64,000 nt of DNA. Source: an uncultured Dehalococcoidaceae bacterium (GTDB lineage Bacteria > Chloroflexota > Dehalococcoidia > Dehalococcoidales > RBG-16-60-22). The stretch lies in NCBI GenBank assembly GCA_964468755.1, contig CAYXWH010000002.1, forward strand, positions 5,444 to 69,443, written 5' to 3'. The notes under the pieces are model-generated. The model had not been told where the DNA came from, ran no database searches, and saw only the letters and a program-made list of their open reading frames with translations. Positions within the stretch are counted from its first letter, which is position 1. Every line of letters starts with the position of its first letter. This document shows, piece after piece, positions 1 through 64,000 of the stretch. The position numbers were made by a program, and so were the translations under genes.

Positions 1-2
1 AG

Positions 3-443
3 CGAGCGGACCTGAGCAGTGAGGCAATCCGCAACAACCTGGCGGCATTACCAAGCCGCCAGGTCAAATATGAGATTGTACCTGACGAGAAAGCCATAAT
101 TTCCGGCAAACTTGCTGAATGGGCTGATGAAGGCAGCGCGGATGTTATCCTGACCACCGGTGGCACCGGATTAAGCGACCGTGATGTAACCCCGGAAGCA
201 ACCCTGGCCATCATTGACCGGGAGGTACCCGGCTTTGCCGAGGCAATGCGAGCCCAGACCTTTGCTATCACACCAACATCAATCCTGAGTAGAGCCAGCG
301 CCGGTATCCGGGGTAAATGCCTCATCATTAATCTGCCCGGCAGTCCCAAAGCGGTCCGGGAATGCCTGGAGGTAATCGGGCCAGCCATTGTCCATGCCGT
401 GGAGATAATCAAGGGAGAGGTTACTGAGCACACGCTTCAGTAA
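3..443 (+). CDS. Molybdenum cofactor biosynthesis protein, MogA/MoaB family (5' end outside window)
   Basis: Reading the ORF 246-443 frame back to the window edge gives ...VILTTGGTGLSDRDVTPEAT...IINLPGSPKAV..., the TGGTG and GSP signatures of MogA/MoaB. Stop TAA at 441-443. Confidence 0.75.
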   Translation, partial: RADLSSEAIRNNLAALPSRQVKYEIVPDEKAIISGKLAEWADEGSADVILTTGGTGLSDRDVTPEATLAIIDREVPGFAEAMRAQTFAITPTSILSRASAGIRGKCLIINLPGSPKAVRECLEVIGPAIVHAVEIIKGEVTEHTLQ

Positions 444-455
444 GTGAGCCAGATT

Positions 456-1244
456 ATGCGCATTGACGTTTTCACACTGTTTCCGGAAATGTTTCAGGTA
501 CCATTTAGCTCCGGCATTTTTCAACGGGCAATCGATGGCAGGATAATCCGTATTCACCTGCACAATATACGGGATTACACCCATGACCGGCACCGGACAG
601 TCGATGATTATCCGTATGGCGGCGGTCCCGGCATGGTGCTTAAACCGGAACCTGTTTTTGAAGCGGTAGAATCAGTTAGAGCCGAGATTTACCGGGATGA
701 GGGTGTTTCCAAACAACCGGTGGTTTTACTCACCCCCCAGGGGCGCCGGTTCACCCAGCCAATCGCCGAGGAACTTGCCGGGCACAGCCATCTCATGGTT
801 ATCTGCGGTCACTATGAAGGAATTGATGAGCGTATCCGGGAATACCTGATCACCGAGGAGATAAGCATTGGCGACTACGTGCTTACCGGAGGTGAGCTGC
901 CGGCGATGGTGGTTATTGATGCCGTGGTCAGACTGGTCCCCGGAGTGCTCGGCTCAGCCGAATCAACGCGGGATGATTCTCACACTCGAGGACTACTCGA
1001 ATACCCGCACTACACCCGCCCGCCAGTGTACCGGGACTGGCCCGTACCCGAAGTATTGCTTTCGGGAGACCATGCCCGGATTGCGCGGTGGCGACGTGAG
1101 CAGGTCATCCGGCGCACCCTGGAACGCCGCCCGGACCTGCTGGAAAAGGCAACGCTTGAGCCGGAAGAAAAACAACTGGTAGCCAGCCTTACTGCGGCAC
1201 CCCAAACCAATCAGAACGAGAAGTCCAAAGATAAATTAAAATAG
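456..1244 (+). CDS. trmD: tRNA (guanine37-N1)-methyltransferase
   Basis: [13 protein letters not shown]... N-terminus and the [10 protein letters not shown] and [10 protein letters not shown] motifs typical of TrmD. ATG 456 preferred over the GTG 444 used in the ORF track. Confidence 0.9.
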
Positions 1245-1256
1245 GGAGTTCCGAGA

Positions 1257-1877
1257 ATGAATATTGAATCACTGGTTCACGTCAAAGTGAATCCCAAGAT
1301 CCCCGACATCGCCCCCGGGGATACGGTGCGGGTCAGTTCCAAGATAGTGGAGGGCGACAAGGAACGCATTCAGGTGTTCCAGGGAGTGGTCATCCGTTTA
1401 CGGCGCGGTGGCGCCGGCGCCAGCTTTACCGTACGGCACGTTGCCTACGGGGTTGGGGTAGAGCGCACCTTCCCCTTCTACTCCCCGTTAGTAGCCAAGG
1501 TGGAAATAGTCCGCCACGGTAAGGTACGCCGTGCCAAGCTCTACTACCTGCGCAGTCGCAGCGGCAAATCAGCCCGTATCAAAGAACGACGGGTCGTGAA
1601 AAAGAAGGTAATGGCAGTACCGGAAGCCGAAGCAGAATTGGTACCGGAAACGGAACAATTAATCGAAGCTGAAGCGGAAATAACGGCAGAAGCTATACCG
1701 GAGCCGGAACAGGAAACTGAAGAAGCCACCGCGGCGGAAGAACCGGTAATGGAAGAAAATACGGAGCCAGCCAAGGCACAGGGCCAGGAGACTGCCACCG
1801 AAGCGGCGCTCGATGAGAAACCGGCTCAAGAGACGGAAACGGAACCGACACCAGACCGGGAGGAAACGTCAACCTAA
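1257..1877 (+). CDS. rplS: 50S ribosomal protein L19 with a roughly 90-aa acidic C-terminal extension
   Basis: The first ~115 aa (PGDTVRV...[18 protein letters not shown]...[25 protein letters not shown]) are canonical L19. It follows trmD as in most bacteria. The tail is Glu/Ala/Thr/Pro rich. Confidence 0.9.
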
Positions 1878-1922
1878 TTGCGGTTACCCGCAGTCGCAGA
1901 ATAGAACCGTCCGGTGGAAGGT

Positions 1923-4358
1923 ATGATGCAATACGCTGAGGTCAGTGTCAATTCACCCGTAGCCCGGCGCAGGACCTTCAGTTACAGTATACCTCCCGGC
2001 TGGAAGACAGCTATTGGTGATGCGGTACTGGTTCCCTTCGGAGACCGGGTACTCCAGGGTATTGTCCTGGAGCTGAGTCCCCTCCCGGCCGTGGCGGAGA
2101 CCCGGGAAATAGCCCGGATAATCGGTACGGTCTTAACACCGGCGCAGGTGTCACTTGCCCGATGGATCAGTCAGTACTACCTTACCCCGCTTTTTGATGC
2201 GGTAGCCCTTATGCTCCCTCCGGGATTTGAGCGCAAGCCGGTGACTCTTATCTCGGCAACCACGGACATCGACAGTCATATACCGGCTTCACTTTCACCG
2301 GAACAGAGGCAAACCCTGATGCTTGTCCAGCAACGGGGCACTACCACACTTAAGGAACTGGAAAAAGGACCGGGCAAGAAAAAAGCTCAGACTATCATCT
2401 CGCAACTGGTGAGACGAAACCTGCTGGTGAGGAGTTATGAGCTGGAGCCGGTGAGGATCAAAGCCAAGCAGGTACCTTATATAGGTAGCACCGTGAAGGC
2501 AAGTGAAGCCAGTACCGAACCTGACCGCCTGCGCCGTCGTGGCGCGGTGAAACAGGCGGCACTGCTCGAATTCCTCATCCGTCAGACAGACCCGGTGCCC
2601 TGGGCAGAAGCCAGAACGAAGACCGGCGTTGATAAAGCCGCCGCCAACGCTCTCGTCGATAAGGGTCTGGCTACCTGGCAAGAAGTCAGGGTAAGGCGTG
2701 AGCCGATTTCCCACCCGGATATAGTGCCATCATACCCCCTTCCCCTCACCAAAGCCCAGAAATCAGCCTTCGAAGTTATTAAGTCACGGTTGCTCCAGCC
2801 GCCGGGAATATCCCCGGCAATCTTCCTGCTCCACGGCATTACCGGCAGCGGTAAGACCGAAATATACCTCCAGGCACTGGCAGAGACAGTGAAGCAGGGT
2901 AAGCGCGGCATTGTCCTGGTGCCAGAAATTTCCCTTACCCCGCAAACCATCGAACGCTTCGCCTCGCGCTTCCCGGGCAGGGTAGCGGTGATACACAGCA
3001 AGCTCTCCCTCGGAGAACAATTTGACGAGTGGCAGGGCATTGAAAACGGCGAGTTCGACGTAGTGATTGGCTCACGGAGCGCCCTCTTCGCCCCGCAACC
3101 GGACCTGGGGCTGATTGTGATTGACGAGGAGCATGAGTGGACCTACAAGCAAAGTGACCAATCACCCCGCTATCACACCCGCAATGCCGCCATCAAGCTC
3201 GCCGAACTTACCGGGGCAGTAGTCATTCTGGGCAGTGCCACCCCGGACGTCGAGACGTATTACCATGCCCAAAATGGAGACTACCAGCTCCTCCAGCTCC
3301 CGGAACGGGTTGTCCCCAGCGAGGGGGCACCGCTGCCCGGCGTTGAAGTAGTAGATATGAGGGAGGAATTAAAGGCGGGTAACCGCAGTGTCTTCAGTCG
3401 CTCATTGTCCCAGGTGACTGCCCGGGCAGTAGCCAGCCGGGAGCAGGTAATTCTCTTTCTCAACCGCCGCGGAGCTGCCACGCTCATCCAGTGCCGCCGT
3501 TGCGGTTTTGTGCTTCGCTGCCCGCGCTGTGAAGTGGCACTTAATTACCACACGGATGAAGATGTCCTTACCTGTCACCAGTGCAATTACCGTACCCGGC
3601 TCCCGCAGTCCTGCCCCCGGTGCTCCAGTCGGCAGATCAAATTCCTCGGCATCGGCACCCAGAAGCTGGAGAAGGAAGCCGGTTACGCCTTCCCTCAGGC
3701 ACGGCACCTACGATGGGACAGCGATGTAACCCGCGGCAGGGATTCCCACCAGAAAATACTGAGCCGGTTCCGTAACGGCGAGGCAGACATGCTTATCGGT
3801 ACGCAAATGATTGCCAAGGGACTGGACATCCCCTCAGTGACGGTGGTGGGAGTGATCAGCGCCGATACCAGCCTGAACCTGCCTGACTTCCGCGCCGGAG
3901 AGCGGACATTCCAGCTTATCAGCCAGGTGGCGGGCCGGGCGGGGCGTGGACCTGCCGGCGGGCAGGTAATCATTCAGACATACTGCCCCGGGCACTACGC
4001 AATAAAGGCTGCCGCGCACCATGACTATGCCGCTTTCTACAATCAGGAAATCAGCTACCGGCGTCAATTACAAAATCCACCCTTCAAACAACTGGCGCTA
4101 CTGACCCATGTCCATACCAACGACCACGCCTGCCAGAAAGAGACAGAACGGGTAAAAAAGCTGCTTATCACGGAAAGAGATGCCCGTGGAATCGCTGACA
4201 TTGCCCTCATCGGTCCCGCTCCAGCTTTTATCCAGCGGCGGCGCGGCCGATACCGCTGGCAGCTGATACTCCGCGGCGCTGATATCGCTGCCTTTCTGGC
4301 ACCGGTTCCTTTGCCCCAGGGGTGGACAGTTGACATTGACCCGGCGAGTCTGGTTTAG
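1923..4358 (+). CDS. priA: Primosomal protein N' (replication restart helicase PriA)
   Basis: Walker A GITGSGKTEIYL, DEEH box, and Cys-rich zinc region CRRCG..CPRC...CHQC..CPRC. About 810 aa. SD GGTGGAAGG lies before ATG 1923/1926. Confidence 0.9.
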   Translation: MMQYAEVSVNSPVARRRTFSYSIPPGWKTAIGDAVLVPFGDRVLQGIVLELSPLPAVAETREIARIIGTVLTPAQVSLARWISQYYLTPLFDAVALMLPPGFERKPVTLISATTDIDSHIPASLSPEQRQTLMLVQQRGTTTLKELEKGPGKKKAQTIISQLVRRNLLVRSYELEPVRIKAKQVPYIGSTVKASEASTEPDRLRRRGAVKQAALLEFLIRQTDPVPWAEARTKTGVDKAAANALVDKGLATWQEVRVRREPISHPDIVPSYPLPLTKAQKSAFEVIKSRLLQPPGISPAIFLLHGITGSGKTEIYLQALAETVKQGKRGIVLVPEISLTPQTIERFASRFPGRVAVIHSKLSLGEQFDEWQGIENGEFDVVIGSRSALFAPQPDLGLIVIDEEHEWTYKQSDQSPRYHTRNAAIKLAELTGAVVILGSATPDVETYYHAQNGDYQLLQLPERVVPSEGAPLPGVEVVDMREELKAGNRSVFSRSLSQVTARAVASREQVILFLNRRGAATLIQCRRCGFVLRCPRCEVALNYHTDEDVLTCHQCNYRTRLPQSCPRCSSRQIKFLGIGTQKLEKEAGYAFPQARHLRWDSDVTRGRDSHQKILSRFRNGEADMLIGTQMIAKGLDIPSVTVVGVISADTSLNLPDFRAGERTFQLISQVAGRAGRGPAGGQVIIQTYCPGHYAIKAAAHHDYAAFYNQEISYRRQLQNPPFKQLALLTHVHTNDHACQKETERVKKLLITERDARGIADIALIGPAPAFIQRRRGRYRWQLILRGADIAAFLAPVPLPQGWTVDIDPASLV

Positions 4359-4412
4359 TACACTATAGGTGAAACAGATAGGAAATAAACGTATTTTTTT
4401 GGAGAGCACGGA

Positions 4413-4901
4413 ATGACCGTTCTTCCCATCCATACCCTCCCCGACCCTGTCCTGAGGCAGAAAGCAAAGAAAGTCGGAACCATTGACGGCTCCACTAAAA
4501 AACTAATAGCCGATATGCTTGAAACGCTGCACGCCGATCCCGGAAGGGCAGGGCTGGCGGCTCCGCAGGTTGGCGTTTCCTTGCGGATCTGTGTTATCAG
4601 CCTTCCCGATGAAGACGATATTGTCCTGGTAAACCCGGAGATAGTGAAGAAATCCGGTGAGCGCGCTGTGGACGAGGGCTGCCTCAGTGTGCCCGGTTAT
4701 TATGGAGAAATCAAGCGCGCGGAATCAGTTACCGTCAAGGGTCGTGGTCAGGATGGGAAACCGGTGAGAATCAAGGCGGAGGGACTGATGGCGCAAGCCC
4801 TGGAACATGAAATCGACCACCTTAACGGGCGGCTTTATCTGGACCATCTGGAAAGCACGGAAAAACTGCACAGGGTCGAGGCCGAAGAACCCGGACTTTG
4901 A
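4413..4901 (+). CDS. def: Peptide deformylase
   Basis: [16 protein letters not shown] and HEIDHLNG motifs. Confidence 0.9.
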
Positions 4902-4939
4902 ATGGAATGAAGGCTACCGCTTACCGTCACTCCCCCAGA

Positions 4940-5272
4940 TTACCCATCCCGATATTTTGCCATCACGGGCTGGTACTGGCTGGTGACAAGCGTCTTTACC
5001 ACCGCGCCAATTGAGGGGTCAGGCTCCAGGTAAAACAGCTCATCGAGTCGATAATCAGGAAAGGCACGTTTCGCCCCGATAATGAATTTCTCATTGATGC
5101 CGCGTGAGCCTTCACGTACCCGGTACACCTGGCTTACTGACAGCCCCATAGCCCCAGCCAATTCCGACAAGTTACGGTAGTTCCCGTTGCACAAATCAAA
5201 AATTCTTGTCCTGATTATCATAACGCTGCGCTGGTACTGCCAGTTGGCAATATTATAGCATATTAATGACAT
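4940..5272 (-). CDS. Small helix-turn-helix (XRE-like) transcriptional regulator
   Basis: NLSELAGAMGLSVSQVYRVREG resembles an HTH core. Divergent from the permease gene. An alternative start at M18 (5221) is possible. Confidence 0.5.
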   Translation of the reverse strand: MSLICYNIANWQYQRSVMIIRTRIFDLCNGNYRNLSELAGAMGLSVSQVYRVREGSRGINEKFIIGAKRAFPDYRLDELFYLEPDPSIGAVVKTLVTSQYQPVMAKYRDG

Positions 5273-5295
5273 TTGTCAATACATCTGGCAAAAAG

Positions 5296-5324
5296 TTGAC
5301 ACCGAGCCCTGATATTACTACAAT
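5296..5324 (+). promoter_or_regulatory. Sigma70-type promoter for the permease gene (TTGACA-17-TACAAT)
   Basis: TTGACA at 5296-5301, a 17-nt spacer, then TACAAT at 5319-5324, about 36 nt upstream of ATG 5361. Confidence 0.5.
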
Positions 5325-5360
5325 AATCCTTTGTGGCAATCATTCGACAAACATTGATAC

Positions 5361-6848
5361 ATGACTAATAACTGGCACCGTAAACCGGGCGACAGGATTT
5401 TTCGTCCCCGCCGAATCAAGCGTTTCCGTTTGAGACGAGTACTGGGTGTAGCCGCGGTATTCAGCGCCGGCTACGGGAATGTCGGTTCCTCCATTTATTA
5501 CGCGCTGGGCATTGTTGCCGTGGTAGCGATTGGGGCAACGCCGATAGCGCTGGGTATTGCCGGCATCCTCTTTATTTTTACTGCCCTTACCTATGCGGAA
5601 GGAACGGCAGCCCTACCCGAAGCCGGCGGCTCCGCCAGCTTTGCCCGGCACGGGTTTAATGACCTGGCGGGTTTTGCTGCCGGGTGGGCGCTGATGCTGA
5701 GCTATATTGTCACCATCGCTATCTCCGCCTTTACCATTCCCCCCTACCTGGGTTTCTTCTGGGAACCGCTTAAGGATTCCGCCATCATTGGCACCATCGC
5801 TTCCATAGGCATCGTCGGCTTTCTAATGGTCTTGAACGTTGTCGGCATCAAGGAAACCTCGGTGGTCAACATTGGCGCCGCCATACTGGATATCGCTACG
5901 CAGGTTTCGCTGGTGGTCATTGGTTTCATACTGCTGTTTAATCCTACCGTTCTATGGCACCGCATTATTGATAACTGGCCAACCTCCGAGAATCTGGTCC
6001 TGGGTATAGCCCTGGCGTCCATTGCCTACACCGGCATCGAAACCATGTCGCAGATGGCGGAAGAGACCAAGCGACCGGAGCAAAGGGTACCCCGGGCACT
6101 GGTCTTGATGATTGTCACCGTGCTGGTTATCTTTGCCGGCATCTCCCTGGTTTCACTATCGGCTATGTCCCCCCAGGAACTCGCCTCGGAATGGTCACGG
6201 GACCCGGTGGCGGGGATTGCCTTCTACCTGCCTATGGAAATAATACGGTTTATTCTCAAGCCACTGATTGGTATTCTCGCTGGCACTATCCTGCTTATTG
6301 CCACCAATGCCGGGCTTATCGGTATCTCCCGGCTTGCCTTCTCACTGGGCAGCCACCAGCTGGTGCCGCCAGTGCTGAGCCGGGTACACAGTCGATTCAA
6401 GACCCCCTACGTGTCAATAATTCTGTTCAGCCTGGTGGCTATCATCATCTTGATACCGGGTTTCTTTGCGTCCGATGTTTTCGAGAACATGGGAGCGCTG
6501 TACACATTCGGGTCACTGTTAGCGTTCATGTTCGCGCATGCCTCCATCCTCAGCCTGAGAATCAGAAAACCGGAGTTACCGCGTCCGTTCAAACTTGGTG
6601 GTAACATCAGGTTTCGGGGACGCGAGCTGCCGTTAAGCGCCATCATTGGTCTGGCGGCTATCTCGGCAATATGGATAATCATCATGATTACCCAGGCCTA
6701 TAGCCGCTGGGTAGGGCTCATCTGGATGGCCATCGGGCTGATTATTTACTACCTCTATCGACGTCAACAGGGTATGCCGTTGACCCACACCGAAGGCAGG
6801 GAAAAGCCAAAGAGTTTTTGGGAAAATAACCGGGGAAAAAGATTGTAG
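5361..6848 (+). CDS. Amino acid/polyamine/organocation (APC) family permease
   Basis: 495 aa and highly hydrophobic, with about 12 predicted TM stretches and an APC-like GYGNVGSSIYYALG N-terminal region. Confidence 0.8.
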   Translation: MTNNWHRKPGDRIFRPRRIKRFRLRRVLGVAAVFSAGYGNVGSSIYYALGIVAVVAIGATPIALGIAGILFIFTALTYAEGTAALPEAGGSASFARHGFNDLAGFAAGWALMLSYIVTIAISAFTIPPYLGFFWEPLKDSAIIGTIASIGIVGFLMVLNVVGIKETSVVNIGAAILDIATQVSLVVIGFILLFNPTVLWHRIIDNWPTSENLVLGIALASIAYTGIETMSQMAEETKRPEQRVPRALVLMIVTVLVIFAGISLVSLSAMSPQELASEWSRDPVAGIAFYLPMEIIRFILKPLIGILAGTILLIATNAGLIGISRLAFSLGSHQLVPPVLSRVHSRFKTPYVSIILFSLVAIIILIPGFFASDVFENMGALYTFGSLLAFMFAHASILSLRIRKPELPRPFKLGGNIRFRGRELPLSAIIGLAAISAIWIIIMITQAYSRWVGLIWMAIGLIIYYLYRRQQGMPLTHTEGREKPKSFWENNRGKRL

Positions 6849-6905
6849 ATTTTGGCTAACAGGGCTATAATACACTTTAATAAAATCGATTAGTTGTATC
6901 AAAGT

Positions 6906-7325
6906 ATGGAATTTAAGAAGATACTGGTGCCCGTTGCGGGACATGTGGCTGATGAAGAGGCAATGCGGTTCGCCTGCCGGATGTCCAAAAGGGTCAAGGG
7001 TAAAATATGGTCGGTATATATAATCACCATTAAACGGTCTCTGCCGCTTGATGCTGAAATCGAGTCGGAGATTCGCAAGGCCGAAGGCATCCTGGACCAC
7101 ATCGAAAGTGTTGCCGAGGAAGAAGACTGTGAAATCGAAACGGATGTACTCCAGGCTCGTGATGCCGGACCGGCGATTATCGATGAGGCTGTCGATAAAG
7201 CATGTGACCTCATCACCATGGGGGTTAATTATAAGCGACGTTTCGGCCAGTTTAGTCTCGGTAACGTGGTGCCATATGTATTACAAAATGCTCCCTGTCC
7301 GGTGATACTCTATCACGAGCAATGA
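6906..7325 (+). CDS. Universal stress protein (UspA family)
   Basis: KKILVPVAG...EEA...A, DLITMG and GNVVPYVLQNAPCPVILY are typical Usp features. ATG 6906 is preferred. Confidence 0.8.
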   Translation: MEFKKILVPVAGHVADEEAMRFACRMSKRVKGKIWSVYIITIKRSLPLDAEIESEIRKAEGILDHIESVAEEEDCEIETDVLQARDAGPAIIDEAVDKACDLITMGVNYKRRFGQFSLGNVVPYVLQNAPCPVILYHEQ

Positions 7326-7349
7326 ATTGACTAGAAATCAGGTGATGAA

Positions 7350-7748
7350 ATGAAGGTAGTCATTATGGGGTGCAGTAGAGTGGGCGCCCAATTAGCCGCA
7401 CTGCTGGATGTTGAAGGGAATGAAATCACTATTCTGGACAATGAACCCTACAGCTTCCGCAGACTACCACCCAATTTCCACGGCACGGCAATGGTGGGTA
7501 ACGGACTTCACGAAGAAACACTTAGAAAAGCCGGAATTGAAAAAGCCGATGCCTTCGTGGCGGTAACCCAGGGAGACAATCGAAATGTGATGTCCTGCCA
7601 AATCGCCAAGCACATTTTCAACGTGCCCCGGGTACTCTGCCGAGTCTATGACCCGCTGCGCCAGGAGTTATACGAGACCCTGGAGCTGGAGACAATAAGC
7701 CCGACAACCATTTTCGCCCAGTTGTTGAAGGAAAAACTGGAGAGTTGA
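7350..7748 (+). CDS. TrkA-N domain protein (K+ transport NAD-binding subunit, short form)
   Basis: MKVVIMGCSRVGAQLA Rossmann fingerprint. 132 aa, directly upstream of a second TrkA-like gene. Confidence 0.75.
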   Translation: MKVVIMGCSRVGAQLAALLDVEGNEITILDNEPYSFRRLPPNFHGTAMVGNGLHEETLRKAGIEKADAFVAVTQGDNRNVMSCQIAKHIFNVPRVLCRVYDPLRQELYETLELETISPTTIFAQLLKEKLES

Positions 7749-7767
7749 GGTAGTAAGAGGTAGTACT

Positions 7768-8433
7768 ATGTATATCATCGTCGTTGGTGGTGGCCGAATC
7801 GGCTACTACCTGATTAAGGCGCTGCTGGAAGAGGAGCATGAGGTGCTCCTCATCGAGAAAGACCCTTACGTGTGCCGAATCATTAACGAGGAGATGGGCA
7901 GCATCTGCTTCCGCGGTGATGGCTGTGAAGCAGCAACATTACAGGAAGTAGGTACCGGCCGGGCCGATATGCTGGTGGCAGTTACCGGAGATGATGAAGA
8001 TAACCTGGTTGCCTGCCAGGTAGCCAAGTACAAATTCAATGTGCCCCGGACTATCGCCCGTATCAGAAACCCGCAGAACGAAGCCCTCTTCAAGAAACTG
8101 GGGGTAGATGTGACGGTAAGCGCCACCCAGATCATTCTGGAATCCATCGAGCAGGAAGTGCCCACCCACCCGCTGATACACCTGCTCAATATCAGAGACA
8201 AAGGGCTGGTAATGGTGGACGTAAAAATTCCTGTTGAATCTACCAGCGTAGGCAAGGCAATCAGGGAGCTCAATTTACCGGAAGAGAGCAAGCTGGCACT
8301 GATTATTCCCAAGGAACAAAATCCGCACCTGCCGGCGGCCAGTACCGTTCTCCAGTCCGGCGACCATGTGATCGCCATTACCCCTCCGGAACTGGAGGAG
8401 GCTCTTCGGTCGGCACTGAGAGGCGCTAAATAG
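7768..8433 (+). CDS. trkA: Trk system potassium uptake protein TrkA (TrkA-N plus TrkA-C)
   Basis: MYIIVVGGGRIGYYL Rossmann motif plus a C-terminal TrkA-C-like region. 221 aa. Confidence 0.8.
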   Translation: MYIIVVGGGRIGYYLIKALLEEEHEVLLIEKDPYVCRIINEEMGSICFRGDGCEAATLQEVGTGRADMLVAVTGDDEDNLVACQVAKYKFNVPRTIARIRNPQNEALFKKLGVDVTVSATQIILESIEQEVPTHPLIHLLNIRDKGLVMVDVKIPVESTSVGKAIRELNLPEESKLALIIPKEQNPHLPAASTVLQSGDHVIAITPPELEEALRSALRGAK

Positions 8434-8553
8434 GTCTTCAATTTTACCGGAGCCTTACCATGGAGCCTTGATAAGGGATATACCGGACAGAAAGTAACGC
8501 CATTATCTGGCAAATGAATACTTGATGTCCACTAATGTAATGAACAGCGGGTG

Positions 8554-9063
8554 ATGACGACCGGCAACTGTAATAAGTACTGGGTAGTGACGTCCATACT
8601 CCTGATAGTTATCGCTATCGTTGCCGGTATCATAGCCTGGTCACGATACCAGCCAAGCCAGCCGATAGAGGTTACACTGGCTCCGGAACCGGAAGTAGCC
8701 GGCGAAATCTCCATCAGCGGCAGTATCAACAATCCCGGTTGCTATCCTTTCACTGCCGATGATAGTATAGCCGATATCATCCTCGCTGCCGGAGGCACCA
8801 CTGACGGCGCTGACTTCAGCCGCATCACCTTTACCATTCCCCAGGATAGCGAACAAACGACTCCTCAGAAAGTAAACCTGAACCGGGCGGACGTGTGGCT
8901 GCTGGAGGCATTACCTGGAATCGGTGAAACCAGGGCTCTAGCCATTATCGAATACCGCGAGAAGAACGGACGGTTCCATCATAGTACCGACCTGCTCAAG
9001 GTGGAAGGTATCGGCAGCGTTACCTATGAAAAGATTAAGCACCTGATAACCGTGACCGACTGA
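8554..9063 (+). CDS. comEA: Competence protein ComEA (membrane anchor, SLBB-like region, helix-hairpin-helix DNA-binding domain)
   Basis: N-terminal TM segment. C-terminal VNLNRADVWLLEALPGIGETRALAIIEYREKNGRF...LLKVEGIG is a HhH motif pair. Confidence 0.8.
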   Translation: MTTGNCNKYWVVTSILLIVIAIVAGIIAWSRYQPSQPIEVTLAPEPEVAGEISISGSINNPGCYPFTADDSIADIILAAGGTTDGADFSRITFTIPQDSEQTTPQKVNLNRADVWLLEALPGIGETRALAIIEYREKNGRFHHSTDLLKVEGIGSVTYEKIKHLITVTD

Positions 9064-9081
9064 TGTTCAGGATGAAGGTAT

Positions 9082-11514
9082 ATGCCCCTTATCTCAATTA
9101 GTTGCGCCTGGATTCTGGGAACATTTCTGGGCTCCAAATTTAATTTATCTCCGTTACTGGTGCTCACGGCACTGGTCCCCCTGCCCCTCTTCTTTTTACT
9201 ACGCCGTCACCGTCAAAAAGTAATCGTATCCGTTGTATGCCTCGTTGCCCTGTTTGCCGCCGCTACCTATTCTTATACCAGCTTGCATACCTTCGACGAG
9301 ACCAGTCTGCGCTTCCATAACGACCGTGGTACCGTGACCGTCAAGGGCATCGTCGCCCGGGACCCTGACGTCAGGGACACGAGCACTCGCCTGAATCTCT
9401 CCGCCACCGAAATCAAACTGGGAGACGACTGGCAGGCGGTTGACGGGACGGCGCTGGTGGTGGTGCCCCGTTACCCTGAGTACAGGTACGGCGACCGCCT
9501 CCTTATTACCGGCGAGCTGGCAACACCGCCTCAACTGGATGACTTCGACTACCGGGAATATCTGGCCCATCAGGGGATATATGCCACCATGCTCTACCCG
9601 GAAATAGAGACCATAGAGAGGGAAAAAGGCTCCGCCCTGATGTCGTGGGTCTATTCGGTGCGCAGTCGAATATCCCATACCATCGCCGGGGTCATCCCCG
9701 AGCCGCAGGCATCGCTGGCACAGGCTATTTTACTGGGCATCCGAGGCAATATTCCGCCTGAATTAAAAGCGGACTTCGTCCGCAGTGGCACCGCTCATTT
9801 GCTCGCCATATCGGGGCTTCACCTCAGTATTATCGTTGGCATCCTGCTCAGTGCCGGTATCTGGCTTTTCGGCCGCCGATATTACCTCTATGTCTGGCTG
9901 GCACTGGTGGTCATCTGGCTTTATGTCCTGCTCACCGGCATGCATCCACCGGTGGTACGGGGCGCTATTATGGCCAGCCTGTTTCTATTCGCCGAGCTGC
10001 TGGGCAGGCAGCGCCGCGCCATTACCGCGCTGGTGGCGGCCGCGGCGATAATGGTCGGCATCAGCCCCTATATTCTGGGCGATGCCGCCTTTCAATTGAG
10101 CTTTCTCGCCATGGCAGGGCTCGTCTTCCTGTTCCCCGCTTTTCAGTCGCTGGGCAGACGGGCAATCCGGGCTACGCTGGGGGAAGCGGGGACACCGGTT
10201 GCCCTGGCCAGTACCGCCAGCGATAGTTTCAGCGCAACCCTGGCGGCACTTATCGCGGTATGGCCGGCAATTGCCTACTACTTTGGTATCATCTCCGTGG
10301 TCGGGCCCCTGGCTACCCTTCTGCTCCTGCCCGCCCTGCCGGTGATCATTATCACCGGGGCGCTCACCGGTGTTCTGGGGTTCATCATGCTCCCCGCCGC
10401 ACAGGCTATCGGCTGGCTGAGCTGGCTCTTCCTGTCATACTCAACGGTGGTGGTCGGGGCGCTGGCAACACCGCCACCGTCATCTATCGAGGTTAATTCG
10501 GTTCCCGGCGCTCTGATATGTGCCTACTACGCGATCCTGGCAGCCGTCATCTGGCTTCTGGGACGGCGCCGGCTGACTGTTTCGTTCCCGCAGGCTGCCA
10601 TCAGCCTCAAAAAGAGAATAGGTAATTCCGCCAGCTTCGTTTCCCGCCTTCCCGCCAGATGGACCGTCCCGCCACTGGTCGTGCTCGCCATACTGGCCTC
10701 GCTTACCGCAGTTACCATGCCCGATAATAAACTCCACGTGAGTTTTCTGGACGTTGGTCAGGGTGATGCCATTTTAATCCGTCACGGGACCCAGCAGGTA
10801 CTGGTCGATGGCGGCCCCAGCCCCCGGGCGATAGCGGGGCAACTGGGGAAACAAATGCCGTTCTGGGACCGAACCATTGAGCTACTGGTACTCACCCACC
10901 CCCACCAAGACCACCTCAGCGGACTGGTCGAAGTGCTGCAACGCTTCCGGGTGAAACAGGTGCTCATGGCTGATTGTCCCGTAGATTCACCGCTCTATAA
11001 CCAGTGGTGGCAGCTTATTACCGAAAAGGATATCAAATACACCATAGCCCGGGCGGGTCAGCAGGCAGCCCTGGATGAAGGAATCACCCTGACCGTATTG
11101 CATCCGCCAGCCGGAGCCGGTAACGATACCGGGTTAAATCAGGATAATAAGAGCGTGGTACTGCGATTGACCGACGGTAAGGTCAGTTTCCTGCTCACCG
11201 GCGACATCCTGGCGGATGCCGAACGGGAGCTTGTCGGCAATCGCGCCAACCTCCGCAGCACCGTGCTCAAAGTACCTCACCACGGCGCAGCGACCTCCAC
11301 CACCCCCGAATTTCTGGCGGTCGTCAACCCCCGGCTTGCCGTTATCTCGGTTGGCGCCGATAACAGATTCAACCACCCGGGCGAAGAAGTCATGGTAAGA
11401 CTTCAGGATAGCCCAAACCCGAGATATGTCTATCGCACTGACCAGCACGGTGTCGTTGAATTTACCACTGACGGGGAGCGGCTGTGGGTGGCGACAGAAA
11501 AGAACGCTGACTGA
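9082..11514 (+). CDS. comEC: DNA internalization competence protein ComEC/Rec2 with C-terminal metallo-beta-lactamase domain
   Basis: 810-aa polytopic membrane protein with AHLLAISGLHL, then FLDVGQGDA and THPHQDH (beta-lactamase-fold HxHxDH). Follows comEA. Confidence 0.85.
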   Translation: MPLISISCAWILGTFLGSKFNLSPLLVLTALVPLPLFFLLRRHRQKVIVSVVCLVALFAAATYSYTSLHTFDETSLRFHNDRGTVTVKGIVARDPDVRDTSTRLNLSATEIKLGDDWQAVDGTALVVVPRYPEYRYGDRLLITGELATPPQLDDFDYREYLAHQGIYATMLYPEIETIEREKGSALMSWVYSVRSRISHTIAGVIPEPQASLAQAILLGIRGNIPPELKADFVRSGTAHLLAISGLHLSIIVGILLSAGIWLFGRRYYLYVWLALVVIWLYVLLTGMHPPVVRGAIMASLFLFAELLGRQRRAITALVAAAAIMVGISPYILGDAAFQLSFLAMAGLVFLFPAFQSLGRRAIRATLGEAGTPVALASTASDSFSATLAALIAVWPAIAYYFGIISVVGPLATLLLLPALPVIIITGALTGVLGFIMLPAAQAIGWLSWLFLSYSTVVVGALATPPPSSIEVNSVPGALICAYYAILAAVIWLLGRRRLTVSFPQAAISLKKRIGNSASFVSRLPARWTVPPLVVLAILASLTAVTMPDNKLHVSFLDVGQGDAILIRHGTQQVLVDGGPSPRAIAGQLGKQMPFWDRTIELLVLTHPHQDHLSGLVEVLQRFRVKQVLMADCPVDSPLYNQWWQLITEKDIKYTIARAGQQAALDEGITLTVLHPPAGAGNDTGLNQDNKSVVLRLTDGKVSFLLTGDILADAERELVGNRANLRSTVLKVPHHGAATSTTPEFLAVVNPRLAVISVGADNRFNHPGEEVMVRLQDSPNPRYVYRTDQHGVVEFTTDGERLWVATEKNAD

Positions 11515-11603
11515 CAGTATGCTCCACGTGAGAAAAGTCGCATACATTTCCCTCGCCGCTGACCTAAAATTGGAGTAGGACCAGATAACCGGGAGAGAGG
11601 GAA

Positions 11604-12014
11604 ATGTCCGACGAATCAAACAAAGACGATACGCGGTGGCGGAAAGCGCTAACACCGGAACAATACCGGGTCACCCGTGAAAAAGGGACGGAGCCACCAT
11701 TTACTGGCGCCTATTACCATTTAAACGAACCGGGCACCTACCGGTGCGTCTGCTGCGGTAATGAATTGTTCCCTTCGGAAACCAAGTTTGATTCCGGCAC
11801 CGGCTGGCCCAGCTTCTGGGCGCCAATTTCAGAGGAGAACGTTCAAGCCGCCGTTGATAGCCGACACGGTATGGTACGGACGGAGGTGCTCTGCCCACGG
11901 TGCGGTGCCCACCTCGGTCATGTATTTGACGATGGGCCACTGCCGACCGGGCAGCGCTACTGTATTAACTCCGCAGCGCTTGACTTCGTCGCTGCCCCCC
12001 GTGACAGCCAGTAA
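11604..12014 (+). CDS. msrB: Peptide-methionine (R)-S-oxide reductase
   Basis: [30 protein letters not shown] and the catalytic RYCINS motif. Confidence 0.9.
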
Positions 12015-12024
12015 TGAGAGACCA

Positions 12025-12834
12025 ATGGCACATATCAATCAAACCATGATTATTGTGATATCGATTATCAGCCTGGCCATACTTATCGCCGCCGGCTACC
12101 TTCTTATCCCGCGGCAAGACAAGGCACCGGTGGCGTCGCCGGTAAATACCCCTGCCCGCCAGACGGCCATACCATCCATCGATACCGCTGCCCCCGCCGG
12201 CACGGAAACAGCCACGTTTGCCCTGGGCTGATTCTGGGGACCAGACTCCCGGTTCGGGAGCATCCCCGGAGCAATCCGCACCCGGGTCGGTTATGCCGGA
12301 GGCAGCACCGGCAACCCCACGTATTACAATCTGGGCGACCATTCCGAGACGGTGCAGATCGACTATGACCCGAGCCGGATTTCATATGGCGAACTGCTGG
12401 ACATTTTCTGGAACAGCCACTATCCCGTTGCTGAACCAGGATCGCGGCAATACATGTCCATCATCTTCTATCATAATGAAGAGCAGGAAAGGCTGGCGCT
12501 GGAATCCAAAGCTCGTGAGGAAGCCAGACTAAACAGACCGTTCTTCACGGAAATAGTCCCCGCCTCTGAATTTTTCCTGGCTGAGCAGTACCATCAGAAA
12601 TATTACCTCCGCCAGGTACCGGAACTTTTACGCGAGTTCGCTGCCATTTATCCCAACGCCGAGGACTTTATCGCCTCCACCGCCGCGGCGCGTGTCAACG
12701 GATACCTCGGCGGCTACGGTACTCCATCAGCGCTGTCAGCAGAGATAGATACCCTGGGCTTGTCCCCGGAGGGCAAGGCAAAGCTAAACCGGATTGTATC
12801 AGCATCAGCGGGAAAGTACGCCTGCTCCACGTAA
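12025..12834 (+). CDS. msrA: Peptide-methionine (S)-S-oxide reductase MsrA with in-frame TGA (candidate selenocysteine U69) at the catalytic Cys position and an N-terminal hydrophobic anchor
   Basis: The single frame from 12025 to 12834 reads MAHINQTMIIVISIISLAILIAAGYLL...TATFALG-TGA-FWGPDSRFGSIPGAIRTRVGYAGGSTGNPTYYNLGDHSETVQIDYDP.... The TGA at 12229-12231 replaces Cys of the MsrA GCFWG motif. The ORF track splits this gene into 11761-12231 and 12352-12834, which share one frame. Confidence 0.75.
12234..12269 (+). promoter_or_regulatory. SECIS-like bipartite RNA hairpin 3' of the msrA TGA
   Basis: Lower stem CUGGGGA (12234-12240) pairs with UCCCCGG (12263-12269). An internal loop follows. 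Upper stem CUCCCG (12246-12251) pairs with CGGGAG (12255-12260), with apical GUU (or GGUUC). The apical loop lies about 20 nt after the TGA. Confidence 0.5.
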
Positions 12835-12901
12835 CACTGGCACGATAAAGCCAGATAGGGTATAATGGGCGGTAAGTAATAGTGGTGGAGTTCCGTACTA
12901 G

Positions 12902-13438
12902 ATGAAAGCATTTTTCCGCGAATTTCTGATAACAATCGCCATTGCCGCTGTAATCTGTATCGCCTTTCAGTCCACTCTCCAGACTTTTATCGTGGTCATG
13001 ACCAGCATGGAACCCAACTTTCATGAGGGACAGCGCCTTCTGGTCAATAAAGCCGTCTACTTTTTCGAAGAACCGGAACGCGGCGACGTCATCATTTTTA
13101 AGGCGCCGGGAAACCGGCAAGGCGATTATATCAAGCGGATTATCGCCCTACCCGGTGACAACGTCGAGATAAAGGACGAAGCCGTCTATATCGACGGGAG
13201 CCGGCTGGACGAGCCCTATATCATGAGCCCGCCCGGCTACACGCTCGCCGAGCAGGAAGTACCCGAGTGCAGCTACTTCGTCCTCGGCGATAACCGCAAC
13301 AACAGTGACGACTCTCACCATGGCTGGTACGTGCCCGAAGATAATATTATTGGCAAAGCCTGGCTCTCCATCTGGCCGCCGGACAAATGGGAGGTAGTCC
13401 CTGACTACCGGCTGGAGGAGCAACTGGCAAGTTCCTGA
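12902..13438 (+). CDS. lepB: Signal peptidase I
   Basis: N-terminal TM segment, SMEP (catalytic Ser region), GDYIKRIIALPGD and FVLGDNRNNSDDSH boxes. Confidence 0.85.
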   Translation: MKAFFREFLITIAIAAVICIAFQSTLQTFIVVMTSMEPNFHEGQRLLVNKAVYFFEEPERGDVIIFKAPGNRQGDYIKRIIALPGDNVEIKDEAVYIDGSRLDEPYIMSPPGYTLAEQEVPECSYFVLGDNRNNSDDSHHGWYVPEDNIIGKAWLSIWPPDKWEVVPDYRLEEQLASS

Positions 13439-13452
13439 GAAGGGGTACTGAC

Positions 13453-14034
13453 GTGACCGACAACGTTGAAAAAGTCTTCGAGAAAGCCGGGGCAGTGCTC
13501 AAAGGGCATTTCCTGCTTGCCTCCGGTCGGCACTCCCCGGTCTACTGGGAGAAGTTCCAGGTGCTGCAATTCCCCCACTATACCGAACAGCTCTGCGGTA
13601 TGATTGCCCGCCACTTCCGGAATAAAGACGTCCAGGTGGTTGCCGGGCCCACCACCGGCGGCATCATTCTCGCTCATGAAACCGCCCGCCAGCTTGGCGT
13701 GCGCAGCATTTTCGCCGAAGCGGCAAGCGGCGGGGAACGAGCCTTCCGTCGCGGTTTCACGCTTGCCCCGGGAGAACGGGTGCTCATCGTCGACGACATT
13801 CTTACCACCGGCGGGTCGATTCGCGAGGTCCTGGCGGCAGTCAACCAGCTGGGAGGAAATGTCATCGGTATCGGCGTGCTGGTGGACCGCTCCGAAAAGG
13901 AACCGGATTTCGGGGCGCCTCTGTTCAGCTGCCTCCGTTCCGAGACGATAACCTACTCGCCGGACAACTGCCCGCTCTGTGCTGCCGGCATGCCCCTGAC
14001 CAAGCCGGGCAGCAGCCAGCGACAACCGGGCTAA
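13453..14034 (+). CDS. pyrE: Orotate phosphoribosyltransferase
   Basis: GHFLLASGRHSPVY and the PRPP-binding VLIVDDILTTGGSIRE motif. GTG start. Confidence 0.85.
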   Translation: MTDNVEKVFEKAGAVLKGHFLLASGRHSPVYWEKFQVLQFPHYTEQLCGMIARHFRNKDVQVVAGPTTGGIILAHETARQLGVRSIFAEAASGGERAFRRGFTLAPGERVLIVDDILTTGGSIREVLAAVNQLGGNVIGIGVLVDRSEKEPDFGAPLFSCLRSETITYSPDNCPLCAAGMPLTKPGSSQRQPG

Positions 14035-14067
14035 CGTTTACCACCGGTCAAGAAGGGGAGGTTTACC

Positions 14068-14523
14068 ATGGAAACCGCCACCCTGGTCGCCATTATTATC
14101 ATCATCACCGCCATCCTGGCAATTGTCGCCATGTACTACTTCGCCCAGATGAAATGGGAACGGCGGTTCCGAAACTGGCAACAGGCCGAGGAATTGAGGT
14201 GGCAGGAGGAAATGGCGAAAGCGGCTAAGTCAGCCGTTACCCAGAGCCGGGCGGTGCTGGGCGGTAAATTCACCGAACAGATGGCACCGTTCCTGCCTGA
14301 ATTCAACTATGACCCCACCGAAGCCCGATTTATTGGCAGTCCCATTGATTTTATCGTCTTCCCCGGACTGTCCCAGGGAGACCCGCGTGAAATAATCATC
14401 ATGGAAATAAAAAGCAGCAAGAACAGCCAGCTTACCCCTGCCGAACGAAAAATCCGCCAGTTGATTGAAGACGGCATGGTCAGATGGGAACTTATCCGGA
14501 AGCCGAATGAGGAACTCGGCTGA
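14068..14523 (+). CDS. Membrane-anchored endonuclease related to archaeal Holliday junction resolvase (COG4741-like)
   Basis: N-terminal TM segment, then a coiled stretch, then GGKFTEQMAPFLPEFNYDPTEARFIGSPIDFIVFPG...IIIMEIKSS..LTPAERKIRQLIE. From memory this resembles the Endonuc_Holl family pattern. No search was run. Confidence 0.55.
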   Translation: METATLVAIIIIITAILAIVAMYYFAQMKWERRFRNWQQAEELRWQEEMAKAAKSAVTQSRAVLGGKFTEQMAPFLPEFNYDPTEARFIGSPIDFIVFPGLSQGDPREIIIMEIKSSKNSQLTPAERKIRQLIEDGMVRWELIRKPNEELG

Positions 14524-14529
14524 GGATGG

Positions 14530-16242
14530 CTATGTCCGCCCGAACTCACGGGCAATCTGCCCGGAACTGAGGTGAATCATGGTCGGCCTTCCATGCGGGC
14601 AGGTATACGGACTCTCCGCCTGCTCCAGCTGGCGCACCAGCTCCCTCATTTCATCGTCGGTCATTGACTGCCCCGACCTTACCGCCCCGTGACAGGCAAT
14701 AGACTCGATTATCTTTTCTTCCCAGTCATCGCTCCGGCCCGAAGACAGGGAATCCAGCAACTCCCGCAACACCCCCGCCCAGTCGGCACCGTGCAGCAGG
14801 GAGGGTACCGCCCGCACCAGATAGGTACGGTCGCCAAACGGCTCCAGCGTGAAGCCAAACCCGGCCAGCTTGCCGCACCATGACGACAGGACTTCCGCCT
14901 GCCGGGGACTGACATCCAGCGGTACCGGCTCCAGAAGCCCCTGGACCGGTATGGCTTGCCCGGCCCGCTGCCGCCGAACCATATCAAACCGCACCCGCTC
15001 GTGGGCAGCATGCTGGTCAATGAGATAAAGCCCGTCGGGACCCTCAGCAATAATATAGCTGTTCAGCACCTGGCCCAGCACCCGTAGCACCGGGAGCGAC
15101 GCCGTGAAAAGCGATGGCGCCTGGGACGGGTGGTGAGCCGGGTGGTTTTCCACCGGGGCTGGTGCCACCGAAGCCGACCCTCTGGCTGCCGGCGCGCTGT
15201 AGCGAGTCGCCACCTCTTCAATAGCCGGCACTACCATTTGCTCGACCAGAGCCTGACGGACCGCCTTCTGGACCGCCGTGAAAACGGCGTGCTCATTGCG
15301 GAATTTGACCTCGCGCTTGGCGGGGTGGATGTTCACGTCCACTTCCGGTGCCGGTAGCCGGATATTGAGCACCGCTACCGGGTGCCTCCCTACCATCAAC
15401 AGCCCGTGATAGGCCTCCTCCACCGCCCGCGCCAGGAGACGGCTATTCACCCAGCGGCGGTTGACGAAGAAGCTGAGGTAGCCCCGACCGGAACGGCTGA
15501 CCGCTGGTGCGGTGACCATACCGGTTACCCCGATGGCGTCGGCGCCACCGTCCCACTGCCTCCCGGCAATGCCCACCTCCAGCATATTACCGGCGATTTC
15601 AGTACCGAATACCTCGAGGATACTGTCCGTCAGCCGGCCACGACCCGGGGTTCGCAACGATATTTTCCCGTCGATGACAAGGGTAAATCTGACCTCGTGA
15701 TAGGCAAGCGCACACTGGCTGATGACACTGGCGATATGGCTGTTTTCGGTAGCTGCCGACTTCAGGAATTTACGCCTCGCCGGAACGTTATGGAACAAGT
15801 CCCGTACCGTTATGGTGGTGCCCCGGGCGCGTCCCTGACCTTCCCGCCGGCTAATTGCCTCGTCGGTAATAGTGACATGGGCGCCGACTGTCTCGCCGGC
15901 GGCACAGGTAACCATATCCACCTGCGCCACCGCGGCGATGCTGGGCAACGCTTCACCACGGAAGCCCAGACTGCCAATGGAGATCAGGTCAGCCAGCGTG
16001 TCTATCTTGCTGGTGGCGTACCGTTGAAAGGCAAGCCCCACTTCATCCGCCGGAATACCGGCACCATTGTCGGTTACCTTAATCTGGCTTACCCCGCCAC
16101 CCCCCGCTTCCACCGTAATCTGGTCGGCTCCGGCATCCAGTGCGTTCTCCACCAGCTCCTTCACTACCGATGCCGGCCGCTCCACCACCTCACCGGCGGC
16201 AATCTGGGAGACCGTCTTCCTGTCTAAAACTCTGATGGTCAT
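14530..16242 (-). CDS. mutL: DNA mismatch repair endonuclease MutL
   Basis: N-terminus MTIRVLD..VSQIAAGEVVERPASVVKELVENALDAG (GHKL ATPase). C-terminal endonuclease motif DQHAAHERVRF and CPHGRP. ATG 16242 is preferred over 16320, which would overlap pcrA. Confidence 0.9.
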   Translation of the reverse strand: MTIRVLDRKTVSQIAAGEVVERPASVVKELVENALDAGADQITVEAGGGGVSQIKVTDNGAGIPADEVGLAFQRYATSKIDTLADLISIGSLGFRGEALPSIAAVAQVDMVTCAAGETVGAHVTITDEAISRREGQGRARGTTITVRDLFHNVPARRKFLKSAATENSHIASVISQCALAYHEVRFTLVIDGKISLRTPGRGRLTDSILEVFGTEIAGNMLEVGIAGRQWDGGADAIGVTGMVTAPAVSRSGRGYLSFFVNRRWVNSRLLARAVEEAYHGLLMVGRHPVAVLNIRLPAPEVDVNIHPAKREVKFRNEHAVFTAVQKAVRQALVEQMVVPAIEEVATRYSAPAARGSASVAPAPVENHPAHHPSQAPSLFTASLPVLRVLGQVLNSYIIAEGPDGLYLIDQHAAHERVRFDMVRRQRAGQAIPVQGLLEPVPLDVSPRQAEVLSSWCGKLAGFGFTLEPFGDRTYLVRAVPSLLHGADWAGVLRELLDSLSSGRSDDWEEKIIESIACHGAVRSGQSMTDDEMRELVRQLEQAESPYTCPHGRPTMIHLSSGQIAREFGRT

Positions 16243-16294
16243 CTCGGTATCATAGTACACGTTTCCGTGTAAAAACGCAATGCCCTTGCCGTGA

Positions 16295-18481
16295 CTATTC
16301 CACTTTCTCCAGTTTGGCAAAACTGAGCAGCAGCCGTTTTATCCCGGCACCATCAAAGGCGACCGCTACCTCGGCATCATCCTTTACCTTCCGGTAGCTC
16401 ACCACCATGCCGCTGCCAAACCGGTCGTGGTACACATGGTCGCCCACATTTAACTGGAGGGTAATTCCCTGGGGAGTGTGGGGCTTGTTCCGGGTAGCCA
16501 CCGGTTCTTCACCGGGATGAGGCTCGACTTCCCACAATGCGCTGCCGGCAATCAGGTGCGGCGGTACATCCTGCAAAAAGCGTGACGGGCGGTTTACCGT
16601 ACTGCTTCCCATCAGCAGGCGCCGGAAGGCACGTACCAGATAGACCCGCCGCTTGGCGCGGGTAATCCCCACGTAGCACAGTCGCCGTTCCTCTTCCAAC
16701 TGCTCCGGGTCATCAATCGATCTAATATGGGGCAGGATGCCATCTTCCATACCGACGATGAACACCACCGGGAATTCCAGCCCCTTCGCCTGGTGCAGGG
16801 TAATCAGGGTTACCGCGTCGGCACCAGTATCCAGTCCGTCCACATCGGACACCAGCGCCACCCCCTCGAGAAAGGCAGTCAGTCCTTCTTCCACAGGCAG
16901 GTCACGGTACTCCTGCATTACCGTTCGCAGTTCCAGAATATTCTCCCAGCGCTCCTCGCCGTCCACCATGCCCTGCACATACTTGTGGTAGCCGGACGAC
17001 TCCACCACCACGTCGAACAAATCAACCGGATTGAGCTCCCGGCTCCGGTCGACAAATCCCGCCATCATTTCGGCAAAGTCAATCAGCGACCTGGCAATAC
17101 GGGGGTTGAACGGTAACTGGCTCTCCCGGTCGCTGTTTGCCCTGGCTTCCGTCAGCATCTGCAACGCCCGGTACTCCGGCACTCCCTGATCCCGCGCCCA
17201 CTGCCCCAGCTCCGCCTGACTGCGCTGCCCGATACCGCGCGGCGGCACATTGATAATCCGCATCAGGCTGACACTGTCATACGGGTTCTGAATCAGCCGG
17301 AGGTAGGCAATGATATCCTTCACTTCACGTCGCTCGTAGAAGCGGGTGCCGGCCACCAGACGGTAGGGCATGCCGTAGCGGATAAACGCCTCTTCCAGTA
17401 CTCTCGACTGAGCATTGGTGCGGTACATGACAGCACAGTCGCCCGGCCTGGCCTCCCCCCGCCGCACCAAGCTGTCAATTTCACTTACCACAAACTGGGC
17501 CTCTTCCTGCTCATTATAGGTCTCCACCACCTTCGGCGGCAGCCCTTCCTCATTCTGAGTCCACAGCTCTTTTGGCTTGCGCTGCTGGTTGGCGGCAATG
17601 ATATGAGAGGCCGCCTTCAGGATCATCCCGGTGGAGCGATAGTTCTGCTCCAGCAGGACCACCCGGGCATCGGGATAGTCCTGCTCAAAGTGAAGAATAT
17701 TACGCAGGTCAGCCGACCTCCAGGAGTAAATCGATTGGTCGGGGTCACCGACCACGCAGATGTTACGGTACTTGCCGGCGATTTGCTTCATCAGCTCATA
17801 CTGCACCAGGTTGGTATCCTGAAACTCGTCTACCAGCAGGTGGAGATACCGTGACTGGTATCGGGACAGTACCTCCGGGCTTTGCTGGAAGAGGTGAACC
17901 GTTCGCATGAGCAGGTCATCAAAGTCCAGCGCATTACTCCCGGTAAGCAGCTGCTGGTACCGCTCGTATACTCGCTGCACCACTTCCTCGAAGTAGCTGC
18001 CACTGCGCTGGAGATAGTCCGCCGGCGAGAGCAGGTTGCTTTTCGCCGCGTCTATGGCAGACTGGATAACCCGCGGGGCATATTGCTTGGGGTCAAGCCC
18101 CAGCGCCTCAAGACTGCGCTTGATAAGGCTTATCTGGTCGTCACTATCATAGATGACGAAATGGGGGTCAACGTTTATCACGGCACCATCGCGACGGAGG
18201 ATGCGGGCGCAGATAGCATGGAAGGTGCCAATGGTTAAATCAGACAGGGAACCACCCACCAGATGACGAAGTCGTTCTTCCATTTCGCGAGCCGCCTTAT
18301 TGGTAAAGGTGACCGCCATGATACGACGCGGATTTACCCCGCAGACCCGTATGAGGTAGGCGATTCGGTGGGTAATGACCCTGGTCTTGCCGCTACCCGG
18401 ACCGGCCAGAATCAGCACCGGCCCCTCAATCGTCTCTGCTGCCTGTCGCTGCGCGGGATTAAGGTCAGCCAGAATATCCAT
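16295..18481 (-). CDS. pcrA: ATP-dependent DNA helicase PcrA/UvrD (superfamily 1)
   Basis: LNPAQRQA, AGPGSGKTRVITHRIAYL, VDEFQDTN and TLHQAKGLEF helicase motifs. 728 aa. Confidence 0.9.
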   Translation of the reverse strand: MDILADLNPAQRQAAETIEGPVLILAGPGSGKTRVITHRIAYLIRVCGVNPRRIMAVTFTNKAAREMEERLRHLVGGSLSDLTIGTFHAICARILRRDGAVINVDPHFVIYDSDDQISLIKRSLEALGLDPKQYAPRVIQSAIDAAKSNLLSPADYLQRSGSYFEEVVQRVYERYQQLLTGSNALDFDDLLMRTVHLFQQSPEVLSRYQSRYLHLLVDEFQDTNLVQYELMKQIAGKYRNICVVGDPDQSIYSWRSADLRNILHFEQDYPDARVVLLEQNYRSTGMILKAASHIIAANQQRKPKELWTQNEEGLPPKVVETYNEQEEAQFVVSEIDSLVRRGEARPGDCAVMYRTNAQSRVLEEAFIRYGMPYRLVAGTRFYERREVKDIIAYLRLIQNPYDSVSLMRIINVPPRGIGQRSQAELGQWARDQGVPEYRALQMLTEARANSDRESQLPFNPRIARSLIDFAEMMAGFVDRSRELNPVDLFDVVVESSGYHKYVQGMVDGEERWENILELRTVMQEYRDLPVEEGLTAFLEGVALVSDVDGLDTGADAVTLITLHQAKGLEFPVVFIVGMEDGILPHIRSIDDPEQLEEERRLCYVGITRAKRRVYLVRAFRRLLMGSSTVNRPSRFLQDVPPHLIAGSALWEVEPHPGEEPVATRNKPHTPQGITLQLNVGDHVYHDRFGSGMVVSYRKVKDDAEVAVAFDGAGIKRLLLSFAKLEKVE

Positions 18482-18540
18482 CTGGTCTCATTATAGCATT
18501 TATACCGTTGCCGACACCAAGCCACCCACTGTACTACCCC

Positions 18541-18569
18541 TTGATTTTACCGCTTCCATTGGCTATACT
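18541..18569 (+). promoter_or_regulatory. Sigma70-type promoter (TTGATT-17-TATACT)
   Basis: TTGATT at 18541-18546, a 17-nt spacer, then TATACT at 18564-18569, upstream of the lipoprotein gene at 18628. Confidence 0.45.
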
Positions 18570-18627
18570 GCTCAATACATTCACCACTGGATGACCGGAT
18601 ACACTACGGGGGAGGAGGTAGGTAATC

Positions 18628-19401
18628 ATGAAAAGGAAACTATGGTTACTCATCGGTCTGAGTCTGGTTCTGGTACTGGTTGCCACCGGGGCAGCGGGCT
18701 GTGATAGCATTGCCCCACCATCCCGGACCACCGCCAGCAGCGGCTTCGTGCTCAGTCAGCAGAACACGGGAATCTGGGTATCCGGTGAGGGCAAGGTCAG
18801 CGTTGTCCCTGATGTGGCGGTCCTGAACCTGGGGGTGGAAGCTCAGGCAGCTACCGTTGACGAGGCACAGGCCCAGGCAGCCATCGCCATGGACGCCGTT
18901 ATGCGGGAGCTGGACAGTTACAACGTCGCCGAGAAGGATATCAAGACACAGGTATTCCGCATCTACCCGGTAAGAAAATGGGTGCCGGAACAAGAAAAAG
19001 AGGTGCTCATTGGCTACCGGGTGAATAACACGGTAACCGCCAAAATCAGGAAGGTGGAGGACGCCGGGCCCATCATTGATGCCGTAACCCGTGCCGGCGG
19101 CGACTACCTCCGTATTAACAGCGTCAGTTTTACCGTGGATGACCCCACCGCCTACCACCGGGAAGTCCGGGAACTGGCTATGGTCGATGCCGAGACCAAG
19201 GCAAAGCAACTGGCGGACCAAGCCGGTGTTGGCCTGGGCAAGCCAACTTATATCAATGAGAGCGGTGGAGTGGTCCCGCCTCGCTATTATCCCATAGCCG
19301 AAGCGGCTCCGGTACCAGCGCCCGCTCCAGCACCAACGCCGATTGCCCCGGGAGAAACCGAAATCCGCCTTACCGTACAGGTGGTCTACAGTATCGAATA
19401 G
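18628..19401 (+). CDS. SIMPL/DUF541-family lipoprotein
   Basis: Signal peptide ending in a lipobox-like TGAAGC. The body resembles the 26-kDa periplasmic immunogenic protein family (GYRVNNTVTAKIR..., RINSVSFTVDD, GETEIRLTVQVVY). Confidence 0.7.
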   Translation: MKRKLWLLIGLSLVLVLVATGAAGCDSIAPPSRTTASSGFVLSQQNTGIWVSGEGKVSVVPDVAVLNLGVEAQAATVDEAQAQAAIAMDAVMRELDSYNVAEKDIKTQVFRIYPVRKWVPEQEKEVLIGYRVNNTVTAKIRKVEDAGPIIDAVTRAGGDYLRINSVSFTVDDPTAYHREVRELAMVDAETKAKQLADQAGVGLGKPTYINESGGVVPPRYYPIAEAAPVPAPAPAPTPIAPGETEIRLTVQVVYSIE

Positions 19402-19497
19402 CCGGAGCGCCGGTGAGGTAAATGCCTGATATTGCGCCTGTCGGTCAATAGGTGATAAAATAATGGTAGCCTGGTTTTTATGTTAAGGAATTCAGCT

Positions 19498-20127
19498 GTG
19501 TTTACCGGCATTATCGAGGAAATCGGCAGGGTTGTCTCTGCTGCGCCAGGGAGTATGGTTATCGCTGCCCGACAGGTGTTAACCGGCGCAAGCCTGGGCA
19601 GCAGTATGGCAGTGAATGGCGCCTGCCTGACGGTGACCGGCTTTAACAGCACTACCTTTACCATTGATGTTATGCCGGAAACACTCAAACGGACCAACCT
19701 GGGCCGGCTCCATCCCGGCGACCCGGTCAATCTGGAAGGACCGCTGGCTCTGGGCGGACAGGTGGGTGGTCACCTGGTGCAGGGGCATGTGGATGCTACC
19801 GGACAGGTCGTCTCGATAACGCCCGAGGGTGAGGCACTACTGGTCAGGATTTCGGCGCCGTCCGAGGTGATGCGCTTTACCGTAGCCAAGGGATTTATCG
19901 CCGTCGACGGTATTAGTCTGACCATCGTGGACAAAGAAAGCTCCTCATTCCGGGTCTCAGTGGTTGACTACACCCGCCGAAACACCACGCTGGGCAGCCG
20001 CCAGGCGGGGGACATCGTCAACCTGGAAGTCGATATTATCGCCAAATACGTAGCTGAGTTCAGCCAGGTAAAAACTGCGGGTGTAACTGAGGACTTTCTT
20101 CAGGAACATGGCTTCCTGGTACGTTAA
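19498..20127 (+). CDS. ribE: Riboflavin synthase alpha chain
   Basis: V/MFTGIIEEIGRV N-terminus and duplicated lumazine-binding repeats. GTG 19498 is preceded by AAGGAA. The ORF track starts at ATG 19480. Confidence 0.85.
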   Translation: MFTGIIEEIGRVVSAAPGSMVIAARQVLTGASLGSSMAVNGACLTVTGFNSTTFTIDVMPETLKRTNLGRLHPGDPVNLEGPLALGGQVGGHLVQGHVDATGQVVSITPEGEALLVRISAPSEVMRFTVAKGFIAVDGISLTIVDKESSSFRVSVVDYTRRNTTLGSRQAGDIVNLEVDIIAKYVAEFSQVKTAGVTEDFLQEHGFLVR

Positions 20128-20157
20128 GCCACGCCGCGAATAAGTCAGGAGTAGTCG

Positions 20158-21381
20158 ATGGGAATAGTCAGTGTTCGAAAAGCCATTGAAGATATCAGGG
20201 CAGGCAAATTTGTCATCATTGTTGACGACGAAGATAGGGAGAATGAGGGCGACCTGGCCATAGCTGCCGAGAAGGTTACCCCGGAAATAGTTAACTTCAT
20301 GACCAAACACGCCCGGGGTCTCATCTGTATGCCATTAACCGGGCAGCGGCTGGATGAGCTAAAAATACCGATGATGGTAACCGAGAATACCTCGAAATTC
20401 ACTACCGCCTTTACCATTTCTATCGAAGCCAAGCACAAGGTAAGCACCGGGATATCTACCGCCGACAGGGCTGAGACGATACGAGCGGTAATTGACGCCA
20501 ATACCAGGCCCGATGATATCGCCCGGCCGGGACACATGTTCCCGCTACGGGCGAAGGAAGGCGGCGTCCTGTCCCGGGCGGGGCATACTGAGGCCATCGT
20601 AGACCTTGCCAGGCTGGCCGGTTTGTATCCGGCCGGGGTTATCTGCGAGATTCTAAATGAAGACGGCTCAATGGCACGGCTGCCCCAGCTTGAGGAAATG
20701 TCGGACAAATTCGGCATCAGTGTCGTGACCATCGCCGACCTTATTGCCTACCGCCACCGCCATGAAAAACTGGTAAAGCGGGGGCCTGAAGCCAACCTGC
20801 CCACACCCCATGGCGAGTTCACCATCATCGCCTACAAAAGCATTACCGACCCTGATGAACACTTAGCCCTGGTAAAAGGTGACATCGCTACCGAAGAACC
20901 GGTACTGGTCCGGGTGCACAGCCAGTGCCTGACCGGTGAGGTTTTCAGCAGCCTGCGCTGCGACTGCGGTGAGCAGATTACCATTGCCATGAAAATGATC
21001 GCCGAAGAAGGGCGGGGCGTCCTCCTCTACATGAGACAGGAGGGGCGGGGCATCGGTATTCACAACAAGATTAAAGCCTATGCCCTTCAGGACGAGGGCA
21101 TGGATACCGTGGAAGCTAACCTGTCCCTGGGCTTTGATGCCGATTTAAGAGACTACGGCATTGGCGCTCAGATACTGGCTGACCTTGGCCTGCATGATAT
21201 TCGTCTGCTGACCAACAACCCGAAAAAGGTAATCGGTCTGCAAAGCTACGGGTTAAAGGTAGTGGAAACGATACCCATTATTACCCAGCCGAATCCCTAT
21301 AACTGCCACTACCTGGAGACAAAACAGAAAAAGATGGGCCATCTCCTTGAAGTGCCGAAAATAACCGATACCCAGAACTAA
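20158..21381 (+). CDS. ribBA: Bifunctional 3,4-dihydroxy-2-butanone-4-phosphate synthase / GTP cyclohydrolase II
   Basis: DDEDRENEGDL (RibB) and VRVHSQCLTGEVF..CDCG (RibA zinc site). 407 aa. Confidence 0.9.
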   Translation: MGIVSVRKAIEDIRAGKFVIIVDDEDRENEGDLAIAAEKVTPEIVNFMTKHARGLICMPLTGQRLDELKIPMMVTENTSKFTTAFTISIEAKHKVSTGISTADRAETIRAVIDANTRPDDIARPGHMFPLRAKEGGVLSRAGHTEAIVDLARLAGLYPAGVICEILNEDGSMARLPQLEEMSDKFGISVVTIADLIAYRHRHEKLVKRGPEANLPTPHGEFTIIAYKSITDPDEHLALVKGDIATEEPVLVRVHSQCLTGEVFSSLRCDCGEQITIAMKMIAEEGRGVLLYMRQEGRGIGIHNKIKAYALQDEGMDTVEANLSLGFDADLRDYGIGAQILADLGLHDIRLLTNNPKKVIGLQSYGLKVVETIPIITQPNPYNCHYLETKQKKMGHLLEVPKITDTQN

Positions 21382-21403
21382 ATTATAAGATAAGGAGAAA
21401 GCA

Positions 21404-21871
21404 ATGGGTAAATGTTTTGAGGGCGTTCTGGTCGGGAAAGGACTGAGGTTTGGACTGGTCGTTTCCCGATATAATGAATTTTTCAGTCGGAAATTACTGG
21501 AAGGCGCCCAGGATGCGCTGACCCGTCATGGTGTCAGTGAAGATGATATAGAAATTGCCTGGACACCCGGCTCCTTTGAAATTCCCCAGATTGCCCAGAA
21601 ATTGGCACAGACCAAGAAGTATGACGCCATTGTCTGCCTGGGCGCGGTCATCCGGGGTGGGACGCCTCATTTCGATTACATCGCGGCTCAGGTTACCAAG
21701 GGTATCGCCACGGTCGGCTTGAACACCGGGCTGCCGGTCATCTACGGCGTTATCACCACTGATACCCTGGAACAAGCCATCGAGCGCTCCGGGACCAAAG
21801 CGGGCAACAAGGGCTTTGACGCTGCCGTAACCGCCATTGAAATGGCAAACCTGATGAAGTCAATAGGCTAA
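21404..21871 (+). CDS. ribH: 6,7-dimethyl-8-ribityllumazine synthase
   Basis: [20 protein letters not shown]-like WTPGSFEIP, and [13 protein letters not shown] motifs. Confidence 0.9.
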
Positions 21872-22000
21872 CCATCCGCGAGTTTCCAGATTACGCACGG
21901 GACCTGCTCGCCGGTTAATCTTGTCTCCGCTAAAACATCCATCGGTTAACTCGCAAGATACCTAAAAACAGTCTGCCACACAGCGGGGACAGCGGCTCCA

Positions 22001-22252
22001 TCAGGTAACCTTATAGACGGTATCGCCCCGCCTTACCCGGTCAGGGACCTTGATCCCCACGGAATCCCCTGGCTTGGCTTCAGTGACATTCACGTTGTCA
22101 ATCTGCATCGAGTTGATTACCAGTTCCAGGTCGGTGGTATGTCCCTTTATCTGGATGGTGTCCCCCGCCTTCAAAGTCCCGATAAGCTCGATACCAGCTA
22201 CCACCGGGTGGGAAAAAAAGTCACTCACCTTACCAATTACTTCTTCCGGCAT
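22001..22252 (-). CDS. Small EF-Tu domain-2-like beta-barrel protein
   Basis: 83 aa. LKAGDTIQIKG...EAKPGDSVGIKV..RRGDTVYKV resembles the translation-factor domain II fold. Strong SD AAGGAGG before the ATG. Confidence 0.55.
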   Translation of the reverse strand: MPEEVIGKVSDFFSHPVVAGIELIGTLKAGDTIQIKGHTTDLELVINSMQIDNVNVTEAKPGDSVGIKVPDRVRRGDTVYKVT

Positions 22253-22386
22253 GGCCTCCCCTCCTTGGCGAATAGTACGGTCAAGCTTAGTTCTTTATTT
22301 CTAGGATTATACTGCCACATCTGGCATAAATCAATATCAGCAGGACACTATTTCATCCGGATAACCGCGAGGGCCCGTTTGCCTTT

Positions 22387-22415
22387 TTGACATACCCCCG
22401 GCTGAATCATATAAT
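22387..22415 (+). promoter_or_regulatory. Perfect-consensus sigma70 promoter (TTGACA-17-TATAAT)
   Basis: TTGACA at 22387-22392, exactly 17 nt, then TATAAT at 22410-22415. Confidence 0.6.
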
Positions 22416-22451
22416 AAACTCGATTATTCTTTTTCAATAAAGGTGGTAACC

Positions 22452-22673
22452 TTGGCAAACAGCGACGGGGTCGAAGAGGAACGAAAAACGAGTACGGAGC
22501 AACTCGAGAAGCGACTGGAGATGTTTGACCAGCGCCTCGATAATATCGATTCAGTGGTTTCAGCGCTGGTGGAACGGGTGATGAAGCAGCCCATCAGCCT
22601 GTACGTAACCTGCTCAAAATGCGGTCACAAAATGGAAATTGCCCTCATCGGCACGGAAAAGCCGAAAAAGTAG
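22452..22673 (+). CDS. Hypothetical small protein (coiled N-terminal half, single CxxC near the C-terminus)
   Basis: ORF 22443-22673 in the track. TTG 22452 lies 5 nt after AGGTGG. It sits behind the consensus promoter. I recognise no family. Confidence 0.4.
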   Translation: MANSDGVEEERKTSTEQLEKRLEMFDQRLDNIDSVVSALVERVMKQPISLYVTCSKCGHKMEIALIGTEKPKK

Positions 22674-22869
22674 CTCCGGTGCTCAAATGAGCGAGTATTC
22701 CCTCAGTCTGCATTCATTCTCCCCCCTTGCTGAATCCGTATCACCTGCCATCTCCGCTAGACAGACCACCAGAGCCCGCACCCTGAATATTTCTGACATT
22801 CGGTAAAATCCCTTGATGAACCATCATGACGATTAATGTTCACGCAATGTACCACGGAAAGGAACCCGA

Positions 22870-24288
22870 ATGCCTGAACTGCTCATAATCAGCCTCTATT
22901 TTCTGGCGATGCTGGCTATCGGGATAGTCAGCGCACGGAAAATAAAGCAGGCTGATGACTTCTTCGTTGCCGGCAGAAAGAGCTCCGTTTTCTTCGTCAC
23001 CGGGTCATTACTGGCAACCATTATCGGCGGTTCGGCGACAGTGGGCATGGCTGGCCTTGGCTTTCAGCAGGGATTGACCGGAATATGGTGGCTGCTGTCC
23101 GGCAGCATCGGGCTTATCTGCCTCGGACTCTTTTTCGCCGGAAAAGTCAGAAAACTCGCCCTCTACACCCTCCCCGAACTGGTCGCCAAACAGTATGACC
23201 GGCGTATGGCACTCGCCGCCTCAGTCCTCATTGTCATTGCCTGGATAGGGGTAACCGCCGCCCAGATTATCGCCGCCGGGAACATACTGGGCATTCTGGG
23301 AATCGGCTCCCCTATTCTGTGGATGGTCATTTTCGCCCTGGTCTTTATCGTCTACACCATGCTCGGCGGACAGTATGCCGTTATCCGCACCGACACCGTG
23401 CAGGCCGTCGTTATCTCGGCCGGTATCTTCGGCGGACTGGCGCTGCTGCTCTCCCGACTCGGAGGATTGACCAATTTGTTGAGCGCTTTGCCGCCGGAGC
23501 ACATCGCTTTCCCCCTGAGCCCGGATTTCGGCGGTGGCGATTTAATCTCTCTCCTGCTGGTGGTAGGGCTGACCTATGTTATCGGTCCGGACATGTTTTC
23601 CCGGCTGTTCTGTGCCCGAAACGAGCCAACCGCCAGGTCCGCCACCTTTTTGACCGCAGCATTAATCATCCCCATTGCCCTAGCAATCACCCTGATTGGC
23701 ATGGGGGCGGCAGTCCTGTTCCCGCAGATTTCACCGGAACAGGCTTTGCCCACCGTAATCAGCGAACTGTTTTCCCCACTGGTCGGCGGACTGGTCCTCG
23801 CCGCCCTGCTCTGCGCGGTAATGTCTTCAGCCGATACCACACTGCTCAGCGCCAGCACCATACTGACCGTGGACATACTGGGATGGTTGAAGCCGGCGCG
23901 GAAACCGGGAGAAGTCCTGCCCCGTTCCCGCTGGGTCATCGCCCTGCTGGGTATCTGCTCCCTGCTGGTAGCGCTTATGCTGAAAGGGGTAATCAGCGCC
24001 CTCCTTTTCGCCTACACGGTCTACACCTGCGGGATAATCCTGCCGGTTATTGCCGGTTTTTTCAAAGACCGGCTCAAGGTAACCGCCACCGGGGCACTGG
24101 CGGCACTCATCGGGGGCGGCGTCACCGGGCTGCTCAGCAAACTGCTACCGGTGCCGTATCTTGACCTGGGAGCACTGGCACTCAGCATGACGCTCCTCTT
24201 TCTGGTCAGCTTTATTGAGAACCGCATGACCCGCGGGAACAGCCCCGGCATCCAGACAACCGGGGCGCCACAGGATCTCAACAGGTAA
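22870..24288 (+). CDS. Sodium:solute symporter family (SSF) transporter
   Basis: 472-aa polytopic protein. The N-terminal FFVAGR and GGSATVGMAG pattern is typical of SSF (PanF/PutP-like). Substrate unknown. Confidence 0.8.
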   Translation: MPELLIISLYFLAMLAIGIVSARKIKQADDFFVAGRKSSVFFVTGSLLATIIGGSATVGMAGLGFQQGLTGIWWLLSGSIGLICLGLFFAGKVRKLALYTLPELVAKQYDRRMALAASVLIVIAWIGVTAAQIIAAGNILGILGIGSPILWMVIFALVFIVYTMLGGQYAVIRTDTVQAVVISAGIFGGLALLLSRLGGLTNLLSALPPEHIAFPLSPDFGGGDLISLLLVVGLTYVIGPDMFSRLFCARNEPTARSATFLTAALIIPIALAITLIGMGAAVLFPQISPEQALPTVISELFSPLVGGLVLAALLCAVMSSADTTLLSASTILTVDILGWLKPARKPGEVLPRSRWVIALLGICSLLVALMLKGVISALLFAYTVYTCGIILPVIAGFFKDRLKVTATGALAALIGGGVTGLLSKLLPVPYLDLGALALSMTLLFLVSFIENRMTRGNSPGIQTTGAPQDLNR

Positions 24289-24311
24289 CTGGCGCCATAA
24301 ATCCATCGCAA

Positions 24312-24340
24312 TTGCACTCGCCGCCGCTCACTGCTATAAT
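24312..24340 (+). promoter_or_regulatory. Sigma70-type promoter for thrS (TTGCAC-17-TATAAT)
   Basis: TTGCAC at 24312-24317, a 17-nt spacer, then TATAAT at 24335-24340. Confidence 0.5.
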
Positions 24341-24357
24341 TGAACGTGTAAGCAACG

Positions 24358-24388
24358 CCTCTCGTTCTCCCTACAGGTGAGAGGTTTT
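24358..24388 (+). promoter_or_regulatory. Terminator-like hairpin in the thrS 5' leader
   Basis: CCTCTC (24358-24363) pairs with GAGAGG (24379-24384) and is followed by TTTT (24385-24388). It lies between the predicted promoter and GTG 24420. Confidence 0.35.
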
Positions 24389-24419
24389 CATTATATAAGG
24401 TAAGGAAACGGTTTTAGCA

Positions 24420-26171
24420 GTGTCTTCAGACGAGTCAGAGCAGCAAAAGCTGGAAATAGTCAGGCATTCTGCGTCTCACGTCATGGCCGAGGCGGTTCAG
24501 TCCATTTTCCCCGATGCCAGGTTTGGCATCGGCCCCGCCATTGAAGATGGGTTTTACTATGACTTTGACCTGCCCCGCACCCTGAGCCCCGATGATTTAC
24601 CGATTATAGAGAAGAAGATGAAGGAAATCATCGCGGCTGACCTGCCCTTTGACCACCGGGAAGCATCCAAGGAAGAAGCCAGGACCATCTTCGCCAATCA
24701 GCCGTACAAACTGGAGTTGGTTGAGGACATTCCCGACGAGAAGGTCAGTATTTACCAGCAGGGCAACTTCGTTGATTTATGCCGGGGTCCCCACGTCAGC
24801 TCCACCGGGCAAGTTCAAGCCTTCAAACTGCTCAGCATTGCCGGCGCCTACTGGCGGGGTGACGAAAGACAGCCCATGCTGCAACGGATTTACGGCGTCG
24901 CCTTTGCCACCGAAGAAGCCCTCACCGATTATTTGCACAAGCTCGATGAAGCCAGCCGGCGCGACCACCGCAAGCTGGGGAAGGAACTTGACCTGTTCAG
25001 TATCCACGAGGAAGCCGGGCCGGGACTGGTCCACTGGCATCCCCGGGGAGCCGCCATACGCCGTGTAATCGAGGACTTCTGGAAAGAAACACACATCAGG
25101 CACGGCTATGATATTGTCTACACCCCGCACATCGCCAAGGCTGACCTGTGGAAAACCAGCGGTCACTGGGAATTCTACCGCGAGAACATGTACAGCCCGA
25201 TGGAAATAGACGAGCAACTCTACGTGCTCAAGCCAATGAACTGCGCCGCGCATATTCTAATCTACAAGACCAGACTGCGCAGCTACCGGGAATTGCCCAT
25301 CCGCTACGCCGAACTGGGCACGGTCTACCGCTATGAGCGCTCCGGCGTGCTGCACGGACTGGCCCGGGTGCGAGGATTCACCCAGGACGACGCCCATATT
25401 TTCTGTCGCTTCGACCAGCTGGAAGAGGAAGTGTCCGGGGTGTTGAGGTTAACCCGGTTTATGATGGAGACCTTCGGTTTTACCAAATACAAGGTGCTGC
25501 TTTCCACCCGACCGGAAAAGTATGCCGGTGAGCTACAGATGTGGGAAGATGCCACGGATATATTACGCCGGTCATTGGAGAACTGCGGTATCAACTATGA
25601 GATTGACCCGGGAGAAGGGGTTTTTTATGGGCCCAAAATAGACACCAAGATTGAAGACGCCCTGGGCAGGCCCTGGCAGGGACCCACGGTTCAGGTGGAT
25701 TTCAACCTGCCCCAGAGGTTCAACGTCACCTATATCGGCGCCGACAGCCAGGAGCACCTGGTAGCCATGGTGCACCGCACCGTGCTGGGCAGCATGGAAC
25801 GCTTTCTGGCTTCACTTATTGAGCACTACGGGGGTGCCTTCCCGGTATGGCTGGCACCGGTGCAGGTACGAATAATACCGGTGGCAGACCGGCACCTGGA
25901 CTACTCCCGTACCATAGAAGCGGAACTAAAGACCGAAGGAATACGGGTGGAAGTGGACGAGCGCTCGGAACGGATAAACCAGAAAATCCGTCAGGCACAA
26001 CTGGAAAAGGTGCCCTATATGCTGATTGTCGGCGACAAAGAGGTGGGCGCGGCTACGTTATCGGTTCGCCTGCGCAGCGGCGAGCAGATGGCAGGCCAGT
26101 CCCTTGAAAATTTCAAGAAAAGGGTATGCAAAGCCATCGCCGAACGGGCAATAGAGATTGGCGCCGATTAG
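24420..26171 (+). CDS. thrS: Threonyl-tRNA synthetase (short form lacking the N-terminal TGS domain)
   Basis: HSASHVMA editing-domain motif within the first 25 aa, class II motifs (RGFTQDDAHIF, HRTVLGSMERF), and an anticodon-binding C-terminus. 583 aa. Confidence 0.9.
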   Translation: MSSDESEQQKLEIVRHSASHVMAEAVQSIFPDARFGIGPAIEDGFYYDFDLPRTLSPDDLPIIEKKMKEIIAADLPFDHREASKEEARTIFANQPYKLELVEDIPDEKVSIYQQGNFVDLCRGPHVSSTGQVQAFKLLSIAGAYWRGDERQPMLQRIYGVAFATEEALTDYLHKLDEASRRDHRKLGKELDLFSIHEEAGPGLVHWHPRGAAIRRVIEDFWKETHIRHGYDIVYTPHIAKADLWKTSGHWEFYRENMYSPMEIDEQLYVLKPMNCAAHILIYKTRLRSYRELPIRYAELGTVYRYERSGVLHGLARVRGFTQDDAHIFCRFDQLEEEVSGVLRLTRFMMETFGFTKYKVLLSTRPEKYAGELQMWEDATDILRRSLENCGINYEIDPGEGVFYGPKIDTKIEDALGRPWQGPTVQVDFNLPQRFNVTYIGADSQEHLVAMVHRTVLGSMERFLASLIEHYGGAFPVWLAPVQVRIIPVADRHLDYSRTIEAELKTEGIRVEVDERSERINQKIRQAQLEKVPYMLIVGDKEVGAATLSVRLRSGEQMAGQSLENFKKRVCKAIAERAIEIGAD

Positions 26172-26217
26172 CACACCATGACGGTTCTGGCAAATAAGCG
26201 TACGGAACATTTTCGGG

Positions 26218-26246
26218 TTGATAAATAGATATGAATGTGCTATAGT
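26218..26246 (+). promoter_or_regulatory. Sigma70-type promoter for infC-rpmI-rplT (TTGATA-17-TGcTATAGT)
   Basis: TTGATA at 26218-26223, a 17-nt spacer ending in TGC, then TATAGT at 26241-26246. Confidence 0.5.
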
Positions 26247-26269
26247 TTTATTTCGTAAGACACCTGTGC

Positions 26270-26860
26270 TTGAAGGAGGTAAATAAGGACATAATTAAGC
26301 AACTGCGTGTTAATGACAGGATTACAGCCAAAGAGATACGTCTGGTGGGGGACAAAGGGGAGCAGTTAGGCGTTATGCCCTTAGCACAGGCACAGGAAAT
26401 GGCCAGGAGATCTGGCCTTGACCTCGTTGAGGTAGCTCCCACCGCAACACCGCCAGTATGCCGCATTCTCGACTACGGCAAATATAAATACCAGCAGGCT
26501 AAAAAAGAGCACGAAGCAAGGAAGAGCCAGAGGGTCTCCCTGCTGAGAGAAATCCGGCTGCGGCCTAAAATCGGCGAGCACGATTTTAACGCTAAAGGCA
26601 GAACTGCCCGAAAGTTGTTATCGAGCGGGGATAAGGTCAAGGTAACGGTGTTGTTTCGGGGACGTGAAATCACCCACCCCGAGCTTGGCTGGAAGCTGCT
26701 GCAACGGATGGCAGATTGGTTGAACGATGTTGCCGTGATGGACAGGCAGCCGGTACTCGAGGGCAAGCGGATGAACATAATTCTGGTACCGGGCGGCGCG
26801 GCAACCAAAAGCAAACACGAGGTAAAGGAAACTCAGAATGCCAAAACAGAAAACACATAA
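26270..26860 (+). CDS. infC: Translation initiation factor IF-3
   Basis: RVNDRITAKEIRLVGDKGEQLGVM...VCRILDYGKYKYQ... is canonical IF-3. The real start is probably non-canonical ATA 26291 or ATT 26294, downstream of SD GGAGG 26274-26278. Confidence 0.85.
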   Translation: MKEVNKDIIKQLRVNDRITAKEIRLVGDKGEQLGVMPLAQAQEMARRSGLDLVEVAPTATPPVCRILDYGKYKYQQAKKEHEARKSQRVSLLREIRLRPKIGEHDFNAKGRTARKLLSSGDKVKVTVLFRGREITHPELGWKLLQRMADWLNDVAVMDRQPVLEGKRMNIILVPGGAATKSKHEVKETQNAKTENT

Positions 26861-27041
26861 AGGGGCGAAAAGCCGCTTCCATATTACCGGCACCGGTAAA
26901 GTTATGCGGATTAAGGGCCCGAAAAGCCACCTGCGCCGTAACAAGACGAGGCGGGTAAAGCGGCTTTTTGACGAGAAAATACCGCTGAACCCCGCTGACC
27001 GGGTACGGATAAAGAGGTTAATACCCTACGGAGTGAAATAG
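26838..27041 (+). CDS. rpmI: 50S ribosomal protein L35
   Basis: MPKQKTHKGAKSRFHITGTGKVMR... is canonical L35. Overlaps the infC 3' end. Confidence 0.9.
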   Translation: MPKQKTHKGAKSRFHITGTGKVMRIKGPKSHLRRNKTRRVKRLFDEKIPLNPADRVRIKRLIPYGVK

Positions 27042-27058
27042 ACAGGAGGGAATGTCTT

Positions 27059-27418
27059 TTGCCAAGAATTAAGAGAGGGACCACCGTCCGTCGTCGACAT
27101 AAGAAGATACTGGCGATGACCAGGGGGCATCGAGGTGCCCGGCATTCCCTGTTTCGGACCGCCAATGAGTCACTGCTGAAATCCCTGAGCTATGCCTACC
27201 GCCATCGGCGCGAGCGTAAGGGCGATATGAGGCGCCTGTGGATTTCACGGATTAACGCCGCCAGTCGAGCTCACGGACTCACTTACGGTCAATTTATCGA
27301 CGGATTGAAAAAATCGGGGATTGAAATCAACCGCAAAATATTAGCCGAGATGGCAGTTTCCGAACCCGAAGCTATAGCTAACCTGGCGACTGTTGCCCGA
27401 GAGAAAGCCCAGAGCTAA
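27059..27418 (+). CDS. rplT: 50S ribosomal protein L20
   Basis: MPRIKRGTTVRRRHKKIL...YAYRHRRERKGDMRRLWI... is canonical L20. TTG start. Confidence 0.9.
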   Translation: MPRIKRGTTVRRRHKKILAMTRGHRGARHSLFRTANESLLKSLSYAYRHRRERKGDMRRLWISRINAASRAHGLTYGQFIDGLKKSGIEINRKILAEMAVSEPEAIANLATVAREKAQS

Positions 27419-27451
27419 ACCACCGGGTGTTGTCCAACCGGGCTTACTCAT

Positions 27452-27490
27452 ATTCCCCTTCCCACCAACCGGGGATGGGGAATTCTTCTT
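27452..27490 (+). terminator. Rho-independent terminator after rplT
   Basis: ATTCCCCTTCCC (27452-27463) pairs with GGGATGGGGAAT (27472-27483): 11 bp with one T:T mismatch and an 8-nt loop. The T-rich tail TCTTCTT follows. Confidence 0.6.
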
Positions 27491-27537
27491 GAAAGACCGG
27501 CTATTGGACGGAGAGAGAGCAGGGCAAAGGCACGACG

Positions 27538-28578
27538 ATGACAGCACAACTTGATGAGCTAGAGTCGAAAGCATTACAGGAACTGGCCGGTATTGACCAG
27601 GTTAAAGAGCTGGATACATGGCGGGTGCGCTACCTGGGTAAGAAGGGAGCGCTGACCGCCATACTGCGCAGCCTGTCATCGCTTTCCCTGGAAGAAAGAA
27701 AGACGGTGGGCAGCCGCGCCAACGAAGTGAAGAAGCTCCTTGAAGACAGCCTGAAACAGAAAGACCAGTCTTTACGAGAGACGCAGTTCACTGCTGACCG
27801 CCAAAAAGAAACCGTGGACGTTACCCTGCCCGGTCGGCCACTGCCGGTCGGTCACCTTCATCCCATCACCCAGACAATAAACGAAATGTGTGACATCTTT
27901 ATGTCCATGGGCTTTCAGGTCATGGGGGGACCCGACGTGGAGTGGGACAGCTATAACTTCGAGGCGCTCAATATCCCCGCCGAACACCCGTCCCGTGATA
28001 CCATGTCGACCTCATGGGTGGACTATCGAAACGAGAGCGACAATATGACCATGCTGCTACGCACCCATACCACATCAGTCACCGCCCGGGTGGTCGAGAC
28101 CATGACACCGCCGATACGGGTCATATATCCGGGTAAAGTCTACCGCTATGAAGCCAGTGACGCCACCCATGTCCCGATGTTCCACCAGATTGACGGATTT
28201 GCCGTTGATAAAGGCATTACCATGGCTGACCTCAAGGGAACGCTTTACGAGTTCGCCCGCCGCTTCTTCGGCGAGGAGCGGAAGGTCCGTTTCCGCTGTG
28301 ATTATTTTCCCTTCGTCGAGCCCGGCGTGGAGATGGCTATCGAATGTTTGAACTGCCGCGGCAGTGGCTGCCGGCTGTGCGGCTACAGCGGCTGGATAGA
28401 AATACTGGGTGCCGGCATGACCCACCCCAAGGTGCTGGAGCGCGGCGGCATCGACTCCAAGGCATATGGCAGCTTTGCCTTTGGTATTGGCATTGACCGG
28501 CTGCCCATGCTCCGCTACGGGATTGATGATGTGAGGCTGTTTTACGGTAACGACCTCCGATTTTTAAGACAGTTCTAG
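27538..28578 (+). CDS. pheS: Phenylalanyl-tRNA synthetase alpha subunit
   Basis: Coiled N-terminus, HPITQ, LLRTHTTSV and FRCDYFPFVEPG class II motifs. Confidence 0.9.
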   Translation: MTAQLDELESKALQELAGIDQVKELDTWRVRYLGKKGALTAILRSLSSLSLEERKTVGSRANEVKKLLEDSLKQKDQSLRETQFTADRQKETVDVTLPGRPLPVGHLHPITQTINEMCDIFMSMGFQVMGGPDVEWDSYNFEALNIPAEHPSRDTMSTSWVDYRNESDNMTMLLRTHTTSVTARVVETMTPPIRVIYPGKVYRYEASDATHVPMFHQIDGFAVDKGITMADLKGTLYEFARRFFGEERKVRFRCDYFPFVEPGVEMAIECLNCRGSGCRLCGYSGWIEILGAGMTHPKVLERGGIDSKAYGSFAFGIGIDRLPMLRYGIDDVRLFYGNDLRFLRQF

Positions 28579-28588
28579 GATTGAAGCA

Positions 28589-30994
28589 ATGAAAGTCCCA
28601 TTGAGCTGGTTAAAGGAATATGTGGATATCACGCTGCCACCCGCGGAGATAGCGGAACGGCTGACCATGGCTGGCAGCGAGGTCAAGGGGATGCAGGTCA
28701 TCGGCGGTAGCTGGGAGAACATTGTTATCGGCCGGATAACGGCGGTTGACCCCCACCCCAACGCCGACCGCCTCCGCCTGACCACCGTAGACCTGGGCAC
28801 CGAAAAGGAGACCGTGGTCTGCGGCGCTCCCAACCTCAATGTCGGCGACAATATCGCTTTTGCCCGTGTCGGGGCACAGCTTATCGACCCGTATAAAGGC
28901 AACATGGTACGGCTGACGCCGGCAAAGATTCGCGGCGTGGTCTCCCGCGGTATGGTCTGTTCGGAAAAAGAACTGGGCATATCCGACAGCCATGAAGGCA
29001 TCATGGTCCTGCCAACGGAGCTACCGGTAGGCGCCCCGCTCGCGGATTACCTGGGGGATACCGTCCTGGATATTGATGTCACCCCCAACCGCCCCGACTG
29101 TCTTTCGGTAATCGGCATCGCCAGAGAAGTGGCGGCACTTACCGGACAAAGCACCCATATCCCGGAAATTGCCTACGCCGAAACCGGGCTACCCATAGAC
29201 GAGCAAATATCAGTGGAAATCATTGACGCTGACCTGTGCGCCCGCTACTGCGCCAGCCTGATAACCGGCATCAAGATAGTCGAGTCCCCGCGCTGGATGC
29301 AGGAACGGCTTGTCGCCTGCGGCATGCGTCCGATAAACAACATAGTTGATATTACCAACTACATAATGCTGGAATACGGGCAGCCCCTGCACTCCTTCGA
29401 CTATGAAAAAATCAGGGACAGGAAAATCATTGTCCGCCGGGCGCAAAACGGGGAGATGATTGAAAGCCTCGATGGGGTAGAACGAACACTGTCCCCCGAT
29501 ATGCTGGTCATCGCTGATGCCGGGCGGGCGGTGGCTATCGCCGGGGTAATGGGCGGCGCCAACAGCGAGGTAACTGAAAACACAACCTCGATATTGCTGG
29601 AAGCCGCCAGCTTTAAACCGGCCAGCATTCACTATACCGCCGCCAGGTTACAGCTTGCCAGTGAAGCCTCGATGCGTTTTGAGCGTGGCATCCGCCCCGG
29701 ACTGACCATCCCCGCCCTGAAACACGCCACCCGCCTGATTGCCGAGTTGGGCGGTGGCAAAGTCGCCGGGGGCATCGCCGATGTCTACCCGGGGGAAACG
29801 GAGCCGGAACCGATAAGGCTGTCCACCAGCCAGGCTACACGAATTTCCGGCGTGGAGTTCAGCCTGAAGCAGATAACCGAAACGCTGACATACCTTGGCT
29901 TTAATGTCAGCTCCGCCGGTAACGATACTGAAGTCCTGGTCACCGCTCCCTACTGGCGAAATGATATCAGCCTGGAAGTCGACCTTATCGAGGAAGTCGC
30001 CCGCATCGTCGGCTATGACCGGATTCCCATGACCATGCTCAGCGAGCCGATACCCCCGCACAACCCCGACCCGCTCCCCGGCTTTACCCGGAAAGTAAGG
30101 AATTGCCTGGTGGGTCACGGCTTTCAGGAGCTTGTCACCTATTCACTGGTCGGCTGGGATACGCTACTCAAGCTACTTCCGGAAACCGGACAACCGGAAC
30201 CGGTGCCACTGCGTTTAGCCAATCCAATGACCGCCGAGCAGGAATATCTGCGGCCAAACCTCCGTGCCAACCTGCTCACCGCCCTGGCGAGCAACCGGCG
30301 GTATGAAGACGGCACAATACGACTCTTTGAGCTGGGCAAAGTATACCTGCCCCGCGAGAAAGAGCTTCCTGAAGAGCCGGAGTTCCTCTGCGCCGTGATA
30401 AGCGGTGCCAGAGTCGAGGAATCATGGCTGGGCGAGGCGCAGCCGCCGGGCTTCTTTGATACCAAGGGTATTGTCGAGAACCTGCTCGGCAATTTACAAG
30501 TGAACGCTGACTTTGAGCCGTCTCATGACCAGAGCCTGCACCCGTCCCGGCAAGCCGCCGTCATCATTGGTGGGAACCGATTGGGAATACTCGGTGAAGT
30601 CCACCCCAGGGTTATTGAGGCGTTCGACCTTGAAGATAAAACTTACCTGTTTGAACTCAATGTGAAGGCGCTGCTGCCATTCGTCAGCGAGCACAGAATG
30701 TACCAGCCGGTCCCCCGCTTCCCCGGCATTGTCCGCGATATCGCCCTGACTGTTGATTTGGAAACGAGCCACCGCCGGATTGAGGAGATTATCCGCGGTT
30801 TCCCGCTGGTAAGCGGAGTCACCGTCTTCGACGTATACACGGGAAAGCAGGTGCCACCGGGGAAGAAATCCCTCGCCTATCGCATTGTCTACCGGTCACC
30901 GGAACATACGCTGGTTGATGACGAGGTGAACAAAGTCCAGGAGAAAATCCTGAAGCAGCTCTCCCGACAACTCGGAGCTACCCTGCGCGCTTGA
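28589..30994 (+). CDS. pheT: Phenylalanyl-tRNA synthetase beta subunit
   Basis: MKVPLSWLKEYVD N-terminus, tRNA-binding domain (HPNADRLRL), and B3/4, B5 and FDX-ACB regions. 801 aa. Confidence 0.9.
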   Translation: MKVPLSWLKEYVDITLPPAEIAERLTMAGSEVKGMQVIGGSWENIVIGRITAVDPHPNADRLRLTTVDLGTEKETVVCGAPNLNVGDNIAFARVGAQLIDPYKGNMVRLTPAKIRGVVSRGMVCSEKELGISDSHEGIMVLPTELPVGAPLADYLGDTVLDIDVTPNRPDCLSVIGIAREVAALTGQSTHIPEIAYAETGLPIDEQISVEIIDADLCARYCASLITGIKIVESPRWMQERLVACGMRPINNIVDITNYIMLEYGQPLHSFDYEKIRDRKIIVRRAQNGEMIESLDGVERTLSPDMLVIADAGRAVAIAGVMGGANSEVTENTTSILLEAASFKPASIHYTAARLQLASEASMRFERGIRPGLTIPALKHATRLIAELGGGKVAGGIADVYPGETEPEPIRLSTSQATRISGVEFSLKQITETLTYLGFNVSSAGNDTEVLVTAPYWRNDISLEVDLIEEVARIVGYDRIPMTMLSEPIPPHNPDPLPGFTRKVRNCLVGHGFQELVTYSLVGWDTLLKLLPETGQPEPVPLRLANPMTAEQEYLRPNLRANLLTALASNRRYEDGTIRLFELGKVYLPREKELPEEPEFLCAVISGARVEESWLGEAQPPGFFDTKGIVENLLGNLQVNADFEPSHDQSLHPSRQAAVIIGGNRLGILGEVHPRVIEAFDLEDKTYLFELNVKALLPFVSEHRMYQPVPRFPGIVRDIALTVDLETSHRRIEEIIRGFPLVSGVTVFDVYTGKQVPPGKKSLAYRIVYRSPEHTLVDDEVNKVQEKILKQLSRQLGATLRA

Positions 30995-31012
30995 GAAACA
31001 GCCAGCAGACAA

Positions 31013-32716
31013 CTACGCTGCGCTTGACGCCATCTCCTTAATCCTGGCTACCACTGCCTCCAGCGGCACCAGTTCCGCTTCCTTTTCCGAGCGCTTCTTT
31101 ATTTCCACACTATCATTCTTCAGGCTGCGCGGGCTGATGGTAAGCCGTAACGGTATCCCGACCAGGTCGGCATCATTGAACTTGATGCCAGCCGATTCCT
31201 GCCGGTCGTCGAAAAGCACTTCCAGCCCCTCCGCCTCAAGCTCAGCATAGAGCTTCTCGGTAACCCCGGCAACGTCCGACCCTTCCCGGTAGAGGGGACA
31301 GAGGTAGATTTGGTACGGAGCTATCGGCATGGGCCAGATGATGCCCTGGTCATCATGGCTTTGCTCGATGGCGGCGGATAGCAGCCGGCCAACACCTATC
31401 CCGTAGCACCCCATTACCAGGGGGCGGGATACGCCCTTCTCATCGATATAGAACGCGCCCAGCTTCTCGCTGAAAAAGGTGCCCAGCTTGAAAATATGGC
31501 CGACCTCGATACCAAAGAGCGAAGCCAGCCTGCCCCCACACCCGCTACATACCTGCCCGGCACGGGCTCGGGCAATGTCCGCCACTACATCCGCAGTGAA
31601 GTCGCGCGGGAAGTTGACGTTTTTACAGTGGGTATCCGGCTTGTTGCCTCCGGCGACTAAGTTGGTACCGGTATTCAGGGAATCATCGGCAATCACCCTG
31701 ATATCTTTGAGACCTATCGGGGAAGCGGCACCGGGGACAATGCCTGCCGCCGTCACCTCATCTTCGGTAGCCATACGCAGCTCAACGCCACCAAGTACAT
31801 TCTTCAGCTTTATCTCGTTAACCTCAAGGTCGCCACGGATAGCCACGAAGATAAGCTCGCCATCGGCTACGTAGAAAACCGCCTTGATGGTCTGGCTTGA
31901 CGGTACCCCGAGAAAGCCGGAAACCTCTTCAATGGTCGCCATACCCGGCGTGGCTACCTCTTCCAGTGGCAGGGGGGCACCGCTCCCGGCGCTTTCTTTC
32001 ACGCTCTGCGCCTTCTCCGCATTGGCGGCATAGTTGCACTGAGGACAGTAGATGACTTCATCCTCACCGTTTTCAGCGACCAGCATGAACTCATGGGAAT
32101 CCTTGCCGCCGATGGCACCGCTATCCGCTTCCACCAGGAGAGCCGGTAGGCCGCAGCGAGCGTAGATATTCTTGTATGCCTGAAGCATCTTCCGGTAGCT
32201 CTCATCCAGTCCGGATTCATCGGCATCAAAGCTATAGAGGTCTTTCATGGGAAACTCACGTACCCGTATCAACCCGCCCCGCGGCCGGGGCTCATCGCGG
32301 AACTTGGTCTGTATCTGGTAGAGAAGCAAGGGCAGGTCACGGTAGCTCTGCACATTGCGACTGACCAGCTGGGTGATAACCTCTTCATGGGTTGGCCCCA
32401 GTGCCAGCTTGCGCTCCCGGCGGTCAAACAGGGTAAACAGTCCCTTGCCGAAAGCCCGGTCACGCCCTGTCTCCTGCCACATCTCCAGCGGCTGCAGCAC
32501 CGGCATACTCAGCTCCTGACCGCCCGCCCTGTCCATTTCCTCGCGGATTATATTCTCTATCTTTTTGAGCACCCGCCATGCCAGCGGCAGATAGGAGTAT
32601 ACCCCGGCGGCCAGCTGGCTTATCATTCCCGCCCGCAGCATCAACTGGTGGCTGACCGACTCCGCCTCCGCCGGCACCTCGCGCAAAGTTTTACCAAATA
32701 GCTTCGATACCCGCAC
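31013..32716 (-). CDS. proS: Prolyl-tRNA synthetase (bacterial type with INS editing domain)
   Basis: MRVSKLFGKTLREVPAEAE..SHQLMLRAG N-terminus, class II motifs and an inserted editing domain. 567 aa. Confidence 0.9.
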   Translation of the reverse strand: MRVSKLFGKTLREVPAEAESVSHQLMLRAGMISQLAAGVYSYLPLAWRVLKKIENIIREEMDRAGGQELSMPVLQPLEMWQETGRDRAFGKGLFTLFDRRERKLALGPTHEEVITQLVSRNVQSYRDLPLLLYQIQTKFRDEPRPRGGLIRVREFPMKDLYSFDADESGLDESYRKMLQAYKNIYARCGLPALLVEADSGAIGGKDSHEFMLVAENGEDEVIYCPQCNYAANAEKAQSVKESAGSGAPLPLEEVATPGMATIEEVSGFLGVPSSQTIKAVFYVADGELIFVAIRGDLEVNEIKLKNVLGGVELRMATEDEVTAAGIVPGAASPIGLKDIRVIADDSLNTGTNLVAGGNKPDTHCKNVNFPRDFTADVVADIARARAGQVCSGCGGRLASLFGIEVGHIFKLGTFFSEKLGAFYIDEKGVSRPLVMGCYGIGVGRLLSAAIEQSHDDQGIIWPMPIAPYQIYLCPLYREGSDVAGVTEKLYAELEAEGLEVLFDDRQESAGIKFNDADLVGIPLRLTISPRSLKNDSVEIKKRSEKEAELVPLEAVVARIKEMASSAA

Positions 32717-32794
32717 TTTATCACTCCATCAGATTATTGATTTAGGCTACTGCTAATTCGATACCGACCGGTATCCTTATACTTATCTTTACCC

Positions 32795-33730
32795 TCAACC
32801 ACCGCACAAGGTGGCCAGAGCGTTCATCTCCATGATCATATCGTACATGGTCAATTCCTGACTGTCTATCAGCTCCTGCAATTGCAGGTATCTCGCCTCC
32901 TTCTCATCCACTATCCCCTGCTGCGCTTCTATCCCGGATTCAAAGAGCTGCGATTCAGTGGTAACCGAATTACCAAAATATTTGCTGTTGAATTCGTCAA
33001 CGAGTCTATTATACTCATCAACCGCCTCTTGATAGCCGGAATATGCGCCCTTCGCAGCCTCCTGCAATTCTACTATTATGTCAACTCTTACATTATACTC
33101 CCGCCTTAGCTCGGCATATCGCTTGTATTCCTTGGGACTGGGAAAAGACCAGCCCCGGTAATACAGGGCGTTCTCTTCCCTGGTCACTACCCTGCCCGAG
33201 GTTGTTTCCAGTGCCAGGTTCTGCCCGGGAGCTACTTCGGCAACCACCCACGAGTGGTTGGAATCAACCAGGTCCCCGACGCCGGTTTCCACATTGCCCA
33301 CCTGGATGACAGCGGCAATGCCGTAGGTTTTTAACATGTTCCAGACATCCGCCGCCATGTCGGCGCAGACGAAGAAATCGGTGGTGCTGTAGGTATGTGT
33401 CTCATGGTAATGCCTGACGATATTAGCCGCCGTCTCCGCCGGCGTTTCCCCCACCAGTTCATTCGCCTTCCGGGGAACACCCGCCTGGCTTTCCATCTCG
33501 GCAACCCGCAGCTGCGCCGCTTTTAGCCGGGCGTCAATGTCCTCGTTCTCTTCCCGGAGGTCATTTATTTCACCCTGCAGGTCACCAATCTGCGACTGTG
33601 CCGCTTCGAGCTTGGTCTTAAGATAATCATAAGATTGTTGAGAAACGCCGCCGCCCCCACACCCGTACAGCAGACCGGTGAGTAATATCACTACCAGGGG
33701 TATTAGGATTGTTTTATAGTTTTTTCTCAT
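32795..33730 (-). CDS. Lipoprotein with coiled-coil flanks and a possible transglutaminase-like Cys/His core
   Basis: Signal peptide ending LLYGC (lipobox). Heptad-like Q/E/L-rich segments at both ends. Central FFVCADMAADVW...NHSWVVAEV...LALETT resembles a Cys-His-acid papain/transglutaminase-like arrangement (weak call). Confidence 0.5.
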   Translation of the reverse strand: MRKNYKTILIPLVVILLTGLLYGCGGGGVSQQSYDYLKTKLEAAQSQIGDLQGEINDLREENEDIDARLKAAQLRVAEMESQAGVPRKANELVGETPAETAANIVRHYHETHTYSTTDFFVCADMAADVWNMLKTYGIAAVIQVGNVETGVGDLVDSNHSWVVAEVAPGQNLALETTSGRVVTREENALYYRGWSFPSPKEYKRYAELRREYNVRVDIIVELQEAAKGAYSGYQEAVDEYNRLVDEFNSKYFGNSVTTESQLFESGIEAQQGIVDEKEARYLQLQELIDSQELTMYDMIMEMNALATLCGG

Positions 33731-33899
33731 TCTTAACCCTGATATTTTACAACCCTCCTCCGGTGTCCCCCACCCCCGGTAAGTAAGGGGGAGGGATTCT
33801 AAGAGGGGCCGGCGCTCCTCCGGGACACTCCGTAAAGCAAGGTCGTTTATCTCCGGAGCTCTTTACCCGGATTACGCCACCATTCACCAGGAAATCTCC

Positions 33900-34946
33900 T
33901 CACAGCTTCTCCACTTCCCTCATCAGCACACTTAGCAAATCCTTCTCATCCACCACCCCCACCTTCTCCCCCTTCTTGAAGAGAACGCCTTTGCCCTTGC
34001 CACAGGCAATGCCGACATCGGCGTCTCTGGCTTCGCCGGGGCCGTTGACCACGCAGCCCATTACCGCCACCTTTAGCGGCTTATCTATCTTTACCAGTTG
34101 CTCTTCCACCTCCCCGACCAATCGCACAACATCTACCTCGGTCCGGCCGCAGGTGGGGCAGCTGACCAGCACCGGCCCGTGCTGGCGCAGGTTCAGGCTC
34201 TTCAATATCTCATAGCCGGCAATGACCTCTTCCCCGGGATGCGCCGTCAGGGACACCCGTATGGTGTCACCGATGCCCAGCCAGAGCAGCGCGCCGACGC
34301 CCACGGCACTGCGGATAATCCCCGTTCGCGGCGGGCCAGCCTCGGTAATGCCAATATGCAGCGGGTATGGAATCTTTTCGGCAAGACTGCGGTACGCCTC
34401 AATCGTAGCCGGCACATCAAAGGCTTTCAGGGAAACTTTTATCAGGTCGAAGTCAACGCTCTCCAGCAAACCTATCTCCTTCAGAGCCGCATTGACCATA
34501 TTGTCGGCAAGGCCAAGATTCGGGTCAGCGGTTTTGGGCATACTGCCGGCATTCACGCCGATTCGAATGGGGACATGCCGTTCTTTCGCCGCCATTGCCA
34601 CCTGCTTTATCTTCTCCGGGTCGGCAATATTTCCCGGGTTCAGGCGCAGACCGTCAACACCGGCTTCCAGCGATTGTAATGCCAGACGATGGTCAAAGTG
34701 GATATCGGCAATAATGGGCAGGGAGACCCCTTGTTTTATCCTTGCCAGCGCCTGAGCAGCTTCATCATCGGGCACTGCCAGCCGCACCAGCTCGCACCCG
34801 CACTCCTCCAGCTCCTTTATCTGCCGCACCGTAGCCCTGACATCTCGCGTGTCCGTTTTGGTCATCGACTGTACCACGATGGGGGCGTCGCCACCCACGG
34901 TTACCCCGCCAATGTGGACAGGTTTGCTATTTCGTCGCGATATCAT
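33900..34946 (-). CDS. ispG: 4-hydroxy-3-methylbut-2-en-1-yl diphosphate synthase
   Basis: VHIGGVTVGGDAPIVVQSMT, LRLNPGN and CPTCGRT motifs. ATG 34946 overlaps the rseP stop in an ATGA junction. Confidence 0.9.
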   Translation of the reverse strand: MISRRNSKPVHIGGVTVGGDAPIVVQSMTKTDTRDVRATVRQIKELEECGCELVRLAVPDDEAAQALARIKQGVSLPIIADIHFDHRLALQSLEAGVDGLRLNPGNIADPEKIKQVAMAAKERHVPIRIGVNAGSMPKTADPNLGLADNMVNAALKEIGLLESVDFDLIKVSLKAFDVPATIEAYRSLAEKIPYPLHIGITEAGPPRTGIIRSAVGVGALLWLGIGDTIRVSLTAHPGEEVIAGYEILKSLNLRQHGPVLVSCPTCGRTEVDVVRLVGEVEEQLVKIDKPLKVAVMGCVVNGPGEARDADVGIACGKGKGVLFKKGEKVGVVDEKDLLSVLMREVEKL

Positions 34947-36004
34947 GGTATCAGGCTCCCTCCGGTAAAGATTCGCAGGATATCCTGGTAAGTAACTAAT
35001 AACATGGCGCATATCAGCAGGAGGAAACCGGCCGTGTGGACTATTCTTTCTATGTGCGGCGAGACACGCTTACCCCGCCGCAGCCACTCCAGAATTACAA
35101 AGACTATCCTGCCCCCATCCAGAGCCGGTATGGGGAAGAGATTGACTATCGCCAGGTTAATACTGAAAAAGGCGGTAAATTCCAGCAGCGAACTTAACCC
35201 CGTCCTGGCAGCCTCACCGGTAATCTGAGCAATCCCCACCGGCCCGGCAATCACTGCCGGGACCGTACCGATAAACATGGAGATAATGACATTCTTGAAC
35301 AGGATAAAGGTATCATAGCACTCCACAAACGCCATCGGGATTGCCCGCCAGAAGGGGAAGCTCTCCCGGACCACGACAGGATCGAGTGTCCTGATGACAA
35401 CGCCAATGGCTCCCTCACCTTCCGGAGGCCGCCACCGCGGCACCACCCGAATCTCCTCGGTAACATCACTGCCGTGACGGACAAGTATCGCCACCTCGCT
35501 GCCCAGGTTCGACTGAATAGCCCGGTGCAGGTCGGTATTATTACGCACCAGGTCGCCGTCGACCTTTAGAATGGTATCACCGGCTTCCATCCCGGCCAGC
35601 GCCGCCGGGGAGCCGGCAGCCACCTCGTCTAATACTACCTGCCCGGTTGCCACATTGTGAGGAACCATGAACGCAATGGCAAAAAGCAGCAGCGGCAGCA
35701 AAGCATTCATCACCGAGCCGGCAGCCAGCACCGCTATCCGTACACCCGGACGCTTGCTGGCCAGGCTGCCGGGAATACCGGGGTCTTCCTCACCGGCCAG
35801 CTTGACAAATCCGCCAATCGGCACCACGTTGAGTGAATACCTGGTCTTGCCCCGCTTTATCGAAAACAACCGGGGCGGGAAACCGATACCAAACTCTTCA
35901 ACGGTTACCCCGAATGCTCGTGCCGTAACAAAATGCCCGATTTCATGGGCAAGGACCAGAACCACCAGAACCGCGAAAAAGGCTACTACGGTCAACAGCA
36001 TCAA
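34943..36004 (-). CDS. rseP: RIP metalloprotease RseP (site-2 protease, M50) with PDZ domain
   Basis: HEIGHF zinc motif at the N-terminus, a PDZ-like middle and NLFPIPALDGG near the C-terminus. The start overlaps the dxr stop (ATGA). Confidence 0.85.
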   Translation of the reverse strand: MMLLTVVAFFAVLVVLVLAHEIGHFVTARAFGVTVEEFGIGFPPRLFSIKRGKTRYSLNVVPIGGFVKLAGEEDPGIPGSLASKRPGVRIAVLAAGSVMNALLPLLLFAIAFMVPHNVATGQVVLDEVAAGSPAALAGMEAGDTILKVDGDLVRNNTDLHRAIQSNLGSEVAILVRHGSDVTEEIRVVPRWRPPEGEGAIGVVIRTLDPVVVRESFPFWRAIPMAFVECYDTFILFKNVIISMFIGTVPAVIAGPVGIAQITGEAARTGLSSLLEFTAFFSINLAIVNLFPIPALDGGRIVFVILEWLRRGKRVSPHIERIVHTAGFLLLICAMLLVTYQDILRIFTGGSLIP

Positions 36005-37161
36005 CAGACTCCTTTAACGAGTTCCATAACCGTTTCTCTTGCCCAACTATCCGCCGCCATTATCTCCTCTATGCCCGGGCTGGCCACCGCCTGGTGCCGT
36101 TCCAGCACCTGCTCAACAAGCCGGGCAATATCAACAAAGCCGACCCGTTGCGCAAGGAAAAGCTCAACCGCCACTTCGTCGGCGCCACAGAGCACCGCCG
36201 GGTACGTACCCCCCGCCCTGCCAGCCTCGATAGCCAGTCGCAGGCACGGGTACTTAGCCAGGTCCGGCGGTGCCAGTTCCAGGCGTTTTATGTTATCCCA
36301 GTCAAGCCGCGGTAGCCCGGCATTCGCCAGGCGATCAGGGTAGGACAGCGCATACTGAATGGGCAGTCGCATGTCCGGGTAGCTAAGCTGAGCCTTTATC
36401 GAGCCGTCGACAAACTCCACCATGGAGTGTATGATGCTCTGGCGATGAACCAGTACCTCGATGCGGTCAAACGGCACATCGAAGAGCCAGTGAGCTTCGA
36501 TTATCTCAAGCCCTTTGTTCATCAAGGTCGCCGAATCAATGGTGACCTTCTTCCCCATCCGCCACGAGGGATGTTTCAGTGCCTGCTCGACGGTTACTTC
36601 CTGAAGCTGTTCCGGTGAAAAATCACGGAAGGAGCCTCCTGAAGCGGTCAGTATCAGGCTTTTCACCCCCTGACTCTCACCGTTGAGGCACTGCCAGATA
36701 GCGCTGTGTTCACTATCCACGGGCAGAACCTGCGCTCCGCTCCGCCTTGCCTCGCTCATAATGATGCCGCCCGCCATCACCAGCGACTCCTTGTTAGCCA
36801 GAGCAACCGTCTTACCCGCGCTGACCGCCGCCAGTACCGGCTCCAGTCCCGCCTTTCCCGAGGTAGCCACCACCACGGTATCCACCCGGGGATGGGTAGC
36901 CATGTCTTCCATTGAACGGAACTCACGGTCACCTTGAGCCAGGATGTCCGGGAGCTTCCTCTTATCATGCATCAAAGAAGAAAAATAGACAAACTCCGGC
37001 TGGAATTCCTCAATCTGCCCGGCGAGTACATCTACCCGGTTGCCGGCAGCCAGCGCCACCACACGGAACCGTTCCGGAAAGGCACGAACTACTTCCAGTG
37101 TCTGCCGCCCTATTGAGCCGGTTGAACCCAGGATTGCCAATCGCTTTACCGGACTACTCAT
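36001..37161 (-). CDS. dxr: 1-deoxy-D-xylulose 5-phosphate reductoisomerase
   Basis: KRLAILGSTGSIGRQTLEV N-terminus, LANKESLV and DSEHSAI motifs. ATG 37161 is preferred over the 24-aa longer hydrophobic extension in the ORF track. Confidence 0.9.
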   Translation of the reverse strand: MSSPVKRLAILGSTGSIGRQTLEVVRAFPERFRVVALAAGNRVDVLAGQIEEFQPEFVYFSSLMHDKRKLPDILAQGDREFRSMEDMATHPRVDTVVVATSGKAGLEPVLAAVSAGKTVALANKESLVMAGGIIMSEARRSGAQVLPVDSEHSAIWQCLNGESQGVKSLILTASGGSFRDFSPEQLQEVTVEQALKHPSWRMGKKVTIDSATLMNKGLEIIEAHWLFDVPFDRIEVLVHRQSIIHSMVEFVDGSIKAQLSYPDMRLPIQYALSYPDRLANAGLPRLDWDNIKRLELAPPDLAKYPCLRLAIEAGRAGGTYPAVLCGADEVAVELFLAQRVGFVDIARLVEQVLERHQAVASPGIEEIMAADSWARETVMELVKGVC

Positions 37162-37260
37162 AACCACTATTATAAACCAACTGAGTTCGAACTTAAACCG
37201 ACACAGCCAGGTAAAGCCCAATCTGACCAGCATCAGCCAGGAGAACTATCATAAAAGTAA

Positions 37261-37293
37261 GGGGGGACGGCAGCCCGGGCTACCGTTCCCCCC
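37261..37293 (-). terminator. Rho-independent terminator ending the crp-fdx-small protein operon
   Basis: GGGGGGACGG (37261-37270) pairs with CCGT(T)CCCCCC (37283-37293), giving 10 bp with a 1-nt bulge. On the minus strand it is followed by TTACTTTTAT. Confidence 0.55.
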
Positions 37294-37322
37294 GGAAAAT
37301 GATAATGAAAGTATAATAAACG

Positions 37323-37598
37323 CTACACCGCTAACGCGGCATTTTCATCAGCTAACTCCGAATCTACCGGTTCCTGCTCACGGTCAATATCCTGTCGGTC
37401 AGGAATCTCGGACTCCTCGCTTTCCCGCTTGAAATAGGAAAACTGGGGAAAAGAGTTGTAAAAAATCCTCTCGGCACCACAGAGCTTACAGACACCCTTG
37501 CTGGTGGAACCGTTGGCTTCCTCGATTGCCCAGTGGTGTTGGCATTCTACGGCTGGCTCATTTCCGGTTAATGTTTCTTTAACCATAGTGACCATCAC
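37323..37598 (-). CDS. Hypothetical small Cys/His protein with acidic C-terminal tail
   Basis: 91 aa. ECQHHW...GVCKLCG suggests a zinc-binding knuckle. The C-terminal third is Glu/Asp rich. Last gene of the crp-fdx unit. I recognise no family. Confidence 0.45.
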   Translation of the reverse strand: MMVTMVKETLTGNEPAVECQHHWAIEEANGSTSKGVCKLCGAERIFYNSFPQFSYFKRESEESEIPDRQDIDREQEPVDSELADENAALAV

Positions 37599-37776
37599 CC
37601 ACCTCCCCTTACCTTATTTACCTATTTTATGTCAGTAGAAACCTTTTTGTATGCGACTTTTGTCTCAACAGATAGAAATGGAAAGACAGGCACTGACACG
37701 GGTAAAAAAGCAAGCAGCTAAGCGAGCAAGCGGAATAAAAGGTGAGGTAGCGTAATTATGAGGTCACCATTGATGG

Positions 37777-37995
37777 CTATATCCCCTCGATGACTACATC
37801 AAAGGGATAACTGATGGCTCCGGTGGGACAGACCAGCTCACAGAGGGCACACCAGTGTGTGCAGCCTCGACATTCTGGCTTGATGTTCAGTGTTGCCACA
37901 TTGTCAACAATTGCCAGCACGCCGCAGTGACACACCTCCACGCAGAGTCCGCAACCGTTACACCTGGCACGTTCTATTATCGGTATTTCCGCCAT
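37777..37995 (-). CDS. 2x[4Fe-4S] ferredoxin
   Basis: CNGCGLCVEVC and CxxCxxWCALCELVCP cluster motifs in 72 aa. Confidence 0.8.
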   Translation of the reverse strand: MAEIPIIERARCNGCGLCVEVCHCGVLAIVDNVATLNIKPECRGCTHWCALCELVCPTGAISYPFDVVIEGI

Positions 37996-38058
37996 TATTT
38001 TCCATCCCCGTCATCTTAATAGTAGGACAGCCCCGTTTCACCGTCTATGACCTTTGTC

Positions 38059-38730
38059 TCACCAAGCTGTCCCCGTTCTTCTCTGAAGTGCTTCGCTATC
38101 GACAACTATAATCCGATGGTTGTCCAGCCTGATAGCCCCCTCCCCCTCAAGAACTTTAAGCGACCTCCCCACCATCTCCCGGGCCGTGCCGGCTATGGCC
38201 GCCATCTCCTGCTGGGTGAGCCGGGGCCTTTCCCCAGAGCCATCGGCGGCATATTCAAGGAGGAGCCTGGCAACCCTGCCAATCACGTTGCGGAATGATA
38301 AGTCCTCTACCAGCAAGAGCAATTGCTGTACCCGCTGCGATAAAACCTGAATCAGGTTTCGAGCTACCCTGGGTATACTGCGCAGGATAACCTCCAGGTC
38401 ACTCTTTCTCAGCCCGTATAAGACCACCGAACCCATGGCGGCGGCACTCGCCAGGTTTGTCCCACCGCTAAAGACCGGGACATCATTAAAAGACTCACCG
38501 GGACGAATGAGCTGAAGAATCTGCTCCTTGCCATCCGCCGAGGTCTTAAAAACCTTCACCACACCGGAGGTAACAAAATACAACTCTTTTGCCGGTTCAT
38601 CTTCAAAGAGAATAACCTCCCCCCTCACCACCATTTTTTCGAAGACAGCCCTTTTAACCTCATCCAGTTCGGAGGTACCCAATCCCGAGAAATATGGTAC
38701 CTTGGCTAAAAATTCTGTCTGAACTGCCAT
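38059..38730 (-). CDS. Crp/Fnr family transcriptional regulator
   Basis: cNMP-binding-like beta-roll (VPYFSGL...GEVILFEDEPAKELYFVTSGVVKV) and a C-terminal HTH (LTQQEMAAIAGTAREMVGRSLKVLE). ATG 38730 is preceded by GGGGGAAAG. There is no N-terminal Cys cluster. Confidence 0.8.
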   Translation of the reverse strand: MAVQTEFLAKVPYFSGLGTSELDEVKRAVFEKMVVRGEVILFEDEPAKELYFVTSGVVKVFKTSADGKEQILQLIRPGESFNDVPVFSGGTNLASAAAMGSVVLYGLRKSDLEVILRSIPRVARNLIQVLSQRVQQLLLLVEDLSFRNVIGRVARLLLEYAADGSGERPRLTQQEMAAIAGTAREMVGRSLKVLEGEGAIRLDNHRIIVVDSEALQRRTGTAW

Positions 38731-38918
38731 CTTTCCCCCGGTATACATTGTCATAAGCGACCCCGGATTGCCTGCATGATTATAGCAACCAATGCCTCGG
38801 TACCGCAAAATAGAAGAGCCGGTCATGAGCCGGCCCTATAATCTAACCAGTAACTTCATGGTGAATAGCGCCTTATAGTTCCATTACCAGCGACGTTATG
38901 GGCAGGTCAGGATCCGGT

Positions 38919-39188
38919 TCATGGTCGGTTCTGACTCTCATTCTCCGGCAGTGACACGGTCCCCTGCTGCAAAACCAGGGAAAGTATTTCTCCCACCAGT
39001 CCACGGTCAGCAGCATCATATGAGGAGAGAATAATATGGCCTAAAGCCTCGTCATCTCCATTAGCAGCTTTGAGCACATGCTCTTTCAGTAACTGCCGCT
39101 CTTTATCAGGCATGCCTTGCAGTCTGTCCACTAAACGGAGGGCTTTGGTAAGGTTTTGCTTGCTACTCATCGTAACCAGACAGCTCAA
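38919..39188 (-). CDS. Hypothetical protein
   Basis: 89-aa ORF (or 83 aa from ATG 39170). No recognisable motifs. Followed on the minus strand by a weak GCCGG/CCGGC hairpin with a T-rich tail at 38818-38834. Confidence 0.35.
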   Translation of the reverse strand: MSCLVTMSSKQNLTKALRLVDRLQGMPDKERQLLKEHVLKAANGDDEALGHIILSSYDAADRGLVGEILSLVLQQGTVSLPENESQNRP

Positions 39189-39358
39189 TCTTCTGAATTA
39201 TTCACTCTTATATTATTATAAAGAAAATTGTTAATTTATTATTAAGAATCTCATATACCCAATTTTGTTCACATTATAATCAGGAAGATACGTAAAATAT
39301 GCGACATTCATCACACTTCCGCTTCAAAATCGAAAAAATATGCGGCAGGCGTGCTGAA

Positions 39359-39387
39359 TTGAAGCCACAGCGATTTTGCTATATAAT
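39359..39387 (+). promoter_or_regulatory. Sigma70-type promoter (TTGAAG-17-TATAAT)
   Basis: TTGAAG at 39359-39364, a 17-nt spacer, then TATAAT at 39382-39387. It lies inside the longer track ORF, which supports ATG 39416 as the start. Confidence 0.5.
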
Positions 39388-39415
39388 AGTGATGTTCACT
39401 TCAATAGGAGATCCG

Positions 39416-40204
39416 ATGAGTTTGCTCATTGACAAATTGAAACTGGTCACGAAGGCTACCCCTCAGCCAATGGGGTTCCAAACTACCAAATCAGCCTCGT
39501 CACCGCCCAAAATGCTGCTCATCGCCGGTTTGTCGCCGACCAGAGCCTCCGCTGCAGTCGATTATGTAAGCGGGGCTGATGCGGTCCTGTTCCGTCCCAG
39601 TCGTGGCACGGCAGGGCCCAGAGCTTTAAACCGGCTCACTCAGTCCCTGCCCGAGATTCCGTGGGGCAGGTGGCTGGAACACGCTAGCCAGGAAGATATG
39701 AAAAAGACGATCGATACCGGCTGCGACTTTGTGGTCTTCCCGGCAAGCAGCACCCTCGCTCTCACCAATCATGGTGAGAAAGTGGGCAAGATTTTACAGG
39801 TGGAGTCTTCACTCAGCACTGACTTGCTCCGAACGGTGAATGAACTGCCGGTGGACGCGGTGCTGGCTACCATTGAGGGCGAGGTTGAACCCGTCCTTAC
39901 CTGGTATCACCTTATGACTTTCCAGCGCTTTGCCCGTCTGATAACCAAGCCATTGCTGGCCTGGGTGCCACTCAAGATAACCGCCAGGGAGGTCCGGGCT
40001 ATGTGGGAGGCAGGCGTGGATGGTGTCGTGGCACCGGCCGGTACCGAGGAGTCTGCTGGCCTGCTCCAAAAGCTGCGCCGGGCAATTGATGACCTGGATA
40101 AGCTGCCGCCACGGAGATGGGGTAAGGCTGAGGTCTTACTGCCCCGCCCACAACCGGAAAGAGATTCCGTGGAAGAAGTCGAGGAAGAAGAGGAAGAAGA
40201 CTAA
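39416..40204 (+). CDS. Hypothetical protein with poly-Glu C-terminal tail
   Basis: 262 aa from ATG 39416 (SD GGAG). Alternating strand/helix-like pattern (GADAVLF, CDFVVFPA, VDAVLATIEG, GVDGVVAP) hints at a TIM-barrel-like fold. Ends VEEVEEEEEED. I recognise no family. Confidence 0.5.
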   Translation: MSLLIDKLKLVTKATPQPMGFQTTKSASSPPKMLLIAGLSPTRASAAVDYVSGADAVLFRPSRGTAGPRALNRLTQSLPEIPWGRWLEHASQEDMKKTIDTGCDFVVFPASSTLALTNHGEKVGKILQVESSLSTDLLRTVNELPVDAVLATIEGEVEPVLTWYHLMTFQRFARLITKPLLAWVPLKITAREVRAMWEAGVDGVVAPAGTEESAGLLQKLRRAIDDLDKLPPRRWGKAEVLLPRPQPERDSVEEVEEEEEED

Positions 40205-40242
40205 CCGTTTATTCAGTAGTCTTGCCCCTCATCCGGCTAACT

Positions 40243-41388
40243 CTAGTGCCCCGATTGCAGTATCTGCCACGATTTGCCCTCGGTAGTAATCGCCGGGGCA
40301 ATTACCATTTCCACCTGGTGCATTTCCTGAATGTTAGCCGCGCCACAGACACCCATTGCCGTACGCAGCGCTCCCACCAGGTTCTGGCTGCCGTCGGTAA
40401 CCGATGTAGGCCCGAAGAGAATCTGCTCCAGCGTACCGGTAATGCCAACCTTTATCCGGGTCCCCCGGGGTAACGCCGGGTGGGGATTAGACATACCCCA
40501 GTGATAACCCTTCCCCGGGGCTTCCTCAGCCTGCGCAAATACCGAGCCCAGCATCACCGCGTCCGCCCCGGCAACAATGGCTTTACAGACATCCCCACCC
40601 TTGCGAAAACCGCCGTCGGTAATAATCGGCACATACCGCCCCGATTCCTTCTGGTAGGCGTCCCGTGCTGCCGCACAATCGATTGTTGCCGTTATCTGCG
40701 GGACTCCAACGCCGAGGACTTCCCGGGTGGTACAGGCAGCTCCCGGTCCCACCCCAACCAGCATCGCCGAGACACCGGTCCGCATCAGTTCCAGGCAGGC
40801 ACCATAGCTGACACAGTTGCCGACGACTACCGGTATCTTCATTGATTGGCAGAGTTCGGTAAAGATTAACCCCCGGAAGCTCTTGGAGATATGCCGGGCA
40901 CTGGTCACCGTTGACTGCACCACGAAGACATCGGCACCGGTTTCCGCCGCCAGGGGAGCAAAACGCTTGGTAGTAGCTGGTGTTGCCGAGATCGCACAGA
41001 TAGCCCCCGCCTTTTTAATCGCCTGCACCCGTTCCGCAACAAGGTTTTCCCTGATTTTCTGGGAGTAGACCTTTTGTAGCAGGGGGGTTACCTTTTCTGA
41101 AGGGGTCTGCACAATCTCCTGCAGTATCTCTTCAGGCTTGTCATAACGGGTTTGTACCCCCTCCAGGTTGAGTACAGCCAGTCCACCCAACTCTCCCATC
41201 CGTATGGCAAAATTCACATCGGTAACCCCATCCATTGATGCCGCGATAATGGGAATAGAAAACGTAAGGTTATCTATCTTGAAATCAACGCTGGTCTGGT
41301 CAGGATTAATGGTAACATCACCGGGTACAATGGCTACTTCATCAAAACCATAGGAATGACGGAGCTGTTTGAACTGGGGTACGGTCAT
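40243..41388 (-). CDS. IMP dehydrogenase/GMP reductase family protein lacking CBS domains
   Basis: [20 protein letters not shown] and the active-site loop [11 protein letters not shown]. 381 aa with no CBS insert. Confidence 0.8.
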
Positions 41389-41414
41389 TTATTTATCTCC
41401 CTTTTTAAAGAATA

Positions 41415-41444
41415 ACTATACCAAAATTTGGTGTGTCACGTCAA
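41415..41444 (-). promoter_or_regulatory. Sigma70-type promoter for the IMPDH-family gene (TTGACG-18-TGgTATAGT)
   Basis: The minus strand reads TTGACG (41444-41439), an 18-nt spacer ending in TGG, then TATAGT (41420-41415). Confidence 0.45.
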
Positions 41445-41485
41445 GAAAATATGCTATTTGACTGTGCGTCGCCCGGGAACCAAGC

Positions 41486-41514
41486 TAGACAGCCACAGAG
41501 GGGTGGGTTATAAT
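41486..41514 (+). promoter_or_regulatory. Sigma70-type promoter for rsmI (TAGACA-17-TATAAT)
   Basis: TAGACA at 41486-41491, a 17-nt spacer, then TATAAT at 41509-41514. Confidence 0.4.
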
Positions 41515-41576
41515 GAATAAAGTCAGTTCTGATAGCTACTACCTGGTTACTGGCTCAATTAAGAAAGGTAAAACGA

Positions 41577-42440
41577 ATGCCGGCTCTTTACGTCGTGGCG
41601 ACTCCCATTGGCAACCTGGAAGATATCTCCATGCGTGCTCTGCGTACGCTGCGAGAGGTTATGCTCATTGCTGCCGAAGACACGCGGAAAACGAAGCGCC
41701 TTCTCAATTATTATGATATCAAGACCCCGCTGACCAGCTATCATGAGCATAATAAAATGGCGAAGCTGGACTACCTGCTGAGCCTCCTGGATCAGGGTGA
41801 CGTAGCCCTTGTCTCGGACGCGGGTACGCCGGGGCTATCCGATCCCGGCTATGAGCTAATCGTAGCCACGCACCAGCGGGGTATTCCGGTGGTTCCCGTT
41901 CCCGGTCCTTCCGCCATTATTACGGCACTGGCTATCTCCGGATTGGCTACCGACCGGTTCACTTTCCTCGGCTTCATGCCCCATAAAACCGGCGCCAGAA
42001 AACGCGCCCTGGAATCGGTGGCTGATGTTTCAACCACCCTGGTAATTCTGGAAGCGCCCCACCGGATACCGGAGACACTGCACGATATCATGCAGATACT
42101 GGGCGACCGTAAGCTGGCGGTATGCCGGGAACTGACCAAGCTCCACGAAGAAATTTTCCGGGGCACGGTCAGCCAGGCAATGGAGCACTTTACCCAGCCG
42201 AAAGGAGAATTCACCATCGTCATCGAGGGCAAACCGGAGCCAGATAAACCGGAGATGACTGAAGATATCAAACAGCAGCTCTATGAGTTATACCTGTCCG
42301 GGGTCAAAGCCAAACAGGCCGTGACCACGCTGGCTGCCAAAACCGGCCTGTCCCGTAAGGAGCTTTACCAGACCTGGCTACGGTTAGATAAAACGTGGGA
42401 CAGAGCAAATAATCCATGCCGAAACACGGGGAGGAGTTAA
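41577..42440 (+). CDS. rsmI: 16S rRNA (cytidine1402-2'-O)-methyltransferase
   Basis: LYVVATPIGNLEDISMRALRTLREV and the tetrapyrrole-methylase-fold signature. 287 aa. Confidence 0.85.
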   Translation: MPALYVVATPIGNLEDISMRALRTLREVMLIAAEDTRKTKRLLNYYDIKTPLTSYHEHNKMAKLDYLLSLLDQGDVALVSDAGTPGLSDPGYELIVATHQRGIPVVPVPGPSAIITALAISGLATDRFTFLGFMPHKTGARKRALESVADVSTTLVILEAPHRIPETLHDIMQILGDRKLAVCRELTKLHEEIFRGTVSQAMEHFTQPKGEFTIVIEGKPEPDKPEMTEDIKQQLYELYLSGVKAKQAVTTLAAKTGLSRKELYQTWLRLDKTWDRANNPCRNTGRS

Positions 42441-42443
42441 ACT

Positions 42444-42662
42444 ATGCGTCGTGGGTGTATATCTCTAGGCGAAGTCCGATGTGATCAGTGCCAGCGGACT
42501 ATTCCCTATCCGGAACGTTACCTGATCGTTGATGAGAAGGATGGCATTGAAGATGAAGAGGGAGAGACTCGCCGATACTGTATCGAGTGCAGTCTGAACA
42601 AGGGCTATGCTCACTATAAAGTGGAGAAAGGTGAGCAAATACTGACCTTTTTCCCGGAGTAA
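42444..42662 (+). CDS. Hypothetical zinc-ribbon protein
   Basis: 72 aa with a CDQC...CIEC pair. Tightly packed between rsmI and metG. Confidence 0.45.
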   Translation: MRRGCISLGEVRCDQCQRTIPYPERYLIVDEKDGIEDEEGETRRYCIECSLNKGYAHYKVEKGEQILTFFPE

Positions 42663-42695
42663 TCTTTGATTTTCATCCCGGTTTAGGAAACATTC

Positions 42696-44378
42696 ATGAG
42701 AGAAAAAATTTTTATCGGCGTTGCCTGGCCTTATGCCAATGGCTCGCTGCATCTGGGACAGATTGCCGGCGCGTACCTGCCCGCCGACATCTTTGCCCGC
42801 TACCACCGCATCAAAGGGAACGAGGTGCTCATGGTATCCGGCGCCGACCAGCACGGCACGCCGATAACCATCAAGGCAGAACAGGAAGGGAGAACGCCCG
42901 CCGAAATCGCCGCCTACTATCAGGACGAATTCCTCGATTCCTGGCAAAAACTCGGTATATCCTTTGATTTATTTACCACCACCGGCACCGCCAATCATGC
43001 CGAGGTAACCCAGGATATTTTCCTTACCCTGCTCAACAACGGTTACATTTTCCGCGACACGGTGTCACAGGCATTCTGTCCTCACTGCCAGCGTTTCCTG
43101 CCTGACCGTTATATCAACGGGACCTGCCCTTATTGTCAATCAACCCGGGCTCGAGGCGACCAGTGTGACGACTGTGGTAAACCGTTGAATCCGGGGGAAC
43201 TGATTGAGGCGAGATGCTGCATCTGCGACTCGGCTCCCGAATTTCGTGACACCGAGCACTTCTTCCTTAAACTCAGCGCATTCCAGGACAGGCTTTCCCA
43301 ATGGGTAAGCCAGCAGGAACTATGGCGCCCGAACGTCTACAGTCTCTCCCGGCGCTATCTCAACGAGGGAATGAAAGACCGGGCAATTACCCGCGATATC
43401 GACTGGGGAATTCCGGTGCCGGTCGCCGGCTTCGAACATAAGCGTATCTATGTATGGTTTGAAGCCGTAATCGGATACTTTTCGGCCAGCAAGGAATGGG
43501 CCCGGCAAAACCGGAACGACGAGAAGTGGCGCCCCTTCTGGGAAAAAGACAGTCAGGCCAGGAGCTACTATTTCATCGGCAAGGACAATATTCCCTTCCA
43601 TACCCTCATCTGGCCGGCGATGCTTATGGGCTATAATGATACCCTCAATCTCCCTTATGACGTGCCGGCGAACGAATTTTTAACCATCGAGGGAAGAAAA
43701 CTGTCCACCAGCCAGAACTGGGCAGTCTGGCTACCGGACTACCTCTCGCGCTATGACCCTGACCCGCTGCGTTATATCCTCTCCATCAATATGCCGGAGA
43801 CCGGCGATACCGATTTTTCCTGGCGCGAGTTTGTCCGCCGCAACAATGACGAGCTGGTGGCTACCTATGGTAACCTGGTCAACAGGGTACTCACCTTCGT
43901 CTATAAGAATTTTAACGGGCAATTGCCCACGCATGAAGAGATGGGAACCAGCGGGAACAGTGAAAAAACACCATTGGAAGTAGATGCCGGTACCGCTTTC
44001 AAATCCGTAGCGACAGAGCTTGACCAGTGCCATTTCAAGTCGGCTCTCAATCAAACAATGAGTATCGCCCACCAGGCTAACCGATTCCTTGAGCAGACAT
44101 CACCCTGGAAAACAATTAAAGAAGACCGCCAGGCGGCTGCCCGGGCTCTATATAGCACCATTACCGTTATCTCTCAATTAAAAACCATGCTTTACCCCTT
44201 CCTTCCCTTTAGCTCGCAGAAGGTGCATGAGTACCTTGGTTTTGAAGGCAAAGTAGAGGACTACGGCTGGCAGCTACAGACACCGGTGCCCGGACAAAAG
44301 CTGCTCAAACCTCAACCGCTGTTCACCAAACTGGATGAAAGCGTGGTAGACGAGGAGGCCAGACGTATTGGAACTTAA
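42696..44378 (+). CDS. metG: Methionyl-tRNA synthetase (no C-terminal tRNA-binding appendage)
   Basis: PYANGSLHLGQ (HIGH-type), zinc knuckles CPHC/CPYC/CDDCG/CCIC and a KLSTS (KMSKS-type) motif. 560 aa. Confidence 0.9.
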   Translation: MREKIFIGVAWPYANGSLHLGQIAGAYLPADIFARYHRIKGNEVLMVSGADQHGTPITIKAEQEGRTPAEIAAYYQDEFLDSWQKLGISFDLFTTTGTANHAEVTQDIFLTLLNNGYIFRDTVSQAFCPHCQRFLPDRYINGTCPYCQSTRARGDQCDDCGKPLNPGELIEARCCICDSAPEFRDTEHFFLKLSAFQDRLSQWVSQQELWRPNVYSLSRRYLNEGMKDRAITRDIDWGIPVPVAGFEHKRIYVWFEAVIGYFSASKEWARQNRNDEKWRPFWEKDSQARSYYFIGKDNIPFHTLIWPAMLMGYNDTLNLPYDVPANEFLTIEGRKLSTSQNWAVWLPDYLSRYDPDPLRYILSINMPETGDTDFSWREFVRRNNDELVATYGNLVNRVLTFVYKNFNGQLPTHEEMGTSGNSEKTPLEVDAGTAFKSVATELDQCHFKSALNQTMSIAHQANRFLEQTSPWKTIKEDRQAAARALYSTITVISQLKTMLYPFLPFSSQKVHEYLGFEGKVEDYGWQLQTPVPGQKLLKPQPLFTKLDESVVDEEARRIGT

Positions 44379-45339
44379 CCAGATTTATCAGTCCATACAG
44401 GACGACCTGAATAAGGTCAAGGACGGGATCATTTCCATCAGTGAGATTGATTTCTCATGGCTCTCCGAGCAGCTGCACTATGTGGTGAGGAATAGCGGCA
44501 AGGGGGTACGGCCGGCGCTTACTCTCCTTACCGGCAAGTTTTACCAGTATGACCTTACCTATCTGCTCCCCATGTCAGTTTCGGTTGAGCTGATGCACAC
44601 GGCAACCCTGATTCACGATGATGCTATCGATAATGCCGTAGTCCGCCGTAATCAGCCCACTATCAATACCCTGTGGGGTAAGGATGTCGCCATACTGATG
44701 GGCGACTACCTGTTCGCCAAAGCTGGCGAGTTTGTTGCCGATACCCGGACACCCCGGGTAATCAAGCTCTTCTCACAAACGCTGGCAATTATTTCCAGCG
44801 GAGAAATAAGCCAGTTCCGCGGAGCTTATAATCTGGAGATGTCCCGGGAAAACTATTTCCCGAGGATAGCCAGCAAGACAGCTTCACTGTTTGCCCTGGC
44901 TACGGAATCCGGCGCCATTCTGAGCCAGGCACCGGAACAAGCGGTTGCCGTGCTACGTGATTACGGCCATAATCTCGGTATCGCTTTTCAAATTGTCGAC
45001 GATATCCTGGACTTTATCAGCGACGAAAAAACACTGGGTAAACCGGTGGGCTCAGACCTCACCCAGGGCACCCTCACCTTGCCCGCCATGCTCCTTCTGG
45101 AACGGTATCCTGACAATAACCCGGTCAGTAGTATTTTTAAGAACAGAGATGACACGGACAGGAAAAGCATGGAAACTGCGATTGAAATGGTGCGAAATTC
45201 AACAATCGTCGATGATTGCTATCAGGTAGCCTCAGAGTACCGGGCAAAGGCATGCCAGAAACTTCACACTCTACCGGATAATCCGGTGCGGCAGACGCTG
45301 GTTGACCTTGCCGATTACGTTATCAAGCGCAAGGACTAG
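44368..45339 (+). CDS. Polyprenyl diphosphate synthase (trans-IPPS, hepta/octaprenyl type)
   Basis: First and second Asp-rich motifs LIHDDAIDN and FQIVDDILD. TTG start 9 nt after GAGGAGG. Overlaps the metG end by 11 nt. Confidence 0.85.
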   Translation: MELNQIYQSIQDDLNKVKDGIISISEIDFSWLSEQLHYVVRNSGKGVRPALTLLTGKFYQYDLTYLLPMSVSVELMHTATLIHDDAIDNAVVRRNQPTINTLWGKDVAILMGDYLFAKAGEFVADTRTPRVIKLFSQTLAIISSGEISQFRGAYNLEMSRENYFPRIASKTASLFALATESGAILSQAPEQAVAVLRDYGHNLGIAFQIVDDILDFISDEKTLGKPVGSDLTQGTLTLPAMLLLERYPDNNPVSSIFKNRDDTDRKSMETAIEMVRNSTIVDDCYQVASEYRAKACQKLHTLPDNPVRQTLVDLADYVIKRKD

Positions 45340-45347
45340 CCCGGCCA

Positions 45348-45758
45348 TTAACTCTTATCATCGACCCGAACACTGCCATCCTGATAGGTTTCCGTTTTGC
45401 GGGTCGGCAATTTCTCTTTAAACTGGTTAATCGCATACTGGCAGGCGGCGAAGCCTTCTTCGCGGTGTGCCGCCGCTATCGCGACCACCAGGTTAACCTC
45501 GCCTACATTCAACAAACCGATACGATGATAAATAGCCACCCCGTTCAATGGCCATTTCTGTTCCATTGCCTCAGCTATCTCTCTCAGCTTGTCAACCGCC
45601 CTGCCGTCAGCGTCTTCATATTCCACAGAACGCACTGGCTTGTTGCGGGAATAATCACGAATTACGCCCACATAGCTGACCACACAGCCACTACTCCCGG
45701 TTTTCACTTCGTTGATTACCTGTTCCGCGGAAATCGGCGCGGTCACAATCTTTATCAT
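45348..45758 (-). CDS. moaE: Molybdopterin synthase catalytic subunit MoaE
   Basis: 136 aa. GCVVSYVGVIRD...V.YEDA... and IAAAHREEGFAACQYAINQFKEKLP resemble MoaE. Confidence 0.75.
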   Translation of the reverse strand: MIKIVTAPISAEQVINEVKTGSSGCVVSYVGVIRDYSRNKPVRSVEYEDADGRAVDKLREIAEAMEQKWPLNGVAIYHRIGLLNVGEVNLVVAIAAAHREEGFAACQYAINQFKEKLPTRKTETYQDGSVRVDDKS

Positions 45759-45835
45759 AATCGTCCCATACTTTCATACGGAGAGAAAGTTGGCATGGGG
45801 AATTACCCTACCTCAGGTTGGCTAATGAGCTGCGT

Positions 45836-47776
45836 TTAATCAGACGGGGCCGGATTCTGTTCGGGAACAAGGTGTGGCACTGGCGGTACTGTCTTTGGCT
45901 TTGAGTCACGCTCTAGCTCAGCCAGGGGCTCTACCGGTACCGGTTTGGGCTCTTTTTTAGTCTTTCGAGCCCGCTTTTGGGGAGCAGATTCCTCAAATAC
46001 TTTCTCCAGTTCCTCACCTTCCAGCGTCTCCCGGGCAATAAGTGTCTTGGCAAGCAACTCCAGCTTTGGCTGGTTATCAGTCAAAATATTCCGGGCAGTT
46101 TCCTTGGCTCGCTCGATGATACCATGGACTTCCTCATCAATGGCATCAGCTATCTTATCCCCGTAGTCCTTCTGCTCGGAGATTTCCCGACCCAGAAACA
46201 CCAGTTCCTGCCGGTCACCAAAAGTCCGCGGCCCCAGTTTATCACTCATCCCGAAGTCAGTTACCATGCGACGGGCAAGAGACGTCGCCCGCTTGATGTC
46301 ATCCGAAGCACCGGTCGTTATTTCGTCAAATATGAGCTCCTCGGCGGTATGACCGCCCAGCAGCGTAGCAATCATATCCTTGATTTGAGAGCTTGATGTC
46401 AGGTAGCGGTCTTCAATGGGAAGCTGTTTGGTATGTCCCAGCGACATGCCCCGGGCTACAATCGAAATCTTGTGAACGGGATCGGCATTGGGCAGCATCC
46501 GGGCAACGAGGGCATGCCCGGCTTCATGGTAGGCAATGACCTCCTTCTCCTTGAGGCTGATCTTGCGGCTTCTCCGCTCCGGCCCGGCAATTACCCGGTC
46601 TATGGACTCCTCAAATTCCTCCATCCCGATGGATTTCTTGTTTCGCCTGGCCGACAGAATAGCCGCCTCATTTACCAGATTGGCAAGGTCAGCACCACTG
46701 AAACCAACTGTCCCCTTGGCCAGCAACTCCAATTTTACCGATTTATCCAGCGGCTTCCCGTTGGCATGCACCTTGAGAATAGCCAGTCGGCCATTAATGT
46801 CCGGCCGGTCCAGAATCACCCGCCGGTCAAACCGACCGGGACGGAGCAACGCCGGGTCCAGTATGTCCGGCCGGTTGGTCGCCGCGACGACAATCACGCT
46901 GGTGCTGGTATCAAACCCATCCATCTCAACCAGTATCTGGTTGAGTGTCTGCTCACGCTCATCATGGCTGCCACCCAGTCCGGCACCGCGCTGCCTGCCT
47001 ACGGCATCAATCTCATCGATAAAGATAATACACGGAGCATTACGCTTGGCCTGTTCAAAAAGGTCACGCACCCGGGAAGCACCAACCCCCACGAACATCT
47101 CGACAAACTCGCTGCCGCTGATGGAAAAGAACGGTACGTCAGCCTGTCCGGCGACCGCCCGCGCCAGTAACGTCTTACCCGTACCCGGCGGGCCGATGAG
47201 CAAAACCCCCTTGGGGATTCGCGCGCCCAAGGACTGGAATTTCTCCCGTGACTTAAGGAACTCGACCACTTCATACAGGTCCTGCTTGGCTTCGTCAACC
47301 CCGGCAACATCGTCAAAGGTTACCGTGGTGCGGTTTGCCGGGAACAGACGCGCCCGGCTGCGGCCAAAGCTCATTGCCTGGCTGTTAGCGCCCCGCGCCT
47401 GGCGAAAGAGGAAGAACAGCAAGCTACCGAATATCAGTAACGGCAGCAGGTTCAGCATCAGGCTGCCCCAGTTTATCCCTGATGCCCCCTTAATATCAAC
47501 CACCACTCCCTCCAGGTTCAGCCCCTCAACCTCATAGATACTGGCGTTACTCTCTTTAAACGACTTAAATTCTTCGCCGGCAACGGTGGTTATCGCCAGC
47601 ACCTCTTCCTCCACCTCAATCTCAGCTATCTCTTTGTTCTGGGACATGGTTATAACCTGGCTCAAGGGGATTTCCTCAGGTTTATTGGTGGTGGGAATAA
47701 TATAGGAAAACAGCGCTACCGCCGCCACCAAGATGGCCAGATATATTAAGGCATTTCTCTTCCAGTTCACTTTCAT
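45836..47776 (-). CDS. ftsH: ATP-dependent zinc metalloprotease FtsH
   Basis: Two N-terminal TM segments, Walker [15 protein letters not shown] region and HEAGHA zinc motif. ATG 47776 is preceded by GGGAG. Confidence 0.9.
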
Positions 47777-48005
47777 ATTGCTACTCCCGGTCACCTCCAC
47801 CACTTTCCATTGTATCTATATTATACCACACCAGAAAAGAGAAAAAGAAACCTGTCAAGCTGACCACCCAAACCGGCAAAACCGGTACGCTCGAATTTTA
47901 GAAAATATTTACATCGGGATGCCCGAAATTTAGATGATATTTACTTGGCATGGACTATACTCTCAACCTGAGAAGAGTAAATAAACTCAAGGAGAGGAGC
48001 GACTG

Positions 48006-49064
48006 GTGCTTGAATCCAAGGGGAACGTACTCATTGTCGACGACGAGGAAATTATACGATGGATACTGCACAGGAAGCTGTCCAAGGAAGGCTACACCTG
48101 CGACGAGGCCGGCGACGCTGAACAGGCACTGACCAAACTGAAGGTTGACCCCCGCGAATTGGTCGTTTTGGACATAAATATGCCCGGTAGAGCCGGCAAT
48201 GAGCTACTCCCGCAAATACGGACCGCCTTTCCGGAAACAGCCGTTGTCATGGCGAGCGGAGTTACTGACACCAAGGTCATCGCCCAGTGTATCCGTGATG
48301 GCGCTCATGACTATATCTGCAAGCCATTTCGGCTGGAAGAGGTCTTAGTTAGTATTGGCCGGGCGCTGGAAAAGCGGCGACTGGAACTCCAGATACTGGA
48401 ATGCCAGAAAAACCTGGGGAACAAGTTCAAGCAACAGGTTACCGAAATACGCAAGCTCTTCCTCAGTGCCATCGAGACCCTGGTTGCCTCGCTTGAAGCG
48501 GCTGACCCATATACGGCGGGGCATTCCAAAGAAGTCACCGCTATCGCTCTGAACATCGGGCGGCGACTGGAACTTCCGGCAGAACGGTTGGAAGACCTCA
48601 ACTGGGGAGCCCTGCTCCACGATGTTGGTAAAATTGCCGTCGACCCGCGCATCCTTAACAAACCGGATAAACTTAACCCTGAAGAGTACCGGCACATCAT
48701 GACTCACGCCGTGGTAGGACCCGGTCTGGTACGCCCGCTGGTCAACAGCAGAGTAGTGGAAATCATCTCCCACCACCATGACCGCTACGATGGCAAAGGG
48801 CTTGACCAGATCATCGCTGGTGAGGAAATACCACTGGAAGCGAGAATCGTAACTGTCGCCGACGCCTTCAATGCCATGATTTCGGACCGGCCCTATCGGG
48901 CGGCCATGACTCCTGAAGAAGCCCTTGATGAAGTGAAGAGGAATAGCGGTACTCAATTTGACCCGATGATTGCCAGCGTACTGCTCGAGATGGCAACCGA
49001 AACCCCGCGCAGGTCAAAACCGGCAAATTCGCCGACACCAATCGGGCACAAACCCGGTATGTAA
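48006..49064 (+). CDS. Response regulator receiver fused to an HD-GYP-type (HD-superfamily) phosphohydrolase domain
   Basis: REC domain (VLIVDDEE...DINMPG...K). The HD domain has HSKEV, HDVGK and HHHDRYDGKG. The GYP tripeptide itself is absent (DGKGLD). Confidence 0.8.
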   Translation: MLESKGNVLIVDDEEIIRWILHRKLSKEGYTCDEAGDAEQALTKLKVDPRELVVLDINMPGRAGNELLPQIRTAFPETAVVMASGVTDTKVIAQCIRDGAHDYICKPFRLEEVLVSIGRALEKRRLELQILECQKNLGNKFKQQVTEIRKLFLSAIETLVASLEAADPYTAGHSKEVTAIALNIGRRLELPAERLEDLNWGALLHDVGKIAVDPRILNKPDKLNPEEYRHIMTHAVVGPGLVRPLVNSRVVEIISHHHDRYDGKGLDQIIAGEEIPLEARIVTVADAFNAMISDRPYRAAMTPEEALDEVKRNSGTQFDPMIASVLLEMATETPRRSKPANSPTPIGHKPGM

Positions 49065-49139
49065 TCAGAACCGGTGCCGTAGCCCCGCATTTATGTCATT
49101 TAAATTATCTTCATATGCCCCAAAAAACAGGCAATACTC

Positions 49140-49168
49140 TTGAAATCTTCAATTTCTTGTGATATAGT
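49140..49168 (+). promoter_or_regulatory. Sigma70-type promoter with extended -10 (TTGAAA-17-TGaTATAGT)
   Basis: TTGAAA at 49140-49145, a 17-nt spacer ending in TGA, then TATAGT at 49163-49168. Predicted TSS near 49175. Confidence 0.5.
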
Positions 49169-49198
49169 ATGTCGGAATTAGATTTGGGAAATGCGTTT

Positions 49199-49258
49199 AT
49201 GCAACTGAACTACTACGCATCATATTACTATTACGCGTATTATTACCATGAGCGCTAA
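49199..49258 (+). CDS. Candidate regulatory leader peptide MQLNYYASYYYYAYYYHER (9 Tyr of 19 codons)
   Basis: My own translation. ATG 49199 lies 8 nt after GGGAA, and the stop TAA is at 49256-49258. It is below the 60-aa cutoff of the ORF track. Its 3' end and stop are embedded in alternative RNA helices. Confidence 0.45.
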   Translation: MQLNYYASYYYYAYYYHER

Positions 49259-49323
49259 CAGTGCTCTTGGGGGCTGGTTGCATAAAAAAGATAAAGCGCA
49301 CTAAATAAAAAAGAAAACCAAGC

Positions 49324-49352
49324 AAAAACCCTCCCAAGAAGGAGGGTTTTTT
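49324..49352 (+). terminator. Intrinsic terminator (attenuator segment 3:4) upstream of the TRAP operon
   Basis: AAAAACCCTCC (49324-49334) pairs with GGAGGGTTTTT (41-51), with loop CAAGAA and a T6 run at 49347-49352. Confidence 0.65.
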
Positions 49353-49454
49353 AATTATAAGGCACCATGGTGAAAATTGTGAGCTGAGGTGGTGATACCA
49401 TGTAGACAGGCAGAGAACAAAATGGAAAATAACAAAAATTTCTGGAGGTGACAT

Positions 49455-50549
49455 ATGAAAAAAATAGTACCCCTGTTACTATTGCCGTTGCTACTAGTCC
49501 TGCCTCTATTTGGTGCCTGTACCGCTCAAGAACCAGAGGTAATTGAACTATCCTACAGTAACTTCTTCCCGCCAACCCACTTCCACTCCATACTGGCCGA
49601 GCAATGGACAAAAGAGATTGAGAACCGCACCGACGGCCAGGTCAAGTTCACCTACTATCCGGGCAGTGCCTTGCTCGCCAAAGACCAGGTGTATGATGGT
49701 ATCGTTCAGGGTATCGCCGATGTCGGCATGTCCTGCCTTATCTATACCGCCGGCCGTTTTCCCGCCAGTGAGCTGGTTGACCTCCCCCATGCCTATCCCA
49801 ACGGATGGGTCGCCACCAAGGTAGCCAATGACTTCTACCAGGAGTTCACGCCCGCCGAATTCGATGATGCTCACCTGCTTTATTTTCACGCCCACGGTCC
49901 GGGGGTAATTTTCACCGCCGAAAAGCCGGTACGTAAAATGGACGACCTCAAGGGACTGTTAATAAGAGCAACCGGGGCTGGCGTAAGAATAATGGAAGCC
50001 CTGGGGGCAACCGGGCATGGCGCCGGTCAGCCGGAGGCTTACGAGTTGCTGTCCAAGGGCATAGTCGACGGCACCTATACCCCGCGTGAAGTACTCAAAG
50101 GCTGGAAGCAAGCCGAGGTAGTCAACTACGTAACCAATTGCTACCAGGTCGGTAATACCACTGATATGTACGTGGCTATGAACAAGGACAAGTGGAATGC
50201 CCTTCCCGATGATATCAAGAAGGTGTTTACCGAGGTCAGCCAGGAGTGGATAGAGAAACACGGTATGGTCTGGGACTACTATGACAAGGTAGCCGTTGAG
50301 TACTTCCTCACCTTCGAGGGCAGGGAAGTAATCGAACTGCCGGCCGAGGAAATGGCGCGCTGGGTAGCCGCCACTGAAGGCGTAATCACCGATTACCTGG
50401 ATGAGCTTACCGGTAAAGGACTGCCGGCTGCGGATTACCAGGAATACCTGAATGAACGCGTAGCCTACTGGTCCCAGCAGTCGCCATCGACCGATCAGAG
50501 TGTCAACTGGGTAAAGTCCGAAGTGGAACCGCTGGTACCGGCACAATAA
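49455..50549 (+). CDS. TRAP transporter substrate-binding protein (DctP family), lipoprotein
   Basis: Signal peptide ending LFGAC. DctP-like body about 340 aa long, including an LIRATGAG region with an Arg that could be the DctP-family carboxylate-binding residue (not aligned). SD GGAGG before the ATG. Confidence 0.85.
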   Translation: MKKIVPLLLLPLLLVLPLFGACTAQEPEVIELSYSNFFPPTHFHSILAEQWTKEIENRTDGQVKFTYYPGSALLAKDQVYDGIVQGIADVGMSCLIYTAGRFPASELVDLPHAYPNGWVATKVANDFYQEFTPAEFDDAHLLYFHAHGPGVIFTAEKPVRKMDDLKGLLIRATGAGVRIMEALGATGHGAGQPEAYELLSKGIVDGTYTPREVLKGWKQAEVVNYVTNCYQVGNTTDMYVAMNKDKWNALPDDIKKVFTEVSQEWIEKHGMVWDYYDKVAVEYFLTFEGREVIELPAEEMARWVAATEGVITDYLDELTGKGLPAADYQEYLNERVAYWSQQSPSTDQSVNWVKSEVEPLVPAQ

Positions 50550-50637
50550 ACTCTGGTACAATAACTATCAGTGGTTTTATGGGGGTGCCTGTTTGGAGCC
50601 AGTTCCGACAGGTACCCCCACAGTGTGATTGAGTAAC

Positions 50638-51138
50638 ATGTCAGGCAAGATTGACTCATGGACAAAGTTCACCGAATCGTGTAGCAAGTGGCTCAATTGG
50701 ATCGGCGGTGTCGGTCTGGTGGCAATGCTTGTTCTTACCACCACCGATATTATCGGCGTCAAGCTCTTCAAGTGGCCCGTCCCCGGCGCCGTTGAGATGG
50801 TCGGCTTTCTGGGCGCGATGATAATTTCCTTTGCCATGGCGTACACCCTGTTCGTTCGCGGTCATATTCAGGTGGAATTCTTTGTCCAGCACCTGCCCCG
50901 GCGAGGTCAGGCAGCAACCACCGCCATCGTCTCCCTGCTGGGGCTGGGGCTGTTTGTCCTGCTTGCCTGGCAGAGCTACGAGTACGGCCGTGTGCTCCAA
51001 ATCACCGGAGAAGTTTCCATGACCCAGCGTATACCCTTTTATCCCTTCGTCTACGCGATTGCCTTTTGCTGTATCCCCGTCTGCCTGGTACTGGTGATGG
51101 ACTTCACCAAATCGATAATGAAAGTGGTGAAAAAGTGA
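50638..51138 (+). CDS. TRAP transporter small permease (DctQ family)
   Basis: About 166 aa with four hydrophobic segments. Positioned between the DctP and DctM genes. Confidence 0.8.
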   Translation: MSGKIDSWTKFTESCSKWLNWIGGVGLVAMLVLTTTDIIGVKLFKWPVPGAVEMVGFLGAMIISFAMAYTLFVRGHIQVEFFVQHLPRRGQAATTAIVSLLGLGLFVLLAWQSYEYGRVLQITGEVSMTQRIPFYPFVYAIAFCCIPVCLVLVMDFTKSIMKVVKK

Positions 51139-52439
51139 GTCCGGTTGCAATTGGCATCATCGGCATTTTCGTCCTGATTTTGATTTTTCTCCTGGGAATG
51201 CCGGTGGGCTTCGCCATGGGCCTGGTCGGGCTGGCTGGTTTCTGCTATCTGGTCTCCCCGGAAGCAGGATTGAGCCTGCTGGCGCGGGATGTCTTCACCA
51301 CGTTCTCTTCATACTCCCTTACCGTGATACCCATGTTTGTCTTCATGGGCTCAATTGCCTACGCATCAGGCATGAGCCGTCGGCTCTACGAAGCCAGTCA
51401 CACCCTGTTCGGCGAAATGCGCGGGGGGCTTATTATGGCAACCATTGCCGGCTGCGCCGGCTTCGCTGCCATCTGTGGCTCTACCAGTGCCACTGCCGCC
51501 GCCATGGGCCGGGTATCCCTCCCCGAAATGAAACGATATAAGTACAATGACGCCCTGGCTACCGGCAGTGTCGCCGCCGCCGGCAGTCTGGGAATATTAA
51601 TCCCGCCCAGTACCATTTTCATTGTTTACGGGATACTGACCGAGCAGTCCATCGGCAGGCTTTTCCTCGCCGGGGTTTTCCCCGGGATTATCCTCGCCTC
51701 ACTCTTCATGGTTACCGTGGCGGTCATCTGCTGGCGGTACCCCCACCTCGCCCCGGCCGGAGAACCGACCAGCTACCGCGAGAAAATTGAAGGTATCACC
51801 GGCATCAGCGAGATGCTCGTCCTCTTTGTCATGGTAATGGGCGGGCTGTTTCTCGGCTGGTTCAGCCCGGTGCAGGCTGGCGCCGCCGGAGCCGCCGGTG
51901 CTCTGCTCATCGGGCTTGCCCGACGGCAGTTAAACTGGGACGGGTTCCTCTTTGCCGTCAAGGACACCCTGAAGGTGACCTGCGAGATTATCGTCATCGT
52001 TACCGGCGCGGTGATACTGGGTCACTTCATCGCTGTTGCCAAGATTCCCTTTATCCTGACACAGTGGGTAAGCGAACTTTCCCTGCCCACGGTAGTGGTG
52101 ATGGGCGTGATTGTCCTGATGTACCTGTTCGGTGGTTTCTTCATGGACGCGCTTGCCCTGATTACCCTGACCATCCCCATCATCTACCCGCTGGTGCTGT
52201 CCCTCGGCTTTGACCCGATATGGTTCGGTGTGATAATAGTATTGGTGACCGAAATGGGAGTAATTACACCCCCGGTGGGTATCAACGTATACGTTATCAA
52301 GGGAATTGCCGAGGATGTGTCTCTGGAAACCATCTTTAAAGGAGTTTTCCCCTTCCTTATCGCGCTGATTGTTGCCGTAGGGATACTAATTGCCTTTCCC
52401 CAGATTGCCACTTTTCTACCCGGTATGGCCACCTATTAA
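51135..52439 (+). CDS. TRAP transporter large permease (DctM family)
   Basis: About 434-aa polytopic protein. GTG 51135 overlaps the dctQ stop (GTGA). The ORF track's earlier start at 51066 lies inside dctQ. Confidence 0.85.
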   Translation: MSPVAIGIIGIFVLILIFLLGMPVGFAMGLVGLAGFCYLVSPEAGLSLLARDVFTTFSSYSLTVIPMFVFMGSIAYASGMSRRLYEASHTLFGEMRGGLIMATIAGCAGFAAICGSTSATAAAMGRVSLPEMKRYKYNDALATGSVAAAGSLGILIPPSTIFIVYGILTEQSIGRLFLAGVFPGIILASLFMVTVAVICWRYPHLAPAGEPTSYREKIEGITGISEMLVLFVMVMGGLFLGWFSPVQAGAAGAAGALLIGLARRQLNWDGFLFAVKDTLKVTCEIIVIVTGAVILGHFIAVAKIPFILTQWVSELSLPTVVVMGVIVLMYLFGGFFMDALALITLTIPIIYPLVLSLGFDPIWFGVIIVLVTEMGVITPPVGINVYVIKGIAEDVSLETIFKGVFPFLIALIVAVGILIAFPQIATFLPGMATY

Positions 52440-52480
52440 GCCGGCCGGTATGACCGCCCTTGCAGGAGGTACATAAAACA

Positions 52481-54028
52481 ATGACCATAGCCGAGATGCT
52501 GGCAAGAAACGCCCGCATGTACCCGGAAGATAGTGCCCTCATTGAACTCAAGCCGAGCCAGAAGCTCCGAAAGGAAATCAACTGGAAGACGTTTGATGAA
52601 CGGGCTAACCGGATTGCCGGTGCGCTTATGCAACGAGGAGTGGGCAAAGGCGATAAAGTCATCCACCTGATGATGAACTCGATAGAATGGCTGGAAGCCT
52701 ACTTCGGCATCATCAGGACCGGCGCCTGGGCTGTACCACTCAACTTTCGCTTTACCAGCCAGGACATCAAGTACTGCGCTGACATTGCCGAAGCCAGGGC
52801 AATGATACTGGGCGAGGAGTTTATTGAGCGCGTGGCAGCCGTCCGCTCCCGGCTTACCACGATTAAAGACTATATTTACGTCGGCGCGACAACACCACCG
52901 GACATGGAAAGCTTCGAGGACATAATTGCCGCATCACCGGCCGAGCCCCCGGCAGTACCGCTCAATGATGACGATGCCTGCGGGCTCTACTTTACCTCGG
53001 GCACTACCGGTACTCCCAAGCCGATTCTGCTCACGCACAAGAATATGGAATGTGCCGCCATCACCGAGAACCGGCACCATTTTCAGCAGCATGATGATAA
53101 TTTTATCCTGCTGCCTCCCCTGTACCATACCGGTGCCAAGATGCACTGGTTCGGCAGCCTGATTGTCGGCGGGCGGGCTACCATCCTGACCGAAATAAGC
53201 CCCCGGTATATCTTTGATGCCGTCCATAGCGAACGGGGAACGATTGTCTGGCTGCTGGTGCCCTGGGCGCAGGATATTCTCAGCGTCATGGACAGTGGTG
53301 AGTTGAACAAAACCGACTACGACCTCAGTTGCTGGCGGCTGATGCACATCGGCGCCCAGCCGGTGCCGCCCAGCCTGGTGCAACACTGGCTACAATACTT
53401 CCCCCGTATGCAGTATGACACCAATTACGGACTGAGTGAGTCCAGCGGGCCTGGCTGCGTGCATCTCGGCATCGATAATATACAGAAAGTGGGGGCTATC
53501 GGCAGGGCCGGGTTTAACTGGGAAGCACGGATTGTTGATACCCAGGGAACCGACGTGGCCCGGGCAGAAATCGGCGAACTCGTTATCAGGGGTAACGGCG
53601 TGATGAAGGAGTACTACAAGAATCCACGGCAAACCGCCGAAACCATACGAGACGGCTGGCTGTATACCGGGGATATGGCCCGGGTGGACGATGAAGGATT
53701 TATCTACCTGGTCGACCGGAAAAAGGACGTCATCATCACCGGCGGCGAGAATATCTTCCCGGTGGAGATAGAAGATGTGCTGCACGGTCATCCCGGCATC
53801 TATGATGCGGCGGTAATCGGCATCCCTGACCAACGACTGGGGGAGATAGCCGCCGCCGTTATTGACCCCAAACCCGGTGCACAATTGACCGAGGATGAGG
53901 TGAATGCCTTTTGCGAGCAGGAATTACCGAGGTATAAGCGGCCAAGACGCATCATATTCGATAACGTGCCGCGAAATCCCACCGGCAAGATAGAAAAACC
54001 GAAACTAAAAGAGAAATACCACCAGTAG
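52481..54028 (+). CDS. AMP-forming acyl-CoA ligase (ANL superfamily)
   Basis: YFTSGTTGTPKP (P-loop-like motif), YGLSE, GWLYTGDMA, GENIFPVEIE and PRNPTGKIEK. ATG 52481 lies 11 nt after AGGAGG. Confidence 0.85.
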   Translation: MTIAEMLARNARMYPEDSALIELKPSQKLRKEINWKTFDERANRIAGALMQRGVGKGDKVIHLMMNSIEWLEAYFGIIRTGAWAVPLNFRFTSQDIKYCADIAEARAMILGEEFIERVAAVRSRLTTIKDYIYVGATTPPDMESFEDIIAASPAEPPAVPLNDDDACGLYFTSGTTGTPKPILLTHKNMECAAITENRHHFQQHDDNFILLPPLYHTGAKMHWFGSLIVGGRATILTEISPRYIFDAVHSERGTIVWLLVPWAQDILSVMDSGELNKTDYDLSCWRLMHIGAQPVPPSLVQHWLQYFPRMQYDTNYGLSESSGPGCVHLGIDNIQKVGAIGRAGFNWEARIVDTQGTDVARAEIGELVIRGNGVMKEYYKNPRQTAETIRDGWLYTGDMARVDDEGFIYLVDRKKDVIITGGENIFPVEIEDVLHGHPGIYDAAVIGIPDQRLGEIAAAVIDPKPGAQLTEDEVNAFCEQELPRYKRPRRIIFDNVPRNPTGKIEKPKLKEKYHQ

Positions 54029-54171
54029 AACTGTAAAATTAACCGGGCAACAGCCCGTGTATCCACGAAACAAAGCATGCCGCTATCTTTGCCCTCCGGT
54101 AGCTGTCAGTATACTCCAACTAACTTTTTACCCTTCGTCCTTTTTTACAGCATAGCTACTATCGATGAAAC

Positions 54172-54201
54172 GGTTTCCCACCCGACCAGTCGAAACCTTT
54201 T
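54172..54201 (+). terminator. Possible terminator of the TRAP-ligase operon
   Basis: GGTTTC (54172-54177) pairs with GAAACC (54192-54197), with a 14-nt loop, followed by TTTT. Confidence 0.35.
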
Positions 54202-54328
54202 CCCTATAAATGAAAACCAGCCAGATTCATGCTGGGACCATAGATAGAACCCATCCCCCGGATAAGATGACAATGACCGATAAAACAAATATACTATAAT
54301 ACGGAGAGTACGACAGGAGGTTGGTAGA

Positions 54329-55675
54329 ATGATGGCAAACAGAAGTCGGGAAGAAGGCATTGAGTACGTACTCAAGACAGCCCGGGAACATAGTGTCAAG
54401 TTCATACGGCTCTGGTTTACCGATATTCTGGGATTTTTAAAGAATTTTACCATCACCGTGGAGGAACTGGACAGAGCCCTTGCCGACGGGATGGGTTTTG
54501 ACGGCTCGTCCATCGAAGGGTTTGCCCGCATCGACGAAAGTGACATGGTAGCCCTCCCCGACCCCGATACCTTCCGCATACTAACGTCACGGCCTCACGA
54601 GTCCTATGCCATGGCCCGGATGTTCTGCGATATCCTCCTGCCCGGCGGGGAGCCTTTCGACGGTGACCCCCGCTACATCCTGAAGAGAAACCTGAAGCGC
54701 GCCGCTGACATGGGCTATACACTTTACGTCGGGCCGGAACTGGAATATTTCTACTTCCGGGACAGCAACGGTACCGAGCCTCTGGATCAAGGAGGCTACT
54801 TTGACCTGACCCCCCGGGACGCCGCCACTGACATGAGGAAGGAAACCGTGCTCATGCTAGAGGAGATGGGCATCGGCGTGGAATATTCCCACCATGAAGT
54901 CGCTGCCAGCCAGCATGAAATCGATATGCGATATACTGATGCCCTGACCATGGCGGATAACGTGATAACCTACCGGATGATTGTAAAAGAGGTAGCCCTG
55001 AAGTACGGTGTCTATGCCACCTTCATGCCCAAGCCGGTGTTCGGCATAAACGGCAGCGGCATGCATACCCACCAGTCGCTTTTCAAGGGCGACCGCAACG
55101 CCTTCTTCGATAAAAACGACGAATTTCATCTTTCCGGCATAGCCAAATCATACACCGCCGGACTACTCAAACATGCCCCGGAAATAACTTCGGTGACCAA
55201 CCAGTGGGTCAATTCATACAAGCGACTGGTGCCTGGCTATGAGGCTCCGGTATACGTGTCCTGGGCCCGGCGGAACCGCTCTGACCTCATCCGGGTGCCG
55301 GAATACCGACCGGGGAGAGAAAAGGCAACCAGAATCGAAATCAGGTCTCCTGACCCTGCCTGCAATCCGTACCTCGCCTTCAGTGTCATGCTGGCCGCCG
55401 GACTGGAAGGGATTGAGCAAAACTACCCGGTTCCTGAACCGGTGGAGGAAAATGTCTACGAGATGACCGAGCCGGAAAGGAAGGAACGGGGGATAGAGAC
55501 GCTGCCCGCCAGCCTCCTGGAGGCTATCTTGCTAACCGAAAAAAGTGAACTGGTGCGGAAAGCCCTCGGCCAGCACGTCTTTGACGCCTTTATCCAGAAC
55601 AAAAAGATTGAATGGAGCAATTACCGGTCCCAGGTGACCGAATTTGAGCTCAAGAGATACCTGCCTATCCTGTAA
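54329..55675 (+). CDS. glnA: Glutamine synthetase type I
   Basis: VKFIRLWFTDILG, FDGSSIEGF, GPELEYF, and HHEVAASQHEIDMRY motifs. 448 aa. Confidence 0.9.
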   Translation: MMANRSREEGIEYVLKTAREHSVKFIRLWFTDILGFLKNFTITVEELDRALADGMGFDGSSIEGFARIDESDMVALPDPDTFRILTSRPHESYAMARMFCDILLPGGEPFDGDPRYILKRNLKRAADMGYTLYVGPELEYFYFRDSNGTEPLDQGGYFDLTPRDAATDMRKETVLMLEEMGIGVEYSHHEVAASQHEIDMRYTDALTMADNVITYRMIVKEVALKYGVYATFMPKPVFGINGSGMHTHQSLFKGDRNAFFDKNDEFHLSGIAKSYTAGLLKHAPEITSVTNQWVNSYKRLVPGYEAPVYVSWARRNRSDLIRVPEYRPGREKATRIEIRSPDPACNPYLAFSVMLAAGLEGIEQNYPVPEPVEENVYEMTEPERKERGIETLPASLLEAILLTEKSELVRKALGQHVFDAFIQNKKIEWSNYRSQVTEFELKRYLPIL

Positions 55676-55711
55676 GACGTGGTAACCGGCGGCATAGACA
55701 TCACCGGTGAG

Positions 55712-56875
55712 CTAGTCCCGGCTGCTCCAGAGAAACGCAGCACAGCCCAGTGTTACAATCAAAAGAACCGCGCCGGTAAGGGCAAAATTGGTATAAAAGC
55801 CGTAATGGTCAATAATATATCCCATCACTGGTGCAATCAGCCCCGGCCCTCCCCGGCTGCATAGATAGTAGACACCCAGCACGGTAGAGCGGTTGCGCTC
55901 AGATGTCTTGCTAATCAAAAAGGACTCGGCTATGGGCAGCATGGTGTAATGTGCCATGCCGATAATAATCAGTACCGCCGATATGCTCCAGCCAAGTGAC
56001 GACAGGTTGAGCAGGAAGACAAATGGTCCGGCAATGAAACACAACCCCAATGCCAGACGTACCTTGCCCAGACGGTCGGAAATGTAACCGCCCAGAGGAC
56101 CACCCCAAAATCCCGCCGAGGTAGCCAGCGCTAACATAGCCGCCCCCACTTCCTCACTGACACCGAAATTATCGACGGTAAACAACGGGATGAACTGCAG
56201 TAAGGAAAACAGGAGCGCCTGGGTCATTATAGCCATAACGAGAAATGCTACCAGGCGTCGCCGTTGGCCGGGAAAAGCGGCTACCGCGGTGGTGGTAATC
56301 GGCTTAACTTTTACCTCCCCGGCATGTAACTGCCTGCCCAGAAGCACATAAAGTATAATGCCAAAAATCATGGTGATACTAGCCACCGTGATGAAGGAAC
56401 CGCGCCAGCCCAGCGCGGCAGCAATGCCAGCGGCAATCAGCGGAGCCAGGAAGTAGCTGGCGGTGCCGCCAATCTGATGAATTCCCAGCGCCCGCCCGCG
56501 ACGGTTCGGGTCAACCAAGTCTGAGATGAGCGGCGAAGCCGCCGGATGATAACCACCCCCCAGCAGACCCATAAATACCAGAAAGATAAGCATCATAAGA
56601 TAATTTACGGAAAGCCCTACCAGAAGACCAAATAGTGCCACCCCGGAGACACCAATGACAATGAGCAGGCGCGCGCCGAGCCGGTCAGCCAGCCAGCCCC
56701 CGGGAAGCTGACTGACTCCGTAAGCTATGGTAAACGCTGAGACCAGTCCCCCCACCTGAGTATAATCAAGGGCAAACTCGTTGCGGATGAACGGTAGCAA
56801 GGGGGTGAGCAATGCCCCCATCAGGTGATGGGTGAAATGAGCCAGGATAAAGAGTGGCAGCAGTCCCAGTAACAA
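55712..56875 (-). CDS. MFS transporter
   Basis: 387 aa with about 12 TM segments and an MFS loop motif GWLADRLGAR. TTG start. Confidence 0.75.
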   Translation of the reverse strand: MLLGLLPLFILAHFTHHLMGALLTPLLPFIRNEFALDYTQVGGLVSAFTIAYGVSQLPGGWLADRLGARLLIVIGVSGVALFGLLVGLSVNYLMMLIFLVFMGLLGGGYHPAASPLISDLVDPNRRGRALGIHQIGGTASYFLAPLIAAGIAAALGWRGSFITVASITMIFGIILYVLLGRQLHAGEVKVKPITTTAVAAFPGQRRRLVAFLVMAIMTQALLFSLLQFIPLFTVDNFGVSEEVGAAMLALATSAGFWGGPLGGYISDRLGKVRLALGLCFIAGPFVFLLNLSSLGWSISAVLIIIGMAHYTMLPIAESFLISKTSERNRSTVLGVYYLCSRGGPGLIAPVMGYIIDHYGFYTNFALTGAVLLIVTLGCAAFLWSSRD

Positions 56876-56959
56876 TGAGCGAAACCTGGATTTACTAATG
56901 GCACTTTCCTTTCCAAACTATAGAGAGGCTTCAAGCAGATGTACAAAAAGCTACTTACA

Positions 56960-56988
56960 ATTATAGAATCTCCGGCGCTGAATGTCGA
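56960..56988 (-). promoter_or_regulatory. Sigma70-type promoter for the MFS gene (TCGACA-17-TATAAT)
   Basis: The minus strand reads TCGACA (56988-56983), a 17-nt spacer, then TATAAT (56965-56960). Confidence 0.45.
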
Positions 56989-57161
56989 ACCGGGCATACC
57001 AGATGCCAGCCGGTACCGAAAATCTTCGAACCACCCATCGCCGGCGACGGAGCAGCAAAACAAGAAGCACCGGGTTACCGGAACAAGCACCTACGCCAAA
57101 ACGTCATCAGTGAGCCAAAAAACCCTTACTTCCCGGCACAGCCAGAGACCAAGCGAGAGCC

Positions 57162-58154
57162 TCACTGAATGCCGAGAAGCCTGGAGATGTTGCCGCCCAG
57201 TATCATGTCTTTCTCCCGGTCATGCAGCGGCAGTCGTTCAATGACCTCCAGGTCATACTTGTAGTGGTCAGGGTAGGACGTCGGCGGGACCTTTCCGTAA
57301 GATGGGTAGGCGTTACCCTGGTAACGGTAATGTCCGAACGGCGCCGGGGTATCGGTACCGAAAATAACCCGCTCCGCTCCTATTGCCGGGTCGGCTACCG
57401 CTTTTTCCACCACCTCGTAAGGGGCGGAGCTTGTCTCCAGGTACACGTTCTCATGCCTGGCAGCCACCAGGAGCGCCATATCCGCGTACGCACCGAAGTA
57501 AAAAAAGCCCTGCACGCCGATATGGGCGATGATAATCGGCACGTCCGGATACTCGGTAGCAATGTCATCGATGTGGGCGGGATTGCTGAACCACAATGTC
57601 CGCTGGGCGCACCACCCCGGTTTACCGTTACTCCTCACCCGCGGCGACCGGTGGAGGTAGGGGGCGACGCCGGTATGGAAGTGCGCCACCGCTTTGTGTT
57701 CGGCGAGGACATCCATGATGGGCCGATACCTCGCCCATAATTCGGGCCATGTTTCCATTCCGGAAGCTCCCATCAACGCCCACTCCCCCACGCCCTTGAC
57801 CTGAGGAATTTTCAAGTAGGACTCTATTTCCCGGGCAGCATCATCCGGGTTAAACTCGCCGGGAACCGGAGGCGTTGAGAAGCCCACCATCACCGCAGGA
57901 AACCGTTCCGGATATTCCTGAGCCACCTTGATAATTCGTTCGTTCTCATCGGGCAGAATCGATATACCCTGGGATACCAAACCCACGGCACTATCAATGC
58001 CGTATTTGTCCAGGAACTTGAGTATCGTTCCCACCCGTTCTTCCTCAGCCTGCTGCCGCAGCATCAGCTTTTCCATCGTGGTATAGTCTTCGACGCTTTC
58101 AATAGCCGGCCCGGCCGGGTGGGTATGAGCATCAATAATAATGCTCCCTTTCAT
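57162..58154 (-). CDS. Amidohydrolase-2 (metal-dependent TIM-barrel hydrolase/decarboxylase) family protein
   Basis: N-terminal IIDAHTHP metal-binding motif, then later HFH/HIG and FGTD elements. 330 aa. Strong SD AAGGAGGT. Confidence 0.7.
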   Translation of the reverse strand: MKGSIIIDAHTHPAGPAIESVEDYTTMEKLMLRQQAEEERVGTILKFLDKYGIDSAVGLVSQGISILPDENERIIKVAQEYPERFPAVMVGFSTPPVPGEFNPDDAAREIESYLKIPQVKGVGEWALMGASGMETWPELWARYRPIMDVLAEHKAVAHFHTGVAPYLHRSPRVRSNGKPGWCAQRTLWFSNPAHIDDIATEYPDVPIIIAHIGVQGFFYFGAYADMALLVAARHENVYLETSSAPYEVVEKAVADPAIGAERVIFGTDTPAPFGHYRYQGNAYPSYGKVPPTSYPDHYKYDLEVIERLPLHDREKDMILGGNISRLLGIQ

Positions 58155-58196
58155 AGCACTACCTCCTTATACATTTCAAGCCCACGCCATGTCGGC

Positions 58197-60173
58197 TTAG
58201 AGACCACAATGCTGCGCATAGTTTTCCTGATAGGTAGGCGCATTGGGAGGCCGGAGCCAGTAGTCAAACGGGAGCTCGCCGACCTTGACCTCGCCATTTT
58301 CCAGCCGGGTGGTAACAAACTTGTCCCATTCCGGCGGGTCAACCTCAGGATAATCAATCCTTTTGAAGTCGAGAAGGGCACTGCTTGCCTTCCGCGCCAG
58401 AGAGGCATGAACAATCATTTCCGCCACGGTAATGCGGGTAAGGCAGTCCAGGACACGCATTAACTCGTGCGGGTTGCCGACACAGGTTCGGGCCGCTTCA
58501 CTCTCTCTGATGCTGTTAAGCCATCTCAGTCCCATCCTCAGGGTTTCCTCACTCTTGTACTCACCGCAGTAGTCCTGCATTATGCGGCATATTCCAGCCT
58601 GTAATTCTTTCCAGCCGACGTCGCCCCGCTGCCGCAGGGGGGCGTAGACACGCGCCTTCTCTTCGTCCACCTGCCTACGGTCAATAGCCGGCTCAGCCAC
58701 GGTCTGCGCGCAGGCAACTGCCTTTCTTCCGGCATATCTCCCGCTGGTAGCCGCCTGGGCATGGTCACCACCGGAAGCCGTTTGCGTACCCGCCGCATAG
58801 AGACCCTCAAGATTGGTCTTCAGGTCCCAGTCAATCACCACGGCACCGCCGCTGCCGAATGCCGCCTCACGCCACTGTGGCGCTACGGCATCCCTTATGC
58901 CCATCCCAAACGCACCCCGCGCCTCAAGCATATCCCGGTCCGGGTCAAATCCCGCCCTGGTATATACGTCATAAATCGGGATACGGGTCTTACCTTCATG
59001 ACCTACCATCAGGCCGAATATTGCCCTTCGCTCATGCCGGGGCATGCCGGGTAAATCGGCAAACAGCGGGAGTGCATATTCCCCATTTTTAATACGCTCG
59101 GGCAGGTCAGGGATGAGGTTGGCGCCAAGAAGTTCATAAGGTACATCAGGGCCATGAATGGTCAATCGCTGCCCGGGCGCCGGATGGCAGCGTTCCGACA
59201 CCGTTTTCAGTACCCGCCCATCCCTGTCCACCCAGGGAATTTCTTTGCCGTTGGCATCAGCCATAGTACAGGGATACCAGGTATTGCCGGCATTACCAAT
59301 GCCGTAACGGGGGTAGGCCAGGGGACCACCCATTGCCCGCCCGCTTCTCTCCATGAGCGTGCACTCTACGCCAGCCCGCCACGCCATAGCCGCTCCGTCA
59401 CCGGCATTATTGGGGTCGCCATAGTTATGGGCAAACCCCTGCAATTCTGATGAGAATACCCAGAGCCCCGATGGTGAGCCACAGGTAAGCACCGTTGCCT
59501 TCGCCTCAAAGATATAGAACTCGCCGGTTCGCACATCGACTCCGGTGGCACCAACGACTCTGGCCCCCGGCTTGCCTCCTTGCGTAAGCAGGCTGGTTGC
59601 CATGATGCGGTCGTACATGGCTATACCCAGTCGCTTCATCTCATGGTACAGGGCAGGCTTGATGTTCGCCCCCTGGATGCGTATGCAGTGCTTATTCTCA
59701 TAATCATAGGCAAACATCAATTTCGTCTCATCGTCCCTGAACTCGGCACCAGCGAATTCGTCATCGACGTCTCTGACCTTTACCCCCATCTGCTCTACGT
59801 CGAAAAGGGTATCATAGCTTTCTTTGCACAGGATGTAGCAGGTAATCCCGTTGCCATATTCGCGGGTGCCGTAACCGCCAAAGGCTTGAACCGCCTCCAT
59901 CATCTCTTCCGGGGTAACCTTAGAACAGGGGTTGGTACAGGCTGCATGCCAGTGGTCAACCCCGGCCCCGCCGGAACCGCTCCGTATCACCGGGCCTTTG
60001 TCGACCACGGCTACCCTGGCTCCCCGCCTGGCGGCATTAATTGCGGCGTGGCATCCGGCAATGCCGCCACCAATAATGAGAACGTCAGCGCTGACTTCGG
60101 TCTCCCTGCCATACTGTACCGTATATGGCCATTCAACTTCATTTCTTCCCGATATTATTTGGTAACCAGACAT
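58197..60173 (-). CDS. FAD-dependent oxidoreductase, fumarate reductase/succinate dehydrogenase/AprA-like flavoprotein
   Basis: DVLIIGGGIAGCHAAINAARRGARVAVVDKG dinucleotide fold, then GAGVDHW. 658 aa with a large C-terminal cap region. No adjacent Fe-S subunit gene. Strong SD AAGGAGGGG. Confidence 0.7.
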   Translation of the reverse strand: MSGYQIISGRNEVEWPYTVQYGRETEVSADVLIIGGGIAGCHAAINAARRGARVAVVDKGPVIRSGSGGAGVDHWHAACTNPCSKVTPEEMMEAVQAFGGYGTREYGNGITCYILCKESYDTLFDVEQMGVKVRDVDDEFAGAEFRDDETKLMFAYDYENKHCIRIQGANIKPALYHEMKRLGIAMYDRIMATSLLTQGGKPGARVVGATGVDVRTGEFYIFEAKATVLTCGSPSGLWVFSSELQGFAHNYGDPNNAGDGAAMAWRAGVECTLMERSGRAMGGPLAYPRYGIGNAGNTWYPCTMADANGKEIPWVDRDGRVLKTVSERCHPAPGQRLTIHGPDVPYELLGANLIPDLPERIKNGEYALPLFADLPGMPRHERRAIFGLMVGHEGKTRIPIYDVYTRAGFDPDRDMLEARGAFGMGIRDAVAPQWREAAFGSGGAVVIDWDLKTNLEGLYAAGTQTASGGDHAQAATSGRYAGRKAVACAQTVAEPAIDRRQVDEEKARVYAPLRQRGDVGWKELQAGICRIMQDYCGEYKSEETLRMGLRWLNSIRESEAARTCVGNPHELMRVLDCLTRITVAEMIVHASLARKASSALLDFKRIDYPEVDPPEWDKFVTTRLENGEVKVGELPFDYWLRPPNAPTYQENYAQHCGL

Positions 60174-60348
60174 AACCCCTCCTTAATTAAAGGGAAAAAC
60201 TCCGGTTCATCGCACGTGTCAGCCGTCACGATGTATCCCTATTTTCCACCACGATATGACGAATGTCAATACAATAAATTATATGATTGGCAATTCGTGC
60301 ATATTTTGTTAATATATAATCAAAGTGACGATTATATTATTGTATTAT

Positions 60349-60368
60349 GTTATTTTGAGTAAAATAAC
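60349..60368. promoter_or_regulatory. Perfect 8+8 palindrome GTTATTTT-GAGT-AAAATAAC in the divergent control region
   Basis: Read directly from the sequence. It lies about 100 nt upstream of ATG 60466, in the AT-rich spacer between the divergent flavoprotein and FMN-dehydrogenase genes. Confidence 0.4.
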
Positions 60369-60465
60369 GATAAGCTTGTTCGTCTGGCTAATCTTGTTTT
60401 CACCGCAAAAGTCTGGTTCACGCAGGAAAAAGACATACCGTTCATGGTAAAGTAAAGGAGAGACA

Positions 60466-61437
60466 ATGGAAGAAATCAGTATTTCTCAACTTTATGCGCG
60501 GGGCAAAGAGAACCTGGAAAAAGCGGGGTACCGGAGAGCCTGGTCGCCAGAGAGCAACCTTAATGCGTCCATCCCCGCCAACCGGAGATATCTTGACTCT
60601 CTTTTCTTTGTCCCCAAGTTCTTAGACCCGGTGGATGTGGATACCAGCCTGACTCTTTTTGGCATCAGGTTAGCCACACCGGTCTTTGCGTCCTCGCTAT
60701 CCGGCTTTCATCAACTCGGGAAAACCGCCTTAACCGACATCGCCGAGGGGATAAAGAAAGCCGGCTCCCTGATGATGCTGGGTATAGGCGGTTCCACTGA
60801 ATTACAGCGCGCTATCGACACCGGCGTACCCGTGGTCAAGATAGTGAAACCCTATCGGCGAACGGAATTAATCTCAAAAAAGGTCCGGGACGCGGAGCGC
60901 CGCGGCTGCGTGGCCGTGGGCATGGATATTGACCATTTTTACGGCCGGTTAGCCATTGATAAAGTAGATAGAGATGATATGTTTGCACCGCAAAATACGG
61001 AGGAATTGAAACATTTAATCGCTCAGACCAGGCTGCCGTTTATCATCAAAGGGGTGCTCAGTGTTGCCGATGCGCTACGAGCTGCCGAAATAGGCGCCTC
61101 AGCCATCGTGGTGAGTAACCACGGCAGCGGCGCCGTTGATTTCACGGTTCCCTCCATGATGGCGCTCCCCAAGATCATGGAGAGCGTTGGCGGCTGTCTT
61201 ACTGTGCTCATTGATTCCGGATTTAAAACCGGCAATGATGTCCTCAAAGCGCTGGCTTTCGGTGCCAGGGCGGCGGGCTTTGCCAGCTCACTACTGCTGG
61301 CATGGGGAGCCGGTGGCTCCTCAGGAGTGGAGCGTCTTATCAATCTGGTTACGGCGGAGGTAAGACGGACGATGGCTGTCACCGGCTGTGCCAATCTAGC
61401 CTCGATTGACCGGTCGATAATCATCGAGGCACCATAA
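60466..61437 (+). CDS. FMN-dependent alpha-hydroxy-acid dehydrogenase/oxidase family protein
   Basis: PFIIKGVLSVADALRAAEIGASAIVVSNHG, IDSGFKTGNDVLKALAFGA. 323 aa. SD AAGGAG. Confidence 0.8.
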   Translation: MEEISISQLYARGKENLEKAGYRRAWSPESNLNASIPANRRYLDSLFFVPKFLDPVDVDTSLTLFGIRLATPVFASSLSGFHQLGKTALTDIAEGIKKAGSLMMLGIGGSTELQRAIDTGVPVVKIVKPYRRTELISKKVRDAERRGCVAVGMDIDHFYGRLAIDKVDRDDMFAPQNTEELKHLIAQTRLPFIIKGVLSVADALRAAEIGASAIVVSNHGSGAVDFTVPSMMALPKIMESVGGCLTVLIDSGFKTGNDVLKALAFGARAAGFASSLLLAWGAGGSSGVERLINLVTAEVRRTMAVTGCANLASIDRSIIIEAP

Positions 61438-61540
61438 TAAAAAATAGTCCCCCACCGAAAACCGTACCGGGCTATTCCCGGTGAAACCCGTTGTTCGCCA
61501 TGTGACGCCGACGACATTATAGCGAAAGTAATGATTACCG

Positions 61541-62788
61541 ATGACCAGCGAAAAACAGTCTAACTACCGATGGTATATCCTCGCCATAGCGACACTGACC
61601 TTATCTCTGGTGGCATCCGCGCCGAGACAGTGCATGCCTGTCCTGTTCAAGGAGATATCAGAGGATCTTGGCCTCGACCTGGTTCAGGTGGGTACAGTCT
61701 GGGGAATGAATGCCCTCGCCGGTGCTGTGGCCGGACTCCTGGGCGGACTGGTGGTTGACCGCTTCGGGATAAAACGTACCCTCGTCACTGCCTGCCTGTT
61801 AATCGCAATAGTGATAGCACTGAGAGGATTTACCTGGGACTTCATGAGCCTCTCAGTAGCCATGTTTCTTTTCGGGATTTTTGCTTCACTGGTACCGAAA
61901 GCCGGGCATAAAAGCTCGGCAATATGGTTCCCGTCCAATCGACTGGGTATGGCTAACGGTATTTTGTCAATTGGTATGACTATGGGTTCAATGATGGGCT
62001 CAATGATAAGCGCCACGATTCTGTCCCCGCTGCTTGGCGGCTGGAGAAATGTCTTCTTTTTGTACGCTGCGGCGCCTCTGGTCCTCAGCCTGCTATGGCT
62101 TACCACAGGTCGAGAACCGCACCAGGTTGAATCATCAGCCGAGGAAACTGGCACTGCGCCGTTCCGTACTACACTGCTCCGCATCTTACGCAACAAACAG
62201 GTCTGGATAATCGGCATAATCCAGATGGGTCAGATGGGAGCTATGCAGGGAGCAAACGGTTATCTGCCAATCTACTTACGGAATATCGGCTGGTCTCCGG
62301 TCACTGCGGACAGCATCATGGGCATACGCTCCGGAGTCATGACCCTGTTCACCATCCCGATGGTTATGCTGTCCGACCGGATGGGCTTGAGGAAAGGTCT
62401 ACTCATTCCCATGCTGCTTAGCTCAGGTATATGCCTGGGACTGGTTCCATTTTTCGACGGCGCCACGTTATGGGCACTGCTTATTCTTGCCAGTCTCATC
62501 CGGAGCGGGCAAATGGCCTTGTTTTATTCCCTGATAACCGAGACCGAAGGTATCGGGGGACGGTATATAGGTACCGCGATAGGACTGACAAGTACGGTAA
62601 GCCAGTTGGGCGGCTTTTTCGCTCCTCCACTGGGCAATAGCCTGGCCCTTATTGAGCCGGGCATGCCCTTTATCTTCTGGGCAGGACTGTCGTTAGTTAC
62701 CTTATTGGGTTTCTTTTTCATCAAGGAACGAAAACGGCCAAAGACGGGACATCCAGGAGACGCCATCATGCCCGCCGTGGATGGCTAG
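61541..62788 (+). CDS. MFS transporter
   Basis: 415 aa with about 12 TM segments and an MFS loop motif GGLVVDRFGIKR. Confidence 0.8.
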   Translation: MTSEKQSNYRWYILAIATLTLSLVASAPRQCMPVLFKEISEDLGLDLVQVGTVWGMNALAGAVAGLLGGLVVDRFGIKRTLVTACLLIAIVIALRGFTWDFMSLSVAMFLFGIFASLVPKAGHKSSAIWFPSNRLGMANGILSIGMTMGSMMGSMISATILSPLLGGWRNVFFLYAAAPLVLSLLWLTTGREPHQVESSAEETGTAPFRTTLLRILRNKQVWIIGIIQMGQMGAMQGANGYLPIYLRNIGWSPVTADSIMGIRSGVMTLFTIPMVMLSDRMGLRKGLLIPMLLSSGICLGLVPFFDGATLWALLILASLIRSGQMALFYSLITETEGIGGRYIGTAIGLTSTVSQLGGFFAPPLGNSLALIEPGMPFIFWAGLSLVTLLGFFFIKERKRPKTGHPGDAIMPAVDG

Positions 62789-63154
62789 CTTTATTTTACC
62801 CGTCTCATTAACCGTAGCAAATGCTGTTATGTCAATCCCGGGCAACCTGGCAGAGTTGTGATTTAAACGGCGCAAAACCTGATATTGGGTCCAGGTTCCG
62901 ATCATGGAAGAGGCGATTTCCACCTTGCCTGATGGCGTCTGAAAGCCGGACTGCTCATGGAGCCGGGGCGGCCGTTCCGGCAGGTCATACTTGATTCCCT
63001 CAGGATGCCATTTCAAATCGGCAAAGGTTATCCCGGCCGGCTCAAGCAAATCGTCAACGCACTTCTCAAAGTCGCCATCCCAGAATTCATTGCCCAAGCC
63101 AGGCTTCTCTGCCAGTTCGGCATAGATTTCCCATTCCGGCCGGCATTCGCCCAC
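62702..63154 (-). pseudogene. Remnant of a molybdopterin (DMSO-reductase family) oxidoreductase gene
   Basis: GECRPEWEIYAELAEK.GLG..FW.GD...........GITF..LK..P.G.........GFQTPSGKVEI matches from memory the region preceding the C-terminal MopB-CT domain. It is followed by a degenerate ARLPGID...ETGKIKLA tail. The N-terminal roughly two-thirds is missing, and the reading frame opens immediately after the upstream gene's stop. Confidence 0.5.
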
Positions 63155-63157
63155 CGG

Positions 63158-63856
63158 CTACCACCATATGTTTACCTGATGAAAGGCTTCAGCCAGTTCG
63201 AAGTTCTCACCTTCAGCCATGTCGGCAGCCCGTTGCCGCAAATGCTGGTATAAATCAGGAACCCGTTCATCACCCACCTGACTCTGGTGACACCGGAGGG
63301 CAGCAATCTTGATGTCAAAGGTATCGGTGATATCGGAACGGTAATTCGGGTCTTCCGTCGCCCAGAACCAGGCCTCTTTGACCTTGTGCGGTTGCAGTCC
63401 CTCTTCCAGCAAATCGGGGTAGGCAAGGAAGTCCCGGGCGTAGGGGAAAATGGCATCGATGGTTACCTGTCCGGTAATGCGATGGTCCCGATGCCAGAGG
63501 TAACGGCGGTAGGGGTCGGTAGTAACCACTATCTCGGGGCGGTATTCTCTTATCCGGCGCACAATTTCTTTCCGAAACTGGGGGGTATCCTCCAACCCCT
63601 GGTCTGGATAGCGCAGAAAGACAACCTCCCTGACCCCTAAAAGGCTGGCGGCAGCCTGCTGTTCCTGCTCGCGGATAGTGGCCAGTTCCTCAGGTCTGAC
63701 ACTGGTGTCGCTGGTGCCCTTGTCACCGCTGGTGCAGACAATATAGACCACCTGCTTGCCTGCCCGCGTCCAGCGGACCACTGTCCCGGCAACACCAAAC
63801 TCGGCATCATCGGGGTGGGGGGTAACCACCATAACATCAGCCCGCGCGGTTACCAT
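63158..63856 (-). CDS. PIG-L/LmbE family deacetylase
   Basis: VMVVTPHPDDAEFGVAGTV zinc-binding motif, HRDH and CHQSQ elements. 232 aa. SD AAGGAGG. Confidence 0.8.
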   Translation of the reverse strand: MVTARADVMVVTPHPDDAEFGVAGTVVRWTRAGKQVVYIVCTSGDKGTSDTSVRPEELATIREQEQQAAASLLGVREVVFLRYPDQGLEDTPQFRKEIVRRIREYRPEIVVTTDPYRRYLWHRDHRITGQVTIDAIFPYARDFLAYPDLLEEGLQPHKVKEAWFWATEDPNYRSDITDTFDIKIAALRCHQSQVGDERVPDLYQHLRQRAADMAEGENFELAEAFHQVNIWW

Positions 63857-64000
63857 ACCTCAGCCTCCTTGATTCGGCAAGAACGCCAAGTATTCTATAT
63901 CATCAACTCCAGCCAGCACAATTTTACCTTTGAGCTGTGACCCCGCCAATCAAGAAACCGCTATCGAGCCCACCGGCAGGGGATAATCAGCCATCACCCG

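Follow-up and report, generated by a model that had tools for sequence, protein, structure and literature searches.

The in-frame UGA at codon 69 of the msrA gene described here very probably encodes selenocysteine (Sec), msrA then being the gene of a selenoprotein methionine sulfoxide reductase A (Sec-MsrA) with a SECIS element. The gene lies in a 64-kb stretch of DNA that was analyzed as a whole (the window), and the features discussed below are listed in Table 1. A preliminary description of the window had read the gene as Sec-MsrA (U69) in preference to a nonsense mutant or an error; on this point six assemblies, the codon in relatives, a SECIS hairpin and the kinship with a characterized selenoprotein MsrA all agree. 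The Sec reading thus stood, but four features had been missed: a SECIS hairpin, a putative membrane anchor, a helical domain and a Cys near the C-terminus.

Table 1. Coordinates (window positions) of msrA, its neighbor and its predicted elements.
Feature	Position	Strand	Basis or remark
msrB, methionine-R-sulfoxide reductase, Cys type, 136 aa	11604..12014	+	Pfam SelR PF01641, E 8e-53
msrA, full selenoprotein gene (predicted)	12025..12834	+	frame; Pfam PMSR and MsrA_helical; PDB matches; TAA end
Putative N-terminal hydrophobic membrane anchor, residues 8-28 (IIVISIISLAILIAAGYLLIP)	12046..12108	+	Kyte-Doolittle 19-residue maximum 2.79
Pro/Ala/Thr-rich linker, ~33 residues (29-61)	12109-12207	+	follows anchor
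MsrA catalytic (PMSR) domain, residues 62-197	12208..12615	+	Pfam PF01625
UGA codon 69, predicted Sec, catalytic residue of G-U-F-W-G	12229..12231	+	TGA in relatives and six assemblies
Extended SECIS hairpin (predicted), lower stem UUCUGGGGA / UCCCCGGAG around core	12232..12271	+	MFE structure
SECIS core hairpin (predicted), 6-bp stem CUCCCG/CGGGAG, loop G-U-U	12246..12260	+	fold, RNAalifold, covariation, synonymous fixation
C-terminal helical domain, Pfam match residues 211-247	12655..12765	+	PF20939 'Selenoprotein methionine sulfoxide reductase A, helical domain'
Cys267 (TGC), tail ...GKYACST	12823..12825	+	translation; only cysteine of protein

The interrupted msrA frame and its relatives

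Translation confirmed that a single MsrA frame of 269 codons runs from the ATG at 12025 to the TAA at 12834, and that its sole interruption is the TGA at 12229-12231, at the MsrA catalytic position. The context reads TATFALG-[TGA]-FWGPDSRFGS, in which G-[TGA]-F-W-G (residues 68-72, at the start of the PMSR domain) aligns with the GCFWG of PDB entries 4U66 and 4LWJ. The MsrA-like segments reported 3' of the TGA (VGYAGGSTGNPTYY, HSETVQIDYDP, LLDIFW and QYHQKYY) were all found. In the ORF list the gene appears as two entries of one frame, 11761..12231 and 12352..12834, as had been stated. Public gene callers likewise cut it, into a 68-aa product (12025..12231) that begins at the same ATG, and products of 126 or 160 aa.

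We compared the window with six metagenome assemblies from the same organism, with 99.3-100% identity to it, which derive from six samples and two pipelines (ENA ERZ27256770 and ERZ27256778; JGI 3300029258, 3300017989, 3300029267 and 3300017987). The contigs are independent, as positions elsewhere differ from the window, and all of them carry TGA at codon 69. Across msrA, five of these six strain-level variants have zero mismatches to the window.

For a wider comparison, in which 303 loci were confirmed by tblastn, we used the 80 closest loci, taken from species-representative genomes of different species; three were unmatched by the motif search, leaving 77 relatives in which the homologous codon could be read. 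This is the alignment that the preliminary description had proposed for the TGA column, and it gave TGA in 46 relatives and Cys in all the others (17 TGC and 14 TGT, 31 in total). Such recurrence, in the relatives and in the six assemblies, goes well beyond chance. TGA forms were found across Dehalococcoidia, Anaerolineae, Nitrospirota, Desulfobacterota and Thermoleophilia, and the Sec-form relatives have intact downstream frames with normal product lengths and C-termini. The window MsrA clusters with the Sec forms of Dehalococcoidia; its highest identity to an MsrA among the GTDB species representatives is 66%. Cys clades are nested within Sec clades and sometimes retain a fossil hairpin. The earlier remark that Sec-containing MsrA is rare does not hold within this subfamily, in which most of the closest relatives have the Sec form.

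TGA is the terminator of 15 of the 53 window genes, and a search for mid-gene TGA elsewhere in the window found none in any real gene, the candidates overlapping real genes in other frames or strands. A TGA upstream of the ORF at 27538 was considered as another selenoprotein site and rejected: the TGA sits in the leader of pheS (PheS was identified via translation) and not in selD.

The hairpin downstream of UGA-69 and the search for Sec machinery

The predicted hairpin 3' of UGA-69 places its loop G (12252) at +24 from the U of UGA, 21 nt past the UGA, and this register is fixed among the TGA forms. RNAalifold paired positions 18-23 with 27-32 in 47 TGA forms and returned zero pairs for the 31 Cys forms. 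Over a 7-bp stem, 83.5% of the cells were paired in TGA forms versus 47% in Cys forms, the latter value being the shuffle level, and all five core pairs were present in 38/47 TGA forms versus 5/31 Cys forms. Compensatory changes were seen at 18-32 (CG, AU, GC, UG), at 19-31 (UA, GC, UG) and also at 23-27. None of 500 shuffles scored as high in covariation as the observed alignment, although such shuffle statistics overstate the significance because the hairpin lies in the conserved D-S-R/Q-F-G-S coding sequence and the relatives share ancestry.

Synonymous sites of the hairpin are, in addition, fixed in the TGA forms. The Gly codon is GGG (G in column 30) in 46/47 TGA versus 11/31 Cys forms (Fisher p 7e-10), column 21 is C in 46/47 versus 13/31 (p 1.5e-8), and the loop G24 is present in 46/47 versus 15/31 (p 2.3e-7). 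The loop consensus is N-G-U-U-Y at +23..+27, with U25 invariant in TGA forms. The fold of the single sequence is unexceptional for such a G+C-rich coding stretch (z = -1.6); the MFE of the 72 nt with the extended hairpin is -32.3 kcal/mol. In per-sequence folds the lower stem was present in the window and seven further loci and missing from many others. Rfam gave zero matches over the whole window at gathering thresholds, and a permissive search of 12200-12320 gave chance matches only (E >1), with no SECIS family among them.

Bacterial SECIS elements have a stem of 6-8 bp and a conserved loop G approximately 20 nt 3' of the UGA (PMC4605307; PMC1088965). The window hairpin fits this published geometry and is predicted to bind SelB: it is a coding-region stem-loop that directly follows the UGA, with a 6-bp core at +18..+32, an optional lower stem and a small apical loop that holds a conserved G. 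It also appears to be a selected structure, given the covariation and its being missing from the Cys homologues, with the caveat that the sequences compared are related and coding.

The E. coli fdhF-type SECIS likewise lies in the coding region directly 3' of the UGA and has a small loop in which a conserved G precedes U. In fdhF these essential loop positions are G23/U24, one position before the G24/U25 of the window hairpin. The stem has 6 bp here and 5-8 bp across the family. Unlike the fdhF type, the core has no evident bulged U, its sequence is family-specific and it matches no Rfam model.

By the known bacterial mechanism, UGA-69 would be recoded as Sec. The mRNA 3' of the UGA would fold into the SECIS (core 12246-12260, loop G/U at +24/+25), and SelB-GTP with Sec-tRNA(Sec) would bind the hairpin and bring Sec to the ribosome, competing with release factor 2. 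Searches for selA, selB, selD and tRNA-Sec in the 64-kb window and some 19 kb of flanks (~8.7 kb on the upstream side and 10 kb on the downstream side, taken from public contigs; ~83 kb in total) found none of them. Pfam searches with 30 window proteins, all ORFs of SelA, SelB or SelD size among them, returned housekeeping genes only (ComEA/ComEC, MutL, UvrD, ThrRS, ProRS, MetRS, FtsH, GlnA, a TRAP transporter, IspG, Dxr, RseP and others). ARAGORN found no tRNA of any kind in the window, and ordinary tRNAs but no tRNA-Sec near msrA in the 46 TGA-form loci. MAGs of Dehalococcoidia, with 46-49 selenoproteins, rank among the bacteria richest in selenoproteins in BSepDB.

Domain architecture, electron supply and membrane side

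By its PMSR domain and active-site motif the msrA product is a member of the MsrA family, with a predicted methionine-S-sulfoxide reductase activity. The PF01625 match (E 3.9e-40, 138 bits versus a cut-off of 23.7) covers profile positions 1-147 of 153, and the PF20939 match has an E-value of 1.1e-7 (32 bits versus a cut-off of 23.7). The top PDB matches (4U66, 4LWJ and 7C13, E 1e-64) are all CoMsrA, the selenoprotein MsrA of Clostridium (Alkaliphilus) oremlandii OhILAs (PDB 4LWJ, 4LWK, 4LWL, 4LWM, 4U66, 7C13). Identity to CoMsrA (4U66/4LWJ) is 53% over 193 ungapped residues; the PMSR domain aligns gap-free with CoMsrA residues 9-144, and the alignment extends to residue 254 of the window protein and covers CoMsrA helical-domain residues 145-201. 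This helical domain of selenoprotein-type MsrA has been described (PMC4479559). CoMsrA is a natural selenoprotein, its Sec form being 20 times more active than the Cys form; it has no Cys (1-Cys type) and is recycled by glutaredoxin (PMC4479559). Reviews count GUFWG/H MsrA among the verified bacterial selenoprotein families.

The window protein shares with CoMsrA the UGA-encoded catalytic position in G-U-FWG, a PMSR domain followed by a PF20939 helical domain, and an anaerobic host; its in-frame UGA is conserved and is paired with Cys in other orthologues, as in the CoMsrA type. CoMsrA, in which Sec is proven and not predicted as here, is a soluble protein of 209 residues that starts 8 residues before the motif (Sec16), whereas the window protein has approximately 60 extra N-terminal residues (anchor, linker and a conserved IPxID motif) and a C-terminal tail with one Cys. 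The presence of this Cys267 sets it apart from the 1-Cys type, which is a feature of the CoMsrA subtype and does not define the family. Cys-type MsrA proteins (E. coli, bovine, M. tuberculosis; PF01625) have the same catalytic fold and a GCFWG-type motif, but use a Cys nucleophile with one or two resolving Cys and thioredoxin recycling (PMC4479559), and are without the helical domain. Against the window protein they give E-values of just 1e-27 to 1e-33, as compared with 1e-64 for CoMsrA.

By homology, Sec69 would attack the sulfoxide of Met-S-SO, releasing Met and forming a selenenic acid. This could be resolved by Cys267, a candidate resolving residue on the flexible C-terminal tail, yielding a selenenylsulfide, or by an external glutaredoxin-type thiol reductase, as for CoMsrA. 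A tail Cys is found in 14/47 Sec forms, often as C-P-x-P; thirteen Sec-form relatives are without any Cys.

The msrB stop lies 10 nt upstream of the msrA ATG, and the two genes therefore probably form one operon. The msrB product has no signal or TM segment. In a census of 150 flanking ORFs in relatives, msrB was the sole recurrent neighbor of Sec-msrA (6 of ~44 loci), and no recurrent Trx, Grx or CcdA was found that could represent a conserved reductant. A scan for promoters and terminators around the operon gave nothing above chance.

The N-terminal hydrophobic segment and the flexible linker would tether MsrA to the membrane. The anchor of the window protein looks uncleaved; at the homologous N-terminal position the relatives have signal peptides, often with a lipobox. 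A signal peptide, lipobox (e.g., LLASC, LLSAC) or anchor was seen in ~45/47 Sec versus ~17/31 Cys forms. As most relatives have signal or lipoprotein peptides at the position of the anchor, the catalytic domain of the window MsrA may face outward. The charges (K and R missing before the anchor, R30 and K33 following it) point, by the positive-inside rule, to a cytoplasmic domain instead.

Neisseria PilB and Streptococcus pneumoniae MsrAB2 also place an Msr domain behind an N-terminal signal or anchor, suggesting envelope-protein repair, as here. Both are Cys enzymes with fused MsrB or thioredoxin domains and a CcdA/DsbD-type electron supply; the window msrA, unlike them, is unfused, and genes for Trx, Grx or CcdA do not recur beside it. 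We tentatively suggest, as a possibility somewhat short of probable, that the Sec-MsrA of anaerobic Chloroflexota, Nitrospirota and Desulfobacterota is displayed on the external side of the cytoplasmic membrane and repairs oxidized methionines of surface proteins, with Sec69, perhaps together with a tail Cys (C-P-x-P; KYACST here), being recycled by an extracytoplasmic reductant. A full-text literature search for selenoprotein MsrA in connection with signal peptides or lipoproteins found no such description.

Competing explanations and meaning for the family

The interruption might instead reflect a TGC-to-TGA nonsense mutation in an ordinary Cys-type msrA that is decaying. The change would be a single base, the gene callers deliver two fragments and the ~83 kb examined hold no Sec machinery. 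However, in 46 of 77 orthologues from several phyla this codon is also TGA, the frames being intact and the sequence past it conserved; only the TGA forms show an RNA structure with compensatory changes and with synonymous sites held fixed; and msrA is free of mismatches in five of the six strain-level variants. We therefore regard a pseudogene as highly improbable. That the base at 12231 is a sequencing or assembly error, the true base being C or T, as the preliminary description had considered, is hardly conceivable with TGA in six independent contigs from six samples and two pipelines, and in 46 other genomes. A genome-wide reassignment of UGA to sense (code 4 or 25) would have only the in-frame TGA itself in its favor, but since TGA ends 15 of 53 window genes and occurs in the middle of no other real gene of the window, the genetic code is not reassigned; its probability is practically nil.

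A very unlikely alternative is that the UGA is read through as Cys or Trp (by near-cognate suppression or suppression independent of the Sec machinery), that Cys is carried on tRNA(Sec), or that the codon mainly terminates translation and yields a regulated 68-residue membrane peptide. The lack of Sec machinery in the ~83 kb of genome examined would suit this reading, and UGA recoding always competes with termination; a recoding efficiency of 30-40% is reported for E. coli (PMC4513850). Against non-Sec read-through stand a hairpin whose register and loop G are those of a SECIS bound by SelB, a site that is the redox-active Cys column and hence the hallmark Sec/Cys pair, a nearest characterized homologue that incorporates Sec, and the documented use of Sec in Dehalococcoidia. 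The truncated product would be an anchor-plus-linker peptide with no evident function.

With Sec at codon 69 as the preferred reading, a member of the Dehalococcoidia is added to the experimentally grounded Sec-MsrA family, and Sec rather than Cys is the common state among its closest relatives in the subfamily. Current concepts are unchanged: Sec-MsrA has been described before, as have bacterial SECIS elements and the use of Sec in Dehalococcoidia. A membrane anchor on a Sec-MsrA, as predicted here, has not been described in the literature searched. The public copies of this msrA are all stored as two meaningless fragments (68 aa; 126 or 160 aa), which hides the enzyme from metabolic reconstructions of these uncultured anaerobes; dozens of TGA-form orthologues are expected to be fragmented likewise. 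The nesting of Cys clades within Sec clades and the fossil hairpins make this subfamily a clean case for the study of Sec/Cys exchange. Finally, that the Sec form goes together with export or anchor signals raises the question of whether there is selenium-dependent methionine repair outside the cytoplasm.

Reading frame and the in-frame TGA

The msrA gene forms a single frame, interrupted only by the TGA at codon 69. As this codon lies in the context TATFALG-[TGA]-FWGPDSRFGS, the stop coincides with the cysteine of the MsrA motif GCFWG; the remaining translation is MsrA-like throughout, and a mechanical ORF list cuts the gene in two. These features, all contained in the preliminary description, were reproduced on the window sequence. 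The stop of the neighboring msrB (Pfam SelR, E 8e-53) is 10 nt upstream of the msrA ATG, a spacing that suggests an msrB-msrA operon. Just past the msrA stop, ahead of a signal peptidase I gene, the sequence resembles a promoter (CTGGCA and TATAAT with a spacer of 18 nt; 10/12 matches); such sites were no more numerous than expected by chance in a scan of the region around msrA.

Coordinates of the features discussed (window positions unless a locus is named)
Feature	Coordinates	Strand	Remarks
L19 gene	1257-1877	+	206 residues
msrB	11604..12014		directly upstream of msrA
msrA	12025..12834	+	ATG 12025, TAA 12832-12834
msrA pieces in ORF list	11761..12231; 12352..12834		same frame
Anchor with linker	12046-12207
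IP(P/S)ID..AP..TET motif	12181-12207		residues 49-61; AIPSIDTAAPAGTE
In-frame TGA	12229-12231		codon 69
SECIS core hairpin	12246-12260		CUCCCG-GUU-CGGGAG
Lower stem	12232-12240 with 12263-12271
Substitution cluster in L085	equivalent of 12532-12546
Cys267	12823-12825		tail KYACST
Promoter-like site	12837-12866	+
Signal peptidase I gene	12902-13438
MFS transporter gene	61541-62788
ORF without Pfam match	62702-63154	-	150 aa
Hairpins in TGC orthologues	L003:5410-5454; L005:10064-10108; L015:10184-10228
IS-type insertion	L091:2513-3984		~6 kb upstream of window start

An exact-protein look-up with MsrB retrieved this locus on six contigs, each assembled independently from a different sample (ENA ERZ27256770 and ERZ27256778; JGI 3300029258, 3300017989, 3300029267, and 3300017987). 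These are 99.3-100% identical to the window, with scattered differences, and all six carry TGA at codon 69, which rules out a sequencing or assembly error. A pseudogene is ruled out by the relatives. Prokaryotic genomes were scanned with one representative per species and the 80 closest loci taken, the best being only 66% identical, so that the window's own species is absent from the scanned representatives; as one seed peptide had Cys, sampling was without bias toward TGA. The orthologue alignment called for in the preliminary description gives TGA in 46, TGC in 17 and TGT in 14 loci at the homologous codon, omitting three of the 80 that the motif search did not match. Loci with TGA are spread over Dehalococcoidia, Anaerolineae, other Chloroflexota, Nitrospirota, Desulfobacterota and one Thermoleophilia MAG. 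Their frames run on to normal C-termini; the exceptions are two that reach a contig end and L055 (215 aa), which ends prematurely inside the helical region. Genome-wide reassignment of UGA is excluded, since TGA terminates 15 of 53 window genes and no mid-gene TGA was found in any other real gene of the 64-kb window. The six assemblies and the TGA in relatives, together with the covarying hairpin and the CoMsrA-type family (see below), support the earlier reading of a selenocysteine (Sec) MsrA rather than a nonsense mutant, and UGA-69 very probably encodes Sec.

Gene callers render msrA as 68-aa and 126-aa fragments in all six contigs; a 160-aa C-terminal variant also occurs in public records, and none of these fragment records bears a name. 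The contig from JGI 3300029267 (L085) has five clustered msrA substitutions with the TGA kept (N170G, R171S, F173V and a silent change in Phe174), which could mark a variable loop or come from locally mixed assembly. Elsewhere in the window, the L19 product (Pfam L19 family on record) is far longer than the usual length of about 115 aa, and a convergent MFS transporter gene shares 87 nt at its 3' end with an ORF that public contigs list as a gene. Upstream, contigs of ERZ27256770 and 3300029258 (L091) hold an IS-type integrase/transposase (rve, DDE_Tnp_IS240) and a 135-aa ORF between ftsZ and a methyltransferase gene whose called length differs between two contigs (126 and 181 aa).

A conserved hairpin downstream of the UGA

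The 72 nt from the UGA of the window gene fold into a hairpin starting at the UGA, unremarkable when folded as a single sequence (z = -1.6). Columns were numbered from the U of the UGA in a gap-free alignment of 47 TGA forms, with 31 Cys forms as the relevant control, since these orthologues encode a nearly identical peptide. A hairpin recurs across the TGA forms at a constant register, pairing columns 18-22 with 28-32, often lengthened by pair 23-27 and by 16-17 with 33-34, with the loop N-G-U-U-Y. In the window the loop G lies 21 nt past the A of the UGA; the lower stem is present there and in only some relatives.

RNAalifold predicted the hairpin for the TGA forms and zero pairs for the Cys forms, and in the TGA forms pairing fell to 24-58% when the 3' partner was offset by 1-3 columns in either direction. 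Compensatory variants occur at pairs 18-32 (CG, AU, GC, UG), 19-31 (UA, GC, UG) and 23-27 (GC, AU), some linking amino-acid replacements on both stem strands (e.g., L079, GCC...CGU). The hairpin is conserved, covarying and in SECIS register; no matching Rfam model was found.

Hairpin statistics in TGA and Cys forms (Fisher p-values are inflated, as the aligned sequences share ancestry and encode protein)
Measure	TGA forms	Cys forms	p
Cells paired, 7-bp stem	83.5%	47.0% (shuffle level)
Shuffles (n=500) attaining observed covariation score	0	285
All five core pairs present	38/47	5/31
Gly codon GGG (column 30 = G), synonymous third position	46/47	11/31	7e-10
Column 21 = C, synonymous third position	46/47	13/31	1.5e-8
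Loop G24, synonymous third position	46/47	15/31	2.3e-7

A perfect hairpin in this register (GACUCCC-NGUUC-GGGAGUC) was also seen in three TGC orthologues (L003, L005, L015), where it looks like a fossil SECIS left by recent Sec-to-Cys conversions. Their Cys clades sit inside Sec clades in a neighbor-joining tree.

Protein family, termini and proposed chemistry

Two Pfam domains are matched by the product: PMSR at residues 62-197 (E 4e-40) and, at residues 211-247, PF20939 ([quoted passage not shown]). The top solved structures (4U66, 4LWJ, 7C13; E 1e-64) are 53% identical, gap-free over residues 62-254, whereas ordinary MsrAs score 1e-33 or worse. They represent the Clostridium oremlandii enzyme (CoMsrA), a natural selenoprotein (209 residues, Sec16, no cysteine) with a unique helical domain beside the catalytic one; its Sec form has 20 times the activity of the Cys form, and the reductant that recycles the enzyme is glutaredoxin, not thioredoxin (PMC4479559). 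Reviews list GUFWG/H MsrA as an experimentally verified bacterial selenoprotein family (PMC13188914, PMC9312934). Window MsrA clusters in the tree with Dehalococcoidia Sec forms (e.g., L025, L046, L007, L002); Dehalococcoidia MAGs, with 46-49 selenoproteins, are among the most selenoprotein-rich bacteria in BSepDB (PMC13326102). All archaeal subfamily members have Cys and no TGA. In three Hadarchaeota MAGs (L041, L052, L077) the enzyme carries an MsrB-like domain as a C-terminal fusion; these proteins, 389-418 aa long, end in CINSAAL(K/R)F(I/V)P.

Unlike CoMsrA, window MsrA has some 60 additional N-terminal residues, comprising a hydrophobic stretch of 21 residues (8-28; KD maximum 2.79), a linker rich in Pro, Ala and Thr and, right ahead of the catalytic domain, the conserved IP(P/S)ID..AP..TET motif, which anchored and unanchored relatives share and the crystallized enzyme lacks. 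Counting alternative starts, signal-like segments precede ~45/47 Sec forms vs. ~17/31 Cys forms (present in L002, L007, L014, L016, L021, L025, L029, L046, L066 and others; not found in the Cys forms L020, L035, L037, L040, L054, L062, and L070). A lipobox-like L-[AS]-[GAS]-C is present in some two dozen relatives, and the Sec forms among these look like exported lipoproteins. The window anchor has no Cys, with no K/R ahead and R30 and K33 behind; by the positive-inside rule this hints at a cytoplasmic domain, whereas homology to the lipoprotein-type relatives points outward, the side toward which we lean. A full-text literature search found no published link between selenoprotein MsrA and export or anchor signals.

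Cys267 is the only cysteine of window MsrA. A tail Cys, often in C-P-[LIV]-P, occurs in 14/47 Sec forms, and 13 are without any Cys; in ten loci (L008, L011, L013, L021, L028, L036, L038, L044, L058, L066) it lies 10-25 residues beyond the helical domain. The subfamily thus seems to include both "1-Sec" and "Sec plus tail-Cys" modes of recycling. The only gene found repeatedly beside Sec-msrA in relatives is msrB (6 loci); genes for thioredoxin, glutaredoxin and CcdA do not recur there.

By analogy with bacterial Sec decoding, SelB-GTP-Sec-tRNA(Sec) would bind the hairpin loop and, competing with RF2, insert Sec at UGA-69. No tRNA or Rfam match was found in the 64-kb window, and no SelA, SelB or SelD among 30 window proteins scanned or in added flanks (8.7 kb upstream, 10 kb downstream); as this covers only ~83 kb of the genome, the absence is uninformative rather than negative. 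Following CoMsrA and general MsrA chemistry, Sec69 would reduce Met-S-sulfoxide via a selenenic acid, recycled by an external thiol protein or by Cys267, which may be a resolving residue forming a selenenylsulfide.

Window msrA is a new, unannotated member of a known, experimentally grounded selenoprotein family, split by every gene caller. As such it would not surprise a specialist. Less expected are the dominance of the Sec form among its closest relatives, the Cys clades within Sec clades, at times with a fossil hairpin, and the export or anchor signals that Sec forms nearly always carry.

Follow-up and report, generated by a model that had tools for sequence, protein, structure and literature searches.

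A putative tyrosine-codon leader-peptide attenuator upstream of a TRAP transporter and acyl-CoA ligase operon in Dehalococcoidales

The operon and its leader region

The window, which is the whole stretch of 64,000 nucleotides that was analysed, contains on its forward strand an operon for a TRAP transporter and an acyl-CoA ligase. The first gene, and the first that would be regulated by the leader described below, is dctP (49455-50549), coding for the TRAP substrate-binding lipoprotein (Pfam DctP, 4.6e-40). It is followed by dctQ (50629-51138) for the small TRAP membrane subunit (Pfam DctQ) and dctM (51135-52439) for the large TRAP permease (Pfam DctM, 6.9e-96). The start of dctM is probably the GTG at 51135, which overlaps the dctQ stop, rather than the mechanical ORF start at 51066; homologues have 434 amino acids. 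The last operon gene in the window (52460-54028) encodes an AMP-forming acyl-CoA ligase (FadD/4CL-like) with the Pfam domains AMP-binding and AMP-binding_C. Its PDB relatives include feruloyl-CoA and 4-coumarate-CoA ligases, and in NCBIfam its only matches, all under the respective cutoffs, are to generic subfamilies of fatty-acyl/aryl CoA ligases. The neighbouring genes of the window have housekeeping functions (thrS-infC-rplT-pheST, proS, metG, ispG, dxr, ftsH).

All features of the leader are located on the forward strand. The promoter, the leader ORF, the helices 1:2, 2:3 and 3:4 and the T6 run had been placed in an initial annotation made from the DNA letters, and on reading the sequence these coordinates matched base for base. 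The sigma-70-type promoter (49140-49168) consists of the -35 box TTGAAA (49140-49145), a 17-nt spacer and the extended -10 element TGaTATAGT (49160-49168). A promoter scan agreed with this placement, giving 10 of 12 matches in addition to the extended -10, and from the promoter position transcription is predicted to start at about 49175. The leader ORF of 19 codons and a stop (49199-49258), MQLNYYASYYYYAYYYHER, contains the nine Tyr codons that had been counted before (TAC x5, TAT x4), together with Asn (AAC) and His (CAT) codons. Its regulatory Tyr codons would be those at 49211-49246, the stop codon TAA is at 49256-49258, and a weak SD-like element, GGGAA (49186-49190), lies 8 nt 5' of the ATG. 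When all six frames of the window were searched for stop-free stretches with at least six Tyr in 12 residues, exactly one was found. A Tyr run of equal density occurred in none of 200 first-order-Markov random 64-kb sequences, and the run is not due to chance.

The end of the ORF overlaps the first of the RNA segments from which the alternative helices are formed. Segment 1 (CCATGAGCGC, 49246-49255), recognised from sequence and fold, is the 5' arm of the 1:2 hairpin, the anti-antiterminator, and pairs with GTGCTCTTGG (49261-49270), with the stop codon inside the loop. Segment 2 (49261-49279) comprises this 3' arm and the 5' strand of the antiterminator (CTTGGGGG..GGTT, 49266-49279), which pairs with segment 3 (AACCCTCCCAAG, 49327-49338) in helix 2:3. 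Segment 3 is the partner of either segment 2 (antiterminator) or segment 4 (terminator): in helix 3:4, CCCTCC (49329-49334) pairs with GGAGGG (49341-49346), and the T6 run follows at 49347-49352. The intrinsic terminator as a whole (49324-49352) has an A5-CCCTCC and GGAGGG-T5 stem, a 6-nt loop and the T6 run; all three helices and the T-run proved to be where they had been drawn. Predicted energies are -14.2 (1:2), -15.7 (2:3) and -15.9 kcal/mol (3:4), the segment 2:segment 3 duplex amounts to 13 bp and -16.6 kcal/mol, and the whole-leader fold has a z of -5.25 against shuffles. The terminator was also picked up by a minus-strand scan and looks bidirectional because of its A-tract. The initial annotation was likewise right in that dctP (ATG at 49455) starts 102 nt after the T-run with its own GGAGG (49445-49449). 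We rejected two other assignments for this region: that the hairpin terminates the upstream gene for the response regulator, as a strong promoter stands between them, and that an 85-aa minus-strand ORF (49197-49454) is a real gene, given the non-triplet indels in the orthologue alignment.

Two further elements were observed around this switch. The MFE structure contains a long-range helix, absent from the initial annotation, between the start-codon region of the leader (49190-49207) and a 3' strand at 49276-49302 (GGTTGCATAAA...AAAGCGCACT). A counterpart with a compensatory indel is present in one relative (L001), support coming from these two sequences only, and the helix may have the role of shutting off leader translation after the first ribosome. 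The 5' UTR of dctP also carries a start-stop mini-ORF (49387-49406) with the SD AGGTGGTGAT and an ATG (49401-49403) directly followed by TAG (49404-49406). Of 140 distinct regions upstream of dctP, 40 have such a mini-ORF, compared with 2.6% of shuffles, and its stop codon varies (TAA 17, TGA 16, TAG 7).

Conservation of the leader and its tyrosine codons

Orthologous loci were available from about nine lineages, represented by Dehalococcoidales/Chloroflexota MAGs and metagenome contigs. Nearly all of the TRAP/ligase loci examined that had enough upstream sequence show the same layout. It comprises a strong promoter, a short ORF containing Tyr codons as an in-frame run, and a GCTTGGGAG segment to which the 5' arm and loop of the terminator are complementary. 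Besides the window, whose leader recurs unchanged in L081 and L082, leaders were found in L001-L006, L052, L054, L083, L084, L087, L096-L099, L112-L114, L120, L128-L130, L141, L147 and L161-L164; in L141 the terminator is lost. The contigs Ga0180432_10006206 and Ga0180431_10005319 match the window at 100% identity over dctP and have the same leader ORF. A promoter box TTGACA-17/18-TAnnnT is located 5' of every orthologous leader, and its -10 box ends 24-32 nt before the ATG except in L005, L054 and L128 (14-15 nt), for which the chosen start codon is uncertain. Purine-rich SD-like stretches of weak to moderate strength occupy the equivalent place in the orthologues. Conservation of the Tyr run in frame had been put forward as a check on the initial annotation, and the run is kept together with a start codon in more than 25 different leaders, orthologous as well as paralogous, with 6-11 Tyr codons per leader in the relatives.

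Apart from these codons the leader peptides diverge, and the Tyr codons themselves vary mainly at the third position. In the Tyr-codon columns (n = 29), variation at codon positions 1, 2 and 3 was seen in 1, 2 and 5 cases, as opposed to 20, 18 and 19 cases in the other codon columns (n = 73). The pattern fits translation and indicates that selection acts on the Tyr codons and not on the peptide. This bears on the possibility that the ORF encodes a functional Tyr-rich micropeptide, such as a RiPP precursor or membrane peptide, with the hairpin ending a small gene or small RNA. Together with its promoter and strong terminator, the short ORF does form a self-contained unit of about 180 nt, as such a gene would. 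However, nothing of the peptide is conserved save Tyr, its C-terminal A/S-W-E is dictated by the RNA segment GCTTGGGAG, its length ranges from 19 to 40 codons among the relatives, and no modifying enzyme or exporter is encoded nearby in the window. The unit moreover always immediately precedes the same transporter/ligase operon and shares its strand, with a gap between terminator and dctP of only about 30 nt in L052 and L054. We therefore regard a micropeptide gene as highly improbable.

The same RNA scaffold was found in paralogues 5' of ABC transporter genes, where the leaders have mixed Tyr/Phe/Trp codons (3-5 Tyr plus Phe/Trp). Their runs read YLFSYYFSF (L112/L113, minus strand), YYFGFYFW (L147, minus strand), YFFSFYFW (L141, minus strand) and GYLYYVFY (L129/L130). 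Upstream of more distant dctP paralogues, no pure Phe, Trp, His, Cys or Met leaders were found. These codon sets are also informative about what a leader peptide of this kind would sense. Tyr codons are NAY codons, which are read by Q34 tRNAs, and the Asn and His codons in the window leader belong to the same class; a leader-peptide attenuator could accordingly monitor queuosine tRNA modification, or else general translation stress or a ligand-triggered nascent-peptide arrest (TnaC-like), instead of Tyr. Across the lineages only the Tyr codons are kept and not those for Asn and His, in the paralogues Phe and Trp codons are added, and these are not decoded by Q34 tRNAs, there is no conserved arrest motif, and the linked iorAB, ligase and aminotransferase genes described below fit a role in aromatic amino-acid supply. 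Sensing of something other than Tyr is thus very unlikely, if slightly less so than a micropeptide.

Alternative RNA folds and the position of the ribosome

The core of segment 2, (G)CTTGGGAG, is kept in all family members, and every sequence can form a segment 2:segment 3 duplex of 8-14 bp. Without prompting, RNAalifold returned helix 2:3 as its consensus; 4 of the 10 pairs in it are compensatory. Of the antiterminator cells in the MAFFT alignment, 80.7% pair, a value reached by 0 of 500 shuffles and compared with 33-60% in slid controls; on an alignment fitted to the terminator and not to the antiterminator, the value was 80% against at most 61%. In the GCGCTGGGGGG group the alignment is shifted by one register, so that column-wise counts give too low a covariation for the antiterminator; per-sequence duplexes confirmed that this group does pair. 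The bases of the terminator loop covary with segment 2 (CTTG/CAAG, GCTG/CAGC, CCTG/CAGG), as does the loop edge (U-A vs G-C). For the terminator, 91% of cells pair on the CM alignment with 6 compensatory pairs, which 0 of 500 shuffles reached, and its energy ranges from -13.8 to -20.9 kcal/mol in the family. Of the compensatory changes that the initial annotation had asked for, those in 2:3 (4 pairs) and in the terminator (6 pairs) are present. Those in 1:2 are a different matter: the window and L001 have a stable hairpin (-14.2 kcal/mol), whereas elsewhere there is not one homologous helix. The attempt to fit a single 1:2 helix over the MAFFT alignment failed, as the hairpins ahead of segment 2 in the relatives exist in different registers.

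The relation between the ORF and the RNA segments differs in a similar manner. The strict four-segment arrangement proposed at the outset holds for the window and L001 but not for most relatives, whose ORF runs through segment 2; in these, therefore, the translating ribosome itself would block the antiterminator. In the family the leader stop is found either just before segment 2 or 10-25 nt past it.

Several of these observations favour a reading of the repeats as codons, and not as a site on DNA or RNA. The initial annotation had offered as its own alternative that the TATTAC/TACTAC repeats are a DNA operator, here considered for a TyrR-like repressor. Short direct repeats 35-70 bp 3' of a promoter would be compatible with this, but they have no dyad symmetry, and their number, spacing and choice between TAT and TAC differ among orthologues while there is no change of frame, start or stop. 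The triplets always follow one another directly in the frame of an ATG, Phe and Trp codons take the place of Tyr codons in the paralogues, and the repeats are always accompanied by the covarying RNA switch. No regulator gene is conserved alongside, and the upstream genes differ by locus: in the window and L001 there is a gene for a response regulator with an HD-GYP domain, and in other loci one for a 2-hydroxyacid dehydrogenase, an aminotransferase or a DeoC-family protein. The operator reading is not supported by these comparisons, and we consider it the least probable of all the alternatives.

An RNA site deserves somewhat more weight. A tyrosine-activated RNA-binding protein or a small-molecule riboswitch could act on the same terminator and antiterminator, with the UAY repeats as binding site and the ORF incidental. 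UAU/UAC repeats just 5' of a terminator/antiterminator pair and a leader SD that is only weak to moderate speak in favour of this; a comparable case is the TRAP protein of B. subtilis, which binds (G/U)AG repeats. The sites of this trp RNA-binding protein comprise about 9-11 (G/U)AG triplets with 2-3 nt spacers and overlap the antiterminator, whereas the triplets in the window are UAY, contiguous and 5' of segment 1. Moreover, each of the more than 25 sequences has its triplets side by side in one frame that contains no internal stop. This frame opens with a start codon at a regular distance past the -10 box, save for the three loci with an uncertain start. It closes just before or shortly after segment 2, where a terminating ribosome would block the antiterminator. 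Variation mainly at the third codon position also speaks against such a site, and the exchanges of Tyr for Phe or Trp in the paralogues, which take 1-2 bases, keep the aromatic class and not an RNA motif. No Rfam family matched. An RNA-binding protein or riboswitch is in our estimation very unlikely, though it ranks first among the alternatives to a leader-peptide attenuator.

For leader-peptide attenuation, the fold must depend on where the ribosome stands. The initial annotation had suggested folding with segment 1 masked, and the outcome was divided. Full-length equilibrium folds keep the terminator despite a stalled-ribosome mask in most sequences, the window included, while the truncated transcript does switch. 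Because the full-length equilibrium folds do not flip, nascent-transcript folding was done on transcripts cut before segment 4, with an assumed ribosome footprint of +12 nt. In the window, the truncated transcript without a ribosome forms 1:2 and has 0 antiterminator pairs, as compared with 10-12 pairs when the ribosome is stalled at the last four Tyr codons and 6 when it is at the stop. With a ribosome stalled in the Tyr run, the relatives show 7-14 antiterminator pairs, several loci having fewer at one or two of the Tyr codons; at the stop they show 0, except for L001 with 6 as in the window. In these models the fold switch thus depends on ribosome position. Without any ribosome, the antiterminator of the truncated transcript still forms in about two-thirds of the relatives, which therefore would read through without translation. 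As the terminator wins the equilibrium folds even with the stall mask, the switch must be kinetic; in E. coli trp, 3:4 is likewise more stable than 2:3.

Several features by which leader-peptide attenuators are recognised were found here, namely a short ORF after a promoter, a conserved run of Tyr codons, an intrinsic terminator and an antiterminator exclusive with it, and masked nascent folding gave the corresponding stall/stop geometry in silico. We conclude, with a probability of roughly 0.8, that the element is a ribosome-mediated (leader-peptide) transcription attenuator with Tyr as regulatory codons. The comparative tests of frame, codon variation and covariation agree with the earlier proposal of a leader that responds to tRNA-Tyr charging. 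The parts of the attenuator, their conservation and covariation and the ribosome-position-dependent fold switch were established computationally, and from them we infer a coupling of transcription and translation and a response to tyrosine. In the proposed mechanism, transcription would start at about 49175 from the strong promoter and a ribosome would load onto the leader ORF. With plentiful charged tRNA-Tyr, the ribosome would reach the stop at 49256 and cover the start of segment 2 while the 1:2 hairpin reforms; segment 3 would therefore pair with segment 4, and RNA polymerase would terminate at the T-run (49347-49352). If charged tRNA-Tyr is scarce, the ribosome would stall in the last Tyr codons (49232-49246) and cover segment 1, so that CTTGGGGG..GGTT could pair with AACCCTCCCAAG before segment 4 is made. 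The terminator would then be prevented and dctPQM and the CoA ligase transcribed. The operon is accordingly modelled as most likely being switched on at tyrosine shortage.

Known attenuators and the predicted function of the operon

At the Rfam gathering thresholds there was no hit anywhere in the whole window. With permissive settings the only hits, all below threshold and driven by the terminator, were to sRNAs and to the leaders for Phe, Thr and Leu; the bit scores and thresholds were 28.2/55 for Phe_leader (RF01859), 21.5/55 for Thr_leader (RF00506) and 20.0/50 for Leu_leader (RF00512), with the terminator as essentially the sole aligned part. In its logic, the attenuator is classical. With pheL-pheA and trpL-trpEDCBA of E. 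coli it shares a promoter-proximal short ORF in which codons for a single aromatic amino acid form a run, exclusive 1:2, 2:3 and 3:4 helices with an intrinsic terminator, and a stop beside segment 2. Balanced helix energies, a kinetic decision and possibly a secondary helix shutting off leader translation are further likenesses. In contrast to these systems, Tyr is the amino acid of the regulatory codons (9 of 19 in the window), sequence homology is lacking, the Phe_leader match being due to the terminator only, and the host belongs to the Chloroflexota (Dehalococcoidales) and not to the Proteobacteria. The targets are a TRAP transporter and a CoA ligase (with iorAB in relatives) instead of a shikimate-branch enzyme, and in most relatives the ORF passes through segment 2.

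The Tyr T-boxes of Firmicutes (e.g. tyrS) also sense tRNA-Tyr charging by a terminator/antiterminator switch 5' of Tyr-related genes, but they bind the uncharged tRNA directly and without translation. No T-box was detected at E <= 10 in 48000-50500, nor at the gathering score in the window. With regard to the target, the proline-codon leaders mgtL/mgtP of Salmonella (mgtA/mgtCBR) are similar in that translation of a leader ORF controls a transporter and not a biosynthetic enzyme. They sense Pro and Mg2+ by Rho-dependent or structural switching and the transporter is a P-type ATPase, as opposed to the intrinsic terminator and TRAP system found here.

The initial annotation knew of no characterised leader with a Tyr run, and our literature search likewise found neither a characterised Tyr-codon leader nor attenuation in Chloroflexi. 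The nearest system is the aroR leader 5' of aroF in C. glutamicum, which, in the account of Neshat et al. 2014 given in PMC11802643, responds to Phe limitation, Tyr being without effect. According to the same account it has Tyr among its aromatic regulatory residues and links ribosome stalling to aromatic supply (PMC11802643). In this it resembles the present element, but the Tyr of aroR is a single one in Phe-Tyr-Phe, unlike the long pure Tyr run described here. The mixed paralogues (L112/L113, L147, L141 and L129/L130) are closer in spirit to aroR. The attenuator, whose mechanism is deduced in silico, would be new in its specificity (Tyr), its phylum (Chloroflexota) and its target (a TRAP transporter).

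What the operon supplies can be approached through its gene content. In all related loci that extend far enough the ligase is linked to dctPQM, the exceptions being the orphan-dctP loci L052 and L054, and an aminotransferase gene lies alongside in L147. In L005, L089/L003, L002 and L130, iorA and iorB directly follow dctM, with iorA scoring 807 and 800 bits against the TIGR03336 cutoff of 651; within the 64-kb window, no iorAB was found. The continuation of the operon into iorAB in four related loci suggests a salvage of aryl acids to tyrosine. We propose, less firmly than the attenuator itself, that an exogenous aryl acid is converted into tyrosine, the most likely substrate being 4-hydroxyphenylacetate. 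It would be taken up by the TRAP transporter, activated by the AMP-forming CoA ligase, reductively carboxylated by indolepyruvate:ferredoxin oxidoreductase to 4-hydroxyphenylpyruvate and transaminated. The closest solved relatives of dctP are 4n6d and 4pgn/4pgp/4nap, and 4NAP/4PGN/4PGP we take to be indole-acid/tryptophan binders. 4NAP has been described as a D-amino-acid binder (PMC10443332), and indole acids are known ligands within the DctP family (PMC5812351).

For Methanococcus maripaludis, a pathway is described that leads from aryl acids to aromatic amino acids by way of IOR (Porat et al., in the citing passage of PMC4162585). Activation of aryl acids, carboxylation to arylpyruvates and transamination are common to that pathway and the one proposed here, as are the ligase and iorAB in the related operons. 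The known pathway is archaeal. The present operon is tentatively assigned to it from gene content. To our knowledge, neither a dedicated TRAP importer nor an attenuator belongs to the M. maripaludis pathway. A literature search on Dehalococcoidia, indolepyruvate and TRAP returned nothing relevant.

Taken further, the window element may be the founder of a Dehalococcoidia family of aromatic leaders in which one scaffold is re-targeted by its codon content, with Tyr leaders at TRAP and ligase operons (partly with iorAB) and mixed leaders at ABC uptake systems. The same idea would imply an unrecognised bacterial salvage route to tyrosine, in which environmental 4-hydroxyphenylacetate is imported by the TRAP transporter, activated with CoA and reductively carboxylated in a ferredoxin-dependent step. 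We put this forward tentatively, its chances lying a little below even. For leader-peptide attenuation, the present element would add an amino acid for which we found no characterised example and would extend the mechanism to Dehalococcoidales and to a TRAP transporter target. An attenuator names the metabolite that its operon supplies, and therefore the Tyr run is a testable functional label for this operon. The genes so labelled, a TRAP SBP, a FadD-like ligase and iorAB, are widespread in uncultured sediment bacteria. The codon-swapped paralogues, in which one scaffold would serve different sensed amino acids, would constitute a natural experiment in regulatory evolution. If the proposed family and salvage route are real, reliance on scavenged aromatic precursors would follow for these uncultured sediment Chloroflexota, which are abundant.

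Leader anatomy and genomic surroundings

Reading positions 48900-49600 confirmed every coordinate assigned in the initial annotation to the promoter, the ORF, the three helices and the T6 run of a Tyr-codon-rich leader ahead of a TRAP transporter operon, all on the plus strand. The -35 box TTGAAA (49140-49145), a 17-nt spacer and the extended -10 box TGaTATAGT (49160-49168) give 10 of 12 matches in a consensus scan and are followed by the SD-like GGGAA (49186-49190, read from the sequence) and the 19-codon leader ORF MQLNYYASYYYYAYYYHER, which extends from ATG at 49199 to TAA at 49256-49258 and contains nine Tyr codons (TAC five, TAT four). The anti-antiterminator, helix 1:2 (49246-49255 with 49261-49270), holds the stop codon within its loop; the antiterminator, helix 2:3, pairs 49266-49279 with 49327-49338 as read from the sequence; and the terminator, helix 3:4 (49329-49334 with 49341-49346), has an A5/U5 extension and is followed by T6 (49347-49352). 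Their computed stabilities are alike (-14.2, -15.7 and -15.9 kcal/mol, respectively), and the whole leader folds far more stably than its shuffles (z = -5.25). Across the six frames of the 64-kb window, a single stop-free stretch reaches 6 or more Tyr within 12 residues, and no such stretch turned up in 200 random sequences sharing the window's dinucleotide statistics; chance therefore does not account for the Tyr run. The region 49324-49352, with its 5' A5 tract and 3' T6, is also detected as a minus-strand terminator, which is probably incidental to the A-U stem extension, as no convergent gene terminates there.

Four plus-strand genes lie behind the leader: dctP (49455-50549), dctQ (50629-51138), dctM (probable start GTG at 51135, end at 52439) and an AMP-forming acyl-CoA ligase (52460-54028). 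The leader is preceded on the same strand by an HD-GYP-domain response regulator, a glutamine synthetase with its own promoter-like site lies 3' of the ligase, and the remaining genes of the window are housekeeping genes. No tRNA gene is present in the window, and none of the Rfam families reaches its gathering score there; hits near the leader are confined to the Phe, Thr and Leu leaders, fall below threshold and align to the terminator alone, and the element lies outside every Rfam leader family. The thrS-infC-rplT-pheS-pheT cluster (24420-30994) likewise has no T-box or L20 leader at Rfam gathering score.

The 5' UTR of dctP also contains a start-stop (49387-49406, plus strand) with the SD AGGTGGTGAT, ATG at 49401-49403 and TAG at 49404-49406. 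Start-stops have been described in E. coli by ribosome profiling (preprint 10.1101/520783). Of 140 distinct dctP upstream regions, 40 contain one, as opposed to 2.6% of shuffles; its ATG is conserved and its stop variable (TAA 17, TGA 16, TAG 7), and it is also found in loci without a Tyr leader and behind a paralogous attenuator in the related locus L113.

Conservation and reading of the Tyr run as codons

Related loci, referred to by L numbers, were collected by searching one-genome-per-species contigs and JGI metagenomes with a DctP profile, which yielded 160 loci, almost all from Dehalococcoidales, Dehalococcoidia or Chloroflexota MAGs, and four more were taken from ENA assemblies. The in-frame Tyr run expected in orthologues was borne out by a blind search of short ORFs for 4 or more Tyr among 8 residues, which placed such an ORF ahead of the operon in almost all close orthologues with sufficient upstream sequence, in about nine lineages. 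Examples are the leaders of L001 (MRLTYYTRSYYYLYYYPER), L003 (MLVYIVPCGLYYAYYYYYYAVP), L006 (MYLALLASYYYSYYMYYMQSCGSSAWEGAT), L083 (MYRVSYGAYTYTYYYPGSISCSWERGL), L112 (MKAYKVFQVYYYSYYYGSTKCAWEAFGIEM) and L164 (MYLALQALYYYPYYYAGAIRQAWELVAE). Every leader has its own TTGACA-17/18-TAnnnT promoter, with 24-32 nt between the end of the -10 box and the ATG, except in three loci with uncertain start-codon choice. The order leader-ligase-dctPQM, with the leader ahead of the ligase, is found in L002, L003, L005, L128, L129/L130 and L163. In L052 (5688-7014) and L054 (5669-7014), a Tyr leader and terminator precede by about 30 nt an orphan dctP with a long Pro/Ala/Thr-rich linker; dctQM are absent downstream and the next genes are on the opposite strand. 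In L141 (1738-1893) the leader ORF persists, an Arg codon replacing one of its Tyr codons, but the terminator hairpin is deleted; the locus may represent natural loss of attenuation, a decaying copy or a variant of the assembly.

Of the 29 Tyr-codon columns in four alignable leader clusters, 1, 2 and 5 are variable at the first, second and third codon position, respectively; of the 73 other columns, 20, 18 and 19 are. The predicted third-position TAC/TAT variation is thus present, and by these counts selection acts on Tyr identity and not on the rest of the leader peptide, as is characteristic of regulatory codons. Where the Tyr run has gaps between lineages, their lengths are multiples of three, which speaks against frame-breaking indels.

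A covariance model built on the RNA 3' of the Tyr run has one match in the window (95.6 bits) and detects extra copies in other loci, where a common RNA scaffold is preceded by mixed runs of Tyr, Phe and Trp codons. These paralogues are ...VYLFSYYFSFSRTKCAWEAFGIEM (YLFSYYFSF) in L112/L113 (4178-4080, minus strand) ahead of an ABC_sub_bind protein, ...VYYFGFYFWRTKCAWEAFGMEA (YYFGFYFW) in L147 (3047-2955, minus strand) ahead of a LivJ/LivH-like ABC system, ...VYFFSFYFW... in L141 (92-1, minus strand) with the downstream gene beyond the contig edge, and MMFYIAPGYLYYVFYMQT (GYLYYVFY) in L129 (1196-1249) and L130 (about 22-136) ahead of the ligase-dctPQM-iorAB operon. The initial annotation had considered that the TATTAC/TACTAC repeats could be a DNA operator; such a site, or one for an RNA-binding protein, would find it hard to explain why the same scaffold carries different aromatic codon mixes. 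This combination would be expected of tRNA-charging sensors, and the codon-swapped paralogues are the strongest argument for the ORF being read as codons.

Alternative RNA structures and ribosome position

Segment 2, (G)CTTGGGAG, is common to all family members and complementary to the terminator 5' arm and loop in each of them, the individual duplexes of segments 2 and 3 comprising 8-14 bp (-9.6 to -26.6 kcal/mol). RNAalifold, applied to a plain MAFFT alignment of 20 leaders, returned the antiterminator as the consensus structure, with 10 pairs, four of them with compensatory changes. On a MAFFT alignment of 22 leaders, 80.7% of the antiterminator cells pair, a value reached by none of 500 column shuffles and compared with 33-60% for slid registers; on an alignment fitted to the terminator alone, the antiterminator, which had no part in the fit, paired in 80% of cells (slid registers at most 61%). 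The terminator itself pairs in 91% of cells on this fitted alignment, with six compensatory pairs. Bases of the terminator loop, which are free of terminator constraint because they are unpaired there, covary with segment 2 (CTTG/CAAG, GCTG/CAGC, CCTG/CAGG, with wobble intermediates). The compensatory changes anticipated for all three helices were therefore found for 2:3 and 3:4, whereas 1:2 is not one homologous helix family-wide.

Nascent transcripts were folded up to the terminator loop with everything through 12 nt past the A-site codon masked. In the window, helix 1:2 forms and no antiterminator pairs are present without a ribosome; placing a ribosome on any one of the four final Tyr codons gives 10-12 pairs, and placing it on the stop gives 6. 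These in silico folds agree with the proposed logic, in which stalling frees segment 2 and arrival at the stop covers its 5' part. Relatives form 7-14 pairs on stalling in the Tyr run and none at the stop, save L001 with 6. In most of them the ORF extends through segment 2, which accounts for the recurrent A/S-W-E residues, and stops 10-25 nt further; here the translating ribosome itself would block 2:3. In about two-thirds of relatives, the antiterminator forms in silico even without a ribosome.

Masking did not produce the flip to the antiterminator in full-length equilibrium folds, in which the terminator prevails whatever the mask, so that in this model the choice between the two must be kinetic. 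The choice in the trp attenuator is likewise kinetic. The minimum free energy fold of the window also contains a long-range helix between the leader start region (49190-49207) and 49276-49302, just past segment 2; it recurs in L001 with a compensatory indel (two sequences in total) and may keep ribosomes after the first from translating the leader.

Predicted function and relation to known attenuators

Because attenuators step up expression of their operons during shortage of the amino acid they sense, the products of this operon should supply tyrosine. TRAP systems import carboxylates. The solved structures nearest to DctP are 4n6d and 4pgn/4pgp/4nap. The ligand of 4NAP is a D-amino acid (PMC10443332), and the DctP family is known to bind indole acids among other ligands (PMC5812351). 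The ligase is FadD/4CL-like and AMP-forming, with feruloyl-CoA and 4-coumarate-CoA ligases among its solved relatives. Indolepyruvate:ferredoxin oxidoreductase genes, iorA and iorB, lie directly 3' of dctM in each of the four ligase-first loci that extend far enough downstream (L005, 6800-9310; L089 (L089/L003), 8027-10535; L130, 4938-7445; L002, 5211-6479, truncated), iorA scoring 807 and 800 bits against TIGR03336 (cutoff 651). In the window, the operon stops at the ligase and no iorAB is found within the 64 kb. A class I/II aminotransferase adjoins the leader in L147 (3378-4565, plus strand). Leader-flanking genes vary by lineage: a D-2-hydroxyacid dehydrogenase is divergent from the leader in L005 (812-1870, minus strand) and L163 (16-999, minus strand), and a DeoC-family aldolase flanks it in L164 (204-1256, plus strand); the flanking genes of L005, L163, L147 and L164 could act in the metabolism of aromatic keto or hydroxy acids. 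The set of importer, AMP-forming ligase and IOR genes corresponds to the route from aryl acids to aromatic amino acids in Methanococcus maripaludis (cited in PMC4162585). Given this route and the importer, ligase, iorAB and aminotransferase, the chances are roughly balanced that the operon salvages 4-hydroxyphenylacetate or a close analogue to tyrosine, as predicted from gene content.

The element is a real, conserved regulatory element that, judged by sequence features, shows all those testable for an attenuator except a family-wide homologous 1:2 helix. Conservation, codon variation, RNA covariation and the nascent folds support the leader-peptide attenuator mechanism first proposed for it, to which we assign a probability of about 80%; it would operate like the trp, phe and his attenuators. 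No characterised Tyr-run leader was found in the literature searched. The closest known case is the C. glutamicum aroR leader (Phe-Tyr-Phe), reported as unresponsive to Tyr (PMC11802643), and RNA-level tyrosine regulation is otherwise ascribed to T-boxes (PMC1262725). Passages of a 2005 survey list predicted attenuators ahead of tyrA operons and contain no leader detail for them (PMC1173090). The Tyr specificity, the phylum and the target are new for leader-peptide attenuation, and the logic itself is classical. A Tyr attenuator would fill a long-standing gap among leader-peptide attenuators and provide an annotation for an operon that is widespread among uncultured bacteria; its codon-swapped paralogues invite experiment.

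Follow-up and report, generated by a model that had tools for sequence, protein, structure and literature searches.

The window, a 64,000-nucleotide stretch from an uncultured Dehalococcoidales MAG of 1.72 Mb, carries on its forward strand a compact unit that a sequence-only reading had described as a lipoprotein DctP, DctQ, DctM and an ANL-family ligase, a layout we confirm in every detail: dctP (49455-50549; TRAP solute-binding lipoprotein of the aromatic-acid clade; PF03480, E 4.6e-40), dctQ (50638-51138, with an alternative TTG start at 50629; small TRAP membrane subunit; PF04290, E 1.8e-17), dctM (51135-52439; large TRAP permease; PF06808, E 6.9e-96) and an AMP-forming acyl-CoA ligase gene (52481-54028). 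The GTGA overlap reported for dctQ and dctM also held, the GTG start of dctM lying over the TGA stop of dctQ at 51135-51138, as did the 41-nt spacing between the dctM stop (52439) and the ligase ATG (52481), the latter preceded by GGAGG 11 nt upstream. Downstream of the ligase stop, a short GC hairpin without a U-run (54044-54057, + strand) probably marks the end of the unit; the next gene, glnA, has its own promoter (54267-54300). A PF03480 protein encoded with DctQ and DctM satisfies the definition of a DctP-type TRAP system, and model scores agree, with DctM at 324 bits on TIGR00786 (cut-off 268) and DctP at 77.6 bits on NF037995 (cut-off 50).

A binding protein, a ligase and a tyrosine leader

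By both primary sequence and predicted fold, and in the absence of binding data, DctP belongs to the aromatic-acid TRAP clade that includes TarP, Dde_0634 and marine "aromatic acid" (GOS) proteins. Its signal peptide closes with LFGAC; Cys22 does not vary among 41 homologues, nor does Arg171 (R-x-T-G), a candidate for the conserved arginine that binds the substrate carboxylate in DctP-type receptors. The best PDB sequence matches are 4n6d, 4pgn/4nap, the TarP proteins, 4p56 and 5i5p, and the top 11 all fall in the aromatic-acid receptor clade. Structural modelling, a check proposed along with the original reading, gave a model (pLDDT 91.4) whose Foldseek matches at ranks 1-27 are all aromatic-acid solute-binding proteins (E 1e-28 to 1e-23), among them 'TarP_Rhp in complex with 4-hydroxyphenylacetate'; the class that follows (IseP, C4-DctP) is ~100-fold worse, IseP scoring E 1e-21. 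Ligands of TarP within this clade are coumarate, ferulate and 4-hydroxyphenylacetate, and because TarP-type receptors also bind hydroxycinnamates, coumarate and phloretate cannot be excluded as ligands here.

The ligase (515 aa) meets the requirements of the ANL family, with two domains across its full length: PF00501 (E 3.7e-70, residues 15-386) and PF13193 (AMP-binding_C; E 1.8e-16, residues 436-510). Its nearest PDB relatives include feruloyl-CoA synthetase and 4-coumarate-CoA ligase; the enzyme is of the FadD/4CL type and, in the absence of activity data, is only proposed to act as an aryl-acetate-CoA ligase. Two more specific assignments were rejected. The best NCBIfam models are fatty-acid ligases, but the highest-scoring of these, PRK06187, reaches 435.3 bits against a cut-off of 476 and all others fall far below theirs, so that it qualifies for no named fatty-acid-CoA ligase subfamily. 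A PaaK-type phenylacetate-CoA ligase (PF14535, ~430 aa) was likewise dismissed, no PaaK model appearing among the matches; the sole PF14535 gene of the source genome (C14:12227-13513) sits within an ABC transporter operon.

Upstream of dctP, all on the forward strand, lie the parts of a leader-peptide attenuator. A sigma-70-like promoter (49140-49168; TTGAAA, 17 nt, TG-n-TATAGT; 10/12 matches, extended -10), whose layout recurs in relative L045, precedes a leader ORF, MQLNYYASYYYYAYYYHER (49199-49258), in which 9 of 19 codons encode tyrosine. A hairpin spans the leader stop codon (49246-49271, the element extending to 49273), and its 3' half, TCTTGGGGG (49265-49273), is able to pair with the 5' arm (49331-49339) of an intrinsic terminator (49324-49357; hairpin 49324-49351) with a 12-bp stem and a U-run, making it a candidate antiterminator. 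A Tyr-enriched short ORF between promoter and intrinsic terminator, ahead of the genes, fulfils the definition of such an attenuator, and the premise of attenuator control in the original reading holds at this level.

Tyr-only leaders occur in nine genomes (that of the window, L045-L050, L094 and L096) and in four further metagenome contigs (L167, L176, L187 and L207). Their sequences are highly divergent across these 13 loci; the aromatic residue that they repeat is Tyr in every case and nowhere Phe or Trp, a terminator is found in every leader-bearing locus, and the leader keeps its place before the first cassette gene whatever the gene order, that gene being the ligase in L046, L047 and L049. 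A scan of the source genome returned only two aromatic leader-plus-terminator elements, this one and the leader of the aro operon. No Rfam family reached its gathering score (best 28.2 bits against 55). While the Tyr-only leader and its terminator are plain from the sequences, the antiterminator mechanics are inferred: the segment changes jointly with the terminator arm among loci, but the antiterminator is the minimum-energy structure under constrained folding in only 3 loci, and its duplex beats at least 95% of shuffles in only about half. The Tyr leader is absent from most cassettes (~70 of 80 genomes), so the general role of the cassette family may be broader. A start-stop mini-ORF, GAGGTGGTGA followed by ATG TAG (49386-49405, + strand), lies 50 nt upstream of dctP; 15 of 81 loci have this arrangement of Shine-Dalgarno sequence, ATG and stop ahead of dctP, compared with 1.2 in shuffles and 0.5% of genome tiles, and the mini-ORF might add a second layer of control.

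Gene linkage in relatives and tyrosine supply

Other species-level genomes contributed 80 DctP-centred loci (related genomes being non-independent samples): 46 have the order dctP-dctQ-dctM-ligase, three place the ligase before dctPQM and one has it inverted 2 kb away; 20 lack it and 10 are too short to judge. The ligase is thus kept near dctPQM in 50 judgeable loci against 20 without it, and chance does not explain the four-gene unit.

These relatives also join the unit to genes for an indolepyruvate-type ferredoxin oxidoreductase (IOR) and for aminotransferases. In L049, a single operon runs from a Tyr leader through ligase, dctP, dctQ and dctM to iorA, after a 21-nt gap, and iorB, its IorA scoring 806.8 bits on TIGR03336 (cut-off 650.9); L046 matches this order as far as its contig end. 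L072 reads iorAB-aminotransferase-dctPQM-ligase, and in the L104 clade a divergent group, ligase2-aminotransferase-iorB-iorA, adjoins dctPQM-ligase. Orthologous ligases (67-81% identity) adjoin ior genes in eight metagenome contigs (L165, L169, L173, L178, L193, L195, L204 and L205) and lie at most 8 kb from them in seven more. These arrangements include dctM-ligase-iorA (L165), three tandem ligases followed by iorAB (L193) and cases in which another transporter takes the place of TRAP, an MFS protein in L169 (MFS-ligase-iorAB) and an ABC system in L178 (ABC-ligase-iorA). Of the 80 genomes, 23 have IOR genes no more than 7 kb from the cassette; the presence of IOR in 43 of 61 family genomes irrespective of the cassette counts against the salvage reading.

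The original reading had proposed a genome search for tyrA/aro and arylpyruvate oxidoreductase genes, and had held that a complete tyrosine pathway without such an oxidoreductase would refute it. The source genome has both: a complete aroF…pheA-tyrA operon and, on contig C4, apart from the cassette contig, iorA (722 bits, cut-off 651) with iorB. The refuting case is unmet because iorAB is present; there are, besides, six aminotransferase matches. The aro operon carries its own mixed Tyr/Phe/Trp leader before aroF, found in the source genome and in 29 of 30 relatives and so conserved across the order, a pattern from which we infer that the clade uses leader-peptide attenuation for its aromatic supply. 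All leader-bearing genomes keep tyrA; with de novo synthesis coexisting, salvage would add to that supply at lower cost and would not replace it.

Proposed aryl-acetate salvage and its rivals

We suggest that the operon answers tyrosine starvation by salvaging an aryl-acetate, most likely 4-hydroxyphenylacetate, into tyrosine, a reading to which the evidence leans without settling it: the substrate is inferred, and there are no ligand, activity or expression data. When tRNA-Tyr is charged, the ribosome would cross the 19-codon leader and transcription would end at the terminator; when charging is low, the ribosome would stall at the leader's nine Tyr codons, nucleotides 49265-49273 would base-pair with the terminator's 5' arm, and polymerase would read on through dctP-dctQ-dctM-ligase. 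Lipid-anchored DctP would then bind an aromatic carboxylate, DctQM would bring it in, and the ligase would produce its CoA thioester; the product of iorAB on contig C4 would reductively carboxylate the thioester to 4-hydroxyphenylpyruvate, and a class I/II aminotransferase would yield tyrosine.

This sequence of import, CoA activation, IOR carboxylation and transamination had been proposed from the sequence alone, and nothing in the window itself shows it. Support comes from comparative genomics: relatives join the same genes with the enzymes of an aryl-acetate-to-tyrosine route in one operon, which is why we regard the salvage idea as well supported. Against it count the non-PaaK type of the ligase and its sub-threshold fatty-acid-ligase scores, the hydroxycinnamate binding of TarP-type receptors, the many cassettes without a Tyr leader, the location of iorAB on a separate contig and the retention of tyrA in every leader-bearing genome. 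The identities of the genes are shown, as is the fact that relatives link TRAP, ligase, IOR and aminotransferase genes, and both IOR subunits, alpha and beta, are encoded in the source genome; the ligand, the direction of IOR and the incorporation of exogenous aryl-acetate carbon into an amino acid, for which there are no labelling data, are inferred. Among the cargoes put forward earlier, 4-hydroxyphenylacetate fits the link between ligase and IOR, 4-coumarate does not, and 4-hydroxyphenylpyruvate would not require the ligase. A bolder version, on which we would bet neither way, is that a tRNA-Tyr-controlled operon turns the 4-hydroxyphenylacetate left by neighbours' tyrosine fermentation back into tyrosine, by way of TRAP import, a FadD-type aryl-acetate-CoA ligase and a reverse-running IOR.

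One alternative is that TRAP imports 4-hydroxyphenylpyruvate or 4-hydroxyphenyllactate, which would be transaminated to tyrosine (the lactate after oxidation), with the ligase acting on nothing but a secondary substrate, or on a mixture that includes the aryl-acetate. Receptor relatives lend this some weight: 'indole acids' are TRAP ligands (PMC5812351), 4NAP binds a D-amino acid (PMC10443332), the near homologue Dde_0634 has been solved with indole-pyruvate, indole-acetate and D-Trp as ligands, and 4p56, among the nearest neighbours, has mandelate, a 2-hydroxy acid, as its ligand; a D-2-hydroxyacid dehydrogenase gene lies divergent and upstream in L049, and the TRAP genes of L119 and L120 have GlcD/GlcF-like oxidase genes next to them. 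We nevertheless consider it unlikely, for the ligase stands under the Tyr leader even as first gene, is the most conserved partner of the TRAP genes and adjoins iorAB, and a keto-acid cargo needs neither enzyme. Also improbable is general catabolism or assimilation of aromatic acids (coumarate, phenylpropionates, hydroxybenzoates; lignin- or fermentation-derived) for carbon or energy, on the model of TarPQM/CouB of Rhodopseudomonas palustris, with the Tyr leader a lineage-specific addition. The close structural likeness of the TarP proteins, the nearest PDB ligases, the many cassettes without a leader, and the BD-FAE-like carboxylesterase, aldehyde:ferredoxin oxidoreductase or SDR genes beside some ligase-free TRAP loci speak for it; against it, in the loci examined the cassette is nowhere accompanied by genes for a hydratase/lyase, beta-oxidation or ring reduction, IOR and aminotransferase genes being what recurs beside it, and induction by tyrosine starvation would make no sense for a catabolic route.

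Two further possibilities we rate lower still. In an oxidative scheme, IOR would convert imported aryl-pyruvates to aryl-acetyl-CoA and the ligase would run in reverse, yielding ATP from acyl-CoA, AMP and PPi, as the acetyl-CoA synthetase of Syntrophus aciditrophicus is reported to do. A PaaI-like thioesterase gene 3' of iorAB in the source genome (86.8 bits, below cut-off), with another beside iorAB in L089, is consistent with oxidative use of IOR, and a related route from 4-hydroxyphenylpyruvate to 4-hydroxyphenylacetate is thermodynamically reversible at every step in C. scatologenes (PMC13285125). AMP-forming ligases, however, typically favour thioester synthesis (PMC13285125), aminotransferase genes cluster with the others, and expression, as inferred from the leader, is switched on by tyrosine shortage, leaving this direction very unlikely. 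Equally remote is the chance that the leader is no Tyr sensor, its Tyr-rich ORF being incidental and its terminator serving the upstream response-regulator gene. The want of an Rfam match and the weak antiterminator statistics of several loci would allow it, but 13 divergent leaders have in common only their Tyr runs, a terminator and their place before the first cassette gene, a dedicated promoter precedes the leader, and the genome-wide scan yields only the cassette and aro leaders.

That aryl-acetates can be assimilated into aromatic amino acids has been clear from physiology since the 1960s, from rumen bacteria and later from methanogens. To our knowledge, the transporter and activating enzyme have stayed mostly unassigned; for the first, the module described here offers a TRAP, MFS or ABC importer as candidate, and for the second a FadD-type ligase, alongside IOR and an aminotransferase. 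If the salvage reading is true, uptake and activation in the classic aryl-acid assimilation route would here be described at gene level for the first time in bacteria, and the leader would be an attenuator set over precursor salvage and not de novo synthesis, so that Chloroflexota and genes for salvage would join the known users of leader-peptide attenuation. The Tyr-specific attenuator indicates the amino acid served, rare functional evidence for an uncultured lineage. The module also suggests cross-feeding in anoxic sediments, in which Dehalococcoidales would reuse the aromatic end-products of fermentation by neighbouring organisms, and offers an annotation rule for several hundred metagenomic ligases now labelled long-chain fatty-acid ligases.

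Comparison with known systems

The nearest solved relatives of DctP are the Desulfovibrio TRAP receptors Desal_3247 (4N6D; E 6e-50, 33% identity) and Dde_0634 (4NAP/4PGN/4PGP; E 7e-39, 29% identity), Desulfobacterota proteins that differ from it at only ~30% identity; Dde_0634 is a receptor for indole acids. TarPQM/CouB of R. palustris (PMC3610893; TarP 7NSW, 7NRR, 7NTD, 7NQG) likewise pairs a TRAP importer with an ANL CoA ligase, and its receptor lies in the structural clade of DctP (TM 0.76-0.80), although at only 24-27% sequence identity; the cassette, by contrast, has neither an enoyl-CoA hydratase/lyase nor a MarR regulator. With IOR and aminotransferase as partners and amino-acid attenuation as control, we read its role as anabolic and not catabolic.

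The closest metabolic parallel is the route of Methanococcus maripaludis, rumen anaerobes and Bacteroides, in which aryl-acetate passes through its CoA thioester and IOR to aryl-pyruvate and the amino acid. M. maripaludis has a second, IOR-dependent way of making aromatic amino acids that starts from aryl acids (Porat 2004, cited in PMC4162585); in Bacteroides, IOR is genomically linked to an AMP-forming arylacetate-CoA ligase argued to be anabolic (PMC13285125), and the relatives studied here cluster aminotransferase genes as well. The cassette departs from these systems in its ligase, which is FadD/4CL-like (PF00501 with PF13193) and not PaaK-like, in adding a dedicated TRAP importer, presumably of high affinity, and a Tyr-specific leader, and in its host, a member of the Dehalococcoidales (Chloroflexota) that keeps the full shikimate pathway. 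In its regulation it resembles trpL, pheL and hisL (Rfam Phe_leader RF01859), sharing a codon-run ORF, an intrinsic terminator and a segment that could compete for the 5' arm of the terminator; unlike these classical attenuators, the leader in the window is Tyr-specific, belongs to a Chloroflexota genome that also uses T-boxes (trp operon, ileS), and stands not before a biosynthetic operon but before a transporter and ligase of putative precursor salvage.

Layout and distribution of the cassette

The sequence-only reading had described four co-directional genes with a GTGA overlap and a 41-nt gap, and this layout held, on the plus strand: dctP (49455-50549; PF03480, E 4.6e-40) is followed by dctQ (ending at 51138; PF04290) and dctM (starting at 51135; PF06808, E 6.9e-96; TIGR00786, 324 bits, cut-off 268), with the dctQ stop and dctM start overlapping as GTGA at 51135-51138, and then by a ligase with AMP-binding and AMP-binding_C domains, whose ATG at 52481, preceded by GGAGG, lies 41 nt 3' of the dctM stop. 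A promoter-like site on the same strand (49140-49168) lies upstream of the leader ORF, and the ligase's 3' flank holds only a small GC hairpin before glnA, which has its own promoter. The host genome comprises 1.72 Mb in 82 contigs and is 93.7% complete. Directly 5' of the leader is a response-regulator gene of REC plus HD-GYP type (48006-49064), syntenic in the homologous locus L045 (77% identity); a similar gene occurs near the cassette in L041 and L043 (L-numbers denote homologous loci or contigs in relatives and metagenomes).

Among 80 DctP-centred loci from other species-level genomes, 46 have the order P-Q-M-ligase, three have ligase-P-Q-M and one carries an inverted ligase 2 kb away; 20 are without a ligase and ten are too short to judge. 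Related genomes are not independent samples in this or any other count given here. Public metagenome contigs contain the same four genes amid unrelated neighbours. Where the TRAP genes occur without a ligase, their neighbours include an aldehyde:ferredoxin oxidoreductase and a TPP/Fe-S oxidoreductase (L116), a GlcD/GlcF-like FAD oxidase pair (L119, L120), a BD-FAE-like carboxylesterase (L079, L091) and an MFS transporter (L061, L073).

The Tyr leader and aromatic attenuation

The leader ORF MQLNYYASYYYYAYYYHER (49199-49258, plus strand), in which 9 of 19 residues are Tyr, is followed on the same strand by a strong terminator and U-run (49324-49351). Tyr-rich short ORFs likewise precede the first cassette gene in L045, L046, L047, L048, L049, L050, L094 and L096 and in the metagenome contigs L167, L176, L187 and L207. 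Their peptides are highly dissimilar (for example MRLTYYTRSYYYLYYYPER, MLVYIVPCGLYYAYYYYYYAVP, MYLALLASYYYSYYMYYMQSCGSSAWEGAT, MLNIYRYTTGYIYYYPGDHRFAWEMRE and MKAYKVFQVYYYSYYYGSTKCAWEAFGIEM), and what all of them share is Tyr runs and a terminator after the ORF. A scan of 160 loci turned up no leader rich in Phe or Trp. Comparative sequence, without expression data, thus shows the Tyr leader to be a real, Tyr-specific element of the cassette, albeit one that most cassettes lack. In L046, L047 and L049 the ligase comes first and the leader stands in front of it, so the element tracks the operon rather than one particular gene. On the DctP tree, leader-bearing loci form three well-supported subclades within one unresolved group, which does not exclude a single origin.

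The terminator is shown; the antiterminator is plausible, with mixed folding and shuffle results. Just 3' of the leader stop lies a segment that complements the 5' arm of the terminator and varies in step with it among loci (CTTGGGAG with CTCCCAAG; CGCTTGGG with CCCAGGCG; GCGCTGGGGGG with CCCTCCCCAGCG), yet folding constrained by a stalled ribosome made the antiterminator the best structure in three loci only, and duplex-versus-shuffle tests were clear in about half. An Rfam scan of 48500-55000 gave only sub-threshold matches and no known RNA family. A separate feature, a start-stop mini-ORF (strong Shine-Dalgarno, ATG, immediate stop), lies at 49386-49405; such mini-ORFs occur 65-144 nt 5' of dctP in 15 of 81 loci, against 1.2 in shuffles and 0.5% of genome tiles (besides the window: L046-L050, L054, L063, L075, L078, L092, L093, L116, L118 and L123), and in ligase-first operons they sit between ligase and dctP. 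Their function is unknown.

Elsewhere in the genome, a complete operon encodes aroF (DAHP synthase)-aroB-aroD-aroE-aroK-aroA-aroC-pheA (CM-PDT)-tyrA, and 5' of aroF, outside the window on contig C4 (C4:40734-40920), lies a second attenuator whose leader, MITDRLSKTLSVYFWFYYWFTGRSSRGEGLAMK, includes …SVYFWFYYWF… and has a terminator after it. By a protein-anchored search, 29 of 30 aroF orthologues from Dehalococcoidales relatives (L129-L157) have a leader mixing Tyr, Phe and Trp in front of them; this search was used because a DNA search for this leader in relatives was too insensitive (2/40). Scanning the whole genome for ATG ORFs rich in aromatic residues and followed by a terminator returned two elements only, the cassette leader and the mixed aro leader, so that within the aromatic attenuation regulon only the TRAP-ligase cassette is Tyr-specific. 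T-box leaders precede trpE-trpG-trpD and ileS (C61:726-990 and C31:4423-4689), so the genome employs both attenuation types. Two other short ORFs were set aside. An F-rich one at C2:80447, 5' of an ABC transporter, lacks a terminator and is an artefact of the T-rich promoter there; a Y-rich one, MYYYDFYYLYTDLRKCFYGRRCTIS, before a second TRAP operon (C52, ~4780-5300, minus strand; its binding protein has an Ala-Pro linker) was not counted as an attenuator for want of a terminator. It overlaps a GGAAGGAGGTG…TAG motif of unclear meaning.

Receptor, ligase and linkage to IOR

The DctP signal peptide ends in LFGAC, with a Cys invariant across 41 homologues. The best sequence matches of DctP among solved proteins are 4n6d (Desulfovibrio salexigens Desal_3247; E 6e-50), 4pgn and 4nap (Dde_0634), the TarP proteins 7nsw, 7nrr, 7nr2 and 7nqg, 4p56, and the marine metagenome proteins 5i5p, 5iga and 5im2. 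A Foldseek search of the PDB with an AlphaFold model (41-sequence alignment, mean pLDDT 91.4) placed exactly these aromatic-acid proteins at ranks 1-27, under titles such as "specific for aromatic acid ligands", "TarP_Csal in complex with ferulate / caffeate / coumarate", "TarP_Sse … cinnamate" and "TarP_Rhp in complex with 4-hydroxyphenylacetate"; isethionate and C4-dicarboxylate receptors appeared only thereafter, with E-values ~100-fold worse. Ligand names for 4PGN, 4PGP and 4P56 rest on indirect sources such as PDB titles and secondary citations; "indole acids" as TRAP ligands in the EFI screen are confirmed in a review (PMC5812351). By its nearest relatives in sequence (24-33% identity) and in predicted fold, DctP belongs to the aromatic-carboxylate TRAP receptor clade, though its own ligand remains unknown in the absence of binding data.

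The ligase is a full-length ANL enzyme of FadD/4CL type, closest in the PDB to FadD5, FadD13, a feruloyl-CoA synthetase and 4-coumarate-CoA ligases; its top NCBIfam model, PRK06187, scores 435 bits, under the cut-off of 476. A PaaK-type phenylacetate ligase identity was rejected, the genome's sole PF14535 gene lying elsewhere, on contig C14. Nor is the FadD/4CL fold a bar to aryl-acetates, since phenylacetate-CoA ligase activity does occur among 4CL-like ANL enzymes, as in PCL of Penicillium chrysogenum. The PaaK-like ligase (428 aa) sits inside a branched-chain-type ABC transporter operon (C14:9016-14353), conceivably a second unit for acid uptake and activation.

In our weighting, the decisive comparative result is the gene-neighbourhood link to IOR and transamination, for which there are no activity data. 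In L049 the order is promoter, Tyr leader, terminator, ligase, dctP, dctQ, dctM, iorA (after a 21-nt gap; TIGR03336 score 806.8 bits, cut-off 650.9) and iorB, and L046 matches it as far as the contig end. L072 has iorA-iorB-aminotransferase (class I/II)-dctP-dctQ-dctM-ligase, and in the L104 clade genes for an aminotransferase and a further ligase join iorA and iorB in a divergent cluster beside dctPQM-ligase. In 23 of 80 genomes the cassette has IOR genes no more than 7 kb away. In a ligase-anchored sample of 80 metagenome contigs (orthologues 67-100% identical to the window ligase), same-strand iorAB directly adjoins the ligase in L165 (dctM-ligase-iorA), L169 (MFS-ligase-iorAB), L173, L178 (ABC transporter-ligase-iorA), L193 (three tandem ligases-iorAB), L195, L204 and L205, and lies within 8 kb in seven more. 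That the same ligase and IOR are joined by three unrelated transporter classes favours a sequence of uptake, thioester formation and IOR. The tandem ligases of L193 (243-7954) are FadD-type paralogues 42%, 62% and 72% identical to the window ligase, perhaps one per aryl-acetate, and in L177 a family III CoA-transferase gene (9747-10970) separates ligase from iorAB in a dctPQM-ligase-…-iorAB locus.

The earlier reading had suggested searching the genome for tyrA/aro and IOR genes; a complete Tyr pathway was found, and so was iorAB (contig C4; iorA 722 bits, cut-off 651), with several class I/II aminotransferases. The presence of IOR was rejected as a discriminator: it occurs in 43 of 61 relatives irrespective of the cassette, so that presence alone is uninformative and adjacency is what informs. 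On C4 (2506-5452, minus strand) the gene after iorA-iorB encodes a PaaI-like hotdog thioesterase, whose match to TIGR02286 'hydroxyphenylacetyl-CoA thioesterase' reaches 86.8 bits where the cut-off is 118.9; this trio is also found in L089.

Direction, cargo and precedent

IOR might instead run oxidatively in this genome, a possibility that the PaaI-like thioesterase after iorAB would fit. An anabolic direction is inferred, without activity or expression data, from an importer that depends on a binding protein, a ligase of the AMP-forming kind and predicted induction when Tyr is short. Published systems also bear on it: in M. maripaludis, aryl acids enter a second, IOR-dependent route to aromatic amino acids (PMC4162585, citing Porat 2004). 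IORs have phenyl-, hydroxyphenyl- and indolepyruvate as substrates, and the Bacteroides IOR is colocalised with an AMP-forming arylacetate-CoA ligase, a pairing argued to be biosynthetic (both PMC13285125). That salvage substitutes for a lost Tyr pathway can be rejected, since tyrA is kept in 9 of 9 leader-bearing genomes; an aryl-acid route would thus be a supplementary supply.

Within the anabolic reading, 4-hydroxyphenylacetate is the inferred best-fitting cargo, without ligand data; 4-hydroxyphenylpyruvate may be a co-substrate, and 4-coumarate is disfavoured, with the caveat that TarP-type receptors bind hydroxycinnamates too. Independent evidence from gene neighbourhoods and regulation supports the sequence-only reading's salvage interpretation, with ligand, activity and expression unmeasured, and the literature precedent named in that reading, such as the M. 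maripaludis route, is borne out by PMC4162585 and PMC13285125. Both the aryl-acid route and leader-peptide attenuation are already known; as far as we could find in the literature searched, it is their joining in Dehalococcoidales to a FadD-type ligase and a TRAP importer that has gone undescribed.
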